Part shown: positions 1 to 64,000 of the stretch, piece by piece
Numbering within the stretch: the first letter of the stretch is position 1
Layout: every line of letters begins with the position of its first letter
IMG/VR virus record: IMGVR_UViG_3300032240_000688
Location: 2,199-66,198 of that record
Origin: a virus
Taxonomy: Duplodnaviria > Caudoviricetes
DNA: 64,000 nt
Direction: 5' to 3' (one strand)
Notes under the pieces: model-generated
What the model was told of the DNA's origin: nothing
The model's input: the letters and a program-made list of their open reading frames with translations, nothing else
Databases searched by the model: none
Translations under genes and position numbers: made by a program

Positions 1-1
1 T

Positions 2-337
2 GTTAATGAATTAAGTGTCAAGGACCTAGTGACTATTCTTAAAGAGCCAAAAAATAGCTTGATTAGACAATATCAGTATCTTTTTGAGTTAGAAGGTGTT
101 GACTTATCATTTGATAGTGATGCACTTGAAATTATAGCAGAACAAGCCAAAGAATTGGAAACCAATGCTCGTGGACTTAAAAATTGCCTAGAAAAAGTAC
201 TTTTAAAGTACCAGTTTGAAGTTACTGATTTAGTAGCCCGTGGTTTGACAGGACTTAGAATAAGTAAAGATACAGTTAAAGGCGGAACTGCCGCACTTAT
301 TTTTGAAGAGAAAAATGGCAAAAAATCACAACAGTAA
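2..337 (+). CDS. clpX: ClpX ATPase, C-terminal fragment (truncated by window edge)
   Basis: ILKEPKNSLIRQYQYLFELEGVDLSF...NARGLKN matches the ClpX C-terminal small domain; frame open to the window start. Confidence 0.85.
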   Translation, partial: VNELSVKDLVTILKEPKNSLIRQYQYLFELEGVDLSFDSDALEIIAEQAKELETNARGLKNCLEKVLLKYQFEVTDLVARGLTGLRISKDTVKGGTAALIFEEKNGKKSQQ

Positions 338-548
338 ACGAGGCTTGGTAGTAGAAGTAGGAGACAATTTTAATGCTTCGCTTAGAAAATTTAAGAAAAA
401 AGTAGACGATAGCGGACTATTGATGACCGTGCTATCCAAACAGTTTTACGAAAAACCCACCACTGAACGTAAGCGCAAAAAAGGTGCCGCAAAGGCCCGT
501 TGGAAAAAGCATTTACGCAATCAACAACTTCCACCAAAACTATACTAA
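315..548 (+). CDS. rpsU: Ribosomal protein bS21
   Basis: SLRKFKKKV...FYEKPTTERKRKKGAAKAR is the bS21 signature. Confidence 0.85.
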   Translation: MAKNHNSKRGLVVEVGDNFNASLRKFKKKVDDSGLLMTVLSKQFYEKPTTERKRKKGAAKARWKKHLRNQQLPPKLY

Positions 549-577
549 TTTACCTTAGATGATGTTATACTATAGGT

Positions 578-1105
578 ATGACAAAACACTTAATGGTAGA
601 CTTAGAAACGATGGCTATCACGCCACGTACAGTTGTGCTGACTCTTGGCGCAGTTACATTCAATCCGTTTAATAACGATATCTATGACGAGTTGTATTTC
701 AAACTCAATTTAGATGATCAGGATGCATTGAACCGCGAGATTGATCCAAACACATTAGATTGGTGGGCTAAACAAAATCCAGAAGTGATGGAAGAAGCGT
801 TTAGTCCAGATGGTCGTATTGGTCTTGCCGACGGTATTGACCAGTTCCATAAGTTTGCTTGGGGGTGTGACAAGATTTGGAGTCACGGTGCTGTGTTTGA
901 TATTATCATCCTTGAGGATATCTATCGACAGCTTAACAGACCTATTCCTTGGGAATTTTGGAGGTGCCGTGATACACGCACCTTGTTTGACCTAGCTGAT
1001 CCAGAGATGGAAAAAAGCGCCGAACAACATAATGCGCTATTCGACGCTATTCGTCAAGCAAAGGGTGTGCAGACTGTTTATCGTAAACTAGGTAAGTCTA
1101 CTTAA
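578..1105 (+). CDS. DEDDh 3'-5' exonuclease (RNase AS/exonuclease VIII-like)
   Basis: MVDLET, HGAVFD, RDTRT and HNALFDA motifs. Confidence 0.8.
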   Translation: MTKHLMVDLETMAITPRTVVLTLGAVTFNPFNNDIYDELYFKLNLDDQDALNREIDPNTLDWWAKQNPEVMEEAFSPDGRIGLADGIDQFHKFAWGCDKIWSHGAVFDIIILEDIYRQLNRPIPWEFWRCRDTRTLFDLADPEMEKSAEQHNALFDAIRQAKGVQTVYRKLGKST

Positions 1106-1523
1106 ACCAACCAATCTTTTCACCAGCGGCCTTTCTACGGTCGCTTTCTTCTTTTGTAGTTGGGTAACGGCTTGCCCAGATTAAGATCAATGCAAAGAAC
1201 ACACTCATACCTGCAACCGCTTTCCAGTTCTGTGTAGCGAACCACAAGATAATCAAACTCATGTCCATGCATATAAACATGATCCATTTTACTTTAGCAG
1301 GGTAAACTCTGCCATCGTTCCAGTTCTTAATAAATGGTCCAAACAGTTTGTGATTCATCATGTAGTTGTGGAATCGTTCGCTACTACGAGCAAAACAGTA
1401 GGTAGCAATTAAGCTAGGTGTTGACCAAGGAATACCTGGCACAATAACTCCGATATATGCTACTCCTAAGAATAGTATACCTGCTGTGAACCACAAATAC
1501 TTTTTAATTTTTGTAAACATCAA
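1098..1523 (-). CDS. YbaN/DUF454 inner-membrane protein
   Basis: IGVIVPGIPWSTP..A.YCFARSSERFH...HKLFGPFI.NW pattern. Confidence 0.8.
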   Translation of the reverse strand: MMFTKIKKYLWFTAGILFLGVAYIGVIVPGIPWSTPSLIATYCFARSSERFHNYMMNHKLFGPFIKNWNDGRVYPAKVKWIMFICMDMSLIILWFATQNWKAVAGMSVFFALILIWASRYPTTKEESDRRKAAGEKIGWFK

Positions 1524-2718
1524 ATGCCTCTTTAAGTGAACGAGCTAGATAGTCAATATCTGCCTCGGTATGATTGGGCGTTGGTGTAAAGCGCAATCTT
1601 TCAGTACCCCACGGAACGGTTGGGTAGTTGATGGGTTGTACGTACAATGCTTTTTCTTCTAACAGCCAATCTGAGATTGCTTTAGTTTTCTTAGCATCAC
1701 GTACCATAACAGGAACAATATGTCCGTTCTCTGATAATGGGTTAATTTCTAATCCTGTAGCACGTAAATGTTCTCTTGTACTGTGTGCTACTTCAAATAT
1801 CTTAGCACGAAGTTCTGGATGGTCTTGCACGTACTTGACACTGGCCAACGCACCAGCACACAGCACAGGACTCATACTTGTTGAAAAGATAAAGCCGTCT
1901 GCATAACTTCGTACCATGTCAACTAGGTCACGGCTTCCGGCAATGTATCCGCCTTGAACACCAAATGCTTTGGCCAGCGTACCTTGTATGATATCTACCC
2001 CATCAACGCAGAACTGTTCTTCAGCAACACCTGCGCCTCGAGCTCCGTACAAGCCAACAGCATGTACTTCGTCTACATAAACCATAGCACCATGCAAGCG
2101 AGCAATTTCGCAAACATCGCTGACTAAGCCTTTATCACCGTCCATGGAGTAGACTCCCTCTAGAGCAATAATAGGTTGTGTATCAATTGGTAAGTCTTTT
2201 AGGATTTCACGTAAGTGATCTAGATCATTATGCTTCCAAACTGTGCGATTTACTTTGGTACTCTTAATACCTACAATCATACTATTGTGATTGTGCTTGT
2301 CGCTTATGTAATGTACATTTGGAATCATACGTCCCAGGACACTGAGTGTAGCTTGATTGGCTACATAGCCGCTGGTAAAAGTTAGCGCACTGGTCTTATC
2401 GTGTAGTTTGGCAAGTTCGTGTTCTAGAGCAACGTGATAGTGAGTTGTTCCGCTAATGTTGCGGGTGCCGCCGGCACCTGCACCTGCGGTATCTAATGCG
2501 GTGTGCATAGCATCGACTACTACTTTATGCTGACCCATGCCTAGATAGTCGTTTGAACACCAGTTGGTAATATGTTTGATGTTGTATTTTCCGTACCAAA
2601 TGGCTTTTGGAAAGTCACCCCGCTGTCGCAGGATGTCTGTGAATACTCTGTAATTGCCTTCAGTTTTGAGTTTCTCTAGACTTTTGGCAATCGCATCTTG
2701 TGTTTTTGGCTTAATCAT
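1504..2718 (-). CDS. hemA: 5-aminolevulinate synthase (Shemin pathway, PLP-dependent)
   Basis: WCSNDYLGMG, GAGAGGTRNISGT, DEVHAVGLYG, GTLAKAFG (PLP Lys), YVQPINYPTVP. Confidence 0.95.
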   Translation of the reverse strand: MIKPKTQDAIAKSLEKLKTEGNYRVFTDILRQRGDFPKAIWYGKYNIKHITNWCSNDYLGMGQHKVVVDAMHTALDTAGAGAGGTRNISGTTHYHVALEHELAKLHDKTSALTFTSGYVANQATLSVLGRMIPNVHYISDKHNHNSMIVGIKSTKVNRTVWKHNDLDHLREILKDLPIDTQPIIALEGVYSMDGDKGLVSDVCEIARLHGAMVYVDEVHAVGLYGARGAGVAEEQFCVDGVDIIQGTLAKAFGVQGGYIAGSRDLVDMVRSYADGFIFSTSMSPVLCAGALASVKYVQDHPELRAKIFEVAHSTREHLRATGLEINPLSENGHIVPVMVRDAKKTKAISDWLLEEKALYVQPINYPTVPWGTERLRFTPTPNHTEADIDYLARSLKEAFDVYKN

Positions 2719-2742
2719 AGCATTATTTATGTGGTAATTTAA

Positions 2743-2771
2743 TTGACAGGTTTACCATTTGAGTGTATAAT
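2743..2771 (+). promoter_or_regulatory. sigma70-type promoter
   Basis: TTGACA-17 nt-TATAAT. Confidence 0.85.
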
Positions 2772-2801
2772 AGTTGTTATACCATTCAGAAAGACACTAT
2801 T

Positions 2802-3227
2802 ATGAAAATCGGATTAAGTTACAGCCGTTGCATTAGAGACATTGTCGACGGTACTATAGATATTAATGAAGTACTCGTTCTCATCACTCGCACAGATTTT
2901 GATCCGCACAATGACGAGCAGTGGTCAGGTATTTGGGAAGGGTACGGCGGCGGCCAGAATTTTGGAGGACTGTGGAGTAATCCAGAATGGGCAGGATATA
3001 ATGATGAGGCTAAGTTCCGTGCAATAAGTATCGAACTGTATGATACAGGTAAGATGCACCAACCGCGCCAGTTCGGAGCTCATCCCCGCAGGATGCCGTA
3101 CATTTGGTTGGAAGCAGTATTGCCTAACACAGAGTTAGACTCTAACCCAACCTTAAAAAGAGCTTGGGAAGGATTTCAAACTATCGCGGGGTTGAGTGGA
3201 GTAACATTAGATAAGGAAGCACAATGA
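2802..3227 (+). CDS. Hypothetical phage protein
   Basis: ORF downstream of consensus promoter; start moved to MKIGLS. Confidence 0.7.
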   Translation: MKIGLSYSRCIRDIVDGTIDINEVLVLITRTDFDPHNDEQWSGIWEGYGGGQNFGGLWSNPEWAGYNDEAKFRAISIELYDTGKMHQPRQFGAHPRRMPYIWLEAVLPNTELDSNPTLKRAWEGFQTIAGLSGVTLDKEAQ

Positions 3228-4051
3228 AAATTAATTTAGTCAGCGACATGCATCTTAACTTTGCAGACATTGAAATGCCCGGTGGTGATGTGTTGATTAT
3301 GGCTGGCGACATTATTGAAGCTGGTGGTCTGCGCCGTGCTGACAATGCAAAGAAAGATACTTTCTTGGCTGATCGCTATCGCCGTTTCTTCAAGGAAGAA
3401 ATGCCCAAGTACCGCAAGGTGATTTACATTATGGGTAATCACGAGCATTATAACAACAGCTACGACGACACCGCAGATCGTATTCGCAGAGAACTGCCAG
3501 ACAATGTTCACTTCCTTGAACAAGAGGGTGTGCAGATCGATGATGTGTGGTTCTTTGGTGGTACCTTCTGGACTGACATGAACAAGGGTAATCCAACCAG
3601 CATGCAGATCATTAAAGAAAGCATGAACGACTTTAAGATCATCAAGTTTGGGCATGGTGTTAAGATTGAAAATTACGGCAACAGCTATTGGACTAATCAC
3701 TTCACCCCTGCCTATGCGGCCAGTGTTTTTAAGGATACTGTAGACAAGCTCAAGGTATTCTTAGACGAACACAAAGACGACAAGGTAGTTGTGGTCAGTC
3801 ATCATGCGCCCAGTGCTATGAGTATTGATCCTATGTTCAAAGATGACCATCACATGAACGGTGCATACTACAGTGACCTAAGCGAATTGATTTTAGATAA
3901 CCCTCAAATCAAAACTTGGGTGCATGGACACATGCACAATCAAAGTGACTACATGATTGGCGAGACTCGTGTGCTAACTAACCCTCGTGGTTACCTAGGA
4001 TACGAAACTATTGCCAACACATTTGACCCTGGATTCAGTTTTGAAGTATGA
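3224..4051 (+). CDS. Calcineurin-like metallophosphoesterase
   Basis: SDMH, AGDI, GNHE, SHHAP, HGHMH motifs. Confidence 0.85.
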   Translation: MKINLVSDMHLNFADIEMPGGDVLIMAGDIIEAGGLRRADNAKKDTFLADRYRRFFKEEMPKYRKVIYIMGNHEHYNNSYDDTADRIRRELPDNVHFLEQEGVQIDDVWFFGGTFWTDMNKGNPTSMQIIKESMNDFKIIKFGHGVKIENYGNSYWTNHFTPAYAASVFKDTVDKLKVFLDEHKDDKVVVVSHHAPSAMSIDPMFKDDHHMNGAYYSDLSELILDNPQIKTWVHGHMHNQSDYMIGETRVLTNPRGYLGYETIANTFDPGFSFEV

Positions 4052-4257
4052 TAGTAAGGTCCTACGATTCGAAGACTGTTCGACTCTCTTGGGAGTCTAA
4101 AGACGACAATCGCACATGGGACAAGGCTTGTATCTACGCAGTTGAAAACTTTGGACTTCCGGGAGATCGTTTTGAGTGCCACTCAAACGAAGAATGGATG
4201 GACTTTGAATTTAAGGACGACAAGGATGCACTCATGTTTTTAATGGGTGTTTCTTGA
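4048..4257 (+). CDS. Small hypothetical protein (F-x-F-x-D...LF-x-L-R-W family)
   Basis: C-terminal FEFKDDKDALMFLM; overlapping stop/start. Confidence 0.65.
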   Translation: MIVRSYDSKTVRLSWESKDDNRTWDKACIYAVENFGLPGDRFECHSNEEWMDFEFKDDKDALMFLMGVS

Positions 4258-4451
4258 ACTCTATAACCTTTGGCAAAGACCAATATCATCTTAATGGTGC
4301 CATGGAAGCCTGGTGCCGAGAAAACATCGGCGACGGTGGCTGGGGTGGCATGGACGGAGAGTTCTGGTATATCAAAAGCATGTTTGGCAATACCACATTT
4401 ACATTTAGAGATCCAAAACACCTAACCTTATTTGTGCTGAGGTGGTCATGA
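4254..4451 (+). CDS. Small hypothetical protein (same family)
   Basis: WC...G...W...FTFRDPKHLTLFVLRWS. Confidence 0.65.
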   Translation: MNSITFGKDQYHLNGAMEAWCRENIGDGGWGGMDGEFWYIKSMFGNTTFTFRDPKHLTLFVLRWS

Positions 4452-4735
4452 CAGGTTGGCAAAGCAAAAAGGCTATGAAAAGTCTTGAACAGGAAATAGC
4501 TAACAAGATGGGCAATGACATGTCCCGTGAGATCGATCGCAAAGTGCTCTGGGGTATGCTTAAAGGCATAGGATGGACTCGTGTCATGCTGGATCGACTA
4601 CAGGATAACAAACACGCTATTGATATTACCATTTGGCTAGAGGAAAATATTAAAAATCCTTTTGAGCGCAATGGCAGAGATTTTATCTTTGAAGATCCAA
4701 AAGATGCTACCATGTTTATATTGCGATGGGTATGA
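4448..4735 (+). CDS. Small hypothetical protein (same family)
   Basis: FIFEDPKDATMFILRWV. Confidence 0.65.
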   Translation: MTGWQSKKAMKSLEQEIANKMGNDMSREIDRKVLWGMLKGIGWTRVMLDRLQDNKHAIDITIWLEENIKNPFERNGRDFIFEDPKDATMFILRWV

Positions 4736-4914
4736 TAAAAGTCGACGAAGATTACTTTGCCGTTGAATTGAATTGGCGCCCTTCCAAAGAAATACTAAAT
4801 TGGTGTCGCAGTACTTTTGGTGACGGAGAAGATGGTAGATGGCATTATCTGCATCCTAATATATGTTTTACCAGTGAGTCAGATCGACTGCTGTTTATAC
4901 TGAGATGGTCATAA
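4732..4914 (+). CDS. Small hypothetical protein (same family)
   Basis: WCRSTFG...RW...CFTSESDRLLFILRWS. Confidence 0.65.
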   Translation: MIKVDEDYFAVELNWRPSKEILNWCRSTFGDGEDGRWHYLHPNICFTSESDRLLFILRWS

Positions 4915-4964
4915 GTAAAAAACAGACACACAGAGAGAATTAAGTCTTAAACAAAGGAGAAAAA

Positions 4965-6011
4965 ATGGACTTTATAACAAACGTCTTACTAAAAGACATT
5001 TCGTATCTATGGATGATCTTCTTCATTATGATCACCGCTGGATTAGCAAAAGAGTACGCTCTATTCGCCCCAGCGTTTGCCTATGTAAGAAATACATTCC
5101 GTAGTAATAAATTCGTAGTTGTACTTCTAAGTGCAATTGGTGGAATTCTGCCAATTGAAGGCCGAGTAACAGTTTCAGCAGGTCTGCTGGATACTGTAGC
5201 ACCTAAAGACGGTCCAGGCCGTGAGAAATTAGGTATTGTTGATTATCTAAGTACGCACCATTATTATATGTGGTCGCCATTAGAAAAAACAGTAATCCTA
5301 CCTATCGCGGCATTTGGCTTGTCATACGGAGCATTCATCGGTCTAGTTGCACCCTTGTTAATTGTTAGCTTGCTGTTCATCAGCATCTACATCTGGACGC
5401 AAGTTAAAGATGAAGATCTAACAATCACACCAGGAAACTTCAAATTGAGTGCAGTCATGCGCAATGTGTTACCAATGTTTGTTGCCCTAGGCACCTACAT
5501 CGGTCTCGGCGGCGAAGGACATGTATTTCCAATTTTTGGTTTGCTAACTCTATACTATGTGATCATCACACAGCAGTGGAGCCCTAAGAAATTATTGGGT
5601 TACATTCGTTGGGATGTTCTAGCATGGGTTGGTGCAGTTATTATCTTAGGCAACTATTTCAAATCCTACAATAGTGAGTTCCTAACTATGATCAAAGGTG
5701 TTGGACTAGATCCTCACACGTTTGTTGGTATGTTAGCAATTTCAGTTATTGGATTTGTGGTTAGTTTCTTAATGGGCAGTTCAGGCAAGTTTATTGCCGT
5801 GGCAGTATTAATGGCGCAGGTCTTTGGAGTTGAATACTTCATATGGTTCTTTGCTATTGACTTTGCTGGCTATCTATTAAGTCCAACGCATAAGTGTGTT
5901 ATGATTGGTAATCGCTATTTTGGTACACCAGTCGCCACTTATTACAAGGCGCTAGGAACCTGGGCCTTGCTATTGTTAGCAGTTTCTGCTACAATAACAT
6001 TTTTAATATAA
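4965..6011 (+). CDS. Polytopic membrane protein, putative permease (DUF401/IT-superfamily-like)
   Basis: About 10 hydrophobic segments, internally repeated SP motifs (WSPLEK, LSPTHKC); strong AAGGAG RBS. Confidence 0.55.
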   Translation: MDFITNVLLKDISYLWMIFFIMITAGLAKEYALFAPAFAYVRNTFRSNKFVVVLLSAIGGILPIEGRVTVSAGLLDTVAPKDGPGREKLGIVDYLSTHHYYMWSPLEKTVILPIAAFGLSYGAFIGLVAPLLIVSLLFISIYIWTQVKDEDLTITPGNFKLSAVMRNVLPMFVALGTYIGLGGEGHVFPIFGLLTLYYVIITQQWSPKKLLGYIRWDVLAWVGAVIILGNYFKSYNSEFLTMIKGVGLDPHTFVGMLAISVIGFVVSFLMGSSGKFIAVAVLMAQVFGVEYFIWFFAIDFAGYLLSPTHKCVMIGNRYFGTPVATYYKALGTWALLLLAVSATITFLI

Positions 6012-6022
6012 GGAAATAAAAA

Positions 6023-6613
6023 ATGAAGAAAATCTTCGCAATCTTGGCTTTGGCCACAACCGCATCAGCGTTTGCACAAAGTGGTGTGCAGTTTGAATTT
6101 GAAAGAGAGCGTGGTACTACAGGTAGTAACACAATGTCAAACACAGTCAAAGTAGCACCATATGTCAAACTCGACAACGGTATTAAACTTGACCTTCAAT
6201 TCGGCGGTAGCCGTGATGACGGAACAGTTAGCGGTAACAACAACGCTCTTGAGAACACAGTAGAAGCTCGTGCTCAAAAGATGTTTGAAGTTGCTCCTGG
6301 TCTAAAGTTAGGCGCACGAGTTGGCCTTGGACAAGTGTTTAATGGTACTAACTCAGCTGGTAAAACAGTTGATTTTGGCTACTACACATTTACACCGAAG
6401 GCTGAATATGCAATCAATGACAAGTTGAGTGCATTGGCTTCGTTCCGTTTCCGTAACGGTTTCAGCGACAGCGACAACTATTTGACACGCACTTATAAAG
6501 CTGGTCTAGGTTATAACTTAACCAAGAAAGACACAGTTGAAGTTCAGTACTTTGAAAAGCGCGGTGATTCAAACGTCAACGGCGTTGAATTAGCTTACTC
6601 ACGTAGTTTCTAA
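6023..6613 (+). CDS. Outer-membrane beta-barrel/porin-like protein
   Basis: Signal peptide (ASAFA), alternating amphipathic strands, C-terminal YSRSF. Confidence 0.75.
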   Translation: MKKIFAILALATTASAFAQSGVQFEFERERGTTGSNTMSNTVKVAPYVKLDNGIKLDLQFGGSRDDGTVSGNNNALENTVEARAQKMFEVAPGLKLGARVGLGQVFNGTNSAGKTVDFGYYTFTPKAEYAINDKLSALASFRFRNGFSDSDNYLTRTYKAGLGYNLTKKDTVEVQYFEKRGDSNVNGVELAYSRSF

Positions 6614-6620
6614 TCAAACT

Positions 6621-7241
6621 ATGGAAATGTTGGAACTTTTTCCGACAGTAGTTGGTACTACACAACGGAATGATCTTAACGACCATTCCGTTGTTTTTTC
6701 TGCGCTACAAAATGAGTGGGCAGGAGATCCAATTGAGAATCTTCTTTGCCAGACTCATAACAGTATCCACAAAATAAAAGAGCTAAATCCAATTACTGAA
6801 TTCGTAACACAATCAGTTGTAGAATATCTTCAACAACATCAATTTACTTTTGACCCAGCAGATTTATACGTTGCCAGTTGCTGGGCCAATGCAGGCAACA
6901 CAACAAGTAAAACACACGAAACACACTATCATTTTAACAGTTTTGTCAGTGCTGTATATTATCTATCTGCTCCAGAAGGATCGGGAGCATTATATTTCCC
7001 TCACCCTAATGTACCTTTATATTTGTTACAACCTAATGTAGCAAAATCAAATAATCTCAACAGCATAGGTTTTCAAATTAGACCACAAGCAGGCAAATGC
7101 ATAATTTTTAGAAGTAGCACCGCTCACGGAGTACGTCAAAATAACCTTAAGCCTGATACTACAAGAATAAGTATTGGGTACACGTTTAACATTAAACGTA
7201 TTGGCGAAAACAGTCATTCAAGCAATTACGAGGAATTATGA
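6621..7241 (+). CDS. 2OG-Fe(II) oxygenase-like protein (TIGR02466-like)
   Basis: LFPT start, CWAN, HxH-NSFVSAVYY, HGV, RISIGYTF. Confidence 0.8.
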   Translation: MEMLELFPTVVGTTQRNDLNDHSVVFSALQNEWAGDPIENLLCQTHNSIHKIKELNPITEFVTQSVVEYLQQHQFTFDPADLYVASCWANAGNTTSKTHETHYHFNSFVSAVYYLSAPEGSGALYFPHPNVPLYLLQPNVAKSNNLNSIGFQIRPQAGKCIIFRSSTAHGVRQNNLKPDTTRISIGYTFNIKRIGENSHSSNYEEL

Positions 7242-8278
7242 AAAAAGTTTTAATCTTAGGTGTTAACGGTTTTATCGGTCATCATTTGACCAAACGAATT
7301 TTAGAAACCACAGACTGGGAAGTCTATGGTATGGATATGTCTAGTGACAAACTAGGCGATATGGTTAATAACAAGCGTGTTCATTTCGTCGAGGGCGACA
7401 TTACTATCAATAAAGAATGGGTAGCCTATCACGTTAAAAAGTGCGATACCATTCTACCGTTAGTCGCGGTCGCAACTCCCGCGACCTATGTACAAAATCC
7501 GCTTCGCGTGTTTGAACTAGACTTTGAAGCAAACTTGCCAATCATTAAAGATGCTGTCAAATATAAGAAGCACTTGATTTGGCCAAGTACAAGTGAAGTG
7601 TATGGCATGAGCAAAGACACACCATTTGATCCATATGAGTCAGAATTAACTTACGGTCCTATCAACAAGCAACGTTGGATCTATGCCTGTGCTAAACAGA
7701 TGATGGATCGTGTGATTGCCGCTTACGGACAAGAGCAAGGATTTAACTATACTCTATTCCGTCCATTCAATTGGGTCGGCCCTGGTTTAGATAAAATCAG
7801 CACACAGAAGGAAGGTAGCCCACGTGTTATTACTCAGTTCTTGAGTAACATTGTGTTTGGCAATGACCTACAGTTAGTAGATGGTGGAGAGCAGAGACGT
7901 TGCTTTACCTACATTGACGATGGTATCTCAGCTCTAATGAAAATCATCGAAAACAAGGACGGTATTGCTACGGGCAAGATCTACAATATTGGCAATCCAG
8001 TAGAAGATCACTCAATTTCTGCTCTAGCAGGAATGATGTTAGATTTGGCTAGAAAATATCCTGCATACTCAAATGCACACAAGGTTAATATTGTTGGCAC
8101 ACTGAGCAGTGACTTCTACGGCAAGGGCTATCAAGATGTGCAAAGTCGTGTTCCTAAGATCACTAACACACAAGAAGAACTGGGTTGGACTCCTACAGTG
8201 ACCCTAGTAGATGCTCTAGATAAGATTTTTGAATTTTATCAAGATCACGCCCGTGAGCTATCAGATTTGACAGAGTAA
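7238..8278 (+). CDS. UDP-glucuronate oxidase/decarboxylase (ArnA C-terminal domain-like)
   Basis: GVNGFIGHHL, PSTSEVYG, RWIYACAKQ, FRPFNWVGP, YGKGYQDV. Confidence 0.9.
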   Translation: MKKVLILGVNGFIGHHLTKRILETTDWEVYGMDMSSDKLGDMVNNKRVHFVEGDITINKEWVAYHVKKCDTILPLVAVATPATYVQNPLRVFELDFEANLPIIKDAVKYKKHLIWPSTSEVYGMSKDTPFDPYESELTYGPINKQRWIYACAKQMMDRVIAAYGQEQGFNYTLFRPFNWVGPGLDKISTQKEGSPRVITQFLSNIVFGNDLQLVDGGEQRRCFTYIDDGISALMKIIENKDGIATGKIYNIGNPVEDHSISALAGMMLDLARKYPAYSNAHKVNIVGTLSSDFYGKGYQDVQSRVPKITNTQEELGWTPTVTLVDALDKIFEFYQDHARELSDLTE

Positions 8279-8302
8279 GTGGATTCGTGTATAATAAATA
8301 AA

Positions 8303-8379
8303 GTAGTAGGAAATGCCGATTGGGTTTCTTACTCCGGGCACAATGCCCATTTATGTCTTGCTTATTAAAGGAGAAAAAC
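8303..8379 (+). promoter_or_regulatory. ROSE-like RNA thermometer 5' UTR of hsp20
   Basis: TCTTGCTT-ATTA-AAGGAGA hairpin sequesters SD with bulged G; upstream hairpin with TGCCGATTGGG loop; same design upstream of dnaK. Confidence 0.6.
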
Positions 8380-8844
8380 ATGACACAATATCGTATCGAT
8401 TCGGCTAACTTAGGCCGCGCACTAATTGGTTTTGACGAGCTTTTTAATTCATTTGAAAATCGTCTTGCAGGCCAAATTCACAACAACTATCCCCCATTTA
8501 ATGTTATTCAGCTCGATGAAAGCAACTACGAGATCGAAATCGCAGTAGCTGGATTTAAGAAGTCTGAAATCGACATTGAGCTGAATCAGCAACAGTTGAT
8601 CGTTAGCGGGGAACATGAGGATGACGACAAGGAAAACCGAGTTTATCATCACCGTGGGTTGGCCGCACGTAACTTTGAACGTAGCTGGACTCTTGAACAG
8701 TATGTTGAAGTACGTGGTGCAGAAATCAAAGATGGTATTTTAACAATCAAACTTGAGCGTGTGCTTCCAGAAGCAATGAAACCACGCAAGATCGCGATTG
8801 CTGACACTATCGAAACGACACAACCTAAAATCAAGGTTGCCTAA
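8380..8844 (+). CDS. Small heat-shock protein (IbpA/Hsp20)
   Basis: IGFDELF, NYPPFNV, IAVAGF, HRGLAARNFER, GILTIKL..PEAMKPRKI. Confidence 0.92.
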   Translation: MTQYRIDSANLGRALIGFDELFNSFENRLAGQIHNNYPPFNVIQLDESNYEIEIAVAGFKKSEIDIELNQQQLIVSGEHEDDDKENRVYHHRGLAARNFERSWTLEQYVEVRGAEIKDGILTIKLERVLPEAMKPRKIAIADTIETTQPKIKVA

Positions 8845-8849
8845 AAACC

Positions 8850-8871
8850 GGGAGGGGAAACCCTCCCACTT
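8850..8871 (+). terminator. Putative terminator/stabilising hairpin
   Basis: GGGAGGG-GAAA-CCCTCCC followed by a short T run. Confidence 0.5.
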
Positions 8872-8889
8872 TATATAAACGGATACACA

Positions 8890-9192
8890 ATGGCTGAGAC
8901 CCTAACAAAAACTCGATCAACTACAGAGATTGAAATAGTAAAACCTAGCAAATACAAAGTCATTGTGTTCAACGATGACAAGACTCCGGTTGATTTTGTT
9001 ATTGCTATGTTAATAAAAATCTTCTATCACAGTCCGACCAGTGCAGAAAATATTACCTTAAAGATCCACAATGAAGGATCTGGTGTTGCTGGAATTTACA
9101 GTTATGAAATTGCAGAACAAAAAGTTGTAGAAGCTACTGCCCTAGCACGTGAGCATGGCTTTCCATTAATACTCAAAGCGGAGGCAGAATGA
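8890..9192 (+). CDS. clpS: ClpS N-degron adaptor
   Basis: YKVIVFNDDKTPVDFVI...IHNEGSGVAGIYSYEIAE...FPL. Confidence 0.92.
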   Translation: MAETLTKTRSTTEIEIVKPSKYKVIVFNDDKTPVDFVIAMLIKIFYHSPTSAENITLKIHNEGSGVAGIYSYEIAEQKVVEATALAREHGFPLILKAEAE

Positions 9193-9737
9193 GCTTAAAA
9201 GAACTTACTTGGGATAATCATCAACGAGCAGAAGCCACACCATTCATGGAGGCTGTTTTTAAAAAACGCATGCCAACTGAACTGTGGGCTGATCTTATGT
9301 TTCAGAAGTCTTCAATATACAACACTATTGAAAACATTGCACGTCATGAAAAGCTAACACTGGACATGCTAGAGATAGAACGTAGCATCTTGCTTTATCT
9401 AGATGCCAAAGAGTTAGCAGGCGCCCAATTACCAAAGATGCGTCCAGTAACAGCACAATACTGTTATTATCTTTTAGGTCTAATTGGACACCCAGAACGT
9501 ATCATGGCCCATCTTTATGTATGGCACATGGGTGACCTATTTGGCGGACAGATGATCAAGAAGATCATGCCTGGCCCGCATCGTAATCTAGAGTTTGACA
9601 ATCCAGATGAACTCAAAGTTAAGATCCGTAGTAAACTAAACGACAGCATGGCTGATGAAGCTAATGTAGCCTTTGAGTGGGCAATTAAACTAATGGAAAC
9701 CTATACAGATGAGCTTGATCTGGAATACATTGGTTGA
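9189..9737 (+). CDS. Biliverdin-producing heme oxygenase
   Basis: LKELTWDNHQRAE (proximal His), AHLYVWHMGDLFGGQMI, EANVAF. Confidence 0.9.
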   Translation: MSLKELTWDNHQRAEATPFMEAVFKKRMPTELWADLMFQKSSIYNTIENIARHEKLTLDMLEIERSILLYLDAKELAGAQLPKMRPVTAQYCYYLLGLIGHPERIMAHLYVWHMGDLFGGQMIKKIMPGPHRNLEFDNPDELKVKIRSKLNDSMADEANVAFEWAIKLMETYTDELDLEYIG

Positions 9738-10383
9738 CATTCAACAGGCCTTTGAAAATCGATTCAACAACACCGGCACAGAAATACAAGAGCCTGGTCT
9801 AGAAAGATTCAACTGGTACAACAAGGTTTGGACCAGTGACCATTATCGCAGAGCGCACATTGATGTAGTAGATGCTAGAGAAACAAAAGGTCTCTGGATG
9901 ATGCATTGCTGTGTATTCCCCCATACAAATAACTCTGCTCCTATCTTTGGTTACGATGTTATAGCTGGTAAAAATAAAATAACAGGTTGCTTTCACGACT
10001 TTAGTCCTATAGTCAAAGATCATCCTCTACTAGACGAGTTCCACGAAAGCGTTAAAGGGCTAGAATGGAAACGCACTAGAGAACTACCTGAGTGGGCAGA
10101 ACTGATATTCAGCGGCAACATGATAGCGGCCAGTAATGTCAAAGAAGAACAAGAACTTGATCAAATCAAAACAGTGGTCTTAGACAATCTAGATTTATAT
10201 CTATCTCGTGTTGCTGAGACAAACGGTCAAGTTGAAAATGTTACAGAACAGCAGAACTATTACTGCGCCAACCAACAGCGAAATCCCCACACACCTAAGG
10301 TAATGACCAGCTTGGGGTTGAACGAGGAAGACGTTCGTGTGTTCATACAAGAATGTCTATTTCCCAAGATAGGAGGCCAGTGA
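9709..10383 (+). CDS. Ferredoxin-dependent bilin reductase, PcyX-like (copy 1)
   Basis: RRAHID..MMHCCVFP..APIFGYD..FHDFSP..RELPEWA.IFS..YCANQQRNPHT. Confidence 0.85.
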   Translation: MSLIWNTLVDIQQAFENRFNNTGTEIQEPGLERFNWYNKVWTSDHYRRAHIDVVDARETKGLWMMHCCVFPHTNNSAPIFGYDVIAGKNKITGCFHDFSPIVKDHPLLDEFHESVKGLEWKRTRELPEWAELIFSGNMIAASNVKEEQELDQIKTVVLDNLDLYLSRVAETNGQVENVTEQQNYYCANQQRNPHTPKVMTSLGLNEEDVRVFIQECLFPKIGGQ

Positions 10384-11054
10384 TGAGCCTAGTATGGGAT
10401 AAGATTGAAGCACTGGCTAAACATTTTGAGCAAGAGTTTAATCGTACAGGTACTGCAATAGAAGGTACACTCAATAATGATTACGAATGGCATAACCAGT
10501 TATGGACCAGTGACAACTATCGCAGAGCCCACCTAGAAGTTGTTGATCATAGAGAAAGCCACAAGCTCTATATAGTTCACTGTACGGTGTTCCCACATTT
10601 TAACGATCCCAGTCCTATTTGGGGGTTTGATGCTGTCTGCGGCAAGAACAAGATCACAGGAGCCTTCCATGATTTTAGCATCAGCGGAGATCCCACCAGC
10701 CCTATGTATCTTTGGTTTAAAGCCCAAGTAAATGGCCTAGAGTGGAATAAACCTAGAGAGCTACCTGAATGGGCTCAACACATATTCAGTCCTGCAATGG
10801 TTGCCGCGGGTAATTTACAGGAAATAGATGAAATAGATCAGCTATGCAATACTGCTAAAACTACTTTAGATTTTTATCTTAAAACTGTAGGGATTGATCA
10901 GCAGAGCGGATTTAACTTCCATATGGCGCAGAACAAGTACTGTTACTGGCAAAAGCAGAATCCGCACGTAATACGTAGCATGGTCAGTATGGGCATAGAT
11001 GAAGCTAAAATGAAGCGATTCGTAGATGAAGTTCTGTTCCCGGAGTTCTACTAA
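10383..11054 (+). CDS. Ferredoxin-dependent bilin reductase, PcyA/PcyX-like (copy 2)
   Basis: RRAHLE..VHCTVFP..PIWGFD..FHDFS..RELPEWA.IFS..YCYWQKQNPH; paralog of the preceding gene. Confidence 0.85.
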   Translation: MSLVWDKIEALAKHFEQEFNRTGTAIEGTLNNDYEWHNQLWTSDNYRRAHLEVVDHRESHKLYIVHCTVFPHFNDPSPIWGFDAVCGKNKITGAFHDFSISGDPTSPMYLWFKAQVNGLEWNKPRELPEWAQHIFSPAMVAAGNLQEIDEIDQLCNTAKTTLDFYLKTVGIDQQSGFNFHMAQNKYCYWQKQNPHVIRSMVSMGIDEAKMKRFVDEVLFPEFY

Positions 11055-11062
11055 ATAGTGCT

Positions 11063-12202
11063 ATGCGAGCAAAAGAATTTTTATCCGAAAAAGCAGATCC
11101 AAATGTAAATTCTAAGTTACAGTTCATACGGTCTAAAATAGATGCTGGGGAACTAACTGATCCGAAAACTGTTGACTATATCTATAAGATTATTCAAAAG
11201 CCAGAACTACAGGCCGCTATCAGTTCTTACTTAGGAACGGTGCAATCTAATGACGCAGACGTAGCGGCATTCCAAAAACGTAATAATGACATGTTAGCGG
11301 ATATTATTCGCAAACTTCCTGTGCAAAAGGAAAAGCTAGATCAATTTATCAAACGTTGGGCAAGTGGAAAAGGCTTTGTAAATGTTGATTTATTAGTGTC
11401 CGGAAATAAGGGCACATTACAACAATTAATACCAGATCCAACAGCTTTTATTGCCTTTGAAACTTTTGAAAAAATACGTTCTCAAGTTAGCCTACATAAA
11501 AAAGGCACAGCAGGTTACGGTGAATTCGGTATGGCCATGCTCAGCCCTTTGGTATCATTAAAAGCTCCTGGTGATATTCAGGTGAATGGACAACCAATAG
11601 AAGTTAAAGGTAATGATGCCCGACTATACGCAGATGAAAGAGCAGGCCTTGAGGAAGATTTAGATGAAGCTCCTAAGCCTATACAATCCCCGGGCCTAGC
11701 AAAAAATAATGTTCGACAACCTAATCAGCTAAATCAAAATCCTAATCCTTTACAAAAACCTACTGCTAAACTCCAACAGCAGGTTCCGGCAGAAAAAACA
11801 GTCAAGCGAGGAGCTTCTCCGGGGGCATTGAATAATGTATTAGCAGGTATTCTAAATAATGATCCTGATACTATCTCTAATGTAACTGATGCATTCAGTA
11901 GCAGAGGAGTAAAAAATGCCCAAAAAATTATTAAGACAATACAGAAGCAGGGCGAAGAAGGATTAGAGACACTTAAGATCGAATGGTGGAAGGCTGGTTT
12001 TAATTCATATTATCAAGCCATTAAGATGCCTATTATGGTAATTGGGTTTGGCCAATTCCTTATCAGCGACAGTCCCGACGATTTTATTTCCTGGGGATGT
12101 TTGCCTAGATCTATTACAAATTACGGATATATGTTTGGCAGACAGGTAGGACAAAGTCGAGAAACTTATCCAAAAATATTTGTTCCGGGCCACAACAAAT
12201 AA
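11063..12202 (+). CDS. Hypothetical protein with possible PD-(D/E)xK nuclease-like motif
   Basis: TAAATA upstream; GEFG...PGDIQVNGQPIEVKG; Pro/Gln-rich linker. Confidence 0.5.
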   Translation: MRAKEFLSEKADPNVNSKLQFIRSKIDAGELTDPKTVDYIYKIIQKPELQAAISSYLGTVQSNDADVAAFQKRNNDMLADIIRKLPVQKEKLDQFIKRWASGKGFVNVDLLVSGNKGTLQQLIPDPTAFIAFETFEKIRSQVSLHKKGTAGYGEFGMAMLSPLVSLKAPGDIQVNGQPIEVKGNDARLYADERAGLEEDLDEAPKPIQSPGLAKNNVRQPNQLNQNPNPLQKPTAKLQQQVPAEKTVKRGASPGALNNVLAGILNNDPDTISNVTDAFSSRGVKNAQKIIKTIQKQGEEGLETLKIEWWKAGFNSYYQAIKMPIMVIGFGQFLISDSPDDFISWGCLPRSITNYGYMFGRQVGQSRETYPKIFVPGHNK

Positions 12203-12283
12203 TAGCTTATTTGTAATATCAATAAACACCCACTAAATTCCCCTTTCTCTCCCGTTAAATATTAATAACCGGGGGGGAGCCTG

Positions 12284-12757
12284 ATGAAATACATCATCAA
12301 GGCATTAGTAGGCACTACCTTAATCGTAGTACTTAATTCAAATGCCGCACCATTAGCAGATTATACATTTAAAAGCCCGGCCTTTAACGGCTCTGGTTAC
12401 AGTTCTCACGTACTAACAATAGAAAACCAAGAATACACACGACAGAAAGCTGTTCGTGATCAAATACAGGCGGCCCTAGATAAAGCTAAATCTGATGCCG
12501 CTAATACCAATATGTCTAAGTTCTTAAGCAATTTAGAATCACGTATATATGCACAAGTTAGCCAAAATTTAGCCGCGGCAATGTTTAAGGATGGTGGCAG
12601 TACAGAAGGTCGCTTTGTTATGACCAAAGACTCAAATGGCAATCCATTGACGTATATGGATTGGTACAAAAGCCTAGAAGGTATAGTTGTCACTGTAAAT
12701 CAGCCAGGACAGCCGCCAACAACAATCACTGTGCCACTTGGCCAGTTCCAGTTTTAA
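12284..12757 (+). CDS. csgF: Curli assembly protein CsgF-like
   Basis: Signal peptide then YTFKSPAFNG; FLSNLESRIYAQVS; TTITVP at C-terminus. Confidence 0.8.
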   Translation: MKYIIKALVGTTLIVVLNSNAAPLADYTFKSPAFNGSGYSSHVLTIENQEYTRQKAVRDQIQAALDKAKSDAANTNMSKFLSNLESRIYAQVSQNLAAAMFKDGGSTEGRFVMTKDSNGNPLTYMDWYKSLEGIVVTVNQPGQPPTTITVPLGQFQF

Positions 12758-12766
12758 AGGTAGAGC

Positions 12767-13984
12767 ATGAAAAAAAATCTAATAGCTCTTTCAATACTTT
12801 TAGCATTAAGTGGTTGTGCTGTAATACAAAGTTCAGGATTGAGTGAGACTGAACCAGAAGTAACAACACAGATGAAGAATGTCAAAAAAGAATTTGATTC
12901 TATTCCAGGCCCTGCTGTTGGTAAACAAGTTAGTGTTGCAGTTTATAGTTTTGCAGACAAGACAGGACAACGCCGCCCACAGGCCAACGTAGCAAGTTTA
13001 TCAACTGCCGTTACACAAGGCGCCGAAACATTCCTAATACAGGCTCTACAAAATGTAGGTCAAGGTCGATGGTTCGAAGTTGTTGAACGTGTAGGCATTG
13101 ATAATCTAACTAAAGAACGTCTAATCATCCGTCAGATGCGTGAAGCTTATGAAGGTTCAAATGCCAAACCTCTTATGCCAATGCAGTTTGCAGGCATGAT
13201 CATCGAAGGTGGTATCGTAGGTTACGATTCTAGTACAACCAGCGGTGGCGCTGGTATGCGCATCTTTGGTATTGGAAAACAAACACAATGGTCAACTGAT
13301 ACTGTTACTGTAAGTTTGCGAGCAATCAGTGTAAACACAGGCAAAGTTTTAATGACAGTGGTTGTACAAAAAACTATCCTAAGTACAGCAGACTCTGCTA
13401 CTGCATTGAAATTCTTTGACCAAGCAACTCAAGCGTTTGAAGCTGAAGCAGGATTGACAATTAACGAGCCAGGCACCTATGCAGTTAAAGCCGCAACAGA
13501 AATGGCAGTTGTTGAATTAATAAAAGAAGGACAGCGTAAAGGTGTTTGGGATTACAAACAAGAAGCACCTAAACCTGCGCCAGTAGTTGTTCCAGAAATA
13601 AAGAAAGAAGAAGTCAAAGTAGAGGAGAAGAAAGATGTCGTGGTTCAACCGGAAGCCCAGCCCGAAACCAAAACAGAAACCTTACCCCCTGCCCCCGCAG
13701 AAGTAAAGGTTGAAGAAAAGAAAGTAGAAATACAAAAAGACAACGATAAACCAAATGAAAGCAAAATGGCACAAGTTACTGCAAGGCCGTTATTTGGTGA
13801 GAGGAAGCTACGAGAAGGATCGTACTTGTACGCTACTGAAAATGAAGCAGGTACGAAGAAATGGTGGTTTCCCAAAGGTAGCATAGTAAGTGTAAGACAA
13901 CCTGGAAGTGAGGGTTGGTGGAGAGTAATGATAACAGACGGTACTGAGCGAGGTGGTTGGATTCGTTCTAGTCAGTTAGAATAA
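12767..13984 (+). CDS. csgG: Curli secretion channel CsgG/HfaB lipoprotein with C-terminal extension
   Basis: Lipobox LSGC, VAVYSFADKTGQR, STAVTQG, WFEVVER.G.DNL.KER.IIR, EGGIVGYD; low-complexity linker plus SH3-like tail. Confidence 0.9.
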   Translation: MKKNLIALSILLALSGCAVIQSSGLSETEPEVTTQMKNVKKEFDSIPGPAVGKQVSVAVYSFADKTGQRRPQANVASLSTAVTQGAETFLIQALQNVGQGRWFEVVERVGIDNLTKERLIIRQMREAYEGSNAKPLMPMQFAGMIIEGGIVGYDSSTTSGGAGMRIFGIGKQTQWSTDTVTVSLRAISVNTGKVLMTVVVQKTILSTADSATALKFFDQATQAFEAEAGLTINEPGTYAVKAATEMAVVELIKEGQRKGVWDYKQEAPKPAPVVVPEIKKEEVKVEEKKDVVVQPEAQPETKTETLPPAPAEVKVEEKKVEIQKDNDKPNESKMAQVTARPLFGERKLREGSYLYATENEAGTKKWWFPKGSIVSVRQPGSEGWWRVMITDGTERGGWIRSSQLE

Positions 13985-13986
13985 GG

Positions 13987-14034
13987 TGTTGGTTTTCCAA
14001 CATGTTGTTTTTTTAACATGTTGTAAAAATAACA
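13987..14034. repeat. Three tandem 16-bp palindromic operators TGTT-N8-AACA
   Basis: TGTTGGTTTTCCAACA, TGTTGTTTTTTTAACA, TGTTGTAAAAATAACA, directly before TATAAT at 14041. Confidence 0.8.
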
Positions 14035-14175
14035 GCATAGTATAATAGAGAGGTAAGAGTGTTTAAATAAAATAGCAGTACACTATATGGTCATTGACCA
14101 AGGAGCTAAATTGGGGTAGAACTAAGCGTTTGTAAACAATTACAAACAAGGTGTTGCAACTCAATTTATTAAAGT

Positions 14176-15027
14176 ATGAAAACAAGTATAAAAGGCGGTG
14201 GTAAGTTGTCGAGAAAATTACTTACAATTCTAATGACAGTTGGAATGCTGTCATCGGGTTCACTGTTAGCGGCTGATAACAGTATCTATATTGATCAATC
14301 TGGCGATTTCGCTAATGTCACGATTAACCAAGATGGTGCAGGTAACCAAGTACGGGGTTTGCAGGCTAACGGTGGTGATGACAAGACCATAGCTTCTGTA
14401 ATTAGGGGTAACGGTGTTAACGTAAACATTAATCAAGTCGGTGGTTCAAACAAACTAGATTTGGGCATCAATGCTATCATGGCTGGAAATAAGAGTGTTG
14501 ATTTTACGTATTCTACTGTGAACGCAGGAAATTTGACAGGTAATAACAACACTGGTATATTCCAACTTGGTAATGGTAGTGCAACATTAGCCAACTCAAT
14601 CGTTAGCGTAGTTCAGGTTAACGGAAACAACTATGCCGAAGTTAGAATGCAAGGGTCCGACAATACATTAAATGCACTACAAAGTGGTGGTAACGCCAGT
14701 TTAATTTCTTCGGTTAATGCCAGTGGAACTAATCAACAGATTACAACTGCCGGTGGTACTGGTAACTCAGTTAGTACAACATTAACTGGGCAAAACGGCC
14801 AGGTGTATGTCAATGTAATGGGCGCATCTAATACCGTTGCTATTGCACAAGATGGTACAGGTGGTCTGACTGGTCATCAAGCAACTATGGATATTAATGG
14901 TACAGGCAACTCAGTAAATCTAGCACAGGCAGGATCGCCAGCGGCTAACGTTTTTAACTTGCGAGTTGGTAGCGCAGGATCTGCGGCAAGTACTAATACC
15001 TATAACATAACACAGACAACACGATAA
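14176..15027 (+). CDS. Secreted curlin-repeat protein
   Basis: Signal peptide; repeated I-x-Q-x-G-x-x-N units; Asn/Gly/Gln rich. Confidence 0.75.
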   Translation: MKTSIKGGGKLSRKLLTILMTVGMLSSGSLLAADNSIYIDQSGDFANVTINQDGAGNQVRGLQANGGDDKTIASVIRGNGVNVNINQVGGSNKLDLGINAIMAGNKSVDFTYSTVNAGNLTGNNNTGIFQLGNGSATLANSIVSVVQVNGNNYAEVRMQGSDNTLNALQSGGNASLISSVNASGTNQQITTAGGTGNSVSTTLTGQNGQVYVNVMGASNTVAIAQDGTGGLTGHQATMDINGTGNSVNLAQAGSPAANVFNLRVGSAGSAASTNTYNITQTTR

Positions 15028-15028
15028 T

Positions 15029-16132
15029 ATGAATTTTCGCACAGCAATATTGTTATGGTTGCTGAGTATTACGTACAGTTACGGTGCCGTCGGCACTGTG
15101 ACTGAACAAGTCAACACACCAGCCAGCATACAAAGAGACAAACAAACACTCACGGGCAACAAAGGCACGGGGGTGGAGATGAACGATTCAATCAGAACAC
15201 AAGCAGGTAAGGTAGGAATAACATTCCAAGATGACACACGAGTACAGGTTAACGAAAACAGTAAACTTGTAATTGACGATTTTGTATATGACCCAAAAAG
15301 TAAAAGCGGTAAACTAAGCGCCAAGATGGCACTTGGTACCGTTCGTTATGCCAGCGGACAGATTGCAAAAAATTCACCACAAAATGTAGCACTGAATACA
15401 CCAACAGCAACTATTAGTGTGCGTGGTACAGACTTTACAGCGTCAGTGGACGAGCTAGGACAATCAACAGTTATATTATTGCCTAGCTGTCCTACTGATC
15501 GACGCACAAGATCAATTAAAGACATTGAATCAACTTGCCACACAGGTGAGATCAGTGTAGAAACAGATGCAGGTATTGTTATACTTAATCAACCTTTTCA
15601 AGCTACAAAAGTAAACAGCAGAAGTGCGCCCCCAAGTAAGCCAGTTGTGCTCAATCTTAGCGAGAATGCAATTGAAAGTTTGTTATTGTCTACTCCAGAA
15701 GAAATGAAAGGAAACAAACAAGATCAGCGACAGACTATGCGTGGTGCTTTAGACGTTGACTTTTTAAAAGAGCAAGGGCTCACTAATGCACTTGATGATA
15801 GTTCTAAACAGTTCTTCCAGGACAAGCTCAGTCGTAATTTTTTAGACAGCAATTTCCTTGGCAATATGTTTGATATGGTAGGCAACGGACTTGATGCTAA
15901 ATTCTTAGAAGAAGTTGACAGCATGTTACCTGACTATAAAAAGTCTAGTGGCATCATCGTAACCAAAGACGATCCGACTATTACTCTATGTCGTGATAAC
16001 GGCAGTGACATACAATGTGCAACAACACCCATGACACAGAACTCGACCCTGTATATGACGCAGAATAATATTGAGTTTAAAAATCGTGTCAACCAGGGCG
16101 GCAACACTATTATTACACTAACACAAAAATAA
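15029..16132 (+). CDS. FecR-domain periplasmic protein
   Basis: ITFQDDTRVQVNENSKLVID, GTVRYASG, TPTATISVRGTDF. Confidence 0.85.
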   Translation: MNFRTAILLWLLSITYSYGAVGTVTEQVNTPASIQRDKQTLTGNKGTGVEMNDSIRTQAGKVGITFQDDTRVQVNENSKLVIDDFVYDPKSKSGKLSAKMALGTVRYASGQIAKNSPQNVALNTPTATISVRGTDFTASVDELGQSTVILLPSCPTDRRTRSIKDIESTCHTGEISVETDAGIVILNQPFQATKVNSRSAPPSKPVVLNLSENAIESLLLSTPEEMKGNKQDQRQTMRGALDVDFLKEQGLTNALDDSSKQFFQDKLSRNFLDSNFLGNMFDMVGNGLDAKFLEEVDSMLPDYKKSSGIIVTKDDPTITLCRDNGSDIQCATTPMTQNSTLYMTQNNIEFKNRVNQGGNTIITLTQK

Positions 16133-17502
16133 TGAAAGCAATAATTCTATTCTTTACAATATTAGTTGCAGGATTTGGCTCATGTAGTAATGCTCGTGCT
16201 GTGGGTTTGGCTGATTTAAAATTCGGACAATATCAGATAGCCGACAGTCAATGGAATGTTCAGGCATGTACACAAACACCAACCTGTCAAATATACAGTA
16301 AGAATCCAGGAACAGCTTATAAGATACCTTGGTGGAGTGGACAATTAAATTGGGCCGCAGGAGACTATGTTGCGTTTGTACTAACTGGTGATGCCACTAA
16401 CCCATGGAACGCAATTCAATATACTTCTAACGGAACACAGAAAGCAGTAATGGGCACTGGACATATTATTAACATGGGCTCGGACTATTTCTTCTTTGTG
16501 GGTAATGATAATGATACCGGACAACTGTTCAGTATGACCAGCGGATTCAGCGATAACAATGGGGTATCGTGGACTGGAACATTAAATCCAACTACAACAG
16601 AAGTTAATACCTACGCCTCTGGCGGAAGTACAGCACCATTGAGTCCTGGACAAACATATAGTGGCTCGTCTGCTAATACTTCTAGTCCTAGTCAGCCCTC
16701 TGCACCATCATATCCTGCGTATGTTACTATTGGAAGTGGTACTCCTGGAACTATGGAATTTGGGTCTAGCGCCGGTCCAAGATTACCGCAACAAACCAAC
16801 ATTGATGTTTGGACCAATCGTACAGTCACAGATGGCAATCAAATCTATATCCAACAGGTCAGCGGAAATAACAACACCGTTACTATGAATCAAGAAGGTA
16901 ATAAGAATTTAATCAGATCTAGAATAGAAGGTAATACTAATTCTATCACAGTCAATCAAGGTGTGCAAGGAATTGGACAGAACGAGATTAAAACTAACAC
17001 AGTTGGAGACAATAATACGCTTAATTTAAATCAAGCACGAACAACACAGGGAATGGCCATAGGCACTAACGGACACTATCAAGCAGTGGACATCAACGGC
17101 TCTTACAACACACTGACCACACAGCAAAGCAACAGCGGAGGCGTTGGTGGCCAATATATGGAAACAACTATTAGCGGTAATCAAAATAGTGTTACTGCTC
17201 GACAAACTGATAATGGTAACAAAATAATGTTTACCACAATCGCAGGTAACAACAATACTGTAGAGGCTGTACAAAAAGGTACAGGACAGCATTACTTAGA
17301 AAGTAAATTAACTGGCAATGGCAATAGTGTTAGTGCAGTACAAGAAGGAAATCTTGCTAACCGTGCTACATTAGATCTAACCAATGCCGGAGGTCCGGCC
17401 AGTGTGATATTACAACAGAATGGCGGACAGAACGTAAGTGTTACTACAACATGTGCCACAGCAGGAGGCTGTGCGCCTATTACAGTAAGACAAGGATATT
17501 AA
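16132..17502 (+). CDS. Secreted protein with C-terminal curlin repeats
   Basis: Signal peptide; GNNNTV-x-x-x-Q repeats in the C-terminal half. Confidence 0.75.
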   Translation: MKAIILFFTILVAGFGSCSNARAVGLADLKFGQYQIADSQWNVQACTQTPTCQIYSKNPGTAYKIPWWSGQLNWAAGDYVAFVLTGDATNPWNAIQYTSNGTQKAVMGTGHIINMGSDYFFFVGNDNDTGQLFSMTSGFSDNNGVSWTGTLNPTTTEVNTYASGGSTAPLSPGQTYSGSSANTSSPSQPSAPSYPAYVTIGSGTPGTMEFGSSAGPRLPQQTNIDVWTNRTVTDGNQIYIQQVSGNNNTVTMNQEGNKNLIRSRIEGNTNSITVNQGVQGIGQNEIKTNTVGDNNTLNLNQARTTQGMAIGTNGHYQAVDINGSYNTLTTQQSNSGGVGGQYMETTISGNQNSVTARQTDNGNKIMFTTIAGNNNTVEAVQKGTGQHYLESKLTGNGNSVSAVQEGNLANRATLDLTNAGGPASVILQQNGGQNVSVTTTCATAGGCAPITVRQGY

Positions 17503-17658
17503 CATGTATTCAACACAACGACAAATAGACTATGAAAGACAAAGAAGACAAGAACGCGAAACAGAACAACGAACTAAACTCATACAGGGCATGATATTAG
17601 CACCTATTATGTTTTTAGGTTGGTTTCCTATATTATGGATAGTCGCAAAGATTTTTAA

Positions 17659-17856
17659 ATGATAGCAATCTTTAGTCTAGAGTTATACACTCCTGAATAT
17701 AAACAGTATGCAGATGAAGTAGGATTTTATGTACAGGACCTCGGCGGAGAGATTGCTGTACGCAGACATGATGTTGAATTTACTGTACCAATACAGCATC
17801 AGCTTTTTGTGTTGATAAAGTATCCATTCTTGAAAATGATACCATTAATTTATTAA
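17659..17856 (+). CDS. Hypothetical protein
   Basis: ORF in gene-dense co-oriented run. Confidence 0.5.
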   Translation: MIAIFSLELYTPEYKQYADEVGFYVQDLGGEIAVRRHDVEFTVPIQHQLFVLIKYPFLKMIPLIY

Positions 17857-17883
17857 TAAATACTTGTCAAGGAGGACAAAGCC

Positions 17884-18042
17884 ATGAAACAACAAAAGTT
17901 AATTCGTAAGTTGTACAAGGCCTGCTTCCGACACGATGAAGATGCAATTATGGATTTGCGTAAAGAAGAATTCCGTAAGATACTAAAGCACCGCGCCGAA
18001 GGTAAGCCATTTGATACAAAATGGACCGTGGTAAGGATTTAA
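17884..18042 (+). CDS. Small basic hypothetical protein (52 aa, [14 protein letters not shown]...)
   Basis: TAAATA motif and AAGGAGG RBS upstream; below ORF-track cutoff. Confidence 0.6.
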
Positions 18043-18044
18043 GT

Positions 18045-18071
18045 TTGTAATACAACTGCAATCTTTGTAAC
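18045..18071 (+). promoter_or_regulatory. Pho-box-like direct repeats
   Basis: TTGTAAT-acaa-CTGCAAT (11-bp period) plus TTGTAAC, upstream of a PlcP-like gene. Confidence 0.45.
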
Positions 18072-18094
18072 ACAATGCTACGATAAATACTGCT

Positions 18095-18868
18095 ATGCAG
18101 AAAACTTATCGTAGCATTTTTATTTCTGACGTACACTTAGGCACACGAGACTGTCAAGCAGACAAGCTCAACAATTTCCTCAAACACAATACATGCGAAA
18201 CACTCTACATGGTAGGGGACATCATCGACGCATGGCGCATACAACAAAACAAATGGCGATGGAAACAAAGCCACACTAATGTAGTACGTAGAGTTATGGG
18301 GCACGCCAAACGTGGTACGCGAGTAATATATGTCGCAGGAAATCATGACGAATTCCTAAGACCCTTAATGCCTTACGGTATTAATTTTGGCAACATAGAA
18401 GTAGTTAATCAATTTGAACACATAGGTGCAGATGGTAAACACTATCTGGTCACACACGGCGACTTGTTTGATGGCATCACACGTTTGGCGCCATGGATCG
18501 CTTTCCTAGGAGACAAGGCCTACGATTTTATTCTTGCTCTTAATGGTAAGTTTAATTGGCTACGCCATCGTATGGGGTTTGGTTATTGGAGCCTTAGCAA
18601 ATATCTCAAAGGCAGAGTCAAGAAGGCAGTAGATTTTATATTTCAATTTGAAAAGAATCTAGCGGCATACTGTAAGAAGCGTGGCTTCGATGGTGTAATA
18701 TGTGGACATATACATCATGCAGAGATCAAGACCATAGATGGCATTATCTATATGAATGACGGAGACTGGGTAGAAAGCTGTACAGCACTTGTAGAATATC
18801 ATGATGGTACATGGGAAATCATAACATGGACAAAATCAAATGACAAAGACGATACTTATAGTAACTGA
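18095..18868 (+). CDS. PlcP-like phospholipase C / LpxH-like metallophosphoesterase
   Basis: YRSIFISDVHLG, VGDIID.W, GNHDE, HGDLFD, GVICGHIH, NDGDWVESCTALVE. Confidence 0.85.
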   Translation: MQKTYRSIFISDVHLGTRDCQADKLNNFLKHNTCETLYMVGDIIDAWRIQQNKWRWKQSHTNVVRRVMGHAKRGTRVIYVAGNHDEFLRPLMPYGINFGNIEVVNQFEHIGADGKHYLVTHGDLFDGITRLAPWIAFLGDKAYDFILALNGKFNWLRHRMGFGYWSLSKYLKGRVKKAVDFIFQFEKNLAAYCKKRGFDGVICGHIHHAEIKTIDGIIYMNDGDWVESCTALVEYHDGTWEIITWTKSNDKDDTYSN

Positions 18869-19835
18869 TAATTTACCGGAGCAGATCAATGGCGTGGTTA
18901 CGACCTACAAAAATATTGAGGCTTGTGCGATTCTGGACAACTATCGTGTTGTATATCTTGATCCCGGGAGGTTCCGCTATGTTGATTGCCCTGGCTACAA
19001 CGAAGTCAAGATTGCCTTTCCCCGGAAGGTGGGCAAGATACTTGAGGAGATCAATCCGGATTATATCCACATCGCCACAGAGGGTCCTATTGGTCTGCGT
19101 GTTAGACAATATCTTGACAAACACGGTTATCGCTACAATACTGCTTATCATACTAAGTTTCCAGAAGGACTTAGAGCCCTATTTGGAATCCCTGAAGCTC
19201 TTACTTGGCCTATAGTACGTTGGTTTCACAAGCATAGCGGTAAGGTGTTGACCACTACAGATACAATGGTTAAGGAGTTACGTGATCATGGGTTTGATGG
19301 AGATGTTATCCCTTGGACTAGGGGAGTGGATAGAACTATTTTTAAACCTAGTGATAGGAATCCTAGTGTTGATCGTGTGTTGGTCTGTGTGAGCCGTGTT
19401 AGCAAAGAAAAGAACTTAGAAGACTTTTTTAATTTAGATTACCCGGGACGTAAGATCATGGTGGGCGGAGGCCCCATGTTAGAAGAATATCAAGCAAAAT
19501 ATCCTAGCGTTGAGTTTGTAGGATTTAAAACAGGTAAAGATCTAGCCGAATATTATCAAATGGCAGATGTGTTTGTATTTCCAAGCCGTTGGGAAACATT
19601 TGGTATTGTCATGATCGAAGCCATGGCCTGCGGTACTCCAGTGGCGGCTTATCCCTGCCAAGGACCGTTAGATGTAATCGATGAAGGCGTTACTGGCTGT
19701 ATGAATGACGAACTTAAACAAGCTGTCAAAGATGCCCTGATGCTGTCAAGAGGTCTAGTATATCAAGGCAGTCAACGATGGACTTGGGAACGAGCCTGGC
19801 ACATATTCCGTGACAACCTTGTAACGAAATTGTAA
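18840..19835 (+). CDS. GT4 glycosyltransferase (Agt-like glycolipid synthase)
   Basis: INGVVTT, HIATEGPIG, YHTKFPE, RVSKEKNLE, ETFGIVMIEAMACGTPV. Confidence 0.85.
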   Translation: MTKTILIVTDNLPEQINGVVTTYKNIEACAILDNYRVVYLDPGRFRYVDCPGYNEVKIAFPRKVGKILEEINPDYIHIATEGPIGLRVRQYLDKHGYRYNTAYHTKFPEGLRALFGIPEALTWPIVRWFHKHSGKVLTTTDTMVKELRDHGFDGDVIPWTRGVDRTIFKPSDRNPSVDRVLVCVSRVSKEKNLEDFFNLDYPGRKIMVGGGPMLEEYQAKYPSVEFVGFKTGKDLAEYYQMADVFVFPSRWETFGIVMIEAMACGTPVAAYPCQGPLDVIDEGVTGCMNDELKQAVKDALMLSRGLVYQGSQRWTWERAWHIFRDNLVTKL

Positions 19836-19856
19836 TCGTTATTGATTTAAATAATA

Positions 19857-19923
19857 TTACTCGCCCGCTGACGGCGTACAATGAGATAAGTAGTCAGTAA
19901 TAGGGACTTAGGTTCCTATTTTT
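19857..19923 (+). ncRNA. Candidate small RNA with H-type pseudoknot and its own terminator
   Basis: TAAATA at ~19848; CGCC/GGCG stem with loop GCTGAC pairing to GTCAGT; terminator AATAGGGAC-TTAG-GTTCCTATT-TTT. Confidence 0.5.
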
Positions 19924-19968
19924 ACGGTTATGCTAAATAATATTAGCAGTTAATGAAAGGACACAAAC

Positions 19969-20103
19969 ATGGGAATACTAGAAGTTGTAGTATATGGATT
20001 TTTCACAGCATTTGGCTGGTGGGGTGCTAATCACTATGTAATCGAACCATACTTTCCGCCATCCATAGAGCGCAAAGAAGAAAAGAAATCTGAGAAGCAG
20101 TAA
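19969..20103 (+). CDS. Small membrane protein (44 aa)
   Basis: AAAGGA RBS; MGILEVVVYGFFTAFGWWG... Confidence 0.55.
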   Translation: MGILEVVVYGFFTAFGWWGANHYVIEPYFPPSIERKEEKKSEKQ

Positions 20104-20342
20104 TGATAGATTTTGTTGTAACATTCTTTGCTGTATTTTTTACAGACATTTTCTATACCTACTATCTAAAATCAATACAAGAGGAACGAGTAATGCAGGC
20201 AAGTTTATGGGCAACTGTTGTGTTCCTTATTGCTTGCGTGGCAGTTATTAATTACACAACCAATTATTGGTTGTTGGTCCCCGCAGGCTTTGGTGCTTTT
20301 TGCGGAACCTGGGTAGGGATGAAACTAAGAAACAAGAAGTAA
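20103..20342 (+). CDS. Small membrane protein
   Basis: Three hydrophobic helices, GAFCGT motif. Confidence 0.6.
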   Translation: MIDFVVTFFAVFFTDIFYTYYLKSIQEERVMQASLWATVVFLIACVAVINYTTNYWLLVPAGFGAFCGTWVGMKLRNKK

Positions 20343-20343
20343 A

Positions 20344-20982
20344 ATGAAACCTACTATTGCCCTATTTTTGTACGATCCTAAGTGTAGCGTACAGTCGGGC
20401 AATGGTGTCATCAAAGCATTAGAATCCCAATATAATTTTAAAATTTTCAGCATCAACTCGTTAGAAGATAATTTCTTTGATGATGTAGATATCGTAGCTG
20501 TGCCTGGAGGGTTTGGAGACGCTAACAGTTTTGATAAGGCGTTCAGACACAACGGTAAACGAGTTAAAGAATTTGTCCAGAATGGAGGCAAGTACTTGGG
20601 TATTTGCATGGGTGCTTACTGGACTGGTAAACACTATCTTAATATGTTAAATGACATAGACGCCGTACAATATATAACACGCCCTAAAACAGATACAAGG
20701 AGACCTCATGCTAAAGACCTTAAAATCAATTGGAATGGACTTAACACAACGATGTTTTTTTACGATGGTTGTGCTTTGGTTGGTAACGGTAAGTTCAATA
20801 CCATCGCTACGTATGCCAACGGTGATCCGATGGCTATCATTCAGGGCCGAATAGGATTAATCGGTTGTCATCCAGAGGCTGAACAATTTTGGTACGATAG
20901 TTACAGTTGGATGCGTGGCAAATACGTCAGTAAACATAACTTGCTTTTAGACTTTGTGAACCAGCTAAATACTGGATGCTAA
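20344..20982 (+). CDS. BPL-N / class I glutamine amidotransferase-like protein
   Basis: VPGG, FVQNGGKYLGICMGAY, GCHPE. Confidence 0.8.
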   Translation: MKPTIALFLYDPKCSVQSGNGVIKALESQYNFKIFSINSLEDNFFDDVDIVAVPGGFGDANSFDKAFRHNGKRVKEFVQNGGKYLGICMGAYWTGKHYLNMLNDIDAVQYITRPKTDTRRPHAKDLKINWNGLNTTMFFYDGCALVGNGKFNTIATYANGDPMAIIQGRIGLIGCHPEAEQFWYDSYSWMRGKYVSKHNLLLDFVNQLNTGC

Positions 20983-23021
20983 AAAAGATCCTATTAAGCC
21001 CATGGACTGCTCTATTAACCTTAGCGTTAGTAGTGGGCATACGTATTGCAGATCTCTCATTTGTTGAAAGCGTAAGACTACGCTACTTTGATACGCTGAT
21101 TACAGCCAAAGCTCCTACAGAAAATAATATCTATACGGTCAACATAGATGAAGCCGCATTAGACAAATATGGCCAATGGCCACTACCGAGGGTTAACTAT
21201 GCTGAAATTATTGAAGACCTTTATCATCGTCATGCTGGCCTTGTTGTGCTTAACGTGCTCATGGCTGAGCGTGATCGTACTGGTGGAGATGGGGATCTAT
21301 CTGCCGCTCTTAAACATTATCCAGTAGTACTAGGATCAGTACCTAGCAACAAAACAAAGAATACCCCACGTGTTCCTGGGAGTGCCGTTTTAGGTCCAGA
21401 GTGGTTAGATCAAATAGTTACATATCCTGGACTCATTGCCAACGTTCCGCAACTAGAAAAGAATGCCGCTGGTGTAGGTATTGTAAACACACTTCCAGAA
21501 ATTGACGGTGTTAATCGTCGTGTGCCTTTAATTGTTACAGTTGATGGCAAATTGTATCCTGGACTTGCACTAGAAACATTGCGTGTTGCTACAGGCAACG
21601 ACACATTCCAAGTTAAACTCAATGAAGGTGGTGTTGAGAAGATGCGCTTACCCGGAGAGGTTGGAATCGTTAACACAGACAATCTTGGCCGTATATGGAT
21701 TGACTGGAGTCAGAAATCAAGATCAATTAGTCTATCTAACTTGCCAAAAGACTTTGGTGGTGCTATTGTTGTAGTGGGACCAACCGCGGCAGGTATAAGT
21801 AATCCAGTGCCAACAAGCATAGGAGCAGTATTTCCCCATGATGTGCAGGCCGCAGTTATAGCCACTATTGCTAACGGTGTAGTTATACAACGACCTGATT
21901 GGGCAGATGGTGCAGAGATATTAGGCGTATTAGCCGCAGGAATTTTATTACTATTTTTAACAAGGTGGACTTATGTTGGTATCGTTTCAGGTGTTGTTAT
22001 TATTGGCTCTATTTTACCTTTATGTGGATACGCATATAGCAGTGGCCTACAGCTCGTGGACGCGACTCTTCCGATCGGGGGTCTTGTTTTGGTTATGCTT
22101 CACGCTTATGGTGTTAAGTTTGTAAGCGAGTTCTTGCAGAAGCAGGCTATAAAGAAACAGTTTGCAGGCTACTGCTCTAAAGAAGTAGTTGAACTGCTAC
22201 AAAAAGATCCGGACTTAATCAAGCGTGGGGTGCGTAAAGACGTAAGTGTTATGTTCAGTGACCTACGTGGATTTACTCCCATTGGCGAACACTACGGCGA
22301 TGATGTCGCTGGTCTTGGCAAGTACATGAACGGCTATATGGATGCTATCAGTCAGCCAATGCTAGATAACAAAGGTATGGTTATTAAGTATGTGGGTGAT
22401 GCATCAATGCACATACATGGTGCTCCTATTGAAGATCCCAATCATGCTCGTACTATCGTTAAGGTAGGACTTGAGATGTTGGACAAAGTAGATGAATATA
22501 CCAAGCTAATGGAAGCACAAGGTTTACCGCCTGCCGCAATGGGTTGGGGTTGTAACAGTGGTATTGGTTTTATTGGTGAAATGGGTTCAACAGAACGACA
22601 CAGTTATGATATCTTAGGTGACATGGTGTCAACTGCGGCACGACTAGAAGCACGTTGTAAAGCCTACGGTGTACTATGTATTATTGGTGCTGAGACATAC
22701 AATCGTACCAAAGACGATTTCTTCTACCTAATGCTAGACAACTTACAACCAAAAGGCAAGACTGTAGCAGATTTGATCTATACAGCATTACGCACACGCG
22801 GTGTTGATTATAGCAAGGACAAAGAGCAACACGAAGCGATGCATGCCTTGTATCGTGCTAAGAAGTTTGACGAAGCCGCCGCAATGTGTAAAAAGCTAAA
22901 GGGCAACTTTGGCGGACAGATGGACAAGTACTATAAGATCTGGATCGAGCGTTGCGACTTTATGAAGCAACAGGATCTAGGTGACAACTGGAATGGTGAG
23001 TTCGTAGCTCACGAGAAGTAA
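20976..23021 (+). CDS. CHASE2-domain class III adenylate/guanylate cyclase
   Basis: VNIDE..L..YGQWP.PR, DGVNRRVPL (CHASE2), 3 TMs, FSDLRGFT, KYVGDA, GDMVSTAARLE. Confidence 0.92.
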   Translation: MLKKILLSPWTALLTLALVVGIRIADLSFVESVRLRYFDTLITAKAPTENNIYTVNIDEAALDKYGQWPLPRVNYAEIIEDLYHRHAGLVVLNVLMAERDRTGGDGDLSAALKHYPVVLGSVPSNKTKNTPRVPGSAVLGPEWLDQIVTYPGLIANVPQLEKNAAGVGIVNTLPEIDGVNRRVPLIVTVDGKLYPGLALETLRVATGNDTFQVKLNEGGVEKMRLPGEVGIVNTDNLGRIWIDWSQKSRSISLSNLPKDFGGAIVVVGPTAAGISNPVPTSIGAVFPHDVQAAVIATIANGVVIQRPDWADGAEILGVLAAGILLLFLTRWTYVGIVSGVVIIGSILPLCGYAYSSGLQLVDATLPIGGLVLVMLHAYGVKFVSEFLQKQAIKKQFAGYCSKEVVELLQKDPDLIKRGVRKDVSVMFSDLRGFTPIGEHYGDDVAGLGKYMNGYMDAISQPMLDNKGMVIKYVGDASMHIHGAPIEDPNHARTIVKVGLEMLDKVDEYTKLMEAQGLPPAAMGWGCNSGIGFIGEMGSTERHSYDILGDMVSTAARLEARCKAYGVLCIIGAETYNRTKDDFFYLMLDNLQPKGKTVADLIYTALRTRGVDYSKDKEQHEAMHALYRAKKFDEAAAMCKKLKGNFGGQMDKYYKIWIERCDFMKQQDLGDNWNGEFVAHEK

Positions 23022-23022
23022 T

Positions 23023-23205
23023 TTATTTTTCGTTAGACCAAATTAATTCATTATTGTTATTGTAAATTAATTTTGTATCTGCTGTGGTATTTTGAACAAA
23101 ATGAAATGCATCTTCGTACGATTTAAAATCATACTCTGCTGTGTTTAGTACACCTTCAACTACTTGTTTGATAACTGCTTTGTGATGTTTAGGTTCGTAT
23201 GCCAT
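23023..23205 (-). CDS. Hypothetical protein
   Basis: GGAG RBS and TAAATA motif upstream on the minus strand. Confidence 0.55.
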   Translation of the reverse strand: MAYEPKHHKAVIKQVVEGVLNTAEYDFKSYEDAFHFVQNTTADTKLIYNNNNELIWSNEK

Positions 23206-23225
23206 ATTATTCTCCGTACTGATAT

Positions 23226-23930
23226 TTATTGCCTAATTTTTGCAAGTCTAATTTTTGATAGGATAGTAAGGTACATCCATCCAATATCAAATTCAAACCA
23301 ACGACGACTTAGTTTAACGCTTGCTGGATCAAGATGATGGTTGTTATGAAGTTCTTCACCGCCCACCACAATACCCCAAGGAACAATGTTGCGACTGCTA
23401 TCACGAGTAGTTCCGTTTTTGTAACCATACCAATGTCCTATTCCGTTAATAACTCCAGCGGCCCAAAATGGAATCCATATCATTTGGATTCCCCATATTA
23501 ACCAGCCCCATAATCCAAATAAGCAGAGGTTAACAATGAGCATTATTAGTATGCCTAGCCTACTGTGAGCAGAGTAGACATTCTTTTCAACCCAATCATC
23601 CGGAGTACCTACACCAAATTGTTCAATCATCTTGACATCTTTACTGGCTTTGTTATATAATAAAGCACCTTTAAAGAAAACAGTCCATAGTCCAAATACA
23701 TGCGGGCTGTGTGGATCACCTTCTTGATCGGATCGTTGATGATGTTTACGATGTATTGCTACCCATTGTTTTGTAACCATGCCTGTGGTCAGCCACAGCC
23801 AGAGTCGCATAAAGTGTTGTAATATAGGATTAAACGTTATCCCTCTATGTGCCTGACCTCTATGCAAGAATAATGTTACGCAGACTATAGTAATGTGTGT
23901 AGTTATTAAGGTGTATATAATTGGATTCAT
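23226..23930 (-). CDS. Acyl-CoA/fatty-acid desaturase
   Basis: His boxes HRGQAH, HRKHH, HNNHH; WFEFDIGW. Confidence 0.92.
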   Translation of the reverse strand: MNPIIYTLITTHITIVCVTLFLHRGQAHRGITFNPILQHFMRLWLWLTTGMVTKQWVAIHRKHHQRSDQEGDPHSPHVFGLWTVFFKGALLYNKASKDVKMIEQFGVGTPDDWVEKNVYSAHSRLGILIMLIVNLCLFGLWGWLIWGIQMIWIPFWAAGVINGIGHWYGYKNGTTRDSSRNIVPWGIVVGGEELHNNHHLDPASVKLSRRWFEFDIGWMYLTILSKIRLAKIRQ

Positions 23931-23954
23931 TGTAATACTTAGCTTAAATAGTAC

Positions 23955-24662
23955 ATGTTCAAAACAATTCTAATCATTTTTGCCCTATTTGCAAACATAG
24001 CCTTTGCCAAAGATATAACAGCAACCAGCTGGTTAGTTGCAGATTATAAAGGTAAAATAATTGACGGTGAAAACTACAATGAAGTTAGGCCCATTGCCAG
24101 CGTTACTAAACTGATGACTGCAATGGTTATACTTGATGCAGGACAGAGATTAGATGAGCGCATTAAGAACTATACTCGCAGTGAGCTGATAAATCTCACA
24201 ATAACCCATTCGGACAATAGAGCCGCAATAGCATTATGTGATAATTATCCAGGCGGTAAACATGAGTGTGTAAGAGCAATGAATCATAAAGCTCATATGT
24301 TAGGATTAAGTCATACTCAATATCATGACCCTACAGGACTAAGTGTGTTCAATGTGAGCACAGCAGATGAGTTAGTCGATATTATTCTAGAAGCCAGCAA
24401 GTATCCAGAGATTGTTGCCGCAAGTAAATCAACGACCACAGTCCATAATAAGAAAAGGGTAGTAGCTGTTAATAACACTAATCCCATTACTCGTAAGCGT
24501 GATGATATTATTGTAAGCAAGACAGGTTGGATTCGAGCCAGCGGCGGTTGTCTTGTTATGTTAGTTGACACCGAAGAAGGTCAACGTGTAGTTGTTGTGT
24601 TGAACAGTAAAACTATCAAAACCCGTATTCCAGATGCGGAATACATCCTATCTAAGTATTAA
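23955..24662 (+). CDS. Peptidase S11 D-Ala-D-Ala carboxy/endopeptidase (PbpG-like)
   Basis: Signal peptide; SVTK (SxxK), SDN, KTG motifs. Confidence 0.9.
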   Translation: MFKTILIIFALFANIAFAKDITATSWLVADYKGKIIDGENYNEVRPIASVTKLMTAMVILDAGQRLDERIKNYTRSELINLTITHSDNRAAIALCDNYPGGKHECVRAMNHKAHMLGLSHTQYHDPTGLSVFNVSTADELVDIILEASKYPEIVAASKSTTTVHNKKRVVAVNNTNPITRKRDDIIVSKTGWIRASGGCLVMLVDTEEGQRVVVVLNSKTIKTRIPDAEYILSKY

Positions 24663-25033
24663 GAGCTTCCGCCAGCGGCTTCTTTTTTGTCGCTTGGATC
24701 AATCTTCTTGGCAATTGAATCAGCTTCGTCCATAGCATCGTGGAATTTCTTGTTAGCCTGCGCTTCAACTACGGCTGTTTCCATAACACGATCACTTTCG
24801 ATCATCTTGCCACGGATGGTCAACACAGTATTAACTTTCTGATTTAGACGAATTAAATCGTTGTCCAACATACGGATACGATCGATAAGAGCAATCAATA
24901 CCGTGTTGGCCTCTGAGATAACAGGCTTAACTTCTTTTGTTGCCCATTCCCAAACGTATTTGATAATGAAGCCCATTCCAACCGCCATAACGATTGGAAA
25001 GCCATACTTATTGACTAACTCTACTACATCCAT
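24659..25033 (-). CDS. Single-TM coiled-coil membrane protein
   Basis: YGFPIVMAVGMGF TM; IALIDRIRMLDNDLIRL. Confidence 0.65.
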   Translation of the reverse strand: MDVVELVNKYGFPIVMAVGMGFIIKYVWEWATKEVKPVISEANTVLIALIDRIRMLDNDLIRLNQKVNTVLTIRGKMIESDRVMETAVVEAQANKKFHDAMDEADSIAKKIDPSDKKEAAGGSS

Positions 25034-25043
25034 ATCGTACTCC

Positions 25044-25190
25044 TTAAAATAGCAAGCCGATTAGGAATCCAACAACGGCTCCAACAGCCGCCGCTTTGGC
25101 TAAATCGATATCATGCCACAATGGCTGATTCTTTAAATATTCCTGTGTACTCGGGCTTAAACTATCAAACCATTCATTCCATTTGTTCAC
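25044..25190 (-). CDS. Small C-terminally anchored membrane protein (48 aa)
   Basis: GTG start; MNKWNEWFDSLSP...AVVGFLIGLLF. Confidence 0.5.
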   Translation of the reverse strand: MNKWNEWFDSLSPSTQEYLKNQPLWHDIDLAKAAAVGAVVGFLIGLLF

Positions 25191-25374
25191 GTGCTGTTCT
25201 CCCGTCTTTTAAAAATTTAACCAACGGATCGCACTTAACTAATTGTGCCCGGCCGTTAATATTTGTAAGTCTAAAATAATCTCCGCCTTTCCAGCCTAGT
25301 TTATCGATGTCTAGTTCTGGATCAAACTTAATTCCTTCTGGTTCTAGGTCCCAGTCATAATCATAATGTCTCAT
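25174..25374 (-). CDS. Small protein, AbrB-like swapped hairpin possible
   Basis: DKLGWKGGD motif. Confidence 0.5.
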   Translation of the reverse strand: MRHYDYDWDLEPEGIKFDPELDIDKLGWKGGDYFRLTNINGRAQLVKCDPLVKFLKDGRTAREQME

Positions 25375-25655
25375 TAATCGCGTCTCGCATCATTCTTACC
25401 GTCTGCTCGTGCAATACGGTCAACGTCTGGGCGCAGGCCAAGAGCGTTGCTTACGATGGTGTCAATACGGACAACATCGTGATTCATGGTTTTTACACGG
25501 TTATCAAGAGCAATGATAATGCCCTTCATTCCGTTGATGGAACCAAGTACACCTTGTAATAGTAGTTTGATTGTTAGATATACAAAGTACCCACCGGCTA
25601 ATGCGGCAGCAACTGGCATACCCAGATCACCAATAATTTTAAAAATCTCGCCCAT
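25374..25655 (-). CDS. Single-TM membrane protein, paralog of 24659-25033
   Basis: LGMPVAAALAGGYF TM; IALDNRVKTMNHDVVRI. Confidence 0.65.
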   Translation of the reverse strand: MGEIFKIIGDLGMPVAAALAGGYFVYLTIKLLLQGVLGSINGMKGIIIALDNRVKTMNHDVVRIDTIVSNALGLRPDVDRIARADGKNDARRD

Positions 25656-25712
25656 ATAAACACCCCTGTTATGGAGTATTTACTGAGCAGTTAATTCTTT
25701 TAAACTTGGTGT

Positions 25713-26528
25713 TTAATTGCTGTTTGTATAGCGTTTGAATGCCACTTCTATACTTTCAACCCTATCATGGCTATAGGAATTCCAGCGAGTAAAATCGCCG
25801 GTGTAATGTTTAGTGCCCTTTGAACCAACAATGATTTCTCTATCAACATTGTTAACTTCACAAAATTTTCTAGCAAGTTCGCCCATCCAATACTTTTGCT
25901 CGTAGACTAGATTAATATCTTTATGGTTAAGATCGCCTTGAATAGCAAGATCAAACATTGGATATGTGTCATCTAGATAAACGAAATCAAACAGACAATC
26001 TTCACCAATAGTAAAAGGTCCTGTGCCTGTTTGTAGTTTTGTAAAGAATCTTATAGCAGGTTGATCTTCGTGGAACATACCAAATAATCTTAAATTAACA
26101 AAATTATCAGTTAAATGTACACAGCGACTTACAAAGTTTTTGCCCATACCGTAGCCAGGCATAGGAATAACACTATTGATATCATCCTCTTTGACTAGGT
26201 CAATTGGCCTAGTATGATCAAACTCGTAGCCACTTGCAATATTCACTAATCTTTTAAACTTATGTTTGTTAGAATATAAGTTACGGAACATTGTTACAGT
26301 TTCGCCAACGATTGAAATATCTTGTGTAACCATATTAGTGCGACCTGCAACTGCACAATGCACTACTACATCTATATTTTGTTCATCAAAAAACTTATTA
26401 ACAGCTTCGTGATTTGTTAAATCTAATTCAGATCGGACCGGATGTACAACATCATGCCCCTTCGACTTAAAATATGTTACTAATTTGCCACCGATGAATC
26501 CGGCACTACCTGTGACAAATACTTTCAT
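25713..26528 (-). CDS. NAD-dependent epimerase/dehydratase
   Basis: VTGSAGFIG, YGMGK (YxxxK), FDFVYLDD. Confidence 0.85.
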   Translation of the reverse strand: MKVFVTGSAGFIGGKLVTYFKSKGHDVVHPVRSELDLTNHEAVNKFFDEQNIDVVVHCAVAGRTNMVTQDISIVGETVTMFRNLYSNKHKFKRLVNIASGYEFDHTRPIDLVKEDDINSVIPMPGYGMGKNFVSRCVHLTDNFVNLRLFGMFHEDQPAIRFFTKLQTGTGPFTIGEDCLFDFVYLDDTYPMFDLAIQGDLNHKDINLVYEQKYWMGELARKFCEVNNVDREIIVGSKGTKHYTGDFTRWNSYSHDRVESIEVAFKRYTNSN

Positions 26529-27193
26529 TCAATCACCATCTGCATAAACTGAGGAATCATAGCCATACGCAACTGCATAGGAGTGCCTGGCCAGTGCAAC
26601 AAGAAGTCACCCGGTTGCCATTGTCCGTCATTGCCCAAGTAGTCATGTGTACCTGTAATGTAGTGCTGTGGATAAACTTCACGGTACAGGTAACTGTTCA
26701 TATGACGTTGTGGAACAAACTTCCAAAGATGTCTGTACTCAGCAATGGTATCAATAAGAGCCTGCTGTTCCCAAGTTCCGCTAGGGTGATTGTTATACTT
26801 AGGTGCTAGATCACAGATGTGTTTCCAATAGGCACGGGCTTCTGGTGAGTTTCTAATAACATAACTGTCAGCATTGATGTTCAATCGATCAGTAGCCATG
26901 ACAATATGGTAGTCTTCATCAATGAATGTTTCTAAAGGAATGTTGAAGTTAGTGATGATACTGTCAGCACCTGACCAATATAACCATTCGTGTTCTGGAT
27001 GTTCTTCTAATAATTGTAGTTGAAAGAAGATCTTTTCATAGCTAGGATGCCATTCCATTGTACTTTCTGTACGAACGTATGTATCGTAACCCCATTTCTT
27101 TGCATATCTTACTTTATTGCCTTCCCAAGTCATGTCACTCATTGGCTTGATGTGATGTGTATGGATGGCGGTCATTGCGATTTTACTTGCCAT
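26525..27193 (-). CDS. GT34 (GMA12/MNN10-like) glycosyltransferase
   Basis: NKVRYAKKWGY, WLYWSGADSIITN, WEQQAL, WQPGDFLLHWPG. Confidence 0.8.
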   Translation of the reverse strand: MASKIAMTAIHTHHIKPMSDMTWEGNKVRYAKKWGYDTYVRTESTMEWHPSYEKIFFQLQLLEEHPEHEWLYWSGADSIITNFNIPLETFIDEDYHIVMATDRLNINADSYVIRNSPEARAYWKHICDLAPKYNNHPSGTWEQQALIDTIAEYRHLWKFVPQRHMNSYLYREVYPQHYITGTHDYLGNDGQWQPGDFLLHWPGTPMQLRMAMIPQFMQMVIE

Positions 27194-27202
27194 TTTGTCC
27201 TC

Positions 27203-27748
27203 TTAGAATTTTGTTGCGTCTGCCCAAGATTTTTGTGCAGAGTCTTTTGGTGAAATAATTGGCACAGCTTGTCCTAGCTTCCAGTCAATTCCGATTGTTG
27301 AGTCGTTCCACAGTAAGCCATGTTCGCTTGCTGGAGTAAAGAATTCATCTTGTTGATAGTTTACGATCACATCATCCGATAGTGTCATATACCCGTGATA
27401 GAATCCCTGTGGTACGTACAACACTTGTGGAATACTTTCATCTAGGGTAACACTAAACCATTTACCAAATGTGTCAGAGTCTTTTCTTGCATCTACAAAT
27501 ACATCTAGTATTCTGCCCTTGATCACCTGTAGCATCTTGGCCACTTGATGCGGTTCTGATTGGGCATGCAAGCCCCTAATTGTGTTTTTACGTTCTGTCC
27601 AAACAGTATTGGATTGCACAAACGGACGGGATAATCCCATTTCTGTCATCCATTTGTCCGACCAACTTTCGCTGAACCACCCTCGGTTATCTGAAAACCG
27701 ATTAAATGAAACTACCTGAGCTCCGCCATCAATTTTTTGTATGTTCAT
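27203..27748 (-). CDS. rmlC: dTDP-4-dehydrorhamnose 3,5-epimerase
   Basis: DNRGWFSE, FVQSN, IRGLHAQ, DVFVDARKDS.TFGKW, VPQGFYHG. Confidence 0.9.
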   Translation of the reverse strand: MNIQKIDGGAQVVSFNRFSDNRGWFSESWSDKWMTEMGLSRPFVQSNTVWTERKNTIRGLHAQSEPHQVAKMLQVIKGRILDVFVDARKDSDTFGKWFSVTLDESIPQVLYVPQGFYHGYMTLSDDVIVNYQQDEFFTPASEHGLLWNDSTIGIDWKLGQAVPIISPKDSAQKSWADATKF

Positions 27749-27866
27749 GTTGTATCCTTTGCAGTATTTACGGTGCAGTCAATTCCTAGACTATTGATCT
27801 TGACTCACTTGTAAATATCATTATAACAGAAATACTCGAACATTACAATCATTTTAAAGGAAACAC

Positions 27867-28556
27867 ATGGACAAGTTAGAAGTTTTTATGGACGGCGATT
27901 GGACGACTCCTGAATCGAAAAAATTAAAAGATGCATACGATAAAGCAGTTGCTGGCCAACACAAACTAAGCGACTTTGTTCGTTGGATTCCGGGTATGAG
28001 TGGCTACAACTATCGTTATCTGATCAACAACCTAATGGAAACAGTCGACGATGCTCGCTATCTTGAGATTGGTAGCTGGAAAGGTTCAACCGCTTGCTCT
28101 GCAATGTATGGTAATACCTGTAAGGTTGTTTGTGTGGACAACTGGGCCGAGTTCTTTAGAGGTAGTCATGCCAAGGCAGACTTCCACACCAACACTGAAG
28201 CAGTAGTAACTGATGCAGTTGACTTCCATTTTATCGAAGATGACTTCCGTAAACTTGATCATTCCGCCCTGGGCAAGTTCAACGTCTATCTGTTTGACGG
28301 CCCACATGAAGAACAAGACCAGTACGATGGCTTGGCATTGATGCTTGATGTCCTAGACGACACGTTTACATTCATTGTCGATGACTGGAACGATGTTGAT
28401 CGTGTACAGGCAGGAACTAAACGAGCCCTTGCTGAGTTCAATTTAGAGGTTGTGGCAAAGATAGAAATACTATACAATAGTCCAGTTGACTGTGAGAATA
28501 GTCCTTGGCACAACGGATATTTCATCGCTGTTGTAAAAAAGCCACAAGTAAAATAA
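27867..28556 (+). CDS. Class I SAM-dependent methyltransferase (Methyltransf_24-like)
   Basis: YLEIGSWKGS, VCVDNW, LFDGPHE, IVDDWN. Confidence 0.8.
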   Translation: MDKLEVFMDGDWTTPESKKLKDAYDKAVAGQHKLSDFVRWIPGMSGYNYRYLINNLMETVDDARYLEIGSWKGSTACSAMYGNTCKVVCVDNWAEFFRGSHAKADFHTNTEAVVTDAVDFHFIEDDFRKLDHSALGKFNVYLFDGPHEEQDQYDGLALMLDVLDDTFTFIVDDWNDVDRVQAGTKRALAEFNLEVVAKIEILYNSPVDCENSPWHNGYFIAVVKKPQVK

Positions 28557-28560
28557 GAGA

Positions 28561-28589
28561 TTGACAAGAGACGTAAATAGTCATACAAT
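28561..28589 (+). promoter_or_regulatory. sigma70 promoter P1 of tRNA operon
   Basis: TTGACA-17-TACAAT; TAAATA inside spacer. Confidence 0.75.
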
Positions 28590-28663
28590 AGAGACAAGTT
28601 AGAAACACTTCTAGCAACAAAGACAAAAAGATTAAAATTTTTTGTCAAAGATGCAAAAAGAGG

Positions 28664-28692
28664 TTGACAACGAGACTAAATAACTGTATAAT
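28664..28692 (+). promoter_or_regulatory. sigma70 promoter P2 of tRNA operon
   Basis: TTGACA-17-TATAAT; A-rich upstream; TAAATA inside spacer. Confidence 0.88.
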
Positions 28693-28750
28693 AAACACAT
28701 AGACAGCAAGATGCTGTTTATATTAACTGAAAGAGAAACTGGAAACAGAA

Positions 28751-28897
28751 ATGAAAAGCGTAATTAATTTTAGACAACATTGCTCGATAGCCAAACAGGT
28801 CGGCATGCCTACCTATTGGTCTGCGAATAATAGTCTATCATTGGATCGCACACCAGAGGGGATTACCCCGGGGTTCTTAGGAGGATCGTGTAGTTAA
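28751..28897 (+). CDS. Putative attenuator leader peptide (48 aa) MKSVINFRQHCSIAKQVGMPTYWSANNSLSLDRTPEGITPGFLGGSCS
   Basis: ATG after purine-rich leader; all 20 aa within first 36 codons; 38 distinct codons of 48; 3' end overlaps antiterminator. Confidence 0.7.
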   Translation: MKSVINFRQHCSIAKQVGMPTYWSANNSLSLDRTPEGITPGFLGGSCS

Positions 28898-28933
28898 CAA
28901 ATAATTACACAAACTTACCAAAAGGACCCCAGG
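28868..28933 (+). promoter_or_regulatory. Putative antiterminator hairpin
   Basis: CCGGGGTTCTT (28868-78) pairs with AAGGACCCC(A)GG (28922-33); inner GTGTAGTT/AATTACAC stem spans the leader stop codon. Confidence 0.7.
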
Positions 28934-28960
28934 ACTAAACACCCTGGGGTTTTTGTTTTT
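28922..28960 (+). terminator. Intrinsic terminator between leader and tRNA array
   Basis: ACCCCAGG-9 nt-CCTGGGGT followed by TTTTGTTTTT. Confidence 0.88.
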
Positions 28961-28973
28961 CGAGTGTGAATAT

Positions 28974-29148
28974 GTGGAAACGAGGTCCACGTCCTGCACT
29001 ATAAACATGGGACAAACGGGCGGCCTAGGCGATGGAGCATCGGGAGATGTGTCGAAAAACCCTAGCGTATTAAAGCATTCTCAGGCCGCAGGGCAAGTGG
29101 GTTCATCCATGTAGAGTGCTTTAATACACACATTCGAAAGAGTGTGTT
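28974..29148 (+). ncRNA. Unidentified structured RNA ahead of first tRNA
   Basis: Several hairpins, 15-bp GTATTAAAGCATTCT/AGAGTGCTTTAATAC stem, GCGGCCT/AGGCCGC pseudoknot pairing. Confidence 0.55.
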
Positions 29149-29151
29149 AAT

Positions 29152-29240
29152 GGAGATGCGGCTACGATGGTGGAGTGGCCCCGGACTGTAAATCCGGTAC
29201 TTAAGAAACGCAATAGGTTCGAATCCTATCATCTCCACCA
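29152..29240 (+). tRNA. tRNA-Tyr(GTA)
   Basis: Cloverleaf, loop CTGTAAA, long variable arm, CCA. Confidence 0.92.
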
Positions 29241-29245
29241 AATAT

Positions 29246-29320
29246 GCCGTAGTAGTTCTCTGGGAGAGCACTGGATTGTCTATCCAACTAAGGCGGGTTC
29301 GATTCCCGTCTACGGCGCCA
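29246..29320 (+). tRNA. tRNA-Asp(GTC), atypical loop
   Basis: Cloverleaf, loop TTGTCTA, GCCA end. Confidence 0.88.
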
Positions 29321-29326
29321 ATTTAT

Positions 29327-29402
29327 TCCCTAGTAGCACAGCGGTAGTTGCACTTGACTGTTAATCAAGGTGTCCGTGGTTCGATCCCACGCTGGGGAGC
29401 CA
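29327..29402 (+). tRNA. tRNA-Asn(GTT)
   Basis: Cloverleaf, loop CTGTTAA, CCA. Confidence 0.93.
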
Positions 29403-29407
29403 ATTTT

Positions 29408-29482
29408 GGGGGATTCATATACTGGGTATTATGCCTGCCTTGCACGTAGGTCAAAAGAGTTCGATTCTCTTATCCTCCACCA
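29408..29482 (+). tRNA. tRNA-Ala(TGC)
   Basis: Cloverleaf, loop CTTGCAC, G3:U70, CCA. Confidence 0.92.
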
Positions 29483-29488
29483 AATTAT

Positions 29489-29562
29489 TCCTCTGTAGTT
29501 AAATGGTCTAACAATCGGCTGATAACCGGTCATTACAAGTTCGATTCTTGTCGGAGGAACCA
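29489..29562 (+). tRNA. tRNA-Ile(GAT)
   Basis: Cloverleaf, loop CTGATAA, CCA. Confidence 0.92.
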
Positions 29563-29566
29563 ATTT

Positions 29567-29623
29567 TAGGATACTAACAGCAAATCTAATTTCAACTATT
29601 ATGGAAAAAGAAAATGTATCCTG
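29567..29623 (+). ncRNA. CAGCAA hairpin element copy 1
   Basis: TAGGATAC-taa-CAGCAA...GTATCCTG. Confidence 0.7.
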
Positions 29624-29632
29624 TTTTATTGT

Positions 29633-29706
29633 TGGGGGATAGTGTAGCGGTAACACAACAGACTTTGACTCTGTTAGCCTAGGTTCGATCCCTAGTGCCC
29701 CTGCCA
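29633..29706 (+). tRNA. tRNA-Gln(TTG)
   Basis: Cloverleaf, loop CTTTGAC, CCA. Confidence 0.9.
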
Positions 29707-29712
29707 AGTTTT

Positions 29713-29787
29713 ACTCCGGTCGTCTAGTGGCTAGGACGCCAGCCTTTCAAGTTGGAGAAGCGGGATCGAAACCCGTTCGGAGTACCA
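29713..29787 (+). tRNA. tRNA-Glu(TTC), divergent copy
   Basis: Cloverleaf, loop CTTTCAA, T-loop ATCGAAA, CCA. Confidence 0.9.
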
Positions 29788-29791
29788 ATCA

Positions 29792-29871
29792 TGTTGTATT
29801 GCTGGTTCGAAGCCAGCTTGTAGTCAAGACTAAGAATCAGCTACAATAGTTTAACTGGTAAAACTACAACA
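29792..29871 (+). ncRNA. Circularly permuted tRNA-like RNA without anticodon loop (YrlA-like topology)
   Basis: Order: closing stem, T-arm GCTGG-TTCGAAG-CCAGC, 7-bp looped acceptor TTGTAGT/GCTACAA, TA, D-arm GTTT-AACTGGTA-AAAC, closing stem. Confidence 0.75.
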
Positions 29872-29880
29872 ATTTTTTAT

Positions 29881-29959
29881 CTCGGTGTAGCTTAGTCCGG
29901 TTTAAAGCGCCTGGTTTGGGACCAGGAGATCGTGAGTTCGAATCCCACTTCCGAGACCA
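29881..29959 (+). tRNA. tRNA-Pro(TGG)
   Basis: Cloverleaf, loop TTTGGGA, CCA. Confidence 0.92.
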
Positions 29960-29966
29960 ATTTAAT

Positions 29967-30040
29967 GCGGGTATGATGTAATGGTAACCTGAAACCTTGC
30001 CAAGGTTTATTCGCGAGTTCGATTCTCGCTACCCGCTCCA
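29967..30040 (+). tRNA. tRNA-Gly(GCC)
   Basis: Cloverleaf, loop TTGCCAA, TCCA. Confidence 0.92.
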
Positions 30041-30045
30041 GTTTT

Positions 30046-30120
30046 GCCCCTTTCGTATAATGGATAATATACAAGCCTACGAAGTTTGGGATAGTGGTTC
30101 GATTCCATTAGGGGGCGCCA
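30046..30120 (+). tRNA. tRNA-Arg(ACG)
   Basis: Cloverleaf, loop CTACGAA, CCA. Confidence 0.92.
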
Positions 30121-30141
30121 AGTTTTTTAAAGGGTAGTTGT

Positions 30142-30369
30142 ATGACAAAGAAAGAAAGCCGTAGTAGCGAAATTGACACTGACAAATGTGTTGAGCTTGC
30201 TGGTAATAACCGTTATAATCTAGTGCTAATGGCATCAGCTCGCTCACGTGAGATCAGTAGACGTAACAAAGAAAGCATGCGGCATGAACACCTGCATCCA
30301 AATATAACTGCTATTCTTGAAATCCAAGATGGCAAGATTGGTACAGAGTACCTTAAGAAAGTAAATTAA
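30142..30369 (+). CDS. rpoZ: RNA polymerase omega subunit homolog
   Basis: DKCVELAGNNRYNLVLMASARSREI...PNITAILEIQDGKI matches the omega NR(F/Y)xLVxxAxxRAR...ALxEIxxG pattern. Confidence 0.8.
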   Translation: MTKKESRSSEIDTDKCVELAGNNRYNLVLMASARSREISRRNKESMRHEHLHPNITAILEIQDGKIGTEYLKKVN

Positions 30370-30380
30370 AGGAGAATGAC

Positions 30381-30404
30381 ATGAAACGTTCAGGTAAACG
30401 TTAG
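30381..30404 (+). CDS. Mini-ORF MKRSGKR followed by a structured RNA
   Basis: AAAGGAG RBS, ATG AAA CGT TCA GGT AAA CGT TAG; stem GTGTCAACT/GGTTGGCAC begins at the stop codon. Confidence 0.45.
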   Translation: MKRSGKR

Positions 30405-30466
30405 TGTCAACTTAGACCCCGTATTGGTCCTGGTTGGCACATTAAATCAAATTAATTACGACCAAC

Positions 30467-30540
30467 CTTCCGCAAGCATTAAGGTGATGTAGCTGGCTCT
30501 TACCCAGTTGAACTAGGTTCAATACCTAGGCGGAGGACCA
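30467..30540 (+). tRNA. tRNA-Lys(CTT), atypical
   Basis: Cloverleaf, loop CTCTTAC, A at position 8, CCA. Confidence 0.82.
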
Positions 30541-30544
30541 ATAT

Positions 30545-30619
30545 GGGGGTATAACTTAGCGGCTAAAGTAGTAGGCTTTTAACCTATTAATCAGGGTTCG
30601 ATTCCCTGTGCCCCTACCA
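30545..30619 (+). tRNA. tRNA-Lys(TTT)
   Basis: Cloverleaf, loop CTTTTAA, CCA. Confidence 0.92.
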
Positions 30620-30620
30620 T

Positions 30621-30683
30621 ATAAAAACACATTCGGTATGCCCATAGCATACAGAGACATCAGAAACGTGAGTGTGTTTCTAT
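30621..30683 (+). ncRNA. Inter-tRNA long-stem element
   Basis: AAACACATTC/GAGTGTGTTT stem enclosing GTATG-CCCATAG-CATAC hairpin. Confidence 0.45.
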
Positions 30684-30685
30684 AT

Positions 30686-30760
30686 GGTAATGTAGCATAA
30701 CGGTAGTGCAACACCTTCATACGGTGCCCAGTGAAAGTTCGACTCTTTCCATTACCACCA
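30686..30760 (+). tRNA. tRNA-Met or Ile2(CAT)
   Basis: Cloverleaf, loop TTCATAC, paired 1:72, CCA. Confidence 0.85.
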
Positions 30761-30764
30761 ATTT

Positions 30765-30821
30765 TAGGATACGAACAGCAACCAATTAAATTCAACCGTT
30801 AATTGAAAAATAAGTATCCTG
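30765..30821 (+). ncRNA. CAGCAA hairpin element copy 2
   Basis: TAGGATAC-gaa-CAGCAA...TTCAA-CCGTTAA-TTGAA...GTATCCTG. Confidence 0.7.
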
Positions 30822-30829
30822 TTTTATTC

Positions 30830-30903
30830 GCCCTATTAGTTTAATGGTAGAACACCTGTTTTGTAATCAGGTAATGGCAGTTCGATTCTGTCATGGGGCA
30901 CCA
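30830..30903 (+). tRNA. tRNA-Thr(TGT)
   Basis: Cloverleaf, loop TTTGTAA, CCA. Confidence 0.9.
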
Positions 30904-30909
30904 ATTTAT

Positions 30910-30983
30910 AGCGGGTTAGAGTAACGGTAATTCAGGAGTCTCATAAGCTCCAGATGGTGGTTCGATTCCATCACCCGCAACCA
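30910..30983 (+). tRNA. tRNA-fMet(CAT)
   Basis: Loop CTCATAA, mismatched 1:72, GCGGG acceptor, ACCA. Confidence 0.85.
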
Positions 30984-30988
30984 ATCAT

Positions 30989-31077
30989 GGAAGGTTATCA
31001 GGGCTGGGCCCTGCACTGTCTTGAAAACAGATGGACTGCGAAAGCGGTTGGAGTTCGATTCTACCATCCTTCCTCCA
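30989..31077 (+). tRNA. tRNA-Ser(TGA)
   Basis: Loop CTTGAAA, long variable arm, CCA. Confidence 0.88.
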
Positions 31078-31082
31078 AATAT

Positions 31083-31156
31083 GTATCTCTGGTGTAATGG
31101 CAGCACCGCAGTCTCCAAAACTGTCAGTCGGGGTTCGAGTCCCTGGAGGTACGCCA
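31083..31156 (+). tRNA. tRNA-Trp(CCA)
   Basis: Loop CTCCAAA, GCCA. Confidence 0.92.
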
Positions 31157-31162
31157 GTCTAT

Positions 31163-31238
31163 GGTGTTAGTAGTGTAGTGGTCTGCACATTGCTCTGTGA
31201 AAGCGATAGTATGGGATCGTTCCCCATCTAACACCCCA
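31163..31238 (+). tRNA. tRNA-His(GTG)
   Basis: Loop CTGTGAA, G-1:C73, CCA. Confidence 0.9.
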
Positions 31239-31244
31239 ATTAAT

Positions 31245-31318
31245 GCCTCGTTCGTCTAATGGTAGGGCCCTGCTTTTACACGGCAGAGACGGCAGTTCGA
31301 TCCTGTCACGAGGTACCA
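31245..31318 (+). tRNA. tRNA-Val(TAC)
   Basis: Loop TTTACAC, ACCA. Confidence 0.92.
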
Positions 31319-31322
31319 ATAT

Positions 31323-31398
31323 GCAACCTTAGCTGATGTGGTCATAGCACCGGTTTGAAGCACCGAGGAAAGAGGTTCGATCCCTCTAGGTTGCACCA
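31323..31398 (+). tRNA. tRNA-Phe(GAA), atypical loop
   Basis: Loop TTGAAGC, ACCA. Confidence 0.88.
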
Positions 31399-31406
31399 AA
31401 GACAAT

Positions 31407-31498
31407 GCCAGCGAGACTTGGAAGTCAGAGAGGTCTTATAAGCCTTTTAGCGCCAGATTAGCGTTCTTGAGAAGGTTCGATCCCTTCCGCTGGTACCA
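31407..31498 (+). tRNA. Non-canonical tRNA with TAT anticodon (Ile?) and long extra arm
   Basis: 7-bp acceptor, tiny D-arm GACT-TGGA-AGTC, extended anticodon stem with loop CTTATAA, long variable region, T-arm, ACCA. Confidence 0.75.
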
Positions 31499-31499
31499 T

Positions 31500-31576
31500 G
31501 CCCTGTTACGCTAATTGGTAGTGCGGATTCTCTCAAAAGGAGTTGGATGTCTGTTCGAATCAGACACAGGGTACCA
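31500..31576 (+). tRNA. tRNA-Leu(CAA) lacking long variable arm
   Basis: Loop CTCAAAA, 5-nt variable region, ACCA. Confidence 0.82.
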
Positions 31577-31580
31577 ATTT

Positions 31581-31654
31581 GCTCTTATAATTTAATGGTA
31601 GAATGCCTTCTTGGTATGGAGGCAATGATGGTTCGATTCCCTCTAAGAGCACCA
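31581..31654 (+). tRNA. tRNA-Thr(GGT)
   Basis: Loop TTGGTAT, ACCA. Confidence 0.88.
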
Positions 31655-31661
31655 AAAGTTG

Positions 31662-31690
31662 TTGACAAAACCTTTAAACAACTGTATAAT
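31662..31690 (+). promoter_or_regulatory. Internal sigma70 promoter in tRNA array
   Basis: TTGACA-17-TATAAT. Confidence 0.88.
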
Positions 31691-31696
31691 ATACTT

Positions 31697-31712
31697 TGTT
31701 CATTAACAATTT
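31697..31712 (+). promoter_or_regulatory. rrn boxA-like antitermination element
   Basis: TGTTCATTAACAATTT versus E. coli rrn boxA TGCTCTTTAACAATTT, right after promoter. Confidence 0.55.
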
Positions 31713-31726
31713 AGAAGAAAATTTAT

Positions 31727-31802
31727 GCTCGGTTCGTCTATCGGTCTAGGACACCGCCCTTTCACGGCGGGAAGAGGGGTTCGATTCCCCTACCGAGTAC
31801 CA
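31727..31802 (+). tRNA. tRNA-Glu(TTC), canonical copy
   Basis: CCGCC-CTTTCAC-GGCGG arm, CCA. Confidence 0.95.
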
Positions 31803-31839
31803 TATTAAAGTACATTTGCAAAAGTGTATTTCAATATAT

Positions 31840-31923
31840 GCCCTGGTGGTGGAATGGTAGACACGATGGTCTTAGAAGCCATTGTCGAAAGGCGTGGGAG
31901 TTCGAGTCTCCCCTGGGGCACCA
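31840..31923 (+). tRNA. tRNA-Leu(TAG)
   Basis: Loop CTTAGAA, long variable arm, ACCA. Confidence 0.95.
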
Positions 31924-31930
31924 AATTAAT

Positions 31931-32005
31931 CTGGCCTTAGTATAATGGATAATACAGTAGGCTTCTACCCTACGAATATGGGTTCGATTCCTGTAGGCCA
32001 GGCCA
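31931..32005 (+). tRNA. tRNA-Arg(TCT)
   Basis: Loop CTTCTAC, GCCA. Confidence 0.92.
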
Positions 32006-32018
32006 GTTTAGAAAATAT

Positions 32019-32095
32019 GCACCGGTAGTGTAGCGGTTTATCACGTCGCCCTGTCACGGCGAAGGTCACGGGTTCGATCCCCGTCCGGTGCGCCA
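32019..32095 (+). tRNA. tRNA-Asp(GTC), canonical copy
   Basis: TCGCC-CTGTCAC-GGCGA arm, GCCA. Confidence 0.95.
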
Positions 32096-32114
32096 CTTTA
32101 ATAGGAGAAGCTGT

Positions 32115-32258
32115 ATGTCAAAACAAGAAGACACTTTGAACAAGGCATACGGTAATGTGCCTAAAGAAGTTGGATTTAATCTAGAGTTAGATTGGTTACC
32201 AACATGGCGTGGAGTAAAGTACTACTGGTACAAGCTCATTCGCAAGGTAACGCGATAG
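32115..32258 (+). CDS. Small hypothetical protein (47 aa) inside tRNA array
   Basis: AGGAG RBS; MSKQEDTLNKAYGNVPKEVG...WYKLIRKVTR. Confidence 0.6.
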   Translation: MSKQEDTLNKAYGNVPKEVGFNLELDWLPTWRGVKYYWYKLIRKVTR

Positions 32259-32267
32259 TAAGAATAC

Positions 32268-32356
32268 GGAGGGGTCCCATAATGGTATTGGAGCAGATTG
32301 CTAATCTGTCGGTCGTTTAATACGGCTTCGGGGTTCAAGTCCCCGTCCCTCCGCCA
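32268..32356 (+). tRNA. tRNA-Ser(GCT)
   Basis: Loop TTGCTAA, long variable arm, GCCA. Confidence 0.92.
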
Positions 32357-32361
32357 TTTAT

Positions 32362-32439
32362 GCACAGGTGCCCGAGAGGCCCAAGGGAACGGATTGCAAA
32401 CCCGTAAAACCGTCAGTTCAAATCTGACCCTGTGCTCCA
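32362..32439 (+). tRNA. tRNA-Cys(GCA)
   Basis: Loop TTGCAAA, TCCA. Confidence 0.92.
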
Positions 32440-33158
32440 ACTGAAACAAAATTATCAAGGTGATCGATTTTGTTCAAATCAAGATGTTTAATTTGACTAT
32501 AATGAACACCCGGTGGCAATCCAGCTCGTGTTCTTTTAATATCAATTAAAAAGCACAATCGCCAATTTGGTGTGTTATTATAAGCACTATGCGCAAATTG
32601 ATTATTAAAAGCAAATATATCGTCCCATGTTACGATTTCACCAAACACTTCGAAATATATATCGCCTTTGGGTATAATTAAGGGAATGTGGATTCGTATG
32701 AAGTCACCGTCTCTGTTTTCAACATCAGTATGTCTGTTTATTTTGGAATTAGGGCCGAGAAGAGAATAGTTAGCGATCGGACAGTCATCTCCGTACTCTG
32801 CAATTATTTTCATTGCAGTCGGGTACTGTGAAATAGTTTCCTGATTAGTATCTTGAAAATATATTCCTGTATCTTTGTTAGAATATTTTAAACCTCTTGA
32901 CCTCCACATATCTATGTTTGTAGTGGAATCATTCTGTTGAACAAGCCAGGTTAATACTTTATCTGGAAGTTCTTCACGGCCGCCTATGCTAGGAGCCGAT
33001 GCGGCTTTGGCCATTTGGTTTAAACTATGAATTTTATTAGATGATTTTAACGGCCCAAGAAATTCATCTGTAAGGGCTTGTTGGAAACTCATTAGATAAT
33101 TTGCAATTGGAATTTCGTGGCGCCTATAAATTCGTTGGGGGAGATCATTTAGATTCAT
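32418..33158 (-). CDS. Aspartyl/asparaginyl beta-hydroxylase-like 2OG oxygenase
   Basis: YSLLGPNSKINRHTD, RIHIPLIIP, FNNQFAHSAYN, RLCFLIDI. Confidence 0.8.
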   Translation of the reverse strand: MNLNDLPQRIYRRHEIPIANYLMSFQQALTDEFLGPLKSSNKIHSLNQMAKAASAPSIGGREELPDKVLTWLVQQNDSTTNIDMWRSRGLKYSNKDTGIYFQDTNQETISQYPTAMKIIAEYGDDCPIANYSLLGPNSKINRHTDVENRDGDFIRIHIPLIIPKGDIYFEVFGEIVTWDDIFAFNNQFAHSAYNNTPNWRLCFLIDIKRTRAGLPPGVHYSQIKHLDLNKIDHLDNFVSVGAQGQI

Positions 33159-33197
33159 AAAAATATTTAGTTACCCAATGTAGCCACTTTTAAGTTT

Positions 33198-33259
33198 TAG
33201 GATAGCAACAGCAAATTTAAAAAATCTTTTCTTGAAAAAAAGCCAAAAATGCTATCCTG
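33198..33259 (+). ncRNA. CAGCAA hairpin element copy 3
   Basis: TAGGATAG-caa-CAGCAA...CTTTT-CTTGAAA-AAAAG...CTATCCTG. Confidence 0.7.
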
Positions 33260-33275
33260 TTTTATCCAAAAAGAG

Positions 33276-33304
33276 TTGACACAACTCCTTGATTCGTATA
33301 TAAT
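33276..33304 (+). promoter_or_regulatory. sigma70 promoter
   Basis: TTGACA-17-TATAAT, followed by a small GCAA-loop hairpin. Confidence 0.88.
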
Positions 33305-33337
33305 ATACACATAGCAAGGCAACTTGTTAAGCAGTTT

Positions 33338-33446
33338 TAGGATCGGTTCAGCAATTTACTATACTTGAAGGTCGGACCGCTCTTCGGAGCACCTCGACGA
33401 ACTGGTTTGGAGATCCAGTCTAATCAAATCGACAACAACGATCCTG
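33338..33446 (+). ncRNA. CAGCAA hairpin element copy 4 (long)
   Basis: TAGGATCG-gtt-CAGCAA...GCTC-TTCG-GAGC...CGATCCTG. Confidence 0.7.
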
Positions 33447-33458
33447 TTTGAATTTATA

Positions 33459-33519
33459 TAGGTTAAGTTCAGCAATCAATTTTCACGCATATCGAAAACT
33501 GCCGTAAGGCATTAACCTG
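33459..33519 (+). ncRNA. CAGCAA hairpin element copy 5, abutting RBS of DUF2828 gene
   Basis: TAGGTTAA-gtt-CAGCAA...TGCC-GTAA-GGCA-TTAACCTG then AAAGGAAG and ATG. Confidence 0.7.
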
Positions 33520-33531
33520 AAAGGAAGTATC

Positions 33532-34935
33532 ATGTCTACATTCGTAGAAGCAATCGCAAATCAAGAAGCCCGTACTGCCAATGGCATGAAGGCTCGCAAG
33601 TCTACAGCCAACAAGGTTGTTGATTTGTTTTACAACATCGGTGCAAGCCGTGGCAAGGATATCGTACCTGCATTTGTAGGTGCCTACACTGAAGACCGCG
33701 AACTTGCACTTCGTATCGCACTATGGGCACGTGATGCTCGTGGTGGCGCAGGTGAACGTGACTTGTTCCGTTCAATCCTGAAGCACTTAGAAAAGACCGA
33801 CATCGATGCGGCCTTTGCTCTGCTTCGCAAGATTCCAGAGCTAGGTCGTTGGGACGACATCTTTGCTTTCACAACTCCAGAGTTGAAGAAGGCCGCATAC
33901 ACAATGCTAGGCGACGCACTCCGTGCTCAAAATGGCTTGGCGGCTAAGTGGACTCCTCGTAAGGGTGAAGTAGCACGTGAAATCCGTGAGTTCTTTGGTA
34001 TGAGCCCAAAGCAGTACCGTAAGAGCCTAGTAGCACTTACTAAGGTTGTTGAAACACAAATGTGTGCCAACGACTGGGATAACATCAACTTTAGCCATGT
34101 ACCATCTGTAGCGGCCAGCCGCTACAAGAAGGCATTTCACCGTCATACAGAAAAGTTCGCTGAGTATGTAGCGGCCTTGGTTAAGGGAGATCCAACTGTA
34201 AAGGTAAACGCTTCGGCAATTTACCCTTACGATGTCTTGAAGGGAGTGAACTACCGTTCATTCGACAAGACAGAAACTGACCACATCGTAGCGCAATGGG
34301 AAGCCTTGCCAAACTATGTGGGTAGCGCCAACATCCTACCAATGGTAGACGTGAGTGGCTCTATGAGCTGTCCAGCTGGCAAGAACACTTCGGTGACTTG
34401 CATGGACGTTGCAGTTTCATTAGGTTTGTACCTTGCAGACAAGAACACTGGCAAGTTCAAGGATACGTTCTTGACTTTCAGCGACAAGTCTGAACTTGTT
34501 ACTCTAAAGGGCAACGTAGTTCAAAAGATGGCCCAAATGGTTAAGTCCGATTGGGACATGAGTACAAACCTACATGCCGCTTTCAACAAGATTCTTGATG
34601 TAGCGGTTAAGAATGAAGTGCCTCAAGCAGAAATGCCAGAAATGGTTTTGATCTTGAGTGACATGCAATTCAACCAATGCGTTCGTCAAGACGACAGCGC
34701 AATGGAAATGATCGAACGCAAGTATGCGGCCGCAGGTTACTCTGTGCCACAAGTTGTGTTCTGGAACTTGAACAGTTCTGACAATGTGCCTGTAAAGGCA
34801 GACAAGTCAGGTGCGGCATTGGTAAGCGGGTTCAGTCCAGCTATCATGAAGGCCCTGCTTGCCGCAGACATGAGCGAGTTCACACCAGAAGGGATCATGT
34901 TAAAGACTGTGATGAGCGATCGTTACAGCTTCTAA
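33532..34935 (+). CDS. DUF2828 family protein (TROVE/Ro60-like helical domain plus vWA domain)
   Basis: RDARGGAGER, GRWDD, LAAKWTPR, INFSHVPSVA, MIDAS DVSGSM, STNL, ILSDMQF, FWNL, VSGFSP. Confidence 0.85.
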   Translation: MSTFVEAIANQEARTANGMKARKSTANKVVDLFYNIGASRGKDIVPAFVGAYTEDRELALRIALWARDARGGAGERDLFRSILKHLEKTDIDAAFALLRKIPELGRWDDIFAFTTPELKKAAYTMLGDALRAQNGLAAKWTPRKGEVAREIREFFGMSPKQYRKSLVALTKVVETQMCANDWDNINFSHVPSVAASRYKKAFHRHTEKFAEYVAALVKGDPTVKVNASAIYPYDVLKGVNYRSFDKTETDHIVAQWEALPNYVGSANILPMVDVSGSMSCPAGKNTSVTCMDVAVSLGLYLADKNTGKFKDTFLTFSDKSELVTLKGNVVQKMAQMVKSDWDMSTNLHAAFNKILDVAVKNEVPQAEMPEMVLILSDMQFNQCVRQDDSAMEMIERKYAAAGYSVPQVVFWNLNSSDNVPVKADKSGAALVSGFSPAIMKALLAADMSEFTPEGIMLKTVMSDRYSF

Positions 34936-34980
34936 GTACAGTTTAGTTGGGTGTACTGCAAACACCCACACCTTATTCCA

Positions 34981-35017
34981 AAAGGCTGTTGTGCGTTTAC
35001 AACAGTCTTTTATTTTT
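34981..35017 (+). terminator. Intrinsic terminator
   Basis: AAAGGCTGTTGT...ACAACAGTCTTT then T-rich tail. Confidence 0.7.
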
Positions 35018-35021
35018 CTAC

Positions 35022-35050
35022 TTGACAGGTAATACCAGTTCTGTTATACT
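35022..35050 (+). promoter_or_regulatory. sigma70 promoter
   Basis: TTGACA-17-TATACT. Confidence 0.8.
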
Positions 35051-35070
35051 GTATATAACAGGAGTAAGAA

Positions 35071-35472
35071 ATGCAATACGAAATCGAAGCAAGCCCAAAA
35101 ACAAAGAAGTACATAGAAGCATTACTACCTTCGATGTTTTCCCAATTAGGACTATCTAACAGCAGGAAGTTTCTTACTATCAAAGTAGAGAAAGATCACG
35201 AAGCACTAGGAACAATGATACCGTTTAGTGGTATCCATCACTATTTGGTCGTATTAAGATACACAAAAAAATATGATATTTTAGGCAGTACATTGGCACA
35301 CGAATTGGTACATGTGGCACAATTTGCCAAAGGCATCTGCAAGCCTACTCCTAAAGGAAAAAAGTGGAAGGGCAAGTTTTATCACAACGACCATCCTTAT
35401 TTAGATCAGCCTTGGGAAGTACAGGCATTCGCCAAACAAGAGATAATTTTTAGACGAGCAATTGAAATTTAA
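35071..35472 (+). CDS. Putative zinc metallopeptidase
   Basis: TLAHELVHVAQ (HExxH) and PWEVQAF. Confidence 0.7.
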   Translation: MQYEIEASPKTKKYIEALLPSMFSQLGLSNSRKFLTIKVEKDHEALGTMIPFSGIHHYLVVLRYTKKYDILGSTLAHELVHVAQFAKGICKPTPKGKKWKGKFYHNDHPYLDQPWEVQAFAKQEIIFRRAIEI

Positions 35473-35490
35473 TTAAGAAAGGAGCAACAG

Positions 35491-36072
35491 ATGTCAAACA
35501 TATTTGTAACAAGTGACACACACTTTGGCCATGCTGGCGTCTGTGTGTTCACTACAGATGACGGGTCGAAGCTTAGGCCATGGGCCAGTGCCGACAAAAT
35601 GGACGAGGACATGGTCGAGCGTTGGAACGCTGTGGTCAAACCCGAGGACAAAGTTTACCATCTTGGTGACGTAGTAATCAACCGTAAGGCTCTTGGCATC
35701 ATGCGTAGACTTAACGGTCGCAAGGTCCTTATCAAGGGCAACCACGATATCTTTAAGTTAAGCGACTATGTCGAACACTTTAAGGACATCAGGGCATATC
35801 ATGTAATGGACGGTATGATTTTTAGTCATATCCCAATGCACGTTGAAAGCCTTGCTAGGTTTGGATGTAACGTTCACGGACACTTACACGCCAATAGAGT
35901 AATGCGAGTCAAGCATACAGGTGCTACACCTGAAATTGACCCAAGATACTTTAGTGCCTGCGTTGAGCATCACAACTTTGCCCCCGTGGCTTTTGAAGAT
36001 ATGGTTGCAAAGATCAAGGCTCAAGGTGGGGATATTAAATTTAAGGTTAAAGAAACCAAAGGAGCAGATTGA
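35491..36072 (+). CDS. Calcineurin-like metallophosphoesterase
   Basis: SDTHFGH, HLGDV, KGNHD, SHIP, HGHLH. Confidence 0.88.
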   Translation: MSNIFVTSDTHFGHAGVCVFTTDDGSKLRPWASADKMDEDMVERWNAVVKPEDKVYHLGDVVINRKALGIMRRLNGRKVLIKGNHDIFKLSDYVEHFKDIRAYHVMDGMIFSHIPMHVESLARFGCNVHGHLHANRVMRVKHTGATPEIDPRYFSACVEHHNFAPVAFEDMVAKIKAQGGDIKFKVKETKGAD

Positions 36073-36563
36073 TGTGGATACAAAATGTAGCATTGAGTGA
36101 CATCAAAAAAGGTTTTCACATTGAACCTGGTCCTAATGCTATGCTGATTCAGATTGTAGACTGTGGCATGGAGTTCCCCCATCCTGCACGAGAATTCAAA
36201 GAAGTACATCAATTTGAATTCCTTGATGTAGAGGAAAAGGACGAAGTGCTAGAGGAAGCTATGAAGTGTAGCCATGAGCAGGCCGCAGAGCTTGTTCGCT
36301 TGTTACAACACGCATTGGCTAATCGTATGAACGTAATTGTTCATTGTGTAGCTGGTGTGTGCCGTAGCGGTGCAGTATGCGAAGTTGGCGTTATGCTGGG
36401 CTTTGATGATACTGAAGCCTTCCGTAGTCCTAACCTGTTGGTCAAGCATCGCATGATGAAGCATTTGGGTTGGACCTATGACGAGAACGAGTGTCACACT
36501 ATCAACGGTGTGACGCTCGATTCTGGTCTAATTGTTCCTAAAAACTATGAAGGTGATATTTGA
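36072..36563 (+). CDS. Cys-based (CX5R) phosphatase
   Basis: VHCVAGVCRSGAV active-site loop. Confidence 0.8.
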   Translation: MWIQNVALSDIKKGFHIEPGPNAMLIQIVDCGMEFPHPAREFKEVHQFEFLDVEEKDEVLEEAMKCSHEQAAELVRLLQHALANRMNVIVHCVAGVCRSGAVCEVGVMLGFDDTEAFRSPNLLVKHRMMKHLGWTYDENECHTINGVTLDSGLIVPKNYEGDI

Positions 36564-37024
36564 TGCCTAAGTGTTATCAATTGATTGGAGTACCTGCCGC
36601 AGGTAAAACTACTTGGCTTAGAAGTCAAAACTGGATCACGGATATGGAATATGTGAGTACAGATCATCATGTTCATGAGTATGCCAAACTGCAAGGTAAG
36701 ACTTACAGGGAAGTATTTGAAGAATACATGCCCCGAGCAGTTGAACTAATGGCCAAAGATGTTATTGCGGCTAGAGAAGCAGGCCGCGATATCATTTGGG
36801 ATCAAACCAGCACCACTGTTAAAAGTCGTGCTCGCAAGTTCCGTATGCTTCCTGACTATTGGCATGTTGCAGTTGTGTTTCAAACTCCTGCAATACCAGT
36901 TTTAAAGGAACGGTTGGCGTTACGTGTGAATCAACCCATTCCCTGGGAAGTTGTACAAGGCATGTTGGACAATTTTGAGATGCCAACTAATGCCGAAGGC
37001 TTTGCAGAAATATGGCGAGTGTAG
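36563..37024 (+). CDS. P-loop kinase (AAA_33, polynucleotide-kinase-like)
   Basis: GVPAAGKTT, VSTD, IIWDQT...SR, LKERLALR. Confidence 0.8.
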   Translation: MPKCYQLIGVPAAGKTTWLRSQNWITDMEYVSTDHHVHEYAKLQGKTYREVFEEYMPRAVELMAKDVIAAREAGRDIIWDQTSTTVKSRARKFRMLPDYWHVAVVFQTPAIPVLKERLALRVNQPIPWEVVQGMLDNFEMPTNAEGFAEIWRV

Positions 37025-37039
37025 TATAATAACAGCTAC

Positions 37040-37123
37040 GCGAGAGTGGAGAAATGGTATACTCAGGAGACTTAAAATCTCCCGTCGCAAGGCATGCGGG
37101 TTCGAGTCCCGCCTCTCGTACCA
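37040..37123 (+). tRNA. tRNA-Leu(TAA)
   Basis: Loop CTTAAAA, long variable arm, ACCA. Confidence 0.95.
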
Positions 37124-37127
37124 GAAA

Positions 37128-37455
37128 ACCCGGGCACCCTTGCCCGTTATACAAAGGGGGTGGGGCAGTCACCATAAAGAGTGCTAGGCGTGTAGTGCAT
37201 CGGCCATCCGTACTCTGTGGTGGAGTGGCGGGAACGCATTAGGTGAGGTTTAACACCTTTCCAAAAGAATAAATGTTATGGACGGGGTAACCACCCAGTC
37301 TAGGGCCTATGTGGTGTAGGTAGCTAGACACTTTATATGTGCTCTTTGAGTAGCTACAGTGGAACACCGAAATACCGGTCAATGTCGACCATGTACCGGG
37401 ACCGGCCATGAAGAGTTGGGCTACCGCGAATTCAAGCGTCACAGAGAGCACCTAT
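37128..37455 (+). ncRNA. Unidentified multi-domain structured RNA between two tRNAs
   Basis: GC-rich; long-range stems 37174-87/37324-36 and 37339-48/37442-51; no credible ORF. Confidence 0.55.
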
Positions 37456-37460
37456 AAAGT

Positions 37461-37534
37461 GCGGGATTAGTTTAATGGTAAAACAGCAGATTTCCAATCT
37501 TCGGTCGGGGGTTCGATTCCCCCATCCCGCTCCA
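37461..37534 (+). tRNA. tRNA-Gly(TCC)
   Basis: Loop TTTCCAA, TCCA. Confidence 0.93.
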
Positions 37535-37562
37535 TTTTAACAGCAGACAGATAAATAATTAT

Positions 37563-38015
37563 ATGCTAACATTTATAACAGACATTGCCAGTCCTTTACT
37601 ACAGTTCATCAAGGATGATCCAGTACGTCCTGAGATTCCTGCAGAGTTTCGTGTTAGCAATAACAGATTTGTTAGCAGTATTGTTGACGGTGAAGATCCT
37701 AAAGCAATGGTCTGCGTAAGTCTTTGCGATCAAGTACCTGCTTCCGTAGCAGAACTAACACAGGATGCTCTTGCACCTACAACAGCAATTTTCTATACAA
37801 TTTGGAGTTATGCTCCGGGTGCTGGCAAAGAGTTGTTAATGCAGACTGTAGACGAGATCAAGAAGCAATTCCCCGGAGTTACTCGTTTTGTAACACTAAG
37901 TCCCAAGTCAGAAATGGCCAAGCGATTCCATCTTAAGAATGGTGCTGAGATTTTTAGAGAAAACGAAGATACTATAAACTACGAATACAAAGTTTTACAG
38001 TCTGACGCCGCTTAG
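37563..38015 (+). CDS. Hypothetical phage protein (possible GNAT-like fold)
   Basis: DDPVRP, FYTIWSYAPGAG, VTLSPK..A.RFHLKNGA. Confidence 0.6.
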   Translation: MLTFITDIASPLLQFIKDDPVRPEIPAEFRVSNNRFVSSIVDGEDPKAMVCVSLCDQVPASVAELTQDALAPTTAIFYTIWSYAPGAGKELLMQTVDEIKKQFPGVTRFVTLSPKSEMAKRFHLKNGAEIFRENEDTINYEYKVLQSDAA

Positions 38016-38633
38016 ACTTTCTGCGTGTCCAACGTAGCCCCTAATCATTATGTTGAATGAGAGTGAAATTCTATTATTTTCACTCTCATTCTTTTTGACC
38101 CCGTGTACCATAGGGCTTAACCAAAGCATGAGTTCGCTAGGGTTAGGAGTAACATAGATACAGTTCTTGCTGATCATGCTTACAGGGTTTTGATTAGATT
38201 CGTCTACGTTAGGTACAAATTGGAATGTGTTGGGATTATGGAATACGATAGGACTTTGATCAACACCGAATGGATAATAGGTGCCACTAATGATACTGTT
38301 GGTGTGTCTATGGATATGATGGTGCTGACCAGGTACTGTAACGTTGATCCAACTTTGGGTTAGTTCTATTTCAATATCTTGGTAGGCAAGTACATCACGA
38401 GCATAAAAACTAACATGCTCAAGGATATCATCTTTAAGAGGTTTCAGCTCTGGGCGTTCCAAAATATCAATTGCGTTGTGTATTAGGTTACCCTGGTTAT
38501 CACGCAATGGTTCATTTTGAACAATGGTTAAAAGTGTTTGATTAACACCCTGTTTGTTTTCTAACATGTGGCGCATTAGGGGCCAAGCAAACAGTGGAAA
38601 AAGTCCGATATCTTTAGTATTCATAGTAGACAT
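37995..38633 (-). CDS. 2OG-Fe(II) oxygenase-like protein (TIGR02466-like)
   Basis: QSWIN, HRHTNSIISGTYY, HGV, RISLSFN. Confidence 0.8.
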   Translation of the reverse strand: MSTMNTKDIGLFPLFAWPLMRHMLENKQGVNQTLLTIVQNEPLRDNQGNLIHNAIDILERPELKPLKDDILEHVSFYARDVLAYQDIEIELTQSWINVTVPGQHHHIHRHTNSIISGTYYPFGVDQSPIVFHNPNTFQFVPNVDESNQNPVSMISKNCIYVTPNPSELMLWLSPMVHGVKKNESENNRISLSFNIMIRGYVGHAESLSGVRL

Positions 38634-38681
38634 ATTTAAAATACTATGTTATAATAACAAGCAAATATGAAAGAGGTTTAA

Positions 38682-39566
38682 ATGATTATAGTTACGGGCG
38701 GTGGAGGTTTTATTGGAAGTGCCATGGTTGGCTACTTAAACAGTATCGGGCGTACTGATGTGATGGTCATTGACGATATGCCTCATGCAGATCAGTATAA
38801 GAATCTCGTAGGTAAGAAATTTTCCATTATGGAGCAAGATGAACAGGGACTACTGTCGCATTATAGTCCTGGGGATATTGAAGCAGTTATACATTTAGGT
38901 GCTATCACTAACACCTTGCACAATGATTGGGCATCGCTTTACAAACACAACGTCCGCCCAACAAGACAACTATCAGGTCTTTGTAGGGAACTACGCATAC
39001 CAATGGTGTTCGCCAGCTCGGCGGCTACCTATGGCAACGGCAATGGTCCATTAAATCAATACGCATTAAGCAAACAAATTAGCGAAACAGAAATTAGCCA
39101 GCACTCGGCCTGCTTGAAATTCTTTAACGTGTACGGTCCTAACGAATATCATAAAGGACGTATGGCAAGTACTATCCTACATTGGTACAATCAAATTCAA
39201 GACACTGGCAGTATTAAGATCTTTGAAGACAGCGATCAATACTACAGAGACTTTATCTACGTCGAGGATGTGTGTCGTGCTTGTTGGCATATGGTTGAGA
39301 ACTATAAGCCGGGTGTCTACGATCTAGGCACAGGTAAGAGTGTTAACTTTGAACGTGTTGCCAAAGAGTTGGCCAAACATGTTGATCAAGAAGTTTACTT
39401 TGACTACATTCCGATGCCGGCTGATCTTAAGGCGCAGTATCAAACAGATACAAAAGCTGATACAACAGCCATTGCGACAACTGGTTTTGACGTGGACTTG
39501 TGCAGATCAGTGGTAGAAGGGGTTGAAGATTATGCGGAATACTTAAAAGGACATAGCTATCTATGA
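38682..39566 (+). CDS. hldD: ADP-L-glycero-D-manno-heptose 6-epimerase-like protein
   Basis: MIIVTGGGGFIGS, ASSAATYG, PLNQYALSK, FNVYGPNEYHKGRMAS, YQTDTKAD. Confidence 0.85.
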   Translation: MIIVTGGGGFIGSAMVGYLNSIGRTDVMVIDDMPHADQYKNLVGKKFSIMEQDEQGLLSHYSPGDIEAVIHLGAITNTLHNDWASLYKHNVRPTRQLSGLCRELRIPMVFASSAATYGNGNGPLNQYALSKQISETEISQHSACLKFFNVYGPNEYHKGRMASTILHWYNQIQDTGSIKIFEDSDQYYRDFIYVEDVCRACWHMVENYKPGVYDLGTGKSVNFERVAKELAKHVDQEVYFDYIPMPADLKAQYQTDTKADTTAIATTGFDVDLCRSVVEGVEDYAEYLKGHSYL

Positions 39567-40162
39567 TAGGCGAAATATATGTATTAGATGATGTGATATC
39601 TCCCGGGTATCAGGATCTTGTAGAAAGAGAACTAATGAGCAAAAATGCTCCGTGGCATTATCAGCGGGACATTGCACTCGATGTTGAGGATCCTGATGCA
39701 AAAGTAAACGGTCGTACTCCCGGACTTAGTCATGTATTCTTTGACGTAGACTCGGGCGGTATCCGCAGTCCCATGATGCATTACATGACCATGCCGATTA
39801 TGTTTGAAGCTGTTCATAGGATAGGGTATAACGCACAGGGTCTTATCCAGAGCCGTAGTTTTATGCATTTTCCAATAGCTGACAAACTGCGAAAACCCTA
39901 CGACAATGTCCATGTCGACTATGGCATCAATCACCTAGTTTGTCTCTACTATGTAAATGACACAGACGGTGACACATTTATTTTTGATAAAAAGTTTAAT
40001 AAACAAGATCCTAATCCAGATTTTTCCAAAATAAATTTAAAGGTAAAAGATCGTATTACCCCAAAGAAGGGTCGCTGTATCCTATTTGATGGGGACTGGT
40101 ATCACAGCAGTTCGGGCCCTACAGAGGACGTTCGCTGTATCATTAACTTTGATGTTGTTTGA
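39563..40162 (+). CDS. 2OG-Fe(II) oxygenase-like protein
   Basis: HVD, LYYVNDTDGDT, PKKGR..LFDG..YHSS, RCIINF. Confidence 0.78.
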   Translation: MIGEIYVLDDVISPGYQDLVERELMSKNAPWHYQRDIALDVEDPDAKVNGRTPGLSHVFFDVDSGGIRSPMMHYMTMPIMFEAVHRIGYNAQGLIQSRSFMHFPIADKLRKPYDNVHVDYGINHLVCLYYVNDTDGDTFIFDKKFNKQDPNPDFSKINLKVKDRITPKKGRCILFDGDWYHSSSGPTEDVRCIINFDVV

Positions 40163-40209
40163 ACGATATTGTTCTTGCATGGTTTTCTTATATCTGCTAT
40201 AATTACATA

Positions 40210-40311
40210 GCGGCTGTAAGCAAATTAGCAAAGCTCTCGCCATTTATGGTGTAGGATAGGGCAACGACTTAGTCATCGCTCTTGGTGGTTCGAATCCACC
40301 CAGCCGCACCA
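40210..40311 (+). ncRNA. tRNA-like RNA with aberrant anticodon/variable region
   Basis: Perfect acceptor GCGGCTG/CAGCCGC-ACCA, T-arm GGTGG-TTCGAAT-CCACC, D-like arm; centre has two hairpins and no 7-nt anticodon loop. Confidence 0.7.
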
Positions 40312-40335
40312 TATTCTCATAGTAAATAACAGCAG

Positions 40336-40411
40336 GCCCATTTGGCACAGCTGGTAGCGCAACTGATTTGTAATCAGTAGGTCGGGAGTTCGAATCTCTC
40401 AATGGGCACCA
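40336..40411 (+). tRNA. tRNA-Thr(TGT), second copy
   Basis: ACTGA-TTTGTAA-TCAGT arm, ACCA. Confidence 0.95.
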
Positions 40412-40428
40412 TAATAATAAAGGATTAT

Positions 40429-41028
40429 ATGTTTAATACTATTGAAGAACTAAAAACTCATGTTGAGCATTTAAAAACAGCACCCCCATACGAAATCAAT
40501 GAGCATCTTGCAACATTGCAAAGATTCGCATCAGAGTGCGAAACTATCTGCGAGTTTGGTGTTGGTTGGTTTACCAGCACATGGTCATTGTTGTCCACTC
40601 AACCTAAATGGATGAGAAGCTACGATTACAATCCACAATACGAAGAAGTAGGACACAAGGCAAAGGAAGCCGCAGATTCTGTTCATGCGGCCGCTGCCAC
40701 GCTAGGAATAGATTTCAAACTGACTATACAGGATACAGGTGCTGATGGCTTTGTCATCGACGACTGCGATTTGCTGTTTATTGACAGCTTACATAATGGT
40801 TGGCATCTCAAAAAAGAACTAACTAATAATGGTCATAAAGTAAGAAAGTATATCATATTCCACGATACTGAAAAGTATGGTTGGTTAGGGCAAGATCATG
40901 TCCGCGATCTGCATCCAGATGTTCCTGGTTTGAATGGCGCCATCGATGAGTTTTTAGCAAACAATCCCCAGTGGCAAATTAAAGAACGCTACTCTAACTG
41001 TAACGGACTAACAGTCATTGGAAAATGA
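40429..41028 (+). CDS. Class I SAM-dependent methyltransferase (Methyltransf_24-like)
   Basis: CEFGVG..STW, DLLFIDSLH, IIFHDT; start moved outside the tRNA. Confidence 0.75.
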   Translation: MFNTIEELKTHVEHLKTAPPYEINEHLATLQRFASECETICEFGVGWFTSTWSLLSTQPKWMRSYDYNPQYEEVGHKAKEAADSVHAAAATLGIDFKLTIQDTGADGFVIDDCDLLFIDSLHNGWHLKKELTNNGHKVRKYIIFHDTEKYGWLGQDHVRDLHPDVPGLNGAIDEFLANNPQWQIKERYSNCNGLTVIGK

Positions 41029-41882
41029 TTTCTGATCTAACTATCGTTGTAATTGACAGCCTCAATTACAACGCTTCTGTTATAGCGTTAGACCAAACCA
41101 AAAAAATACTTCCTCAGGCTAAGGTATTGATCATAAGTGATAAAGAATTTTATCCTTGTGATAAGTTCCAATACGTTGATAAATTTGACGGTACAGAACA
41201 TTCTAGAATCTGCCTGCAGGAAGTACACAAACATGTAGACACATCACACGCATTGTTTATTCAATACGATGGATTCCCTACCCAACCTCAATACTGGACT
41301 GATGAATTTTTAAAGTACGACTACATCGGTTCTCCGTGGATCAAGAACGATCAATGGAGGGTAGGCAATGGTGGCTTCAGTTTACGCAGTAAAAAACTAC
41401 TAGAGTTAACGCAATATACTCCGCAGGTGTTTGATGGTGATATTGGTCACCTAGAAGATCAAGTTATTAGTATTAGTAGTCGTGTTTGGCTAGAAGCTAG
41501 AGGAATCCGCTATCCGTCTATCGAGTTAGCCGCGCAGTTTGGTACTGTTGAACCATTCATGTTAAAACCCTCTTTTGGTTTTCACGGACATGGATTAGTA
41601 GCAGAGTATTTAGGAAAAGAAAAAACCCTAGAGTGGCTTGATGCTATAGACAACGACTTTAGTGTGTATCATAGGAATTTGTTTACCATTCCCTATTACC
41701 TGTGGAAATGGAATGAGCTGGACCGTCTAAGAAGTTTTATGCTACGGGCTAACGAAGTTTTTCCAGGATATACAGAAAAGTGCTGGAGCGAATGTAGATG
41801 GCGCATTGGCCTAGCTTACCCAGATCAAGATCCCTGGGAGTTGCAAAAAATGATATTTGTCTACGGATATACGGGTCCTTAG
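41025..41882 (+). CDS. DUF5672-like glycosyltransferase-related protein
   Basis: LFIQYDG, FLKYDYIGSPW, VGNGGFSLRSKKLL, FGFHG. Confidence 0.75.
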   Translation: MISDLTIVVIDSLNYNASVIALDQTKKILPQAKVLIISDKEFYPCDKFQYVDKFDGTEHSRICLQEVHKHVDTSHALFIQYDGFPTQPQYWTDEFLKYDYIGSPWIKNDQWRVGNGGFSLRSKKLLELTQYTPQVFDGDIGHLEDQVISISSRVWLEARGIRYPSIELAAQFGTVEPFMLKPSFGFHGHGLVAEYLGKEKTLEWLDAIDNDFSVYHRNLFTIPYYLWKWNELDRLRSFMLRANEVFPGYTEKCWSECRWRIGLAYPDQDPWELQKMIFVYGYTGP

Positions 41883-41947
41883 TTCAATGGATAGAATACG
41901 AGTCTTCGAAACTTGCGATGTAGGTTCGATTCCTACAGGGCCCGCCA
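41873..41947 (+). tRNA. tRNA-Arg(TCG)
   Basis: Loop CTTCGAA, GCCA; 5' end overlaps upstream stop codon. Confidence 0.93.
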
Positions 41948-41969
41948 ACACATAAAGATAATTACTCAT

Positions 41970-42164
41970 ATGAACAGAGAACAAATTATTCACTCAATGT
42001 GTATGACTTTCAGACATGATTATGGACTGCTAAGTGCAGACGAACGTGCAGGATTACATCGAACAATGAGCCAAATCTTTGACAATGATATTGCACCTCA
42101 CATGTCGTTCAAACCAAGTCAGCTAGATCAATATTGGGCTAATCAACACCAATACTCAGAATGA
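41970..42164 (+). CDS. Hypothetical protein
   Basis: MNREQIIHSMCMTFRHDYGL; stop overlaps next start. Confidence 0.6.
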   Translation: MNREQIIHSMCMTFRHDYGLLSADERAGLHRTMSQIFDNDIAPHMSFKPSQLDQYWANQHQYSE

Positions 42165-42787
42165 AAGCAATAGAACAAGAACTGCGTCAGTTATTTCCCA
42201 CCCCTATGTTTGTTGCTAGATTAGACAGCACAGATATTTGCGATCGCATAATTTTAGAATTAGAAAAACTCAAATCTGCGGGAACAGGGCACGGCAATGA
42301 CTTTGCATGGACTACTGACGATAACCTACATACCTTACCTCAGTTCAAAGAACTTACAGAATTTTTATACAAAGAAGCAGGTGAAGTTTTAGACGTCATG
42401 GGCATTAAAAGAAGATTTCACGAAATCACCTGTATGTGGTGCAATGTAGCAGAAGTAGGGCATCAGCATATTATCCATGCTCATTCAAACAGTTTTTTAA
42501 GCGGGCTGTTATATTTGCAAGCACCGGAAGGATCTGGAGCAACAGTTTTCATGGACCCCCGTCCGGCGGCAGTTATGTGGGATCCAGATTATCTTGACCA
42601 AGAGTCATTTAAAACAGCCTATGTGAGCAACAGAGCGGAAAAGGGTGTTTTAACGTTCTTTCCAAGTTGGCTGACCCACGGAGTTGATGTGGGTCGTAAA
42701 CGGCCGGAAGAAAAGCGAATAGTTTTAAGTTTTAATGTAATGATACGTGGTCCTATGACCCAGCATTCAAAGAGGCTTGATTTATAA
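42161..42787 (+). CDS. 2OG-Fe(II) oxygenase-like protein (TIGR02466-like)
   Basis: LFPTP, MWCN, HAHSNSFLSGLLYL, DPRP, FPSWLTHGV, RIVLSFN. Confidence 0.85.
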   Translation: MKAIEQELRQLFPTPMFVARLDSTDICDRIILELEKLKSAGTGHGNDFAWTTDDNLHTLPQFKELTEFLYKEAGEVLDVMGIKRRFHEITCMWCNVAEVGHQHIIHAHSNSFLSGLLYLQAPEGSGATVFMDPRPAAVMWDPDYLDQESFKTAYVSNRAEKGVLTFFPSWLTHGVDVGRKRPEEKRIVLSFNVMIRGPMTQHSKRLDL

Positions 42788-42816
42788 TTTTACAGGGTTT
42801 ATAATGTATAAATATC

Positions 42817-42883
42817 ATGTCAACTGTGCCGAACGGGCAGTGACATTAGTTTATAAAAATCTTGCTTATTAAAGGAGAAAAAT
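42817..42883 (+). promoter_or_regulatory. ROSE-like 5' UTR of dnaK
   Basis: Hairpin with TGCCGAACGGG loop, then TCTTGCTTATTAAAGGAGAAAAA identical to hsp20 leader. Confidence 0.6.
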
Positions 42884-44809
42884 ATGTCAAAGATTATCGG
42901 TATCGACTTAGGTACAACCAATTCGTGTGTAGCCATTATTGAAAATGGTGTTGCAAAAGTTCTAGAGAACGCAGAAGGCGCTCGCACTACCCCAAGTATT
43001 ATTGCTTATGGCGATGAAATTCTAGTAGGTGCACCAGCAAAGCGTCAAGCAGTAACTAACCCAAAAAATACTATCTATGCGGCCAAGCGTTTGATTGGTC
43101 GTAAGTTCAGTGAGAAAGAAGTACAAAAAGACATCGACCTGATGCCGTACAAAATCATTCAAGCAGATAACGGCGATGCTTGGATCGAAGCTAATAACGA
43201 CAAATTGGCACCCCCACAAATTTCAGCAGAAGTTCTTCGCAAGATGAAAAAGACTGCGGAAGATTATCTGGGCTCAGAAGTAACACAGGCCGTTATTACA
43301 GTTCCTGCTTACTTCAATGACGCACAACGTCAAGCTACTAAAGATGCAGGTAAGATCGCAGGACTAGAAGTACTACGTATTATCAACGAGCCAACAGCGG
43401 CCGCACTTGCATATGGAGTAGATAAAAATGATAAAAGAGATCGTAAGATTGCTGTGTATGACCTTGGTGGCGGTACTTTTGATGTGTCTATCATTGAAAT
43501 TGCTTCAGTCGACGGTGATAAACAAATTGAAGTTCTCTCTACCAACGGTGACACATTCCTCGGCGGTGAAGACTTTGACCAACGTATTATGGATTTCTTA
43601 GTTGACGAATTCCGTAAAGACAACGGTGTTGACCTTAAGAAAGATGTTCTAGCACTACAGCGTTTGAAAGAAGCCTCTGAAAAAGCCAAGATTGAATTGT
43701 CAAGTTCAGCACAAACAGATGTTAACTTGCCTTACATCACAGCAGACGCCTCGGGTCCTAAACACATGAATGTCAAGTTGACTCGTGCTAAGTTAGAAGA
43801 CCTAGTAGCAGAGTTAATTGAGCGATCAGTACAGCCTTGCAAAACTGCTATGAAAGATGCAGGCTGTGACGCTTCTGATATTGATGAAGTTATTCTAGTC
43901 GGCGGTATGACCCGCATGCCAAAGGTACAGGAAACTGTAGAGAAGTTGTTTGGTAAGGCTCCACGTAAAGATGTAAATCCAGACGAAGCAGTTGCCGCAG
44001 GTGCCGCTATCCAAGGTGACGTGTTAGGCGGTGGACGCAATGACGTTCTATTGCTAGACGTAACACCTTTGAGCTTGGGCATCGAAACACAAGGTGGTGT
44101 TATGACTAAGATGATTAGAAAGAACACTACAATTCCTACAAAGTTTAGCCAAACATATTCAACTGCTGATGACAACCAACCAGCAGTTACTATCAAAGTC
44201 TACCAAGGCGAACGTGAGTTAGTGATAGGTAACAAGTTGTTGGGCGAATTTAATCTTGAAGGTATCGATCCTGCACCACGCGGTACTCCACAAATTGAAG
44301 TAACATTTGACATTGATGCCAACGGTATCCTTGACGTACATGCTAAGGACAAGAAAACTGGCAAAGAAAAGAAAATTACTATCAAAGCAAGTTCTGGTCT
44401 GAGCGAAGCTGAAATTGAAAAGATGGTACAAGACGCTGAAGCCAATGCAGAGGAAGATAAAAAGACTCTAGAATTGATCAACGTTAGAAACGAAAGTGAT
44501 TCAGTTATTGCCCAGACTGAAAGACAGATGAAGGATCTAGGCCATTTGGTATCCGACGATGAACGTGCTCTAGCAGAAGGCTTGATTGCTAAATCCAAAG
44601 AAGCCAATATAGGAACTGATAAACAAGCTATTGTAGAAGCATCAACTGCACTTAAAGATATCCTTGGTAAATTCCTGCAAAAATCTGCAGAAGTTAAGGA
44701 ATCAACTAAGCAAGAAAATGAAATGGACAAGGGCAAGCGTCCAGAAGTTGATGATATGCATGCCGGTCAGGACAGCGTAGTTGATGCTGATTTTACCGAA
44801 GTTAAATGA
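42884..44809 (+). CDS. dnaK: Chaperone DnaK (Hsp70)
   Basis: [50 protein letters not shown]. Confidence 0.97.
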
Positions 44810-44972
44810 TAAGCTAAAAAGACTCTGGCGTTTGTGGGCGAAAAGTCTGGGCGAAAAGTCCGGAACCACTAACGCCGAGGCCGATATGATTGCTATAATT
44901 AGAACTGTAATAGTGCTAACTTATATCGTAACCAATTTCTTTATTGTTGCAGGTGTAATTAGGCACTGGTAG
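44802..44972 (+). CDS. Small membrane protein
   Basis: [11 protein letters not shown]...IAIIRT...VAGVIRHW; start uncertain. Confidence 0.5.
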
Positions 44973-45038
44973 TACATTAAGTACCAACTTAATGGTTTTA
45001 TTTACCGACTGGTAAATATAGTATATCGGAGTTCAATC

Positions 45039-45770
45039 GTGACAACAGCTTCTTCATTCGACTGGAGTGAGTGGGACAAAGAATCCATTATAGACATGGT
45101 CTATATGGCTCGAGGTCTTGTTGTCGATCAAACCTTAACAATAACAGAATTCAACAAACGTCTAACCAAACATATCAAATATTGGTTGCCTGTGAGAAGT
45201 CGTAAAAGCCTTGAACCACAAGTAGACCAAGGTCACGTGTGGATTGGGGGCATGTATTATACAGAATACGATCAAAAAAAACAAAAAAGTATTGAGTTAG
45301 CCCTAGCATATCACAAGGGCGATAGAGTTATAACTATGACAGCTCGTAGATTTACTAGAATCTGTCATAGGATTGCCGATGTGTTACTGCATGAAATTAT
45401 CCATATGCGCCAAGCCCGCAAGCGAAATTTTAAAAATTTACCTGGTTACAGCTCTACAGCTGAATCTACCAAATCAAGACAAGAACAAGAATACCTAGGC
45501 GATCCTGATGAAATCGATGCTTATGCATTTAACATGGCCTGCGAACTGCACTCAAAGTTTGATGGTGATATAAAACAAATTGTCAACTATTTTAACGAAC
45601 CCCAAAAAGGTAAAAGACGTTATTTCAATACATGGCGCATGTATCTCAAAGCATTCAATTGGGACAGCGATCATCGTATCATTAGACGCATCAAAAAGCG
45701 TTGCATCTACTACCTAAGCCGTAGTCAAATCTCCAAACCCTATCATTCTAAAGACTGGATTCATCGATAG
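45039..45770 (+). CDS. Hypothetical protein with HExxH motif
   Basis: LLHEIIHMRQ...YLGDPDEIDAYA. Confidence 0.65.
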   Translation: MTTASSFDWSEWDKESIIDMVYMARGLVVDQTLTITEFNKRLTKHIKYWLPVRSRKSLEPQVDQGHVWIGGMYYTEYDQKKQKSIELALAYHKGDRVITMTARRFTRICHRIADVLLHEIIHMRQARKRNFKNLPGYSSTAESTKSRQEQEYLGDPDEIDAYAFNMACELHSKFDGDIKQIVNYFNEPQKGKRRYFNTWRMYLKAFNWDSDHRIIRRIKKRCIYYLSRSQISKPYHSKDWIHR

Positions 45771-45848
45771 CATTTTGGCACAATAATGTCTTGTTATTGA
45801 GACAACATTGTGTTACAATTAATGTATGAATTTACAGGAATTGTCAAA

Positions 45849-46127
45849 ATGAAAGATAGAACCATATTTCTTTTATTTCTATGCATTGTTGCCGTTGGGC
45901 TATTTTCATGCTCGGACGACTTCGAAAGTTCTGCTAGGAAAATAAAAGACAAGATGTCTATTAAAGTGCTACAAACATCTGACGCTGATCCGGATAGTGA
46001 TTTACCAGCTGATTATACTTTACTGTGTATTGATGGTGTAAAATATATCAAAACCAAAGAAGGCGGGATCAGTGTAAAATACCAAGCCAATGAGAGTGGT
46101 GACCCGAGTGCAGAAGAATGCGATTAA
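45849..46127 (+). CDS. Putative lipoprotein
   Basis: Lipobox LFSC; TGTT-N8-AACA palindrome upstream at 45792-45807. Confidence 0.6.
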   Translation: MKDRTIFLLFLCIVAVGLFSCSDDFESSARKIKDKMSIKVLQTSDADPDSDLPADYTLLCIDGVKYIKTKEGGISVKYQANESGDPSAEECD

Positions 46128-46264
46128 CACATCTACCACACACTCTAACTTTGTCTTTGAGGAAATTTTTTCTGATAAATTAGAGAGTGGTGGTCCTGTT
46201 TTATTAAGTCAAAGCCAAAACAAACTTTTAAGCCGCCAAAGATTAAAATCACAAAAGGATAAAA

Positions 46265-47014
46265 ATGAAAAAAAATAAGTTGAATATTAATGTTAAGCCT
46301 CAAGCGGCTCCGGTAGCGGCACCTGCCGTACAACCACAACAGGCTCAGCAAGCTCAACCAGCACAAAAAGTTGCACAGCCTGCAGGCAAAACTCCAAGCG
46401 TAATGATCTTGGTTCCAGCAATGGAAATGGTTAATGCAGAATTTGCACAACACTTGGCTATGGCCGCCGCTAATATGGTTGCTAATGGTATTAAGATTAA
46501 CTGTGCGTTCAACATTGGTAGTGTTATCACTATCGCCCGTCGTAACCTAACTGACATCTTCCTTAAGAGTGATTTTGATTATGCATGGTGGGTCGACTCA
46601 GATATGAAGTTCCCAATCGATGCTCCAATTAAATTGTTGAAGCGCGGTGTTCCATTAGTTGGCGCAAACTATCGCAGACGTCGTTTCCCGAATCCAGGCT
46701 TCACTGGCATGATGGGACAAGCTGGAAACTTCACAGAGTTGGTAACGGATGACAATAGTCCTCCTATGCAACAGGTTGATGTACTACCACATGGTATGAT
46801 GTTGGTGCATCGTTCAGTATACGAAAAAGTTCCACAGCCACATTACCTACAAGATTATGTTCCAGAAATTAATCTTGAAATTGGTGAGGACATTTATTTT
46901 TGTAACAAGGCTAAAGCGGCAGGATTTACACCATATTGCGATCACGAGTTAAGCCGTGAAATTGCACATATTGGTATCTTCCACTTTAACTATAATTTAT
47001 CAGTTCCACAATAA
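46265..47014 (+). CDS. GT-A fold glycosyltransferase-like protein
   Basis: ARRNL, WWVDSDM (DxD), GMMLV, GEDIYFC, HIG. Confidence 0.75.
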   Translation: MKKNKLNINVKPQAAPVAAPAVQPQQAQQAQPAQKVAQPAGKTPSVMILVPAMEMVNAEFAQHLAMAAANMVANGIKINCAFNIGSVITIARRNLTDIFLKSDFDYAWWVDSDMKFPIDAPIKLLKRGVPLVGANYRRRRFPNPGFTGMMGQAGNFTELVTDDNSPPMQQVDVLPHGMMLVHRSVYEKVPQPHYLQDYVPEINLEIGEDIYFCNKAKAAGFTPYCDHELSREIAHIGIFHFNYNLSVPQ

Positions 47015-47196
47015 CCCGGAGGTCCTATGGACAATTTTGATTCAATCGAATTACGAAAAGTAAAAAATGGTGTAATCGTCGCACTACGCACTGACGAAGA
47101 AGATTCTGAATACATCTTTGATACTAATCGCAAGGCATTGAAATTTGTCAAGGACCTACTGGAAGGAAAAGTTCTCTTAACTAAAGAAGATGAAGA

Positions 47197-47574
47197 ATGA
47201 TTGAAACGGCATTAGTGTTTCTAGCGTTACTGCAAATTAAACATTGGTATATTGATTTTGTAAATCAAAGCAATATCGAAGTAGCAAGTAAAGGTATCTA
47301 TGGAGATTTCCATGGTATCATGCACTCAGCAAAACATGGCGCTGGTACAGTATTATGTACCTGGTTAGCTTTTGGATGGTCATACATCTTCTTTTGTTTG
47401 GTGCTTGGAATAATTGATTTTATTGCCCACTATCATATCGATTGGGCAAAAATGAACATCAATAGAAAACAAGGTTACACTATTGATATGCCCCAATTTT
47501 GGGCATGGTTGGGTGCAGATCAATTAGCACACCAATTAACATATATTGGATTAGTATGGTTAGCCGTAGCGTAA
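47197..47574 (+). CDS. DUF3307-like membrane protein
   Basis: KHWYIDF..Q, HSAKHG, HYHIDWAK, GADQLAHQ. Confidence 0.75.
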   Translation: MIETALVFLALLQIKHWYIDFVNQSNIEVASKGIYGDFHGIMHSAKHGAGTVLCTWLAFGWSYIFFCLVLGIIDFIAHYHIDWAKMNINRKQGYTIDMPQFWAWLGADQLAHQLTYIGLVWLAVA

Positions 47575-47921
47575 AAAAAGAATATAACGTAGGTGACAGC
47601 GCCTGGATATACGGGATTGCCGCAGGTGCTGGATATAATCGTTTGGTCGAAGGTACAGTCGTACACAGCATGGAGATTCCTAATTATTCAGGAACACACT
47701 ATGTAATAGCCATATCAAACGGAATAGAAGATTTACTTGAAATTCGGTCTTGGGGTAGTATGAGTCAAGACGATACTGGACCAGTTGGTTCTTTTAGAGA
47801 ACTGTTAATGAACCGTCCTGCAGAACAAAAAATGCTACTTCGAACAGGCATGCGATTGCCCGATATTGAATTGAATCCGGAGTTTGTAGATGAGCCAGAA
47901 TCTAATCAAGATCAAGATTAG
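47556..47921 (+). CDS. Hypothetical protein
   Basis: ORF in co-oriented run. Confidence 0.55.
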   Translation: MVSRSVKKEYNVGDSAWIYGIAAGAGYNRLVEGTVVHSMEIPNYSGTHYVIAISNGIEDLLEIRSWGSMSQDDTGPVGSFRELLMNRPAEQKMLLRTGMRLPDIELNPEFVDEPESNQDQD

Positions 47922-48087
47922 AGGAGCCCAAGCAGGCTACGAAGCAGGCGAGTGGTGCCGTGTCAATATCGATCAAGATCACTGGGACCTCTGGATGGAT
48001 AATATAGGGTTTGCCATTTATACTTTTGAATTCAAACGTAAACAAGACGCAACAATCTTTGCATTAAAATGGGCAGAGTACGCATAA
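47890..48087 (+). CDS. Small hypothetical protein (F-x-F...FxLxW family)
   Basis: EWCRVNI...FEFKRKQDATIFALKWA. Confidence 0.6.
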   Translation: MSQNLIKIKIRGAQAGYEAGEWCRVNIDQDHWDLWMDNIGFAIYTFEFKRKQDATIFALKWAEYA

Positions 48088-48365
48088 ACTTTAATAAAGA
48101 GGGGTTAGGGAACACAATGTTCAACAACATACTCAACGCCTTTGAAAAAGAAAACGGATACTCAGCCGAGGCATATGACGGATATTATAAAAAGTCAAAG
48201 TATTGGGAAAGTGAGTTAAGCGAATGGCTATCAGTAAAAGGGTTTCCATGTTTGATGTATTCAGAACGGAAAGATTTCCCTCCCCCACTTACCACGGCGT
48301 ACAACCATATAGGAGTGGAAATGGACGAAGACATCGCTACCGCGTTCATAATAACATGGTCATAG
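48069..48365 (+). CDS. Small hypothetical protein (family-like C-terminus)
   Basis: EDIATAFIITWS. Confidence 0.55.
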   Translation: MGRVRINFNKEGLGNTMFNNILNAFEKENGYSAEAYDGYYKKSKYWESELSEWLSVKGFPCLMYSERKDFPPPLTTAYNHIGVEMDEDIATAFIITWS

Positions 48366-48637
48366 AATCTAAGCAAATTATCGTGCATACCATTACCATG
48401 GGAGATGTTGAAGACCCGGACTTGATGGTAGCTGAGCCAATTTATAAATGGCAACAGACCGACCACGGAAAATGGGTTATGGAAAATGCTGTTCCGGAAA
48501 GTGCGATGTGGAATAGGTATTTGGATCCAATGTCCTACGGACACAAGTATATGATATCCGCAGTATTTGAAGGGTCCAAAATAACAGAGTACTACTTACG
48601 TTTTGGCGATTCTGCCCAGAAAAGAGTTCCTTTATAG
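48356..48637 (+). CDS. Hypothetical protein
   Basis: MGDVEDPDL..AEPIYKWQ..GKWVM; ends TEYYLRFG. Confidence 0.6.
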   Translation: MVIESKQIIVHTITMGDVEDPDLMVAEPIYKWQQTDHGKWVMENAVPESAMWNRYLDPMSYGHKYMISAVFEGSKITEYYLRFGDSAQKRVPL

Positions 48638-48666
48638 TTGACAAAACCAACTTGTGATGTTATAAT
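48638..48666 (+). promoter_or_regulatory. sigma70 promoter
   Basis: TTGACA-17-TATAAT. Confidence 0.85.
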
Positions 48667-48672
48667 TGTATT

Positions 48673-49209
48673 ATGAAAATAACATCACTTGATTTAGAAC
48701 TAAACCAACCTTCAGGAAAAATTATCCAGATTGGCGCTGTAATTGGCGATACCCAAACAGGAGAAGTTTCACAACGGTTGCGTATCTATGTAGACCCCCA
48801 AGAACAACTGAGTGATTTTATTATTGAGTTAACTGGGATTTCAGAAACAGACATTAAAGAAAAAGGTACTACACTAAAAGAAGCATATCTTCAACTGAGA
48901 GAATTCCATCTTAGACACTCAACATTTATCAATCCCTTAACGTGGGGCGGTGGCGATAGTCAAGAAATTTTCAATCAACTTGCACCCGAGGATAGAGTAG
49001 AATGGCCGTTTGGTCGCAGATGGGTAGATGCTAAGACGTTATATGTAAGTGAGTGTATTGCTCGAGGACTTCCCGTTCAAGGTGGACTGAGTAAAGTGAT
49101 GAATAAGTACAGTATGAATTTCAAGGGGCGCAAACATGATGCCCAAGATGATGCGGAAAATACATTTAAATTGTATCACGAAATGTTAGTAAGAATAAGG
49201 AACAAATGA
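48673..49209 (+). CDS. DEDDh 3'-5' exonuclease (ERI-1/DnaQ-like)
   Basis: LDLE, IIQIGAV, LTGIS, WGGGD, HDAQDDAENT. Confidence 0.85.
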   Translation: MKITSLDLELNQPSGKIIQIGAVIGDTQTGEVSQRLRIYVDPQEQLSDFIIELTGISETDIKEKGTTLKEAYLQLREFHLRHSTFINPLTWGGGDSQEIFNQLAPEDRVEWPFGRRWVDAKTLYVSECIARGLPVQGGLSKVMNKYSMNFKGRKHDAQDDAENTFKLYHEMLVRIRNK

Positions 49210-50045
49210 TGAGATCACACTATTGGACAATCAGTAAGTTTGCAGGATGGATTCGCGGTACTCCTAGTCCCGGTGCCCTTACATCCGAAGGTTGGGATGA
49301 GTGGCATGAAAAGGCCAGCAAACTGCATCCCGTTCGATATTGGATTGCTGAAGAAGGTTTAGACTATCTTCAGAAGTTCGTTTACTATGTTCCGGATAAA
49401 TTAAATGATGTTAGATATTATATTAATAATCGTTGGGTTAGCCGCAGTCATAGTCTCACTGCTCACCCTCGTGATATTCGTCCTGGCGACTGGTGCGATG
49501 TTGGGAATCGATTCCTGCCATGCCTATTTAATGAGCTTCAAGACTTTGTTGAAATAGAGCAAGCATGGCATCACTGTATTTGGAGTGACGAAGCCAAAAC
49601 CAAATTTGAAGTGCCTTGGTACCGTAGTGGTTGGTTACGCTGGCGCACTTGGCGCTGTCCAGAAGCAGGTATGGAATATCTAACTTGGGCCAGTGGGCTA
49701 ACTGTTGGTGAAGACATGGGCGCCGAACCAGGTAGTAAAGGATTTGGTGAACCAACTTATCAAGCCAAGGCCGCTAAGGAAATTATTGAGCTTTACACTT
49801 GGTGGACTGTTACCTACCGTAATCGTCCTGATCCATATGAAGCAAGTGGTTGGACTGCGGCATGCGAAGCAAGTCGTTTGGCAAATGGTGGACGACTAAG
49901 TTTCAGCGGAGACAAGACTCCTGAAATGCGTAAGATGAGTGACAAGGCACATAAGCTATTGCGTAAAATTGAAGCCGCTTATGAAAAAGAAGATGAACAG
50001 ATGATGATCCGTTTAATTAAGATAAGACAATCACTATGGACTTGA
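49206..50045 (+). CDS. Hypothetical Trp-rich phage protein
   Basis: Long ORF, overlapping start/stop. Confidence 0.7.
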   Translation: MMRSHYWTISKFAGWIRGTPSPGALTSEGWDEWHEKASKLHPVRYWIAEEGLDYLQKFVYYVPDKLNDVRYYINNRWVSRSHSLTAHPRDIRPGDWCDVGNRFLPCLFNELQDFVEIEQAWHHCIWSDEAKTKFEVPWYRSGWLRWRTWRCPEAGMEYLTWASGLTVGEDMGAEPGSKGFGEPTYQAKAAKEIIELYTWWTVTYRNRPDPYEASGWTAACEASRLANGGRLSFSGDKTPEMRKMSDKAHKLLRKIEAAYEKEDEQMMIRLIKIRQSLWT

Positions 50046-50812
50046 AAGGCACAGTTAAAGTTGGGTGGACTCCGTTTGTCCATAATGAGGGTCAACCTAG
50101 CGACAGCTTTGGGTATTTTTCAGAGTGGCAAAACGTAGCAGTACAACCGCCCGAACTTGCATACAAAACTATTGCGGGAGAAAGAGAAGGTAGTGATATC
50201 CTTCCTTGCCCTGCTATACAGGGATATTTTAAGAATACATATCTGATTCGCTGTCCTGTAGACTTTACCATTACTCCAAAACCAAATGCCAAGACCTACA
50301 GTATTGACCGATTTGATCAAAAGTTTTTTAACGAGTGGTGTATTCGCAGGCCTAACGATTTTGTAAACCCCAATCGTCCAATATGTACACTAGGTCCTAA
50401 AATGGTGTTTGTTGCTGACGAAGATGTTATTATTGAATCGTTACCTGCCATGATGCATGATAGTCCTACCCTAAGAAACATTAGAGTTATTCCCGGCACA
50501 TACAATATCCATCGTTGGATACGCCCGTTGGACTTTACATTTGAAATTTTAGATCCTAGCCAACCGCTGGAATTTAAAAGAGGTGATCCATTGTTTTATG
50601 TCCGCTTTATTGATCCAAAGGGCCGTAAGGTAGAATTGGAAAGAATAGAACAGTCTAATGATCTGCTGAAAACCATGTACGGAATGATTGTTGTAAAAAA
50701 TTACATTCAAAAGCTAGGTCTTGAAAAGATGTACGAAATGGCCCACGATTGGATTAAAAACCGCAAGTGGTTGAGTAAAACTAAAAAATGTCCAATTGAT
50801 TGGAGAAAGTAA
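50036..50812 (+). CDS. Hypothetical protein (CPA motif, dUTPase-like beta fold possible)
   Basis: PCPAI, IPGTYNIHRWIRP, KRGDPL. Confidence 0.6.
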   Translation: MDLKGTVKVGWTPFVHNEGQPSDSFGYFSEWQNVAVQPPELAYKTIAGEREGSDILPCPAIQGYFKNTYLIRCPVDFTITPKPNAKTYSIDRFDQKFFNEWCIRRPNDFVNPNRPICTLGPKMVFVADEDVIIESLPAMMHDSPTLRNIRVIPGTYNIHRWIRPLDFTFEILDPSQPLEFKRGDPLFYVRFIDPKGRKVELERIEQSNDLLKTMYGMIVVKNYIQKLGLEKMYEMAHDWIKNRKWLSKTKKCPIDWRK

Positions 50813-51169
50813 ATGGAAGAAGTTGTTAGTATTTTGGTATATGCCTTTGTGGCGTTGTTCTTCTATGGAATACTCAAAAGTGTTGTAAATTACATACTTC
50901 ATCAAGAAGTTAGATCCCATCTTAAAGAAGTGCTGTCTGACATGGTGCATGAAGTTAAAGTTGAGGATCACGGAACAATGAAGTATTGGTTTGACTCAGA
51001 CTCAAATATATTTTTAGGGCAAGGTAAAACTGACTCTGAAATTATTGAACATGTAAAGGCACGATTCCCTACACACATATTCATTGTTCCAGATAAGGGA
51101 TTACTGACTCGACCAGATTGGGTTTTTAAAACTGAAATTAGTGAAATTCTTAATGTTGACAAATCATAA
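50813..51169 (+). CDS. Hypothetical membrane-anchored protein
   Basis: N-terminal TM; FLGQG...ARFP. Confidence 0.6.
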   Translation: MEEVVSILVYAFVALFFYGILKSVVNYILHQEVRSHLKEVLSDMVHEVKVEDHGTMKYWFDSDSNIFLGQGKTDSEIIEHVKARFPTHIFIVPDKGLLTRPDWVFKTEISEILNVDKS

Positions 51170-51185
51170 AATAGAAAGTAAAATC

Positions 51186-51419
51186 ATGGCTAAGAAAAAA
51201 CTTAAACTAGAATTTGCACCTGGTTGCTTTGATCACTTTGACGGCACCCAAGAAGAACTGGATGAAATGGTTGCTGAGATCCAACGTATGTTCGAAAGCG
51301 GCGACATGGAAAAATTAGCCAAGCCAGTTGATCTAGATGATCTATCTAACGAAGAAGCAGAAATACTGGCCCGTGCATTTGAAAATGAAGTCAACCCAGA
51401 AAAAAGGAATTTACAATGA
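51186..51419 (+). CDS. Small acidic hypothetical protein
   Basis: FAPGCFDHFDGTQEELDE. Confidence 0.6.
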   Translation: MAKKKLKLEFAPGCFDHFDGTQEELDEMVAEIQRMFESGDMEKLAKPVDLDDLSNEEAEILARAFENEVNPEKRNLQ

Positions 51420-51847
51420 AGCCACAACTACCAGCAGAAGGTATTTTAAAAACACACGATTGGGGCGACTCAAAAGTTTATAAAGTTACCTGCGACTGCG
51501 GCCAGCCAGATCACGAACACAATGTTTGGATTGAAGCAGACGAGTGTGGCGTAAATGTCAACATCTATACAACAGTTAAAACTGACTGTTGGAGTGAAGA
51601 ATTAAAGCCCAAGTATGACGTTGACAATGTTTGGTTACAAGAGTTCGATTGGTATTGGAAAGGACTATATAACAGTCTTGCCCGAAAACTAAAACTTACA
51701 AAGTCTATTTGGAGCAAGGGCTATGTTGATTTTGAAACTACAATTAGTATGAGTGAACAGGCCGCACTAAACTATTCAACAACTTTAAAGAACGCAATCG
51801 CAGATGTCAAAGAATTCAAAAAACCCAAAGGTGGCCAGCAGTCCTGA
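51416..51847 (+). CDS. Hypothetical protein
   Basis: CDCG..DHEH possible metal site. Confidence 0.6.
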   Translation: MKPQLPAEGILKTHDWGDSKVYKVTCDCGQPDHEHNVWIEADECGVNVNIYTTVKTDCWSEELKPKYDVDNVWLQEFDWYWKGLYNSLARKLKLTKSIWSKGYVDFETTISMSEQAALNYSTTLKNAIADVKEFKKPKGGQQS

Positions 51848-52379
51848 ACGTCATACTTTCCAAATGGAAGGGTATGTCAAGCGCAAGGAAGAAGAAGGAC
51901 TAGAACCTCTCGAAGAATATATTGAGATGTTCAAAACTTGGCGTCAGCAGGATGAGGCTAATCTTGTAGATCCAGTGTGGCAAAAAGACAACATGGAGTA
52001 CGATCTCCGTAGCACCAAATGGATCTGCGATAAAGTCAAGGCCAGTGAAAACTATGCCCAAAATCTGTATGCGGCCATGTGCAATATGCAGTTTACAAAA
52101 TTAGCAGTTATTCCAATTCTAAAAGAACAACGATGGAGTCGCAGTTGGCGTAGTGCAGGCGGTATTATTGCCAACATGCGTGAAGAGGGCGACTACATTG
52201 ATTGGTATTGTAGTGGCATCCGTAACGAAGAATTGGGTAACGGGCTAGATGGGACACGCCCAGTTTTGGACGAAGATGGCAGAGATTACGTTCCGGAAGG
52301 CGTTGTAACTGAAGAAATTCGGGCAGATCTCCAAAAATTAGGTTGGTTTCCCGTGCCTTGGGACGATGACGACTCTTGA
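51804..52379 (+). CDS. Hypothetical phage protein
   Basis: YAQNLYAAMCN, SWRSAGGIIA, YIDWYCSG. Confidence 0.65.
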   Translation: MSKNSKNPKVASSPERHTFQMEGYVKRKEEEGLEPLEEYIEMFKTWRQQDEANLVDPVWQKDNMEYDLRSTKWICDKVKASENYAQNLYAAMCNMQFTKLAVIPILKEQRWSRSWRSAGGIIANMREEGDYIDWYCSGIRNEELGNGLDGTRPVLDEDGRDYVPEGVVTEEIRADLQKLGWFPVPWDDDDS

Positions 52380-52404
52380 CAAAACCAAATAAAGACTGTA
52401 TAAT
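52376..52404 (+). promoter_or_regulatory. sigma70 promoter
   Basis: TTGACA-17-TATAAT. Confidence 0.88.
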
Positions 52405-52435
52405 ATATACATATTGAAACACTAAGGAGTGGTAA

Positions 52436-53641
52436 ATGGCAACAAAAGCACCAGTAGCAAAGAAGACTCGCGTGACCAAAGCACAGGTTACTGCACATCG
52501 CGTGAACGCAAAGAAAGATCATAGTCCAACTTGGAATGATGTTGAAGGCTTGACTGGCGAACAGTTTGGCGCAAAGTATCGTGAAGCGATGAAGTGGTAT
52601 CGTTTGGAAGGTTCAGCTAAGGATCTCAAGCCAAAAGTCATTGACTGGATGGGTCGTGCTGGTATGGGCAAGAATGAAATTACCGCTTTTAAGAAAACCA
52701 AAGACTGGCGTTGCAATTTGACCATGGGTGCGATTGCATCATGCTTGATCAAGGGCATGCCAGACAGCCACAAAGATTGGAACAAGGGTCGTAGTTTTTC
52801 AGACTACCTAAAGAAAAGTATTAAGGAAGTTGTTGAGTCTGGCAAGAATGACGTTGAAGAAGTAGAAGAAATCAAAGCGGTTAAGGCTGTGGCTCCTGTG
52901 GTCACTATCCAAGATCGTTTGAAAGATGCCGCAGGTGACATGAGTGAAGAAATTGACTATGCCATTGACACTTGGATTACTGATCCAGATGCGTTTGACC
53001 CAAAAGCATTTAAGATGACAAACTTGTTGCGTGGCAAGGGTGCCAAGGCCGCTCATGCTCGTTTTATCAAGGCATACTTTAAACGTGGTCAGGACGAGTT
53101 GTTAGAGCTTGCCAGTGGTAATGCTGATGAACAGTTGCGTGAAGCATATAGCCATGTGGCTCGTAAAAATGTCAAGAAGTTGATTGAATTCTACGAAAGC
53201 ATTATGACAGCATGTGACCAAATTGCGGCAGAGGCTAAACTTAACAAGAAGCCACGTGCTAAGAAGATTGTACCTGCTGAGAAGTTGGTTGCTAAACTTA
53301 AATTCAAAGCCAGTGACGACAAGCTAGGACTTACTTCAGTGCCTCCTGCACAATTAGTTGGTGCCCAAGGTGCTGTAGTGTACAATGCCAAGACACGTAA
53401 AATTGGTATCTATACTGCAAAAACCAGTGCTGGACTTGCTATCAAAGGTACAAGTATCCTAGAGTTTACTGTAAAGAGCACACAGAAAACTCTGCGTAAG
53501 CCAGAAGTTCAATTGCGTGAGTTCAAAGAGCAGAACACTAACAAGAGAATTGAAACTTGGTTTGCCAAGATCAAGGCTACTGAGACAGTGATGAATGGAC
53601 GCATGAACGAAGAAATTATGATTTTAAAGGTATTCAAATGA
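52436..53641 (+). CDS. Basic hypothetical phage protein (early-type)
   Basis: AAGGAG RBS, Lys-rich, C-terminal KTLRKP...NGRMNE. Confidence 0.75.
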   Translation: MATKAPVAKKTRVTKAQVTAHRVNAKKDHSPTWNDVEGLTGEQFGAKYREAMKWYRLEGSAKDLKPKVIDWMGRAGMGKNEITAFKKTKDWRCNLTMGAIASCLIKGMPDSHKDWNKGRSFSDYLKKSIKEVVESGKNDVEEVEEIKAVKAVAPVVTIQDRLKDAAGDMSEEIDYAIDTWITDPDAFDPKAFKMTNLLRGKGAKAAHARFIKAYFKRGQDELLELASGNADEQLREAYSHVARKNVKKLIEFYESIMTACDQIAAEAKLNKKPRAKKIVPAEKLVAKLKFKASDDKLGLTSVPPAQLVGAQGAVVYNAKTRKIGIYTAKTSAGLAIKGTSILEFTVKSTQKTLRKPEVQLREFKEQNTNKRIETWFAKIKATETVMNGRMNEEIMILKVFK

Positions 53642-53829
53642 GTGAAGAACATGACAAGGCTATCGCAGAGTTCCTAGCCAACGGTGGCAAGATACAATAC
53701 GGTGCATATAGAGAAAGTGGCCGTGTTGAGGGTGCGGTGCCAACAAGCCCTTGGGGTGCCAAGAAGGCAGGGCGCCCGCCAGCAAGTGCCGAAGTTGATA
53801 CTACTGTAGAGATTGATGACGAAGAATGA
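53638..53829 (+). CDS. Hypothetical protein
   Basis: AEFLANGGKIQ motif. Confidence 0.6.
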   Translation: MSEEHDKAIAEFLANGGKIQYGAYRESGRVEGAVPTSPWGAKKAGRPPASAEVDTTVEIDDEE

Positions 53830-54338
53830 AATCACATTACACCTGCGGGAAATGTAAATTATTACTAGAAGCCAATGAAGGATTCTTCTTCCCTCATAGT
53901 CTTAAAAAGGTAGCTGGTAATCCTAATCTAACTGCAATTAGTCAATGCAAAGCCTGTGGTAATCAATATTCTACAGATCGTCGTAATAGCATCAAGGCTA
54001 GGGGATTAGTTCGTAGTCAAAAAACTACTCTTGCATTGGCAGGCGCAGTAGTTGGCTCTGTTTATATTATTGGTCCAGATACTCCTGGAACTCCTTATAA
54101 AATAGGACTGACTTCAGGGTCGGATACAAGGAAAAGAAAAGCGGCACTACAGACTGCACATTGGATGGATCTTAAAGAAGTTTGGAAATCAAATTTGTTA
54201 GATCGAGCAGACATCGTTGAAAAGAGATTACATAAGCATTTTGAAAAGAAATGGGTGCGCGGAGAATGGTACAACATTACTAAAGATGATATCGCCAATA
54301 TCCCAGAATTGATAAAACAGTTTGAATTTGAAAAATGA
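53826..54338 (+). CDS. T5orf172/MUG113 (GIY-YIG-like) nuclease-domain protein with N-terminal Zn finger
   Basis: CGKC/CKAC; VYII...YKIGLT...R...LQT...EKRLH...RGEWY. Confidence 0.78.
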   Translation: MKSHYTCGKCKLLLEANEGFFFPHSLKKVAGNPNLTAISQCKACGNQYSTDRRNSIKARGLVRSQKTTLALAGAVVGSVYIIGPDTPGTPYKIGLTSGSDTRKRKAALQTAHWMDLKEVWKSNLLDRADIVEKRLHKHFEKKWVRGEWYNITKDDIANIPELIKQFEFEK

Positions 54339-54513
54339 AAGTAGGTGGCATCAATCCAGCCATAGCTCACAAGATTGAGTTGCAGAAACTTGCACAGCAA
54401 GAAACAATCAAGCAACAACAGATCAAAGCTATTAAAGAGCGTCAAAAAGAAATAGAACGTATCAGGCCCCAAGACTTAGACAAGGGCCAGAACATTGACA
54501 AAATGGTTTAGTA

Positions 54514-54981
54514 ATGACAGAAAAAACTATATTCTATAAAAAGGTAGGCCGTAGGTATGTACCCGTATCTGAGTATGACAGCCAACACCTAGATAGTTTT
54601 CCCAAAGGTAGCCATTTAGTCATGTGTTATCCTGGGGGACAAAGTCGTAGGTTTAATATCGAGCCTGCTTATGCTCCTATGATTGCCGCGGGTCGTGTTG
54701 CTGAAGATGCTATATCATCTGCTATTGTAAAGGCCAGTGAGATGCGCCCACACAACAAGCCTATTACCGAGAAGCAACAAAAGGCTTGGAAGGCCTTGGC
54801 TAAGTCATTTGGTGACGATCGCTACTATGTAGAGATTCCGAGTGCCAGGGAGATCGCTGAAGCCGGGCTTAAGGCTATGGCTGAAGAAGCAGATAAGTTG
54901 TTGAAAAACGAAGCAGTCCGAAAGGCCTACGAACATTTTTTATTGTTGTGTGAACTAACCAAAGAAAGAGATACAGTATGA
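54514..54981 (+). CDS. Hypothetical protein
   Basis: YKKVGRRYVPV; ORF in run. Confidence 0.65.
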   Translation: MTEKTIFYKKVGRRYVPVSEYDSQHLDSFPKGSHLVMCYPGGQSRRFNIEPAYAPMIAAGRVAEDAISSAIVKASEMRPHNKPITEKQQKAWKALAKSFGDDRYYVEIPSAREIAEAGLKAMAEEADKLLKNEAVRKAYEHFLLLCELTKERDTV

Positions 54982-55066
54982 AATGGTTACTACCTATTGC
55001 CCTTGTTTGTTTTGGACATTTTTTCTGGGCCATGTTTTTTTCAATAGTTTTTATACTAACTGAATA

Positions 55067-55270
55067 ATGAAGAAAATTCTAATCAACTTTTTCTTTTTAA
55101 TTGGAGTTGCAGGAATACTATTGTCTATGGTCGCTCTAATTGTGTTTGGTAATCAATTAGTTGACAAAAATACGCCTAGACTGTATAATTGTAGTATAGC
55201 AGAGATAAGTCCAGACTTTACTCATGCTATGCGTGAAGAATGTCGTAAACAAAGAAAGTTAACCACATGA
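55067..55270 (+). CDS. Small membrane-anchored protein
   Basis: TM then YNCSIAEISPD...ECR. Confidence 0.6.
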   Translation: MKKILINFFFLIGVAGILLSMVALIVFGNQLVDKNTPRLYNCSIAEISPDFTHAMREECRKQRKLTT

Positions 55271-55521
55271 GCAAGGCAAAACACAAACCCTATCAATGGA
55301 TAGATGGTGAAACTGCGGATCGTATCACCAGCATGAACCTAAAAGACTACCGTGCGTATCTTAAAAAAGAATTGAAACAATGGAAGAAGAATCCAAAGAG
55401 CGAATCTAATCCCAACGGTTACTGGATGCATCCTGAAGATGTAGGACTTAATATACAGACCATTGCGGCATTAGATTTGATTATCAGTCACTTTCCAGAA
55501 ACATCGGATGAAATAAAATGA
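55267..55521 (+). CDS. Hypothetical protein
   Basis: Overlapping start/stop chain. Confidence 0.6.
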   Translation: MSKAKHKPYQWIDGETADRITSMNLKDYRAYLKKELKQWKKNPKSESNPNGYWMHPEDVGLNIQTIAALDLIISHFPETSDEIK

Positions 55522-55874
55522 GCGGTTGGAACACTATTCAAAGAATTCGACGCATGGAAGAAGAAATCGACAAGCTCGGTTTTAAATTTAAACAGCCCAA
55601 GCACGGTGACTGGGAGCGTCAAGAACAGAGCATTAGCCTTGTGCCAAAAGATGCAACAGTATTACCAATTTACAGTCGAGATGCAGAATTGTTTGTTGGT
55701 AGTTTAGAAACCCTCGAAACATGGTTGCACGGTGTCCGCTGGGCACGTGAATACGATATGATGCTGAGATTGAGTGACGATGACAAACGTTCTAGAGCAG
55801 AACAAAAGGAACGCAATAAAAACCTAATGCGTACTATCAAAGAAGGTAAACTTGTAACTGGGGACGAAAAATGA
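55518..55874 (+). CDS. Hypothetical protein
   Basis: Overlapping start/stop chain. Confidence 0.6.
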   Translation: MSGWNTIQRIRRMEEEIDKLGFKFKQPKHGDWERQEQSISLVPKDATVLPIYSRDAELFVGSLETLETWLHGVRWAREYDMMLRLSDDDKRSRAEQKERNKNLMRTIKEGKLVTGDEK

Positions 55875-56434
55875 TTACGATGAAAGAATGGATGGAATTG
55901 GTTGACTATAAGATTACTGAGGGCAGTGATTATGGTTGGTCGTGTTACGGCCCTAATGCCTATTGCTTAGATAGCTGGAATGGCGTCCATGGTAAAGGTG
56001 GATATAGTTTTAGTATTGTGTTCAGTACTAAGACGCAAAAGGTCTATGAAGTGTCAGTATGCGACTATACCAATGATCGTGCCTATCGTATGATTGCAGA
56101 GAACAAGCGTAAAAAACACGGTGAAGAAGCATTTCTGCGTAATGTTGATTTGAACGAAGCGTGGGATGGTGTCGACTATGTGGATTTGGAAATTGATGAT
56201 GACTTTATCCAAAAGTGTCTTGCCATTAAGGCAGGCGAACCCTACTCAACTGATGTAAGTATTCCCCTAGACTTGCCAGATGACTTGCTGTTGTTTGCTT
56301 TCAAAGCCGCACACGAAGCCGATATGACATTTAATGAATATGTCAATCAAGCTCTGCGTGGACTGATTGATAAGGTTAACAGTGGTGAGTTTACTAAAGA
56401 AGATGCACAACAATGGTTGGAAGAAACCAAATGA
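55871..56434 (+). CDS. Hypothetical protein with C-terminal ribbon-helix-helix (HicB-like) motif
   Basis: LDLPDDL...AAHEADMTFNEYVNQAL. Confidence 0.6.
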   Translation: MITMKEWMELVDYKITEGSDYGWSCYGPNAYCLDSWNGVHGKGGYSFSIVFSTKTQKVYEVSVCDYTNDRAYRMIAENKRKKHGEEAFLRNVDLNEAWDGVDYVDLEIDDDFIQKCLAIKAGEPYSTDVSIPLDLPDDLLLFAFKAAHEADMTFNEYVNQALRGLIDKVNSGEFTKEDAQQWLEETK

Positions 56435-56898
56435 AACTGTTTGGACGTAGTGGTGGATACTACTTATTCTGGACAGGCTTTGTCTATTTCTGGGTTGGCA
56501 TGTACCTTGCATTCACGCACTATGCCCGCCCAGAATTTGCCACACTAGGATTTGTACTGGCTCTTAGTGTACCTCTTTGGTGTCCGCCAGTTGCTCGTTA
56601 TTTTAATATGGAGCCTTTGATGTTTGATTTATTTAAGAAAAAGAAAATGCCCGAAAACGTAGTTCCTTTTCCTGCTCCGGCACCCAAGCTGGTAGAACCA
56701 CCTAAGCCTCCTCCGGAGCCAGAAAAGCCTGCTACTACATATTACCGTTTGGGTATTACTACCAATGGTCGTGTTAGTTTCCAAATGGGCTATAGTGAAA
56801 TTACTATGAATGCCGGCGGCATTGATAACATGATTGCACAGTTAGAATGTTTTAGAGATCAAATTCTTAAATATGAAAACGACAAGGAAGAAGAATGA
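56431..56898 (+). CDS. Hypothetical membrane protein
   Basis: Two TMs, Pro-rich linker. Confidence 0.6.
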   Translation: MKLFGRSGGYYLFWTGFVYFWVGMYLAFTHYARPEFATLGFVLALSVPLWCPPVARYFNMEPLMFDLFKKKKMPENVVPFPAPAPKLVEPPKPPPEPEKPATTYYRLGITTNGRVSFQMGYSEITMNAGGIDNMIAQLECFRDQILKYENDKEEE

Positions 56899-57311
56899 AA
56901 TTCTTTGAGCCGTTGCGTGATGACCTAATGGTCCAGCAACAGATCTCTAATAGCTGGGAGCATATGGTTGGTGTCATCATGCTTAACCAAACTGGTCGCA
57001 AACCAGTCAAGATGACCTTACCAGAATTCCTTTATTGGTTTCCCACACCACAGGCATTGATAGCCGCCGATGAAGAATTTGTCAAAAGCATTATACAACC
57101 ATTAGGTATGACTAATGTCCGCTACAAGCGTCTGGTAGGTATGAGCTATGATTATTTGACTTGGGATGGCGATGATGCTACAATGTTGTATGGGATAGGA
57201 AAATATGGTTCAGATAGTTACGAAATATTTTTCAAGCAGAACTATAGTGTAGTACCCACAGATAAAGAATTGAAACGTTATTTAGAAGAGGAAGTTTATG
57301 AATCCGTTTAG
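56895..57311 (+). CDS. MBD4-like HhH-GPD DNA glycosylase
   Basis: WEHMVGVIMLNQT, IIQPLG, GIGKYGSDSYEIF, PTDKEL. Confidence 0.8.
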   Translation: MKFFEPLRDDLMVQQQISNSWEHMVGVIMLNQTGRKPVKMTLPEFLYWFPTPQALIAADEEFVKSIIQPLGMTNVRYKRLVGMSYDYLTWDGDDATMLYGIGKYGSDSYEIFFKQNYSVVPTDKELKRYLEEEVYESV

Positions 57312-57660
57312 AGATCAAGAAAAGTTTATGAAGGCCTGCGATCAAACAGTGGGCGAATTTAATGTAGAACAGTTTAATCTGTACACTAAGCTGATTGAAG
57401 AAGAATTTAAAGAACTTAAGGTAGCAATTGACAATGTTGACCGAGTAGAAACACTTGATGCGCTCGTTGACATTATTGTTGTTACTATTGGGGCATTACA
57501 CAGCATGGGTGCAGATGTTGAGGGCGCATGGCACGAAGTCATGTCAACTAACTTTGCCAAGATCGATAAAGATACTGGCAAGGTACGTAAGCGTGAAGAC
57601 GGCAAAGTATTGAAACCAGTGGGCTGGACTCCTCCAAATTTAAAACCTTTCGTAAAATAA
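57298..57660 (+). CDS. MazG-like nucleotide pyrophosphohydrolase
   Basis: LIEEEFKEL, DALVD, EVMSTNFAK, REDGKVLKP. Confidence 0.85.
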   Translation: MNPFRDQEKFMKACDQTVGEFNVEQFNLYTKLIEEEFKELKVAIDNVDRVETLDALVDIIVVTIGALHSMGADVEGAWHEVMSTNFAKIDKDTGKVRKREDGKVLKPVGWTPPNLKPFVK

Positions 57661-57881
57661 TGTATAAAACAATTTACACAGAAGTTGAAGTAGATGTTGA
57701 CTTGTCAGAATTTGACACAGACGACCTGATTGAAGAATTAGAGTCGCGTGGTGCTGGTGCCACTGACTACGGTGATGGTAAAGAAGTACTAGAATCCATT
57801 TACCAAAAACGTAGACTAGGTCAAGATTACCAAACAGAATTAGAAGCATTAATCTATTTAGGATTAGGAAAAATTATATGA
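57660..57881 (+). CDS. Small acidic hypothetical protein
   Basis: Overlapping start/stop. Confidence 0.55.
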   Translation: MYKTIYTEVEVDVDLSEFDTDDLIEELESRGAGATDYGDGKEVLESIYQKRRLGQDYQTELEALIYLGLGKII

Positions 57882-58330
57882 AACAAGAACTCGACGAATA
57901 CCTGTGCAAGACCTATCCAAAGATGATGGTCAACCGTAACCTACACATGACCGAAACTGCTATGTGTTGGGGCTTCGAATGTGGTGATGGGTGGTTTGAT
58001 ATCCTTAGAACACTCATGGGTAATATCCAGCATCGCATCGATTGGAACAACAGTAATTTTGAAAAAGGTTACACACAGTACCAACAGATTCCACAAGTAA
58101 CTCTTGACCAAGTTAAAGAAAAGTTTGGCACACTACGGTTTTACTACTCAGGTGGCGATGACTATATCAGCGGTATGGTAGCTATGGCAGAAAGCATGAG
58201 CGCCATTACTTGTGAAACCTGCGGCAAGCCTGGTACACAAACCCGTGGTGGTTGGATCAAGACCGCATGTGTAGAGCACGGCGGTCAAGATTACAGTACT
58301 CCAGAAGAGGAACTAGATGACGCTACCTGA
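57878..58330 (+). CDS. Conserved-type phage hypothetical protein with Zn ribbon
   Basis: CGDGW, QVKEKFGTLRFY, CETCG...C..H. Confidence 0.7.
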   Translation: MKQELDEYLCKTYPKMMVNRNLHMTETAMCWGFECGDGWFDILRTLMGNIQHRIDWNNSNFEKGYTQYQQIPQVTLDQVKEKFGTLRFYYSGGDDYISGMVAMAESMSAITCETCGKPGTQTRGGWIKTACVEHGGQDYSTPEEELDDAT

Positions 58331-58577
58331 TGAACGCTATCGTGCTGTGATGTGGGCAAAGAGCTTTTGCGAAGACCTATTGGATTCTAAGAAAACTCCT
58401 AGGGTTCCAAAAGAGATTCGGCGCAGAGCCTATGGTGTGTTGCGTCACTTTCCAGATGACTATTACCTAAGTATGCTTGCAGATGCTCGTCCGGATATTT
58501 TAGAACGTAAAGGGGAACCTTTTGATCCTCTTTACAAAATGGTTAAAGAGTACGACTTACAAAAGGAAAAGGATTAA
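58317..58577 (+). CDS. BPSL0761-like small protein
   Basis: MTLPDERYRAV...VPKEIRRRA..VLRHFP. Confidence 0.6.
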   Translation: MTLPDERYRAVMWAKSFCEDLLDSKKTPRVPKEIRRRAYGVLRHFPDDYYLSMLADARPDILERKGEPFDPLYKMVKEYDLQKEKD

Positions 58578-58975
58578 TGTTAGATTGTTTAATTATGGGT
58601 GACAGTATTGCAGTAGGCACCGCCCAGGTGCGACAAGAATGTGTTTCATATTCTAAAGGCGGCATTAACAGTTATCAATGGTTAAACGCTAACGTAGGTA
58701 AAAGTCCTTACGTTGCCAAAACTGTTATTATCAGTTTGGGATCAAATGATCACAAGTATGTTAAAACCCTGTCAGAGTTGCGTAACATTCGCGAGCTGAC
58801 TAAGGCAGAACGAGTCTATTGGATTTTACCCGCTATTAAACCCGATGTTCAAGAAATGGTTAAAAAGGTAGCGGCAGAGTGGGGCGATACAGTATTGCCA
58901 ATGACTCGACTACAAAAAGATGGCGTCCACCCAAGTTGGGCTGGTTATAAAGAGTTAGCAGAAAATACAAAATAA
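58577..58975 (+). CDS. SGNH/GDSL hydrolase
   Basis: GDSI, LGSND, DGVHP. Confidence 0.85.
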
Positions 58976-58983
58976 GGAAAATT

Positions 58984-59571
58984 ATGTTAGTACCAATGGT
59001 AATTGAAAAGTCCAGCAATGGCGAACGTGCTTATGACATTTACAGCAGACTTTTAAAAGAACGTATTGTGTTCTTAAATGGTCCTGTACATGACGATTCA
59101 GCTAACTTGATCGTGGCACAGATGCTGTTTTTAGAGTCAGAAGACCCAGATAAAGACATTAATTTTTATATCAATAGCCCGGGCGGTGTTGTTACCGCAG
59201 GTATGAGCATTTATGATGTAATGCAGTTTGTCAAGTGTGATGTAGCAACCTATGTGATGGGGCAGGCCTGTTCAATGGGTAGTTTGTTAGCCAATTCAGG
59301 GAGTGCCGGAAAACGCTATATGTTGCCTCAAGCACGTCACATGATCCATCAGCCTAGCGGCGGCGCTGGTGGGCAGGCTACAGACATGGAAATCCAAGTA
59401 AAAGAGATCTTAAAAATGAAGAAAACTCTTACAGAAATCTATGTTGCACACAACAGCAAAGGTAAAACTTATGAAGATTTTGCACGTGATATGGAGCGAG
59501 ATTTCTTCATGAGCGCACAAGAAGCCTGCGATTATGGCCTTGTAGACACAGTTGTAAGCAAGCACGAATAA
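58984..59571 (+). CDS. clpP: ClpP protease
   Basis: [37 protein letters not shown]. Confidence 0.95.
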
Positions 59572-59640
59572 ACTACAACGTATTCCGCTAAATAGTAGGT
59601 ACAGCCCAAAGACGGGCTTATCTACTACTGGAATACGCTA

Positions 59641-60546
59641 ATGTCAATACTCGATGTCTTAACCCTAGAAAACGGCAAAATAGTCGCTCGTAGCGACCTA
59701 AATGTCTACGGTCAACTGACTGTAAACAAACTAATCACCCACGAATTAGTAGCTCATACCAAGTATGACGCACCGTTCTTTGAGTTCTCAAAAAATAACG
59801 AATCAGGCACAAATGCAGGCCACGGATTAATTTGGCCGCAGGCGGACTATGCTAGACAGTTGATCTGGCGTGATGACCCAAGTCGTTTTTGGTTCACAGA
59901 CAGCGTGGACCTAGCACCAGACCGTGCTTATCATATTGCAGGTGCTCCTATACTAAGCCAACATACCCTAGGTGGTAGCGTTACAGTATCCAACTTACAG
60001 ACCGTGGGTGTATTAGAAAGCCTAACAGTTAGTGGTAATGTAAACTTTGGTGAAGAAGTATTCTTCAATGCTACTTCTGGAAAACTAAGCATTGGTACAG
60101 AAGCCGCAACTGGTGTGCTAACAGTTTACGATACTGTTAATGATGTAGAATTAGTATTGACTGGCGGTACCAATAGTCGTGGACGCATTGGTACAGTACA
60201 GACCAAAAACATAGATATCATCACAGATGATCAAGCTAGAATTAGTGTAGAGTACAATGGTGATGTTACAATCAGTAACGAAACAGATCGCACAGTCACT
60301 ACACGCATCTATGGCCAAGTTGGTGTTAATGTAAAAAATCCACGCGAAGATTTTGAAGTTGCAGGAAATATCCGTTGGGGTAATAAATTATTTGCAACAG
60401 GTAATGGCGCTCCTACAAATGGCCAATACATGAAAGGCGATGTAATTTGGAACGACGATCCAAAGAGCATGAGCTACATTGGTTGGGTATGCACCCAATC
60501 AGGTAATCCCGGAGACTGGAAACCGTTTGGTTTAATCGGCAGTTAA
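59641..60546 (+). CDS. Putative virion structural/fibre-like protein
   Basis: Beta-rich, SNLQTVGVL repeat, VGVNVKNP, C-terminal GDVIWN...GWVC...PGDWKPFG; TAAATA upstream. Confidence 0.6.
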   Translation: MSILDVLTLENGKIVARSDLNVYGQLTVNKLITHELVAHTKYDAPFFEFSKNNESGTNAGHGLIWPQADYARQLIWRDDPSRFWFTDSVDLAPDRAYHIAGAPILSQHTLGGSVTVSNLQTVGVLESLTVSGNVNFGEEVFFNATSGKLSIGTEAATGVLTVYDTVNDVELVLTGGTNSRGRIGTVQTKNIDIITDDQARISVEYNGDVTISNETDRTVTTRIYGQVGVNVKNPREDFEVAGNIRWGNKLFATGNGAPTNGQYMKGDVIWNDDPKSMSYIGWVCTQSGNPGDWKPFGLIGS

Positions 60547-60627
60547 TTGACAGTCTAGCCAAGATAAGTAATTAGACAAGGGAAACCTTGTTTAGGCAAC
60601 TATCTTTTGGCACATTAGGGGATTACT

Positions 60628-60942
60628 ATGAAAGACAAACTCAATCAGATAAACTGGCACATTAAACTTTGGCTCTGGTACGGCAGACTCAGCCCGATAC
60701 TATTCCTAATTGGAGCATATTCGCTCTATCAAATTCTCAACACGGACATACCACTCATTTTTTACGCGGCTTGGACAATTTTTGTCGCAACCGGAATCGT
60801 ATGGTGGGCCTGGGTGATTAAGGTACTATTGGATATGGTAAATTTGTTCATCCAAGTGAGCGAACACGTTGAATCAATCCAACACACTATCAAAGAAGTC
60901 AAAGAGGATGTAAAATCTCTCGACCCCACTAGGAACGATTAA
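60628..60942 (+). CDS. Two-TM membrane protein with coiled-coil tail
   Basis: Hydrophobic segments. Confidence 0.6.
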   Translation: MKDKLNQINWHIKLWLWYGRLSPILFLIGAYSLYQILNTDIPLIFYAAWTIFVATGIVWWAWVIKVLLDMVNLFIQVSEHVESIQHTIKEVKEDVKSLDPTRND

Positions 60943-60978
60943 ATAAAGATGCTATAATAACTTATAGCATCAAAACTT

Positions 60979-61026
60979 AGTCGACTCCTATGGCATTCAT
61001 CCGACTCTAAAAATTCTGCATGTCAT
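60979..61026 (+). promoter_or_regulatory. H-type pseudoknot in queD leader (riboswitch candidate)
   Basis: AGTCG/CGACT stem, loop ATGGCAT pairs with ATGTCAT after an A-rich linker. Confidence 0.45.
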
Positions 61027-61058
61027 CAAACTTGCTACCTATATAAAGGAGACTAGAG

Positions 61059-61508
61059 ATGGCAAAATTTTATTCAACAAAACACTACGGACACAACATT
61101 GGTCTGTCAGCGGTATTCCGTCAACCTAACGCAGATCACAGTCACTGTCATCTGCTACACGGTTACAGTCTAGCGTTTACATTCACATTTGGCTGTGATA
61201 CTCTAGACAACAAGAACTGGGCAGTGGACTTTGGCGGTCTCAAACCGCTCAAAGCCTGGCTAGAAGATCACTTTGATCACAAGCTGGCTTTGGATAAGGC
61301 AGATCCACATCTAGCCAAATTCCAAGAACTAGAAGCACTAGACCTAGCAGAGATTCGTATCTTTGATGGTGTGGGCGCAGAGAAGTTTGCCGAACATGCT
61401 TTTAACTTTGCCGATCAGTTGATCCGTGAAAAGACCGATAATCGTTGCTATTGCGTTCGAGTAGAGTGCGCCGAGCACGGTGCTAATTCAGCTATATTTG
61501 AAGGTTGA
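61059..61508 (+). CDS. queD: 6-carboxytetrahydropterin synthase (QueD/PTPS)
   Basis: SHCHLLHGYS, VDFGGLK, FDH, AEKFA, VECAEH. Confidence 0.85.
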   Translation: MAKFYSTKHYGHNIGLSAVFRQPNADHSHCHLLHGYSLAFTFTFGCDTLDNKNWAVDFGGLKPLKAWLEDHFDHKLALDKADPHLAKFQELEALDLAEIRIFDGVGAEKFAEHAFNFADQLIREKTDNRCYCVRVECAEHGANSAIFEG

Positions 61509-61539
61509 CTTTTTCCAAACAATCTGCTATAATATTGTT

Positions 61540-62046
61540 ATGATAATATATTTAGACATGGATGATGTAGTAGCAGATTGGATGGGTTATGCTCGTGCAA
61601 TCGTAAATCGCAACTGGAACTACGGAGAACGTATTCCGGATGAAGATTGGAATAAGGTTTCGGCCAAAAAACGCATGTATCGCGAGTTGCCAATCAAAGA
61701 AGGCGCACACGATTTGGTTAACTTCTGCCGTGATGCTGTAGCAAATGGCCTCGCAGATGACTTGTGTTTCCTAACGGCACTACCGCAGAATCACGGTGTT
61801 CCTTATGCCGCATGGGATAAAGTGCTATGGGCGATGGAACGTTTTGAACGCATTCCTGTATTGTTTGGACCATACAGCTTTGACAAACATAAGCATTGTC
61901 AACCTGGGGACATCTTAATCGACGACCGTACCAGCAACTGTGAAGAATGGCGTGCCGCTGGTGGTCACTCACACATTTACCGTAGCTGGACGGAATGTAA
62001 ACCTTGGCTTGAAAGTATATTAAATGACAAACTTAGTAAATCTTAG
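61540..62046 (+). CDS. 5'(3')-deoxyribonucleotidase (HAD, NT5C-like)
   Basis: YLDMDDVVAD, FLTA, DK..W, ILIDDR..N. Confidence 0.85.
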   Translation: MIIYLDMDDVVADWMGYARAIVNRNWNYGERIPDEDWNKVSAKKRMYRELPIKEGAHDLVNFCRDAVANGLADDLCFLTALPQNHGVPYAAWDKVLWAMERFERIPVLFGPYSFDKHKHCQPGDILIDDRTSNCEEWRAAGGHSHIYRSWTECKPWLESILNDKLSKS

Positions 62047-62314
62047 ATTTGAGTTAGCCAACCCGCTGGATAGGTGGGAGTACTTTAAACCGCTGGGATG
62101 TTTCAGCGGTAGCCTACCTTGGCACAAGGCATGGGAACTAGAACATTCATACTATAGTCGTATGATTCTAGATATAGAGGCGCACTGGACTCGAAATACT
62201 GATCACGCTGGCTTAGGTATCTCTATTGGTATTTTGGGATACGGTGTTGCGTTTAGGATATACGACACTAGGCATTGGAATTACACACTGGATAGATGGG
62301 TATCATATGAGTAG
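62024..62314 (+). CDS. Hypothetical protein
   Basis: DHAG...IYDTRHWN. Confidence 0.6.
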   Translation: MTNLVNLRFELANPLDRWEYFKPLGCFSGSLPWHKAWELEHSYYSRMILDIEAHWTRNTDHAGLGISIGILGYGVAFRIYDTRHWNYTLDRWVSYE

Positions 62315-62477
62315 ATATCACTGGATCAAAACTATCGTCGAAGACGATAATGGGGAACTGGTCATAGACCTTAAAGAGGCCTGTGAAGAATTAGGTTGGA
62401 AAGAGGGCGATGTCATCGAATGGATTGATAACAACGATGGTACATGGACTATTAAAAAGAAAGAAGCTGATGCTTAA
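62307..62477 (+). CDS. AbrB/MazE-like DNA-binding protein
   Basis: GELVIDL...ELGWKEGDVIEW. Confidence 0.75.
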   Translation: MSRYHWIKTIVEDDNGELVIDLKEACEELGWKEGDVIEWIDNNDGTWTIKKKEADA

Positions 62478-63498
62478 ACGAATTGGATTTGCCTGCAAGT
62501 GGATCAATGGACCAAGTGAAGTTAACGGCATGAAAATCAATGCCGAAGACAGAGATCTCAATACCAGTACTACTACAGTAGCATGGCTCAATCGTCAAAC
62601 CAAAGAAGTAGCCGAACAAAGGCTCTGGGATATTATGGTACATAATATCACTGCTATTGGTAAATTGGTTGAGAGGGTAGGTGAACAAAACGAGCATCTA
62701 CGCATGGTCCGTCTTAGCAGTGATATCTTGCCTGTCTATACTCAAGCTGATTGGAGTTACTTTTGGCAGAAGCCAGATGTTATTGCCTATTGCGAAAAGC
62801 ATTTTCTAGCAGTCGGCGAGCTTGCCCGCAAATTAAATGTACGGCTTAGTTTCCATCCTGGACAATTCACTGTACTGGCCAGTGAGAATCCTGGTATCGT
62901 AGAACGTTCAATAGAGGAGTTTGAATATCATGCAACTATGGCTAGATATATGGGCTACGGCAAGACGTTTCAAGATTACAAAATCAATGTGCATATCAGT
63001 GGACGACAAGGTCCTGAAGGCATTCGTAAGGCCTATGCCCGACTCTCGCCAGAAGCACGTAATTGTATTACTATCGAAAATGAAGAAAACTCGTGGGGGT
63101 TAGATGATTGCGTTAGTCTTATTGATGTGGTTCCTATTGTTCTTGACATTCATCATCATTGGATCCGAGAGGGAGAGTACTTATCCCCAACTGATGATCG
63201 TGTTCGCAAGGTTGTTGATAGCTGGCGCGGCGTCCGTCCTACTATGCACTACAGTCTTAGCCGTGAAGATGTTATTGTGGGGCATTCAACTACAGTTCGG
63301 CCAGACATGGCAACACTATTAGAAGAAGGCTACAAAAAGCAAAAGCTCAGGGCACATTCTAACTTCTACTGGAATAAACCAGCGAATGAATGGGCACTGA
63401 GCTTTTTAGAAACACATGATATCATGTGCGAATCTAAGGCTAAAAATCTAGCCAGCTTTGCTCTATACGAGCAGGCAAAAACGCTTACTTTGCTTTAG
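62470..63498 (+). CDS. uvsE: UV damage endonuclease UvsE/UVDE
   Basis: RIGFAC, RLSSDILP, RLSFHPGQF, IENEE, LDIHHH, MHYS, RAHS, IMCESKAK. Confidence 0.9.
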   Translation: MLKRIGFACKWINGPSEVNGMKINAEDRDLNTSTTTVAWLNRQTKEVAEQRLWDIMVHNITAIGKLVERVGEQNEHLRMVRLSSDILPVYTQADWSYFWQKPDVIAYCEKHFLAVGELARKLNVRLSFHPGQFTVLASENPGIVERSIEEFEYHATMARYMGYGKTFQDYKINVHISGRQGPEGIRKAYARLSPEARNCITIENEENSWGLDDCVSLIDVVPIVLDIHHHWIREGEYLSPTDDRVRKVVDSWRGVRPTMHYSLSREDVIVGHSTTVRPDMATLLEEGYKKQKLRAHSNFYWNKPANEWALSFLETHDIMCESKAKNLASFALYEQAKTLTLL

Positions 63499-63778
63499 GC
63501 TTTTTAGCGGCTACTTTTTTCGCTGGCGCTTTTTTAGCGGCGGGCTTCTTAGTAGTTGTGGTTGCTGTCTTGCGTGGAGCACGTGGCTTTTTAGCTGGTG
63601 CTTCGGCCACTACTGGCATTGCTTCTGCTATAGGAGCAACTTCTACTGCTGGTGCAGGTGCATCGACCTTGTAAGGTGCAACTTCAGCTTGTTCAGCTTC
63701 AATCAAATCCTTTGGCTTTCTGCTATAGAACCAAATAGCTAGAGCTAACACAACGATAATAGCGATAATAATTTCCAT
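63485..63778 (-). CDS. Membrane-anchored protein with Lys/Ala/Pro histone-like tail
   Basis: N-terminal TM; KKPAAKKAPAKK repeats; AAGGAAGG RBS. Confidence 0.7.
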   Translation of the reverse strand: MEIIIAIIVVLALAIWFYSRKPKDLIEAEQAEVAPYKVDAPAPAVEVAPIAEAMPVVAEAPAKKPRAPRKTATTTTKKPAAKKAPAKKVAAKKPKAK

Positions 63779-63962
63779 GGTATTATACCTTCCTTTTAAA
63801 AGTACAGCTATTTAATATCTCATAAATACCAGGGAGCTAGAAAAAGAGTCAAGCGCCGATTTGCCGTTTAGCCACGCTGGCTGTGCTAGAAAAAGAAATA
63901 GGGAAAATTCATAGCTTGCGGATCCTCGGATGCCCTATTGACCGCTTGACAGGATATTTACC

Positions 63963-64000
63963 ATGTATAATTTTATCAAAACTATTGCTGAAGGAAGAAC
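63963..64000 (+). CDS. N-terminus of ORF truncated by window end, preceded by structured leader
   Basis: AGGA RBS, MYNFIKTIAEGR... Confidence 0.45.
   Translation, partial: MYNFIKTIAEGR

What the first reader, a model, noticed from the sequence alone, without database searches (positions are those of the whole stretch)
28561..28960. Pan-codon leader-peptide attenuator gating a 20-amino-acid tRNA array: candidate sensor of tRNA depletion
Seen: tandem sigma70 promoters (28561, 28664) lead into a 48-codon ORF (28751-28897, absent from the ORF track), then a strong intrinsic terminator (28926-28960), then 29 tRNA genes. All 20 amino acids occur in the first 36 codons. By hand count 33 of the first 37 codons (38 of 48) are different; uniform use of 61 codons would give about 28 of 37, and real codon bias fewer. 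Rare codons ATA, AGA, CTA, TTG and TTA are included, and every phage anticodon class except Lys-CTT (AAG) and Arg-TCG (CGA) has a cognate codon. The ORF's 3' end (CCGGGGTTCTT, 28868-78) pairs with the terminator's 5' arm (AAGGACCCC-A-GG, 28922-33) in a long hairpin that also encloses the stop codon (GTGTAGTT/AATTACAC), so it is mutually exclusive with the terminator. Established: trp/his-type attenuators use runs of one codon; anticodon nucleases (PrrC, PARIS AriB, colicins) deplete tRNAs, and phage tRNAs can rescue translation. Inference: a ribosome that reaches the last codons melts the antiterminator and transcription terminates, whereas stalling on any depleted or cleaved tRNA lets the antiterminator form and turns on the whole tRNA set. 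I do not know of a described attenuator that samples the whole code.
Basis: partly seen in the sequence, partly recalled or inferred. Interest (0 to 1): 0.95.

Follow-up and report, generated by a model that had tools for sequence, protein, structure and literature searches.

The report
All-amino-acid leader switch before phage tRNAs
A tiny gene at the head of this lake phage's tRNA cluster is kept stocked with all 20 amino acids and ends inside an RNA stop/go switch, so slow reading of almost any codon probably turns on the phage's own tRNA genes.

Summary
Two sigma-70 promoters (28561, 28664), a 48-codon ORF (28751-28897), an intrinsic terminator (28922-28959) and a tRNA array from 29152 are all present.

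Related sequences settle most of the question. More than 150 IMG/VR contigs carry the same element.
- 111 of 117 distinct leader peptides (42-52 aa) contain all 20 amino acids. A tree-aware null gives 27 (sd 10, max 58).
- Single Cys, His and Tyr residues move between alignment columns but are almost never lost.
- A 7-nt motif inside the ORF pairs with the terminator's 5' arm in 815 of 819 cells, with compensatory changes at 4 of 7 positions. It is read in two reading frames.
- This antiterminator is the minimum-energy fold of the nascent transcript in 111 of 117 leaders.
- 139 of 142 loci have tRNAs downstream.

Best reading: a ribosome-dependent transcription attenuator that senses slow decoding of any amino acid and lets transcription run into the tRNA genes. 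What is selected is the set of amino acids, not codons.

The closest published system I found is the mycobacterial whiB7 uORF (PMC10274678). This scan has already reported the same element on at least 7 other genomes. The mechanism has not been tested experimentally.

The parts
28561..28589 (+). Upstream promoter-like site (TTGACA, 17 nt, TACAAT)
   Evidence: 11 of 12 consensus positions. 78 of 112 related leaders with at least 240 nt upstream carry two or more such sites.
28664..28692 (+). Proximal promoter (TTGACA, 17 nt, TATAAT). The start site is inferred near 28699.
   Evidence: 12 of 12. The hexamers align among relatives.
28699..28721 (+). 5' hairpin of the leader transcript
   Evidence: A stem-loop is seen at the same place in many relatives with different sequences. 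It is absent from the subgroup whose -10 hexamer lies 5-14 nt from the ATG.
28751..28897 (+). Leader ORF: 48 codons plus TAA, with all 20 amino acids in the first 36 codons
   Evidence: The ATG is invariant in alignment A2. The ORF is intact in all 152 readable family loci. 111 of 117 distinct peptides have all 20 amino acids.
28797..28814 (+). Mid-ORF hairpin (AGG-GG...CC-CCT)
   Evidence: RNAalifold consensus. Single-sequence fold.
28816..28856 (+). Helix between the Trp-codon stretch (28816-28827) and the DRTP-coding stretch (28845-28856). It is a possible pause hairpin.
   Evidence: In anchored counts 1096 of 1404 cells pair, against 413-582 when the partner is slid. There are few true compensatory changes.
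28868..28878 (+). Region 2: the 5' strand of the antiterminator, inside codons 40-43
   Evidence: The 7-nt core pairs with the terminator's 5' arm in 815 of 819 cells. It is read in two reading phases (53 and 62 of 117).
28888..28910 (+). Hairpin enclosing the stop codon (TAA at 28895-28897)
   Evidence: 9 bp. The stop codon lies in a local hairpin of at least 5 bp in 117 of 117 distinct leaders, and the stem sequences differ.
28922..28933 (+). Region 3: the terminator's 5' arm, which is also the 3' strand of the antiterminator
28943..28959 (+). Region 4: the terminator's 3' arm and T-rich tail
   Evidence: The 3' arm changes together with the 5' arm in relatives.
28958..29151 (+). Structured spacer RNA between the terminator and the first tRNA. 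It would be transcribed only by read-through.
   Evidence: z = -2.98. It is partly conserved in relatives. No promoter-like site of 9 or more of 12 lies here. It matches no Rfam family.
29152..32439 (+). tRNA array: 28 ARAGORN calls plus one type II tRNA at 30989-31073. Promoter-like sites lie inside it at 30191 and 31662.

Best explanation
This is a ribosome-dependent transcription attenuator at the head of the phage's tRNA gene cluster.

Transcripts from the two sigma-70-type promoters begin with a roughly 48-codon leader ORF. Selection keeps its sequence stocked with every one of the 20 amino acids, nearly all of them upstream of a 7-11 nt stretch (region 2, 28868-28878). Region 2 can pair with the 5' arm of the intrinsic terminator (region 3).

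Without a ribosome on region 2, this antiterminator forms first, together with the hairpin that holds the stop codon, and RNA polymerase reads on into a structured spacer RNA and the tRNA genes. A ribosome that decodes all codons quickly reaches region 2 and the stop-codon hairpin while polymerase is making the terminator. That prevents the antiterminator, so the terminator forms and transcription ends.

Slow decoding at any codon, for whatever reason (starvation, tRNA cleavage by a host defence, or a general block of translation), would therefore raise phage tRNA synthesis.

Shown here: the anatomy, the conservation of the ORF, selection for a complete amino-acid set, compensatory changes in the antiterminator, and linkage to tRNA arrays.
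Inferred: that the ORF is translated, the direction of the switch, and the natural trigger.
For: 1. Family. A 32-nt terminator string found 22 IMG/VR contigs. Six chance hits were dropped, and 9 loci cut by an end or mis-anchored were skipped.

2. ORF. It is intact in all 152 readable family loci. The ATG is invariant and lengths are 42-52 aa.

3. Complete alphabet. 111 of 117 distinct peptides have all 20 amino acids and the other 6 have 19.
- Column shuffle gives mean 27.6, sd 4.1, max 44 of 2000.
- Simulation on the inferred tree, with column-specific frequencies and fitted site rates, gives mean 27.2, sd 10.4, max 58 of 600. The first 68 peptides gave the same picture.
- In the set found by the terminator alone, 13 of 14 have all 20 by computation. 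Of two more counted by eye, L007 is complete and L005 lacks Phe.

4. Turnover without loss.
- Cys: mean 1.15 copies, exactly one copy in 96 of 117, the sole copy found in 15 different columns, and absent in 3 (a Poisson model expects 37).
- His: mean 1.14, one copy in 102, 10 columns, never absent.
- Tyr: mean 1.21, one copy in 95, 8 columns, never absent.

5. Position. 83 of 117 already have all 20 amino acids by the Glu of DRTPE, which lies 2-6 codons before region 2. 449 of 465 sole copies lie upstream, against 352.5 expected.

6. Antiterminator.
- The anchored 7-bp core forms standard pairs in 815 of 819 cells, against 236-539 when the partner is slid by 1-2 nt.
- Both sides change at 4 of 7 pairs: pair 1 is GC in 63, AT in 41, GT in 10; pairs 3 and 7 change in L131; pair 6 changes in L161 and L163. 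In L131 the terminator's 3' arm changes as well.
- The motif is read in two phases, 53 and 62 of 117, so the constraint is on the RNA.

7. Folding. With the 3' arm not yet made, all 7 core pairs are in the minimum-energy fold in 111 of 117. For the window the antiterminator state is -32.4 and the terminator state -39.7 kcal/mol. Masking region 2 through stop+12 leaves the terminator.

8. Context. 139 of 142 loci with at least 400 nt downstream have a same-strand tRNA within 6 kb (median gap 427 nt). The 41 loci with at least 5 kb downstream have 14-33 tRNAs. No promoter-like site lies between the terminator and the first tRNA in the window.

9. Precedent. In the whiB7 leader, stalling in a uORF gives antitermination, the set of amino acids sensed follows the uORF's composition, and loss of the start codon raises basal expression (PMC10274678: abstract and the section on uORF amino-acid composition, read).

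10. RNA-library contigs identical to the window cover 28774-28943 (X16) and 28845-28949 (X17). This shows presence in RNA libraries only.
Against: - Nothing shows translation directly. An AGGA or AAGG Shine-Dalgarno-like motif lies at -18 to -4 in only 28 of 117 leaders. The window's leader has none, against 24 of 56 long ORFs of the window.
- The ORF is densely structured (z = -5.9 for the whole leader), which could hinder ribosomes.
- Much of the peptide conservation (Trp, DRTPE, Gly) lies in stretches that are also predicted RNA helices or the antiterminator strand. These residues therefore say little about translation.
- The sensing logic is uneven. A ribosome stalled at the last sensor codons (Pro or Glu of DRTPE) would partly cover region 2. 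In 30 of 117 leaders one amino acid, Val in 20 of them, appears only after the Glu.
- In 93 of 117 complete leaders the antiterminator stays in the minimum-energy fold. Termination would then need tight coupling of ribosome and polymerase, which is assumed, not shown.
- Promoter-like sites at 30191 and 31662 could feed later tRNAs independently.
- Relatedness of the sequences inflates every count of cells. The AT/GC change at pair 1 may stem from few events.
- Contigs from RNA libraries cannot show ends, strand or level, and DNA carry-over is not excluded.
Confidence: 0.7

Rival explanations
1. The ORF is an ordinary small-protein gene with its own promoter and terminator. The peptide acts in trans, and the tRNA array is expressed by leaky read-through or by other promoters.
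For: - A peptide core is conserved: Trp, Asp, Thr and Gly are invariant, and Arg, Pro and Glu are nearly so.
- The ORF is intact in all 152 readable loci.
- Leader peptides with trans functions exist (peTrpL, PMC7298713; seen in a search listing and abstract only).
Against: - The peptide matches no Pfam or PHROG family, and tblastn finds nothing in 50,697 phage records.
- The conserved residues lie in stretches that are also predicted RNA helices or the antiterminator strand, and third codon positions are conserved there too.
- The region-2 motif is kept in two reading phases that code different residues.
- A folded 47-residue protein gives no reason for exactly one Cys, His and Tyr to wander over 8-15 columns without loss.
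- It does not explain the compensatory changes with the terminator arm.
Confidence: 0.1
2. The leader is a structured non-coding RNA. It would be either a small RNA ended by its own terminator, or an attenuator read by a protein or a small molecule. The open frame would be incidental.
For: - The predicted structure is strong: z = -5.9 for 28699-28962.
- Several helices are conserved.
- Conservation is at the nucleotide level.
- Most leaders have a weak Shine-Dalgarno motif or none.
Against: - An incidental frame would not stay open in 152 of 152 loci across a variable N-terminal third.
- It would not hold all 20 amino acids in 111 of 117 distinct sequences against a null of about 27.
- It would not keep sole copies upstream of region 2 in 449 of 465 cases.
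- It matches no Rfam family at E up to 1, T-box included.
Confidence: 0.07
3. It is a translation-coupled attenuator that reports overall translation capacity: ribosome availability, translation inhibitors, or host shut-off. It would not report the supply of individual charged tRNAs.
For: The architecture (antitermination by default, termination only when a ribosome arrives in time) responds to any slowing of translation. uORFs that sense several classes of ribosome-targeting antibiotics are described (PMC12121999; abstract in a search listing only).
Against: A general capacity sensor has no need for a complete amino-acid alphabet, yet completeness is what selection maintains. The regulated genes are tRNAs.
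Confidence: 0.1

Closest known systems
whiB7 (wblC) uORF transcription attenuator of mycobacteria (PMC10274678; abstract and the section on uORF amino-acid composition read)
   Same: A uORF in a 5' leader is followed by alternative antiterminator and terminator structures. Stalling in the uORF gives read-through. [quoted passage not shown] Loss of the start codon raises basal expression, as the default-antitermination fold here predicts.
   Different: The paper says the whiB7 uORF varies between species, is specifically enriched for alanine, and lacks several amino acids in M. tuberculosis, including Trp. Here completeness is kept in 111 of 117 distinct leaders, and Ala is not enriched (mean 2.7 copies). 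whiB7 controls a transcription factor of a bacterium; this element precedes tRNA genes of a phage. No sequence relationship was found (no Rfam match).
Classical leader-peptide attenuators of amino-acid operons (trpL, hisL, pheL, thrL, ilv leaders; mechanism recalled from textbook knowledge)
   Same: The layout is promoter, short ORF, then three mutually exclusive pairing regions (2:3 against 3:4) and an intrinsic terminator. The ribosome's position decides which fold forms.
   Different: The classical leaders hold runs of codons for one or a few amino acids and regulate the matching biosynthetic genes. Here every amino acid occurs, mostly once or twice. No conserved region 1 was seen sequestering region 2, so the untranslated state is predicted to read through. 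The regulated genes are tRNAs.
T-box riboswitch (senses uncharged tRNA; recalled)
   Same: It is a leader RNA with alternative terminator and antiterminator folds that reports tRNA charging.
   Different: A T-box binds one specific tRNA directly and needs no translation. There is no Rfam T-box match here, and the signal here is carried by an ORF.

Membership tests
Ribosome-mediated leader-peptide transcription attenuator | A short ORF lies between a promoter and an intrinsic terminator, upstream of the regulated genes | tested here: met
   The layout is conserved in 152 loci and tRNAs lie downstream in 139 of 142.
Ribosome-mediated leader-peptide transcription attenuator | Antiterminator and terminator are mutually exclusive, and one antiterminator strand lies within ribosome reach of the ORF | tested here: met
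   815 of 819 core cells pair, with compensatory changes at 4 of 7 pairs. The antiterminator is in the minimum-energy fold of the nascent RNA in 111 of 117.
Ribosome-mediated leader-peptide transcription attenuator | Regulatory codons occur as a run or cluster for the amino acid that is sensed | tested here: not met
   There are no runs. All 20 amino acids are present, and Cys, His, Tyr and Trp mostly occur once.
Ribosome-mediated leader-peptide transcription attenuator | The leader is translated and read-through depends on ribosome stalling | not testable with these tools
   Only indirect support: the ORF and its composition are conserved, and contigs from RNA libraries cover the leader.
whiB7/wblC uORF attenuator | The uORF is enriched in alanine and variable in composition | tested here: not met
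   Ala has a mean of 2.70 copies in about 47 residues. The composition is complete in 111 of 117. The paper's statement was read.
whiB7/wblC uORF attenuator | It lies upstream of a WhiB-like transcription factor in Actinobacteria | tested here: not met
   The downstream genes are tRNAs. The record is a virus contig.
T-box riboswitch or any other Rfam family | A match to the family's covariance model | tested here: not met
   cmscan of 27500-33500 at E up to 1 found only tRNA-type matches and weak chance hits. Nothing fell in 28699-29151.

The most novel reading that the evidence does not exclude
The leader is a universal sensor of charged tRNA. Selection keeps one complete amino-acid alphabet upstream of the antiterminator strand, so a shortage of any single aminoacyl-tRNA switches on the phage's own tRNA supply. 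The shortage could come from starvation of the host or from a host anticodon nuclease. This would be a counter-defence and supply circuit that reads the whole set of 20 amino acids through one ribosome. The tRNAs placed first behind the switch are Tyr in 51, Asn in 21 and Asp in 14 of 139 loci. As I recall, these include known targets of anticodon nucleases; no call checked that.
Probability: 0.55. Interest if true: 0.93.

Novelty: new variant of a known kind. Interest (0 to 1): 0.88.

Why it matters
Leader-peptide attenuation is a textbook mechanism, but the classical examples listen for one or a few amino acids. Here comparative data show selection for a complete 20-letter alphabet in about 47 codons, wired to tRNA genes of a large group of uncultured freshwater phages.

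If the mechanism holds, three things follow.
- Phage tRNA arrays are not simply constitutive codon-usage supplements. They would be inducible on demand.
- It would connect phage tRNAs to host tRNA-targeting defences through a concrete, testable circuit.
- It would provide a compact natural part that converts slow decoding of any codon into a transcriptional output, which could serve as a reporter of translation stress.

The prediction can be tested directly in a reconstituted transcription-translation system.

My four full-text searches turned up no paper describing it.

Tried and rejected
- Relatives through the flanking methyltransferase gave only 3 distant loci, two of them on contigs named as giant-virus MAGs. 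They were not used.
- blastn of 28400-29250 against deposited phages matched only the tRNA-Tyr part, at 75-80% identity.
- The peptide has no Pfam or PHROG match and no tblastn match in 50,697 phage records at E up to 1. A 48-aa query has little power.
- A neighbouring 467-aa protein (DUF2828/DUF7788) is widespread in phages and did not place the lineage.
- The MAFFT alignments A2 and A3 put the region-2 motif in two registers one column apart. I therefore did not run the count of structure pairs on them and used anchored counts with slid controls instead.
- The Trp/DRTP helix has pairing potential but few compensatory changes. Its role as a pause hairpin is a guess.
- 'Pan-codon' selection is rejected as the main signal. 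Given the peptides, codon diversity is only slightly raised, and the leader's unusual codon use may reflect RNA-structure constraints rather than codon sampling.
- Completeness of the downstream tRNA sets in relatives: within 6 kb, 37 distinct arrays cover 11-20 amino acids and 5 of them cover all 20. The loci are truncated, so nothing is concluded.
- Host: the genome-contig scan found 3 short contigs binned in MAGs of three unrelated taxa. This gives no host signal.
- RNA runs: all are kept as contigs. The bins 28500-28647 have no cover in any of the four RNA runs, and two exact contigs stop at 28943 and 28949. One contig of a relative (7 differences) runs from 28924 to 29009 across the terminator, which likewise proves no read-through transcript.
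- No structure prediction or complex prediction was attempted, because neither would bear on the question.
Full report
What is there.
The window is 64 kb of a 66-kb IMG/VR virus record that CheckV rates 18% complete. Downstream of a methyltransferase gene (27867-28556) lie two sigma-70-type promoter matches, at 28561-28589 (11 of 12) and 28664-28692 (12 of 12). A 48-codon ORF follows at 28751-28897. Then comes a hairpin with a T-rich tail: a 12-bp stem, 28922-33 with 28943-54, and a tail to 28959. A 194-nt structured spacer follows (z = -2.98), and then a tRNA array from 29152. These values are rare. The probability is 0.0009 for codon diversity and 0.003 for 20 amino acids in 36 codons under the phage's codon usage. 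One of 279 real-gene windows reaches the codon diversity, and one of 99 short ORFs, presumably this one.

Relatives.
A 32-nt string of the terminator occurs exactly in 22 IMG/VR contigs whose flanks are only 47-73% identical to the window. I dropped 6 chance hits and skipped 9 loci that were cut by an end or mis-anchored. That left 151 loci plus the window with a complete ORF, giving 117 distinct peptides of 42-52 residues. No readable locus had a broken frame. The ATG is an invariant column. The N-terminal third differs freely. Trp, Asp, Thr and one Gly are invariant, and Arg, Pro and Glu nearly so.

The complete alphabet is selected.
111 of the 117 distinct peptides contain all 20 amino acids, and the other six have 19. 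Shuffling residues within alignment columns gives 27.6 (sd 4.1, max 44 of 2000). Simulating evolution on the inferred tree, with each column's own residue frequencies and fitted rates, gives 27.2 (sd 10.4, max 58 of 600). The first 68 peptides gave the same result. This null keeps the columns that my search patterns fixed (DRTPE), so ascertainment is accounted for. In the set found through the terminator alone, 13 of 14 are complete by computation. Of two more counted by eye, one is complete and one lacks Phe.

The way completeness is kept is telling. Cys averages 1.15 copies; exactly one copy is present in 96 of 117, the sole copy sits in 15 different columns, and 3 peptides lack it where a Poisson model expects 37. 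His averages 1.14, with one copy in 102, spread over 10 columns, and is never absent. Tyr averages 1.21, with one copy in 95, over 8 columns, and is never absent. Rare residues are therefore replaced elsewhere when lost.

Amino acids, not codons.
Given each peptide, sampling synonymous codons from the window's usage predicts 33.3 distinct codons against 36.0 observed (mean z = 1.39; window 38 against 34.2, P = 0.05). The leader's codon use is shifted towards G/C-ending codons; part of that may reflect the conserved G+C-rich RNA motifs (for example GGG in the region-2 motif). I read the signal as pan-amino-acid, not pan-codon.

The RNA switch.
A 7-nt core inside the last quarter of the ORF is complementary to the terminator's 5' arm. 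With both strands anchored on their motifs, 815 of 819 cells are standard pairs, against 236-539 when the partner is slid by 1 or 2 nt. Both sides change at four of the seven pairs. Pair 1 is G-C in 63, A-T in 41 and G-T in 10, with 3 mismatches. Pairs 3 and 7 change together in L131, where the terminator's 3' arm changes as well. Pair 6 changes in L161 and L163, and the window itself has a G-T pair there. The core is read in two different reading phases (53 and 62 of 117), coding Gly-Ser or Arg/Gly-Val, so the constraint lies on the RNA. The stop codon lies in a local hairpin in 117 of 117 leaders, with differing stem sequences.

When the terminator's 3' arm is left off, as in a nascent transcript, the minimum-energy fold contains all seven antiterminator pairs in 111 of 117 leaders. 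In the window that state has -32.4 kcal/mol, and the terminator state of the full sequence has -39.7. Masking region 2 through 12 nt past the stop, as a ribosome near the end of the ORF would, leaves the terminator. In 93 of 117 complete leaders the antiterminator stays in the minimum-energy fold. The untranslated default is thus read-through, and termination should require a ribosome arriving in time.

Position of the sensor codons.
83 of 117 peptides have all 20 amino acids by the Glu of DRTPE, which lies 2-6 codons before region 2. Thirty have 19 there, with Val missing in 20 of them. Of 465 sole copies of 12 amino acids, 449 lie upstream, against 352.5 expected by length. Relatedness and RNA constraints on the tail make this only indicative. 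This is where a stalled ribosome would leave region 2 free.

Context.
139 of 142 loci with at least 400 nt downstream have a same-strand tRNA within 6 kb. The three without have under 600 nt of sequence. The gap has a median of 427 nt. The 41 loci with at least 5 kb downstream hold 14-33 tRNAs. In the window no promoter-like site lies between the terminator and tRNA-Tyr, but sites at 30191 (10 of 12) and 31662 (12 of 12) lie inside the array. The switch therefore gates the first block fully and the rest at most in part.

Weak points.
- Translation is not shown. Only 28 of 117 leaders have an AGGA or AAGG motif at a usable distance, and the window's has none. Another 28 have the -10 hexamer 5-14 nt from the ATG and would be nearly leaderless.
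- RNA-library contigs identical to the window cover 28774-28943 and 28845-28949. Contigs show neither ends nor strand, and DNA carry-over is possible.
- The Trp/DRTP helix that explains much of the nucleotide conservation has few compensatory changes.

Comparison with the known.
Rfam has no match in 28699-29151. The mechanism class is leader-peptide attenuation. The closest published case I read is the whiB7 uORF. There, stalling gives antitermination, the amino acids sensed follow the uORF's composition, the M. smegmatis uORF encodes all amino acids but Cys, and a start-codon loss raises basal expression. However, that uORF is alanine-enriched, varies between species, is incomplete in M. tuberculosis, and controls a transcription factor (PMC10274678, abstract and one section). 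Four full-text searches listed no paper on a complete-alphabet leader before phage tRNAs.

This scan's earlier notes report the same element on at least seven other genomes, with the same reading and the same closest relative. I took the whiB7 lead from them and checked it by reading the paper. The statistics above are my own.

Verdict.
This is a new variant of a known kind of regulation. It is widespread in uncultured freshwater phages, and its mechanism is untested.

Noticed in passing
window 28958-29151: A structured, non-coding spacer lies between the terminator and tRNA-Tyr (MFE -64.6 kcal/mol, z = -2.98). It has a long stem around 29067-29127 and is partly conserved in related loci. It matches no Rfam family. 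An RNA-library contig of a relative covers 28976-29036.
   Followed up: partly
window 30989-31076: ARAGORN missed a tRNA here. Rfam scores it 45.9 bits under the tRNA-Sec model (threshold 47). It has a long variable arm and the anticodon loop CUUGAAA, so by eye it is a type II tRNA-Ser(UGA). It would read the TCA and TCG codons of the leader.
   Followed up: partly
L168 (and L162), about 25 nt after the DRTPE-coding motif: This is a natural deletion variant. The ORF's region-2 motif is joined directly to the terminator's 3' arm and T-tract, removing the stop hairpin and the terminator's 5' arm. This is what recombination between the two similar G-rich strands would give. It is seen in two contigs.
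   Followed up: partly
L033, L037, L045 and others (28 of 117 distinct leaders): In this subgroup the -10 hexamer lies only 5-14 nt upstream of the leader's ATG. The 5' hairpin and any Shine-Dalgarno motif are absent, and the leader mRNA would be nearly leaderless.
   Followed up: partly
window 31662-31690 and 33276-33304: Two further perfect 12 of 12 sigma-70 consensus promoters. The first lies inside the tRNA array, just before tRNA-Glu at 31727.
   Followed up: no
window 20976-23021, 12767-13984, 42884-44809, 33532-34935: Unusual cargo for a phage: a CHASE2 plus adenylate/guanylate cyclase protein, a CsgG-like curli secretion component with a curlin-repeat protein nearby, a full-length Hsp70, and a DUF2828/DUF7788 protein next to the tRNA array. 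Some deposited phage records annotate the last as an RNA-binding protein.
   Followed up: partly
139 related loci, first tRNA after the leader: The first tRNA behind the switch is Tyr in 51, Asn in 21, Asp in 14 and Cys in 12 of 139 loci. In the window the order is Tyr, Asp, Asn.
   Followed up: no
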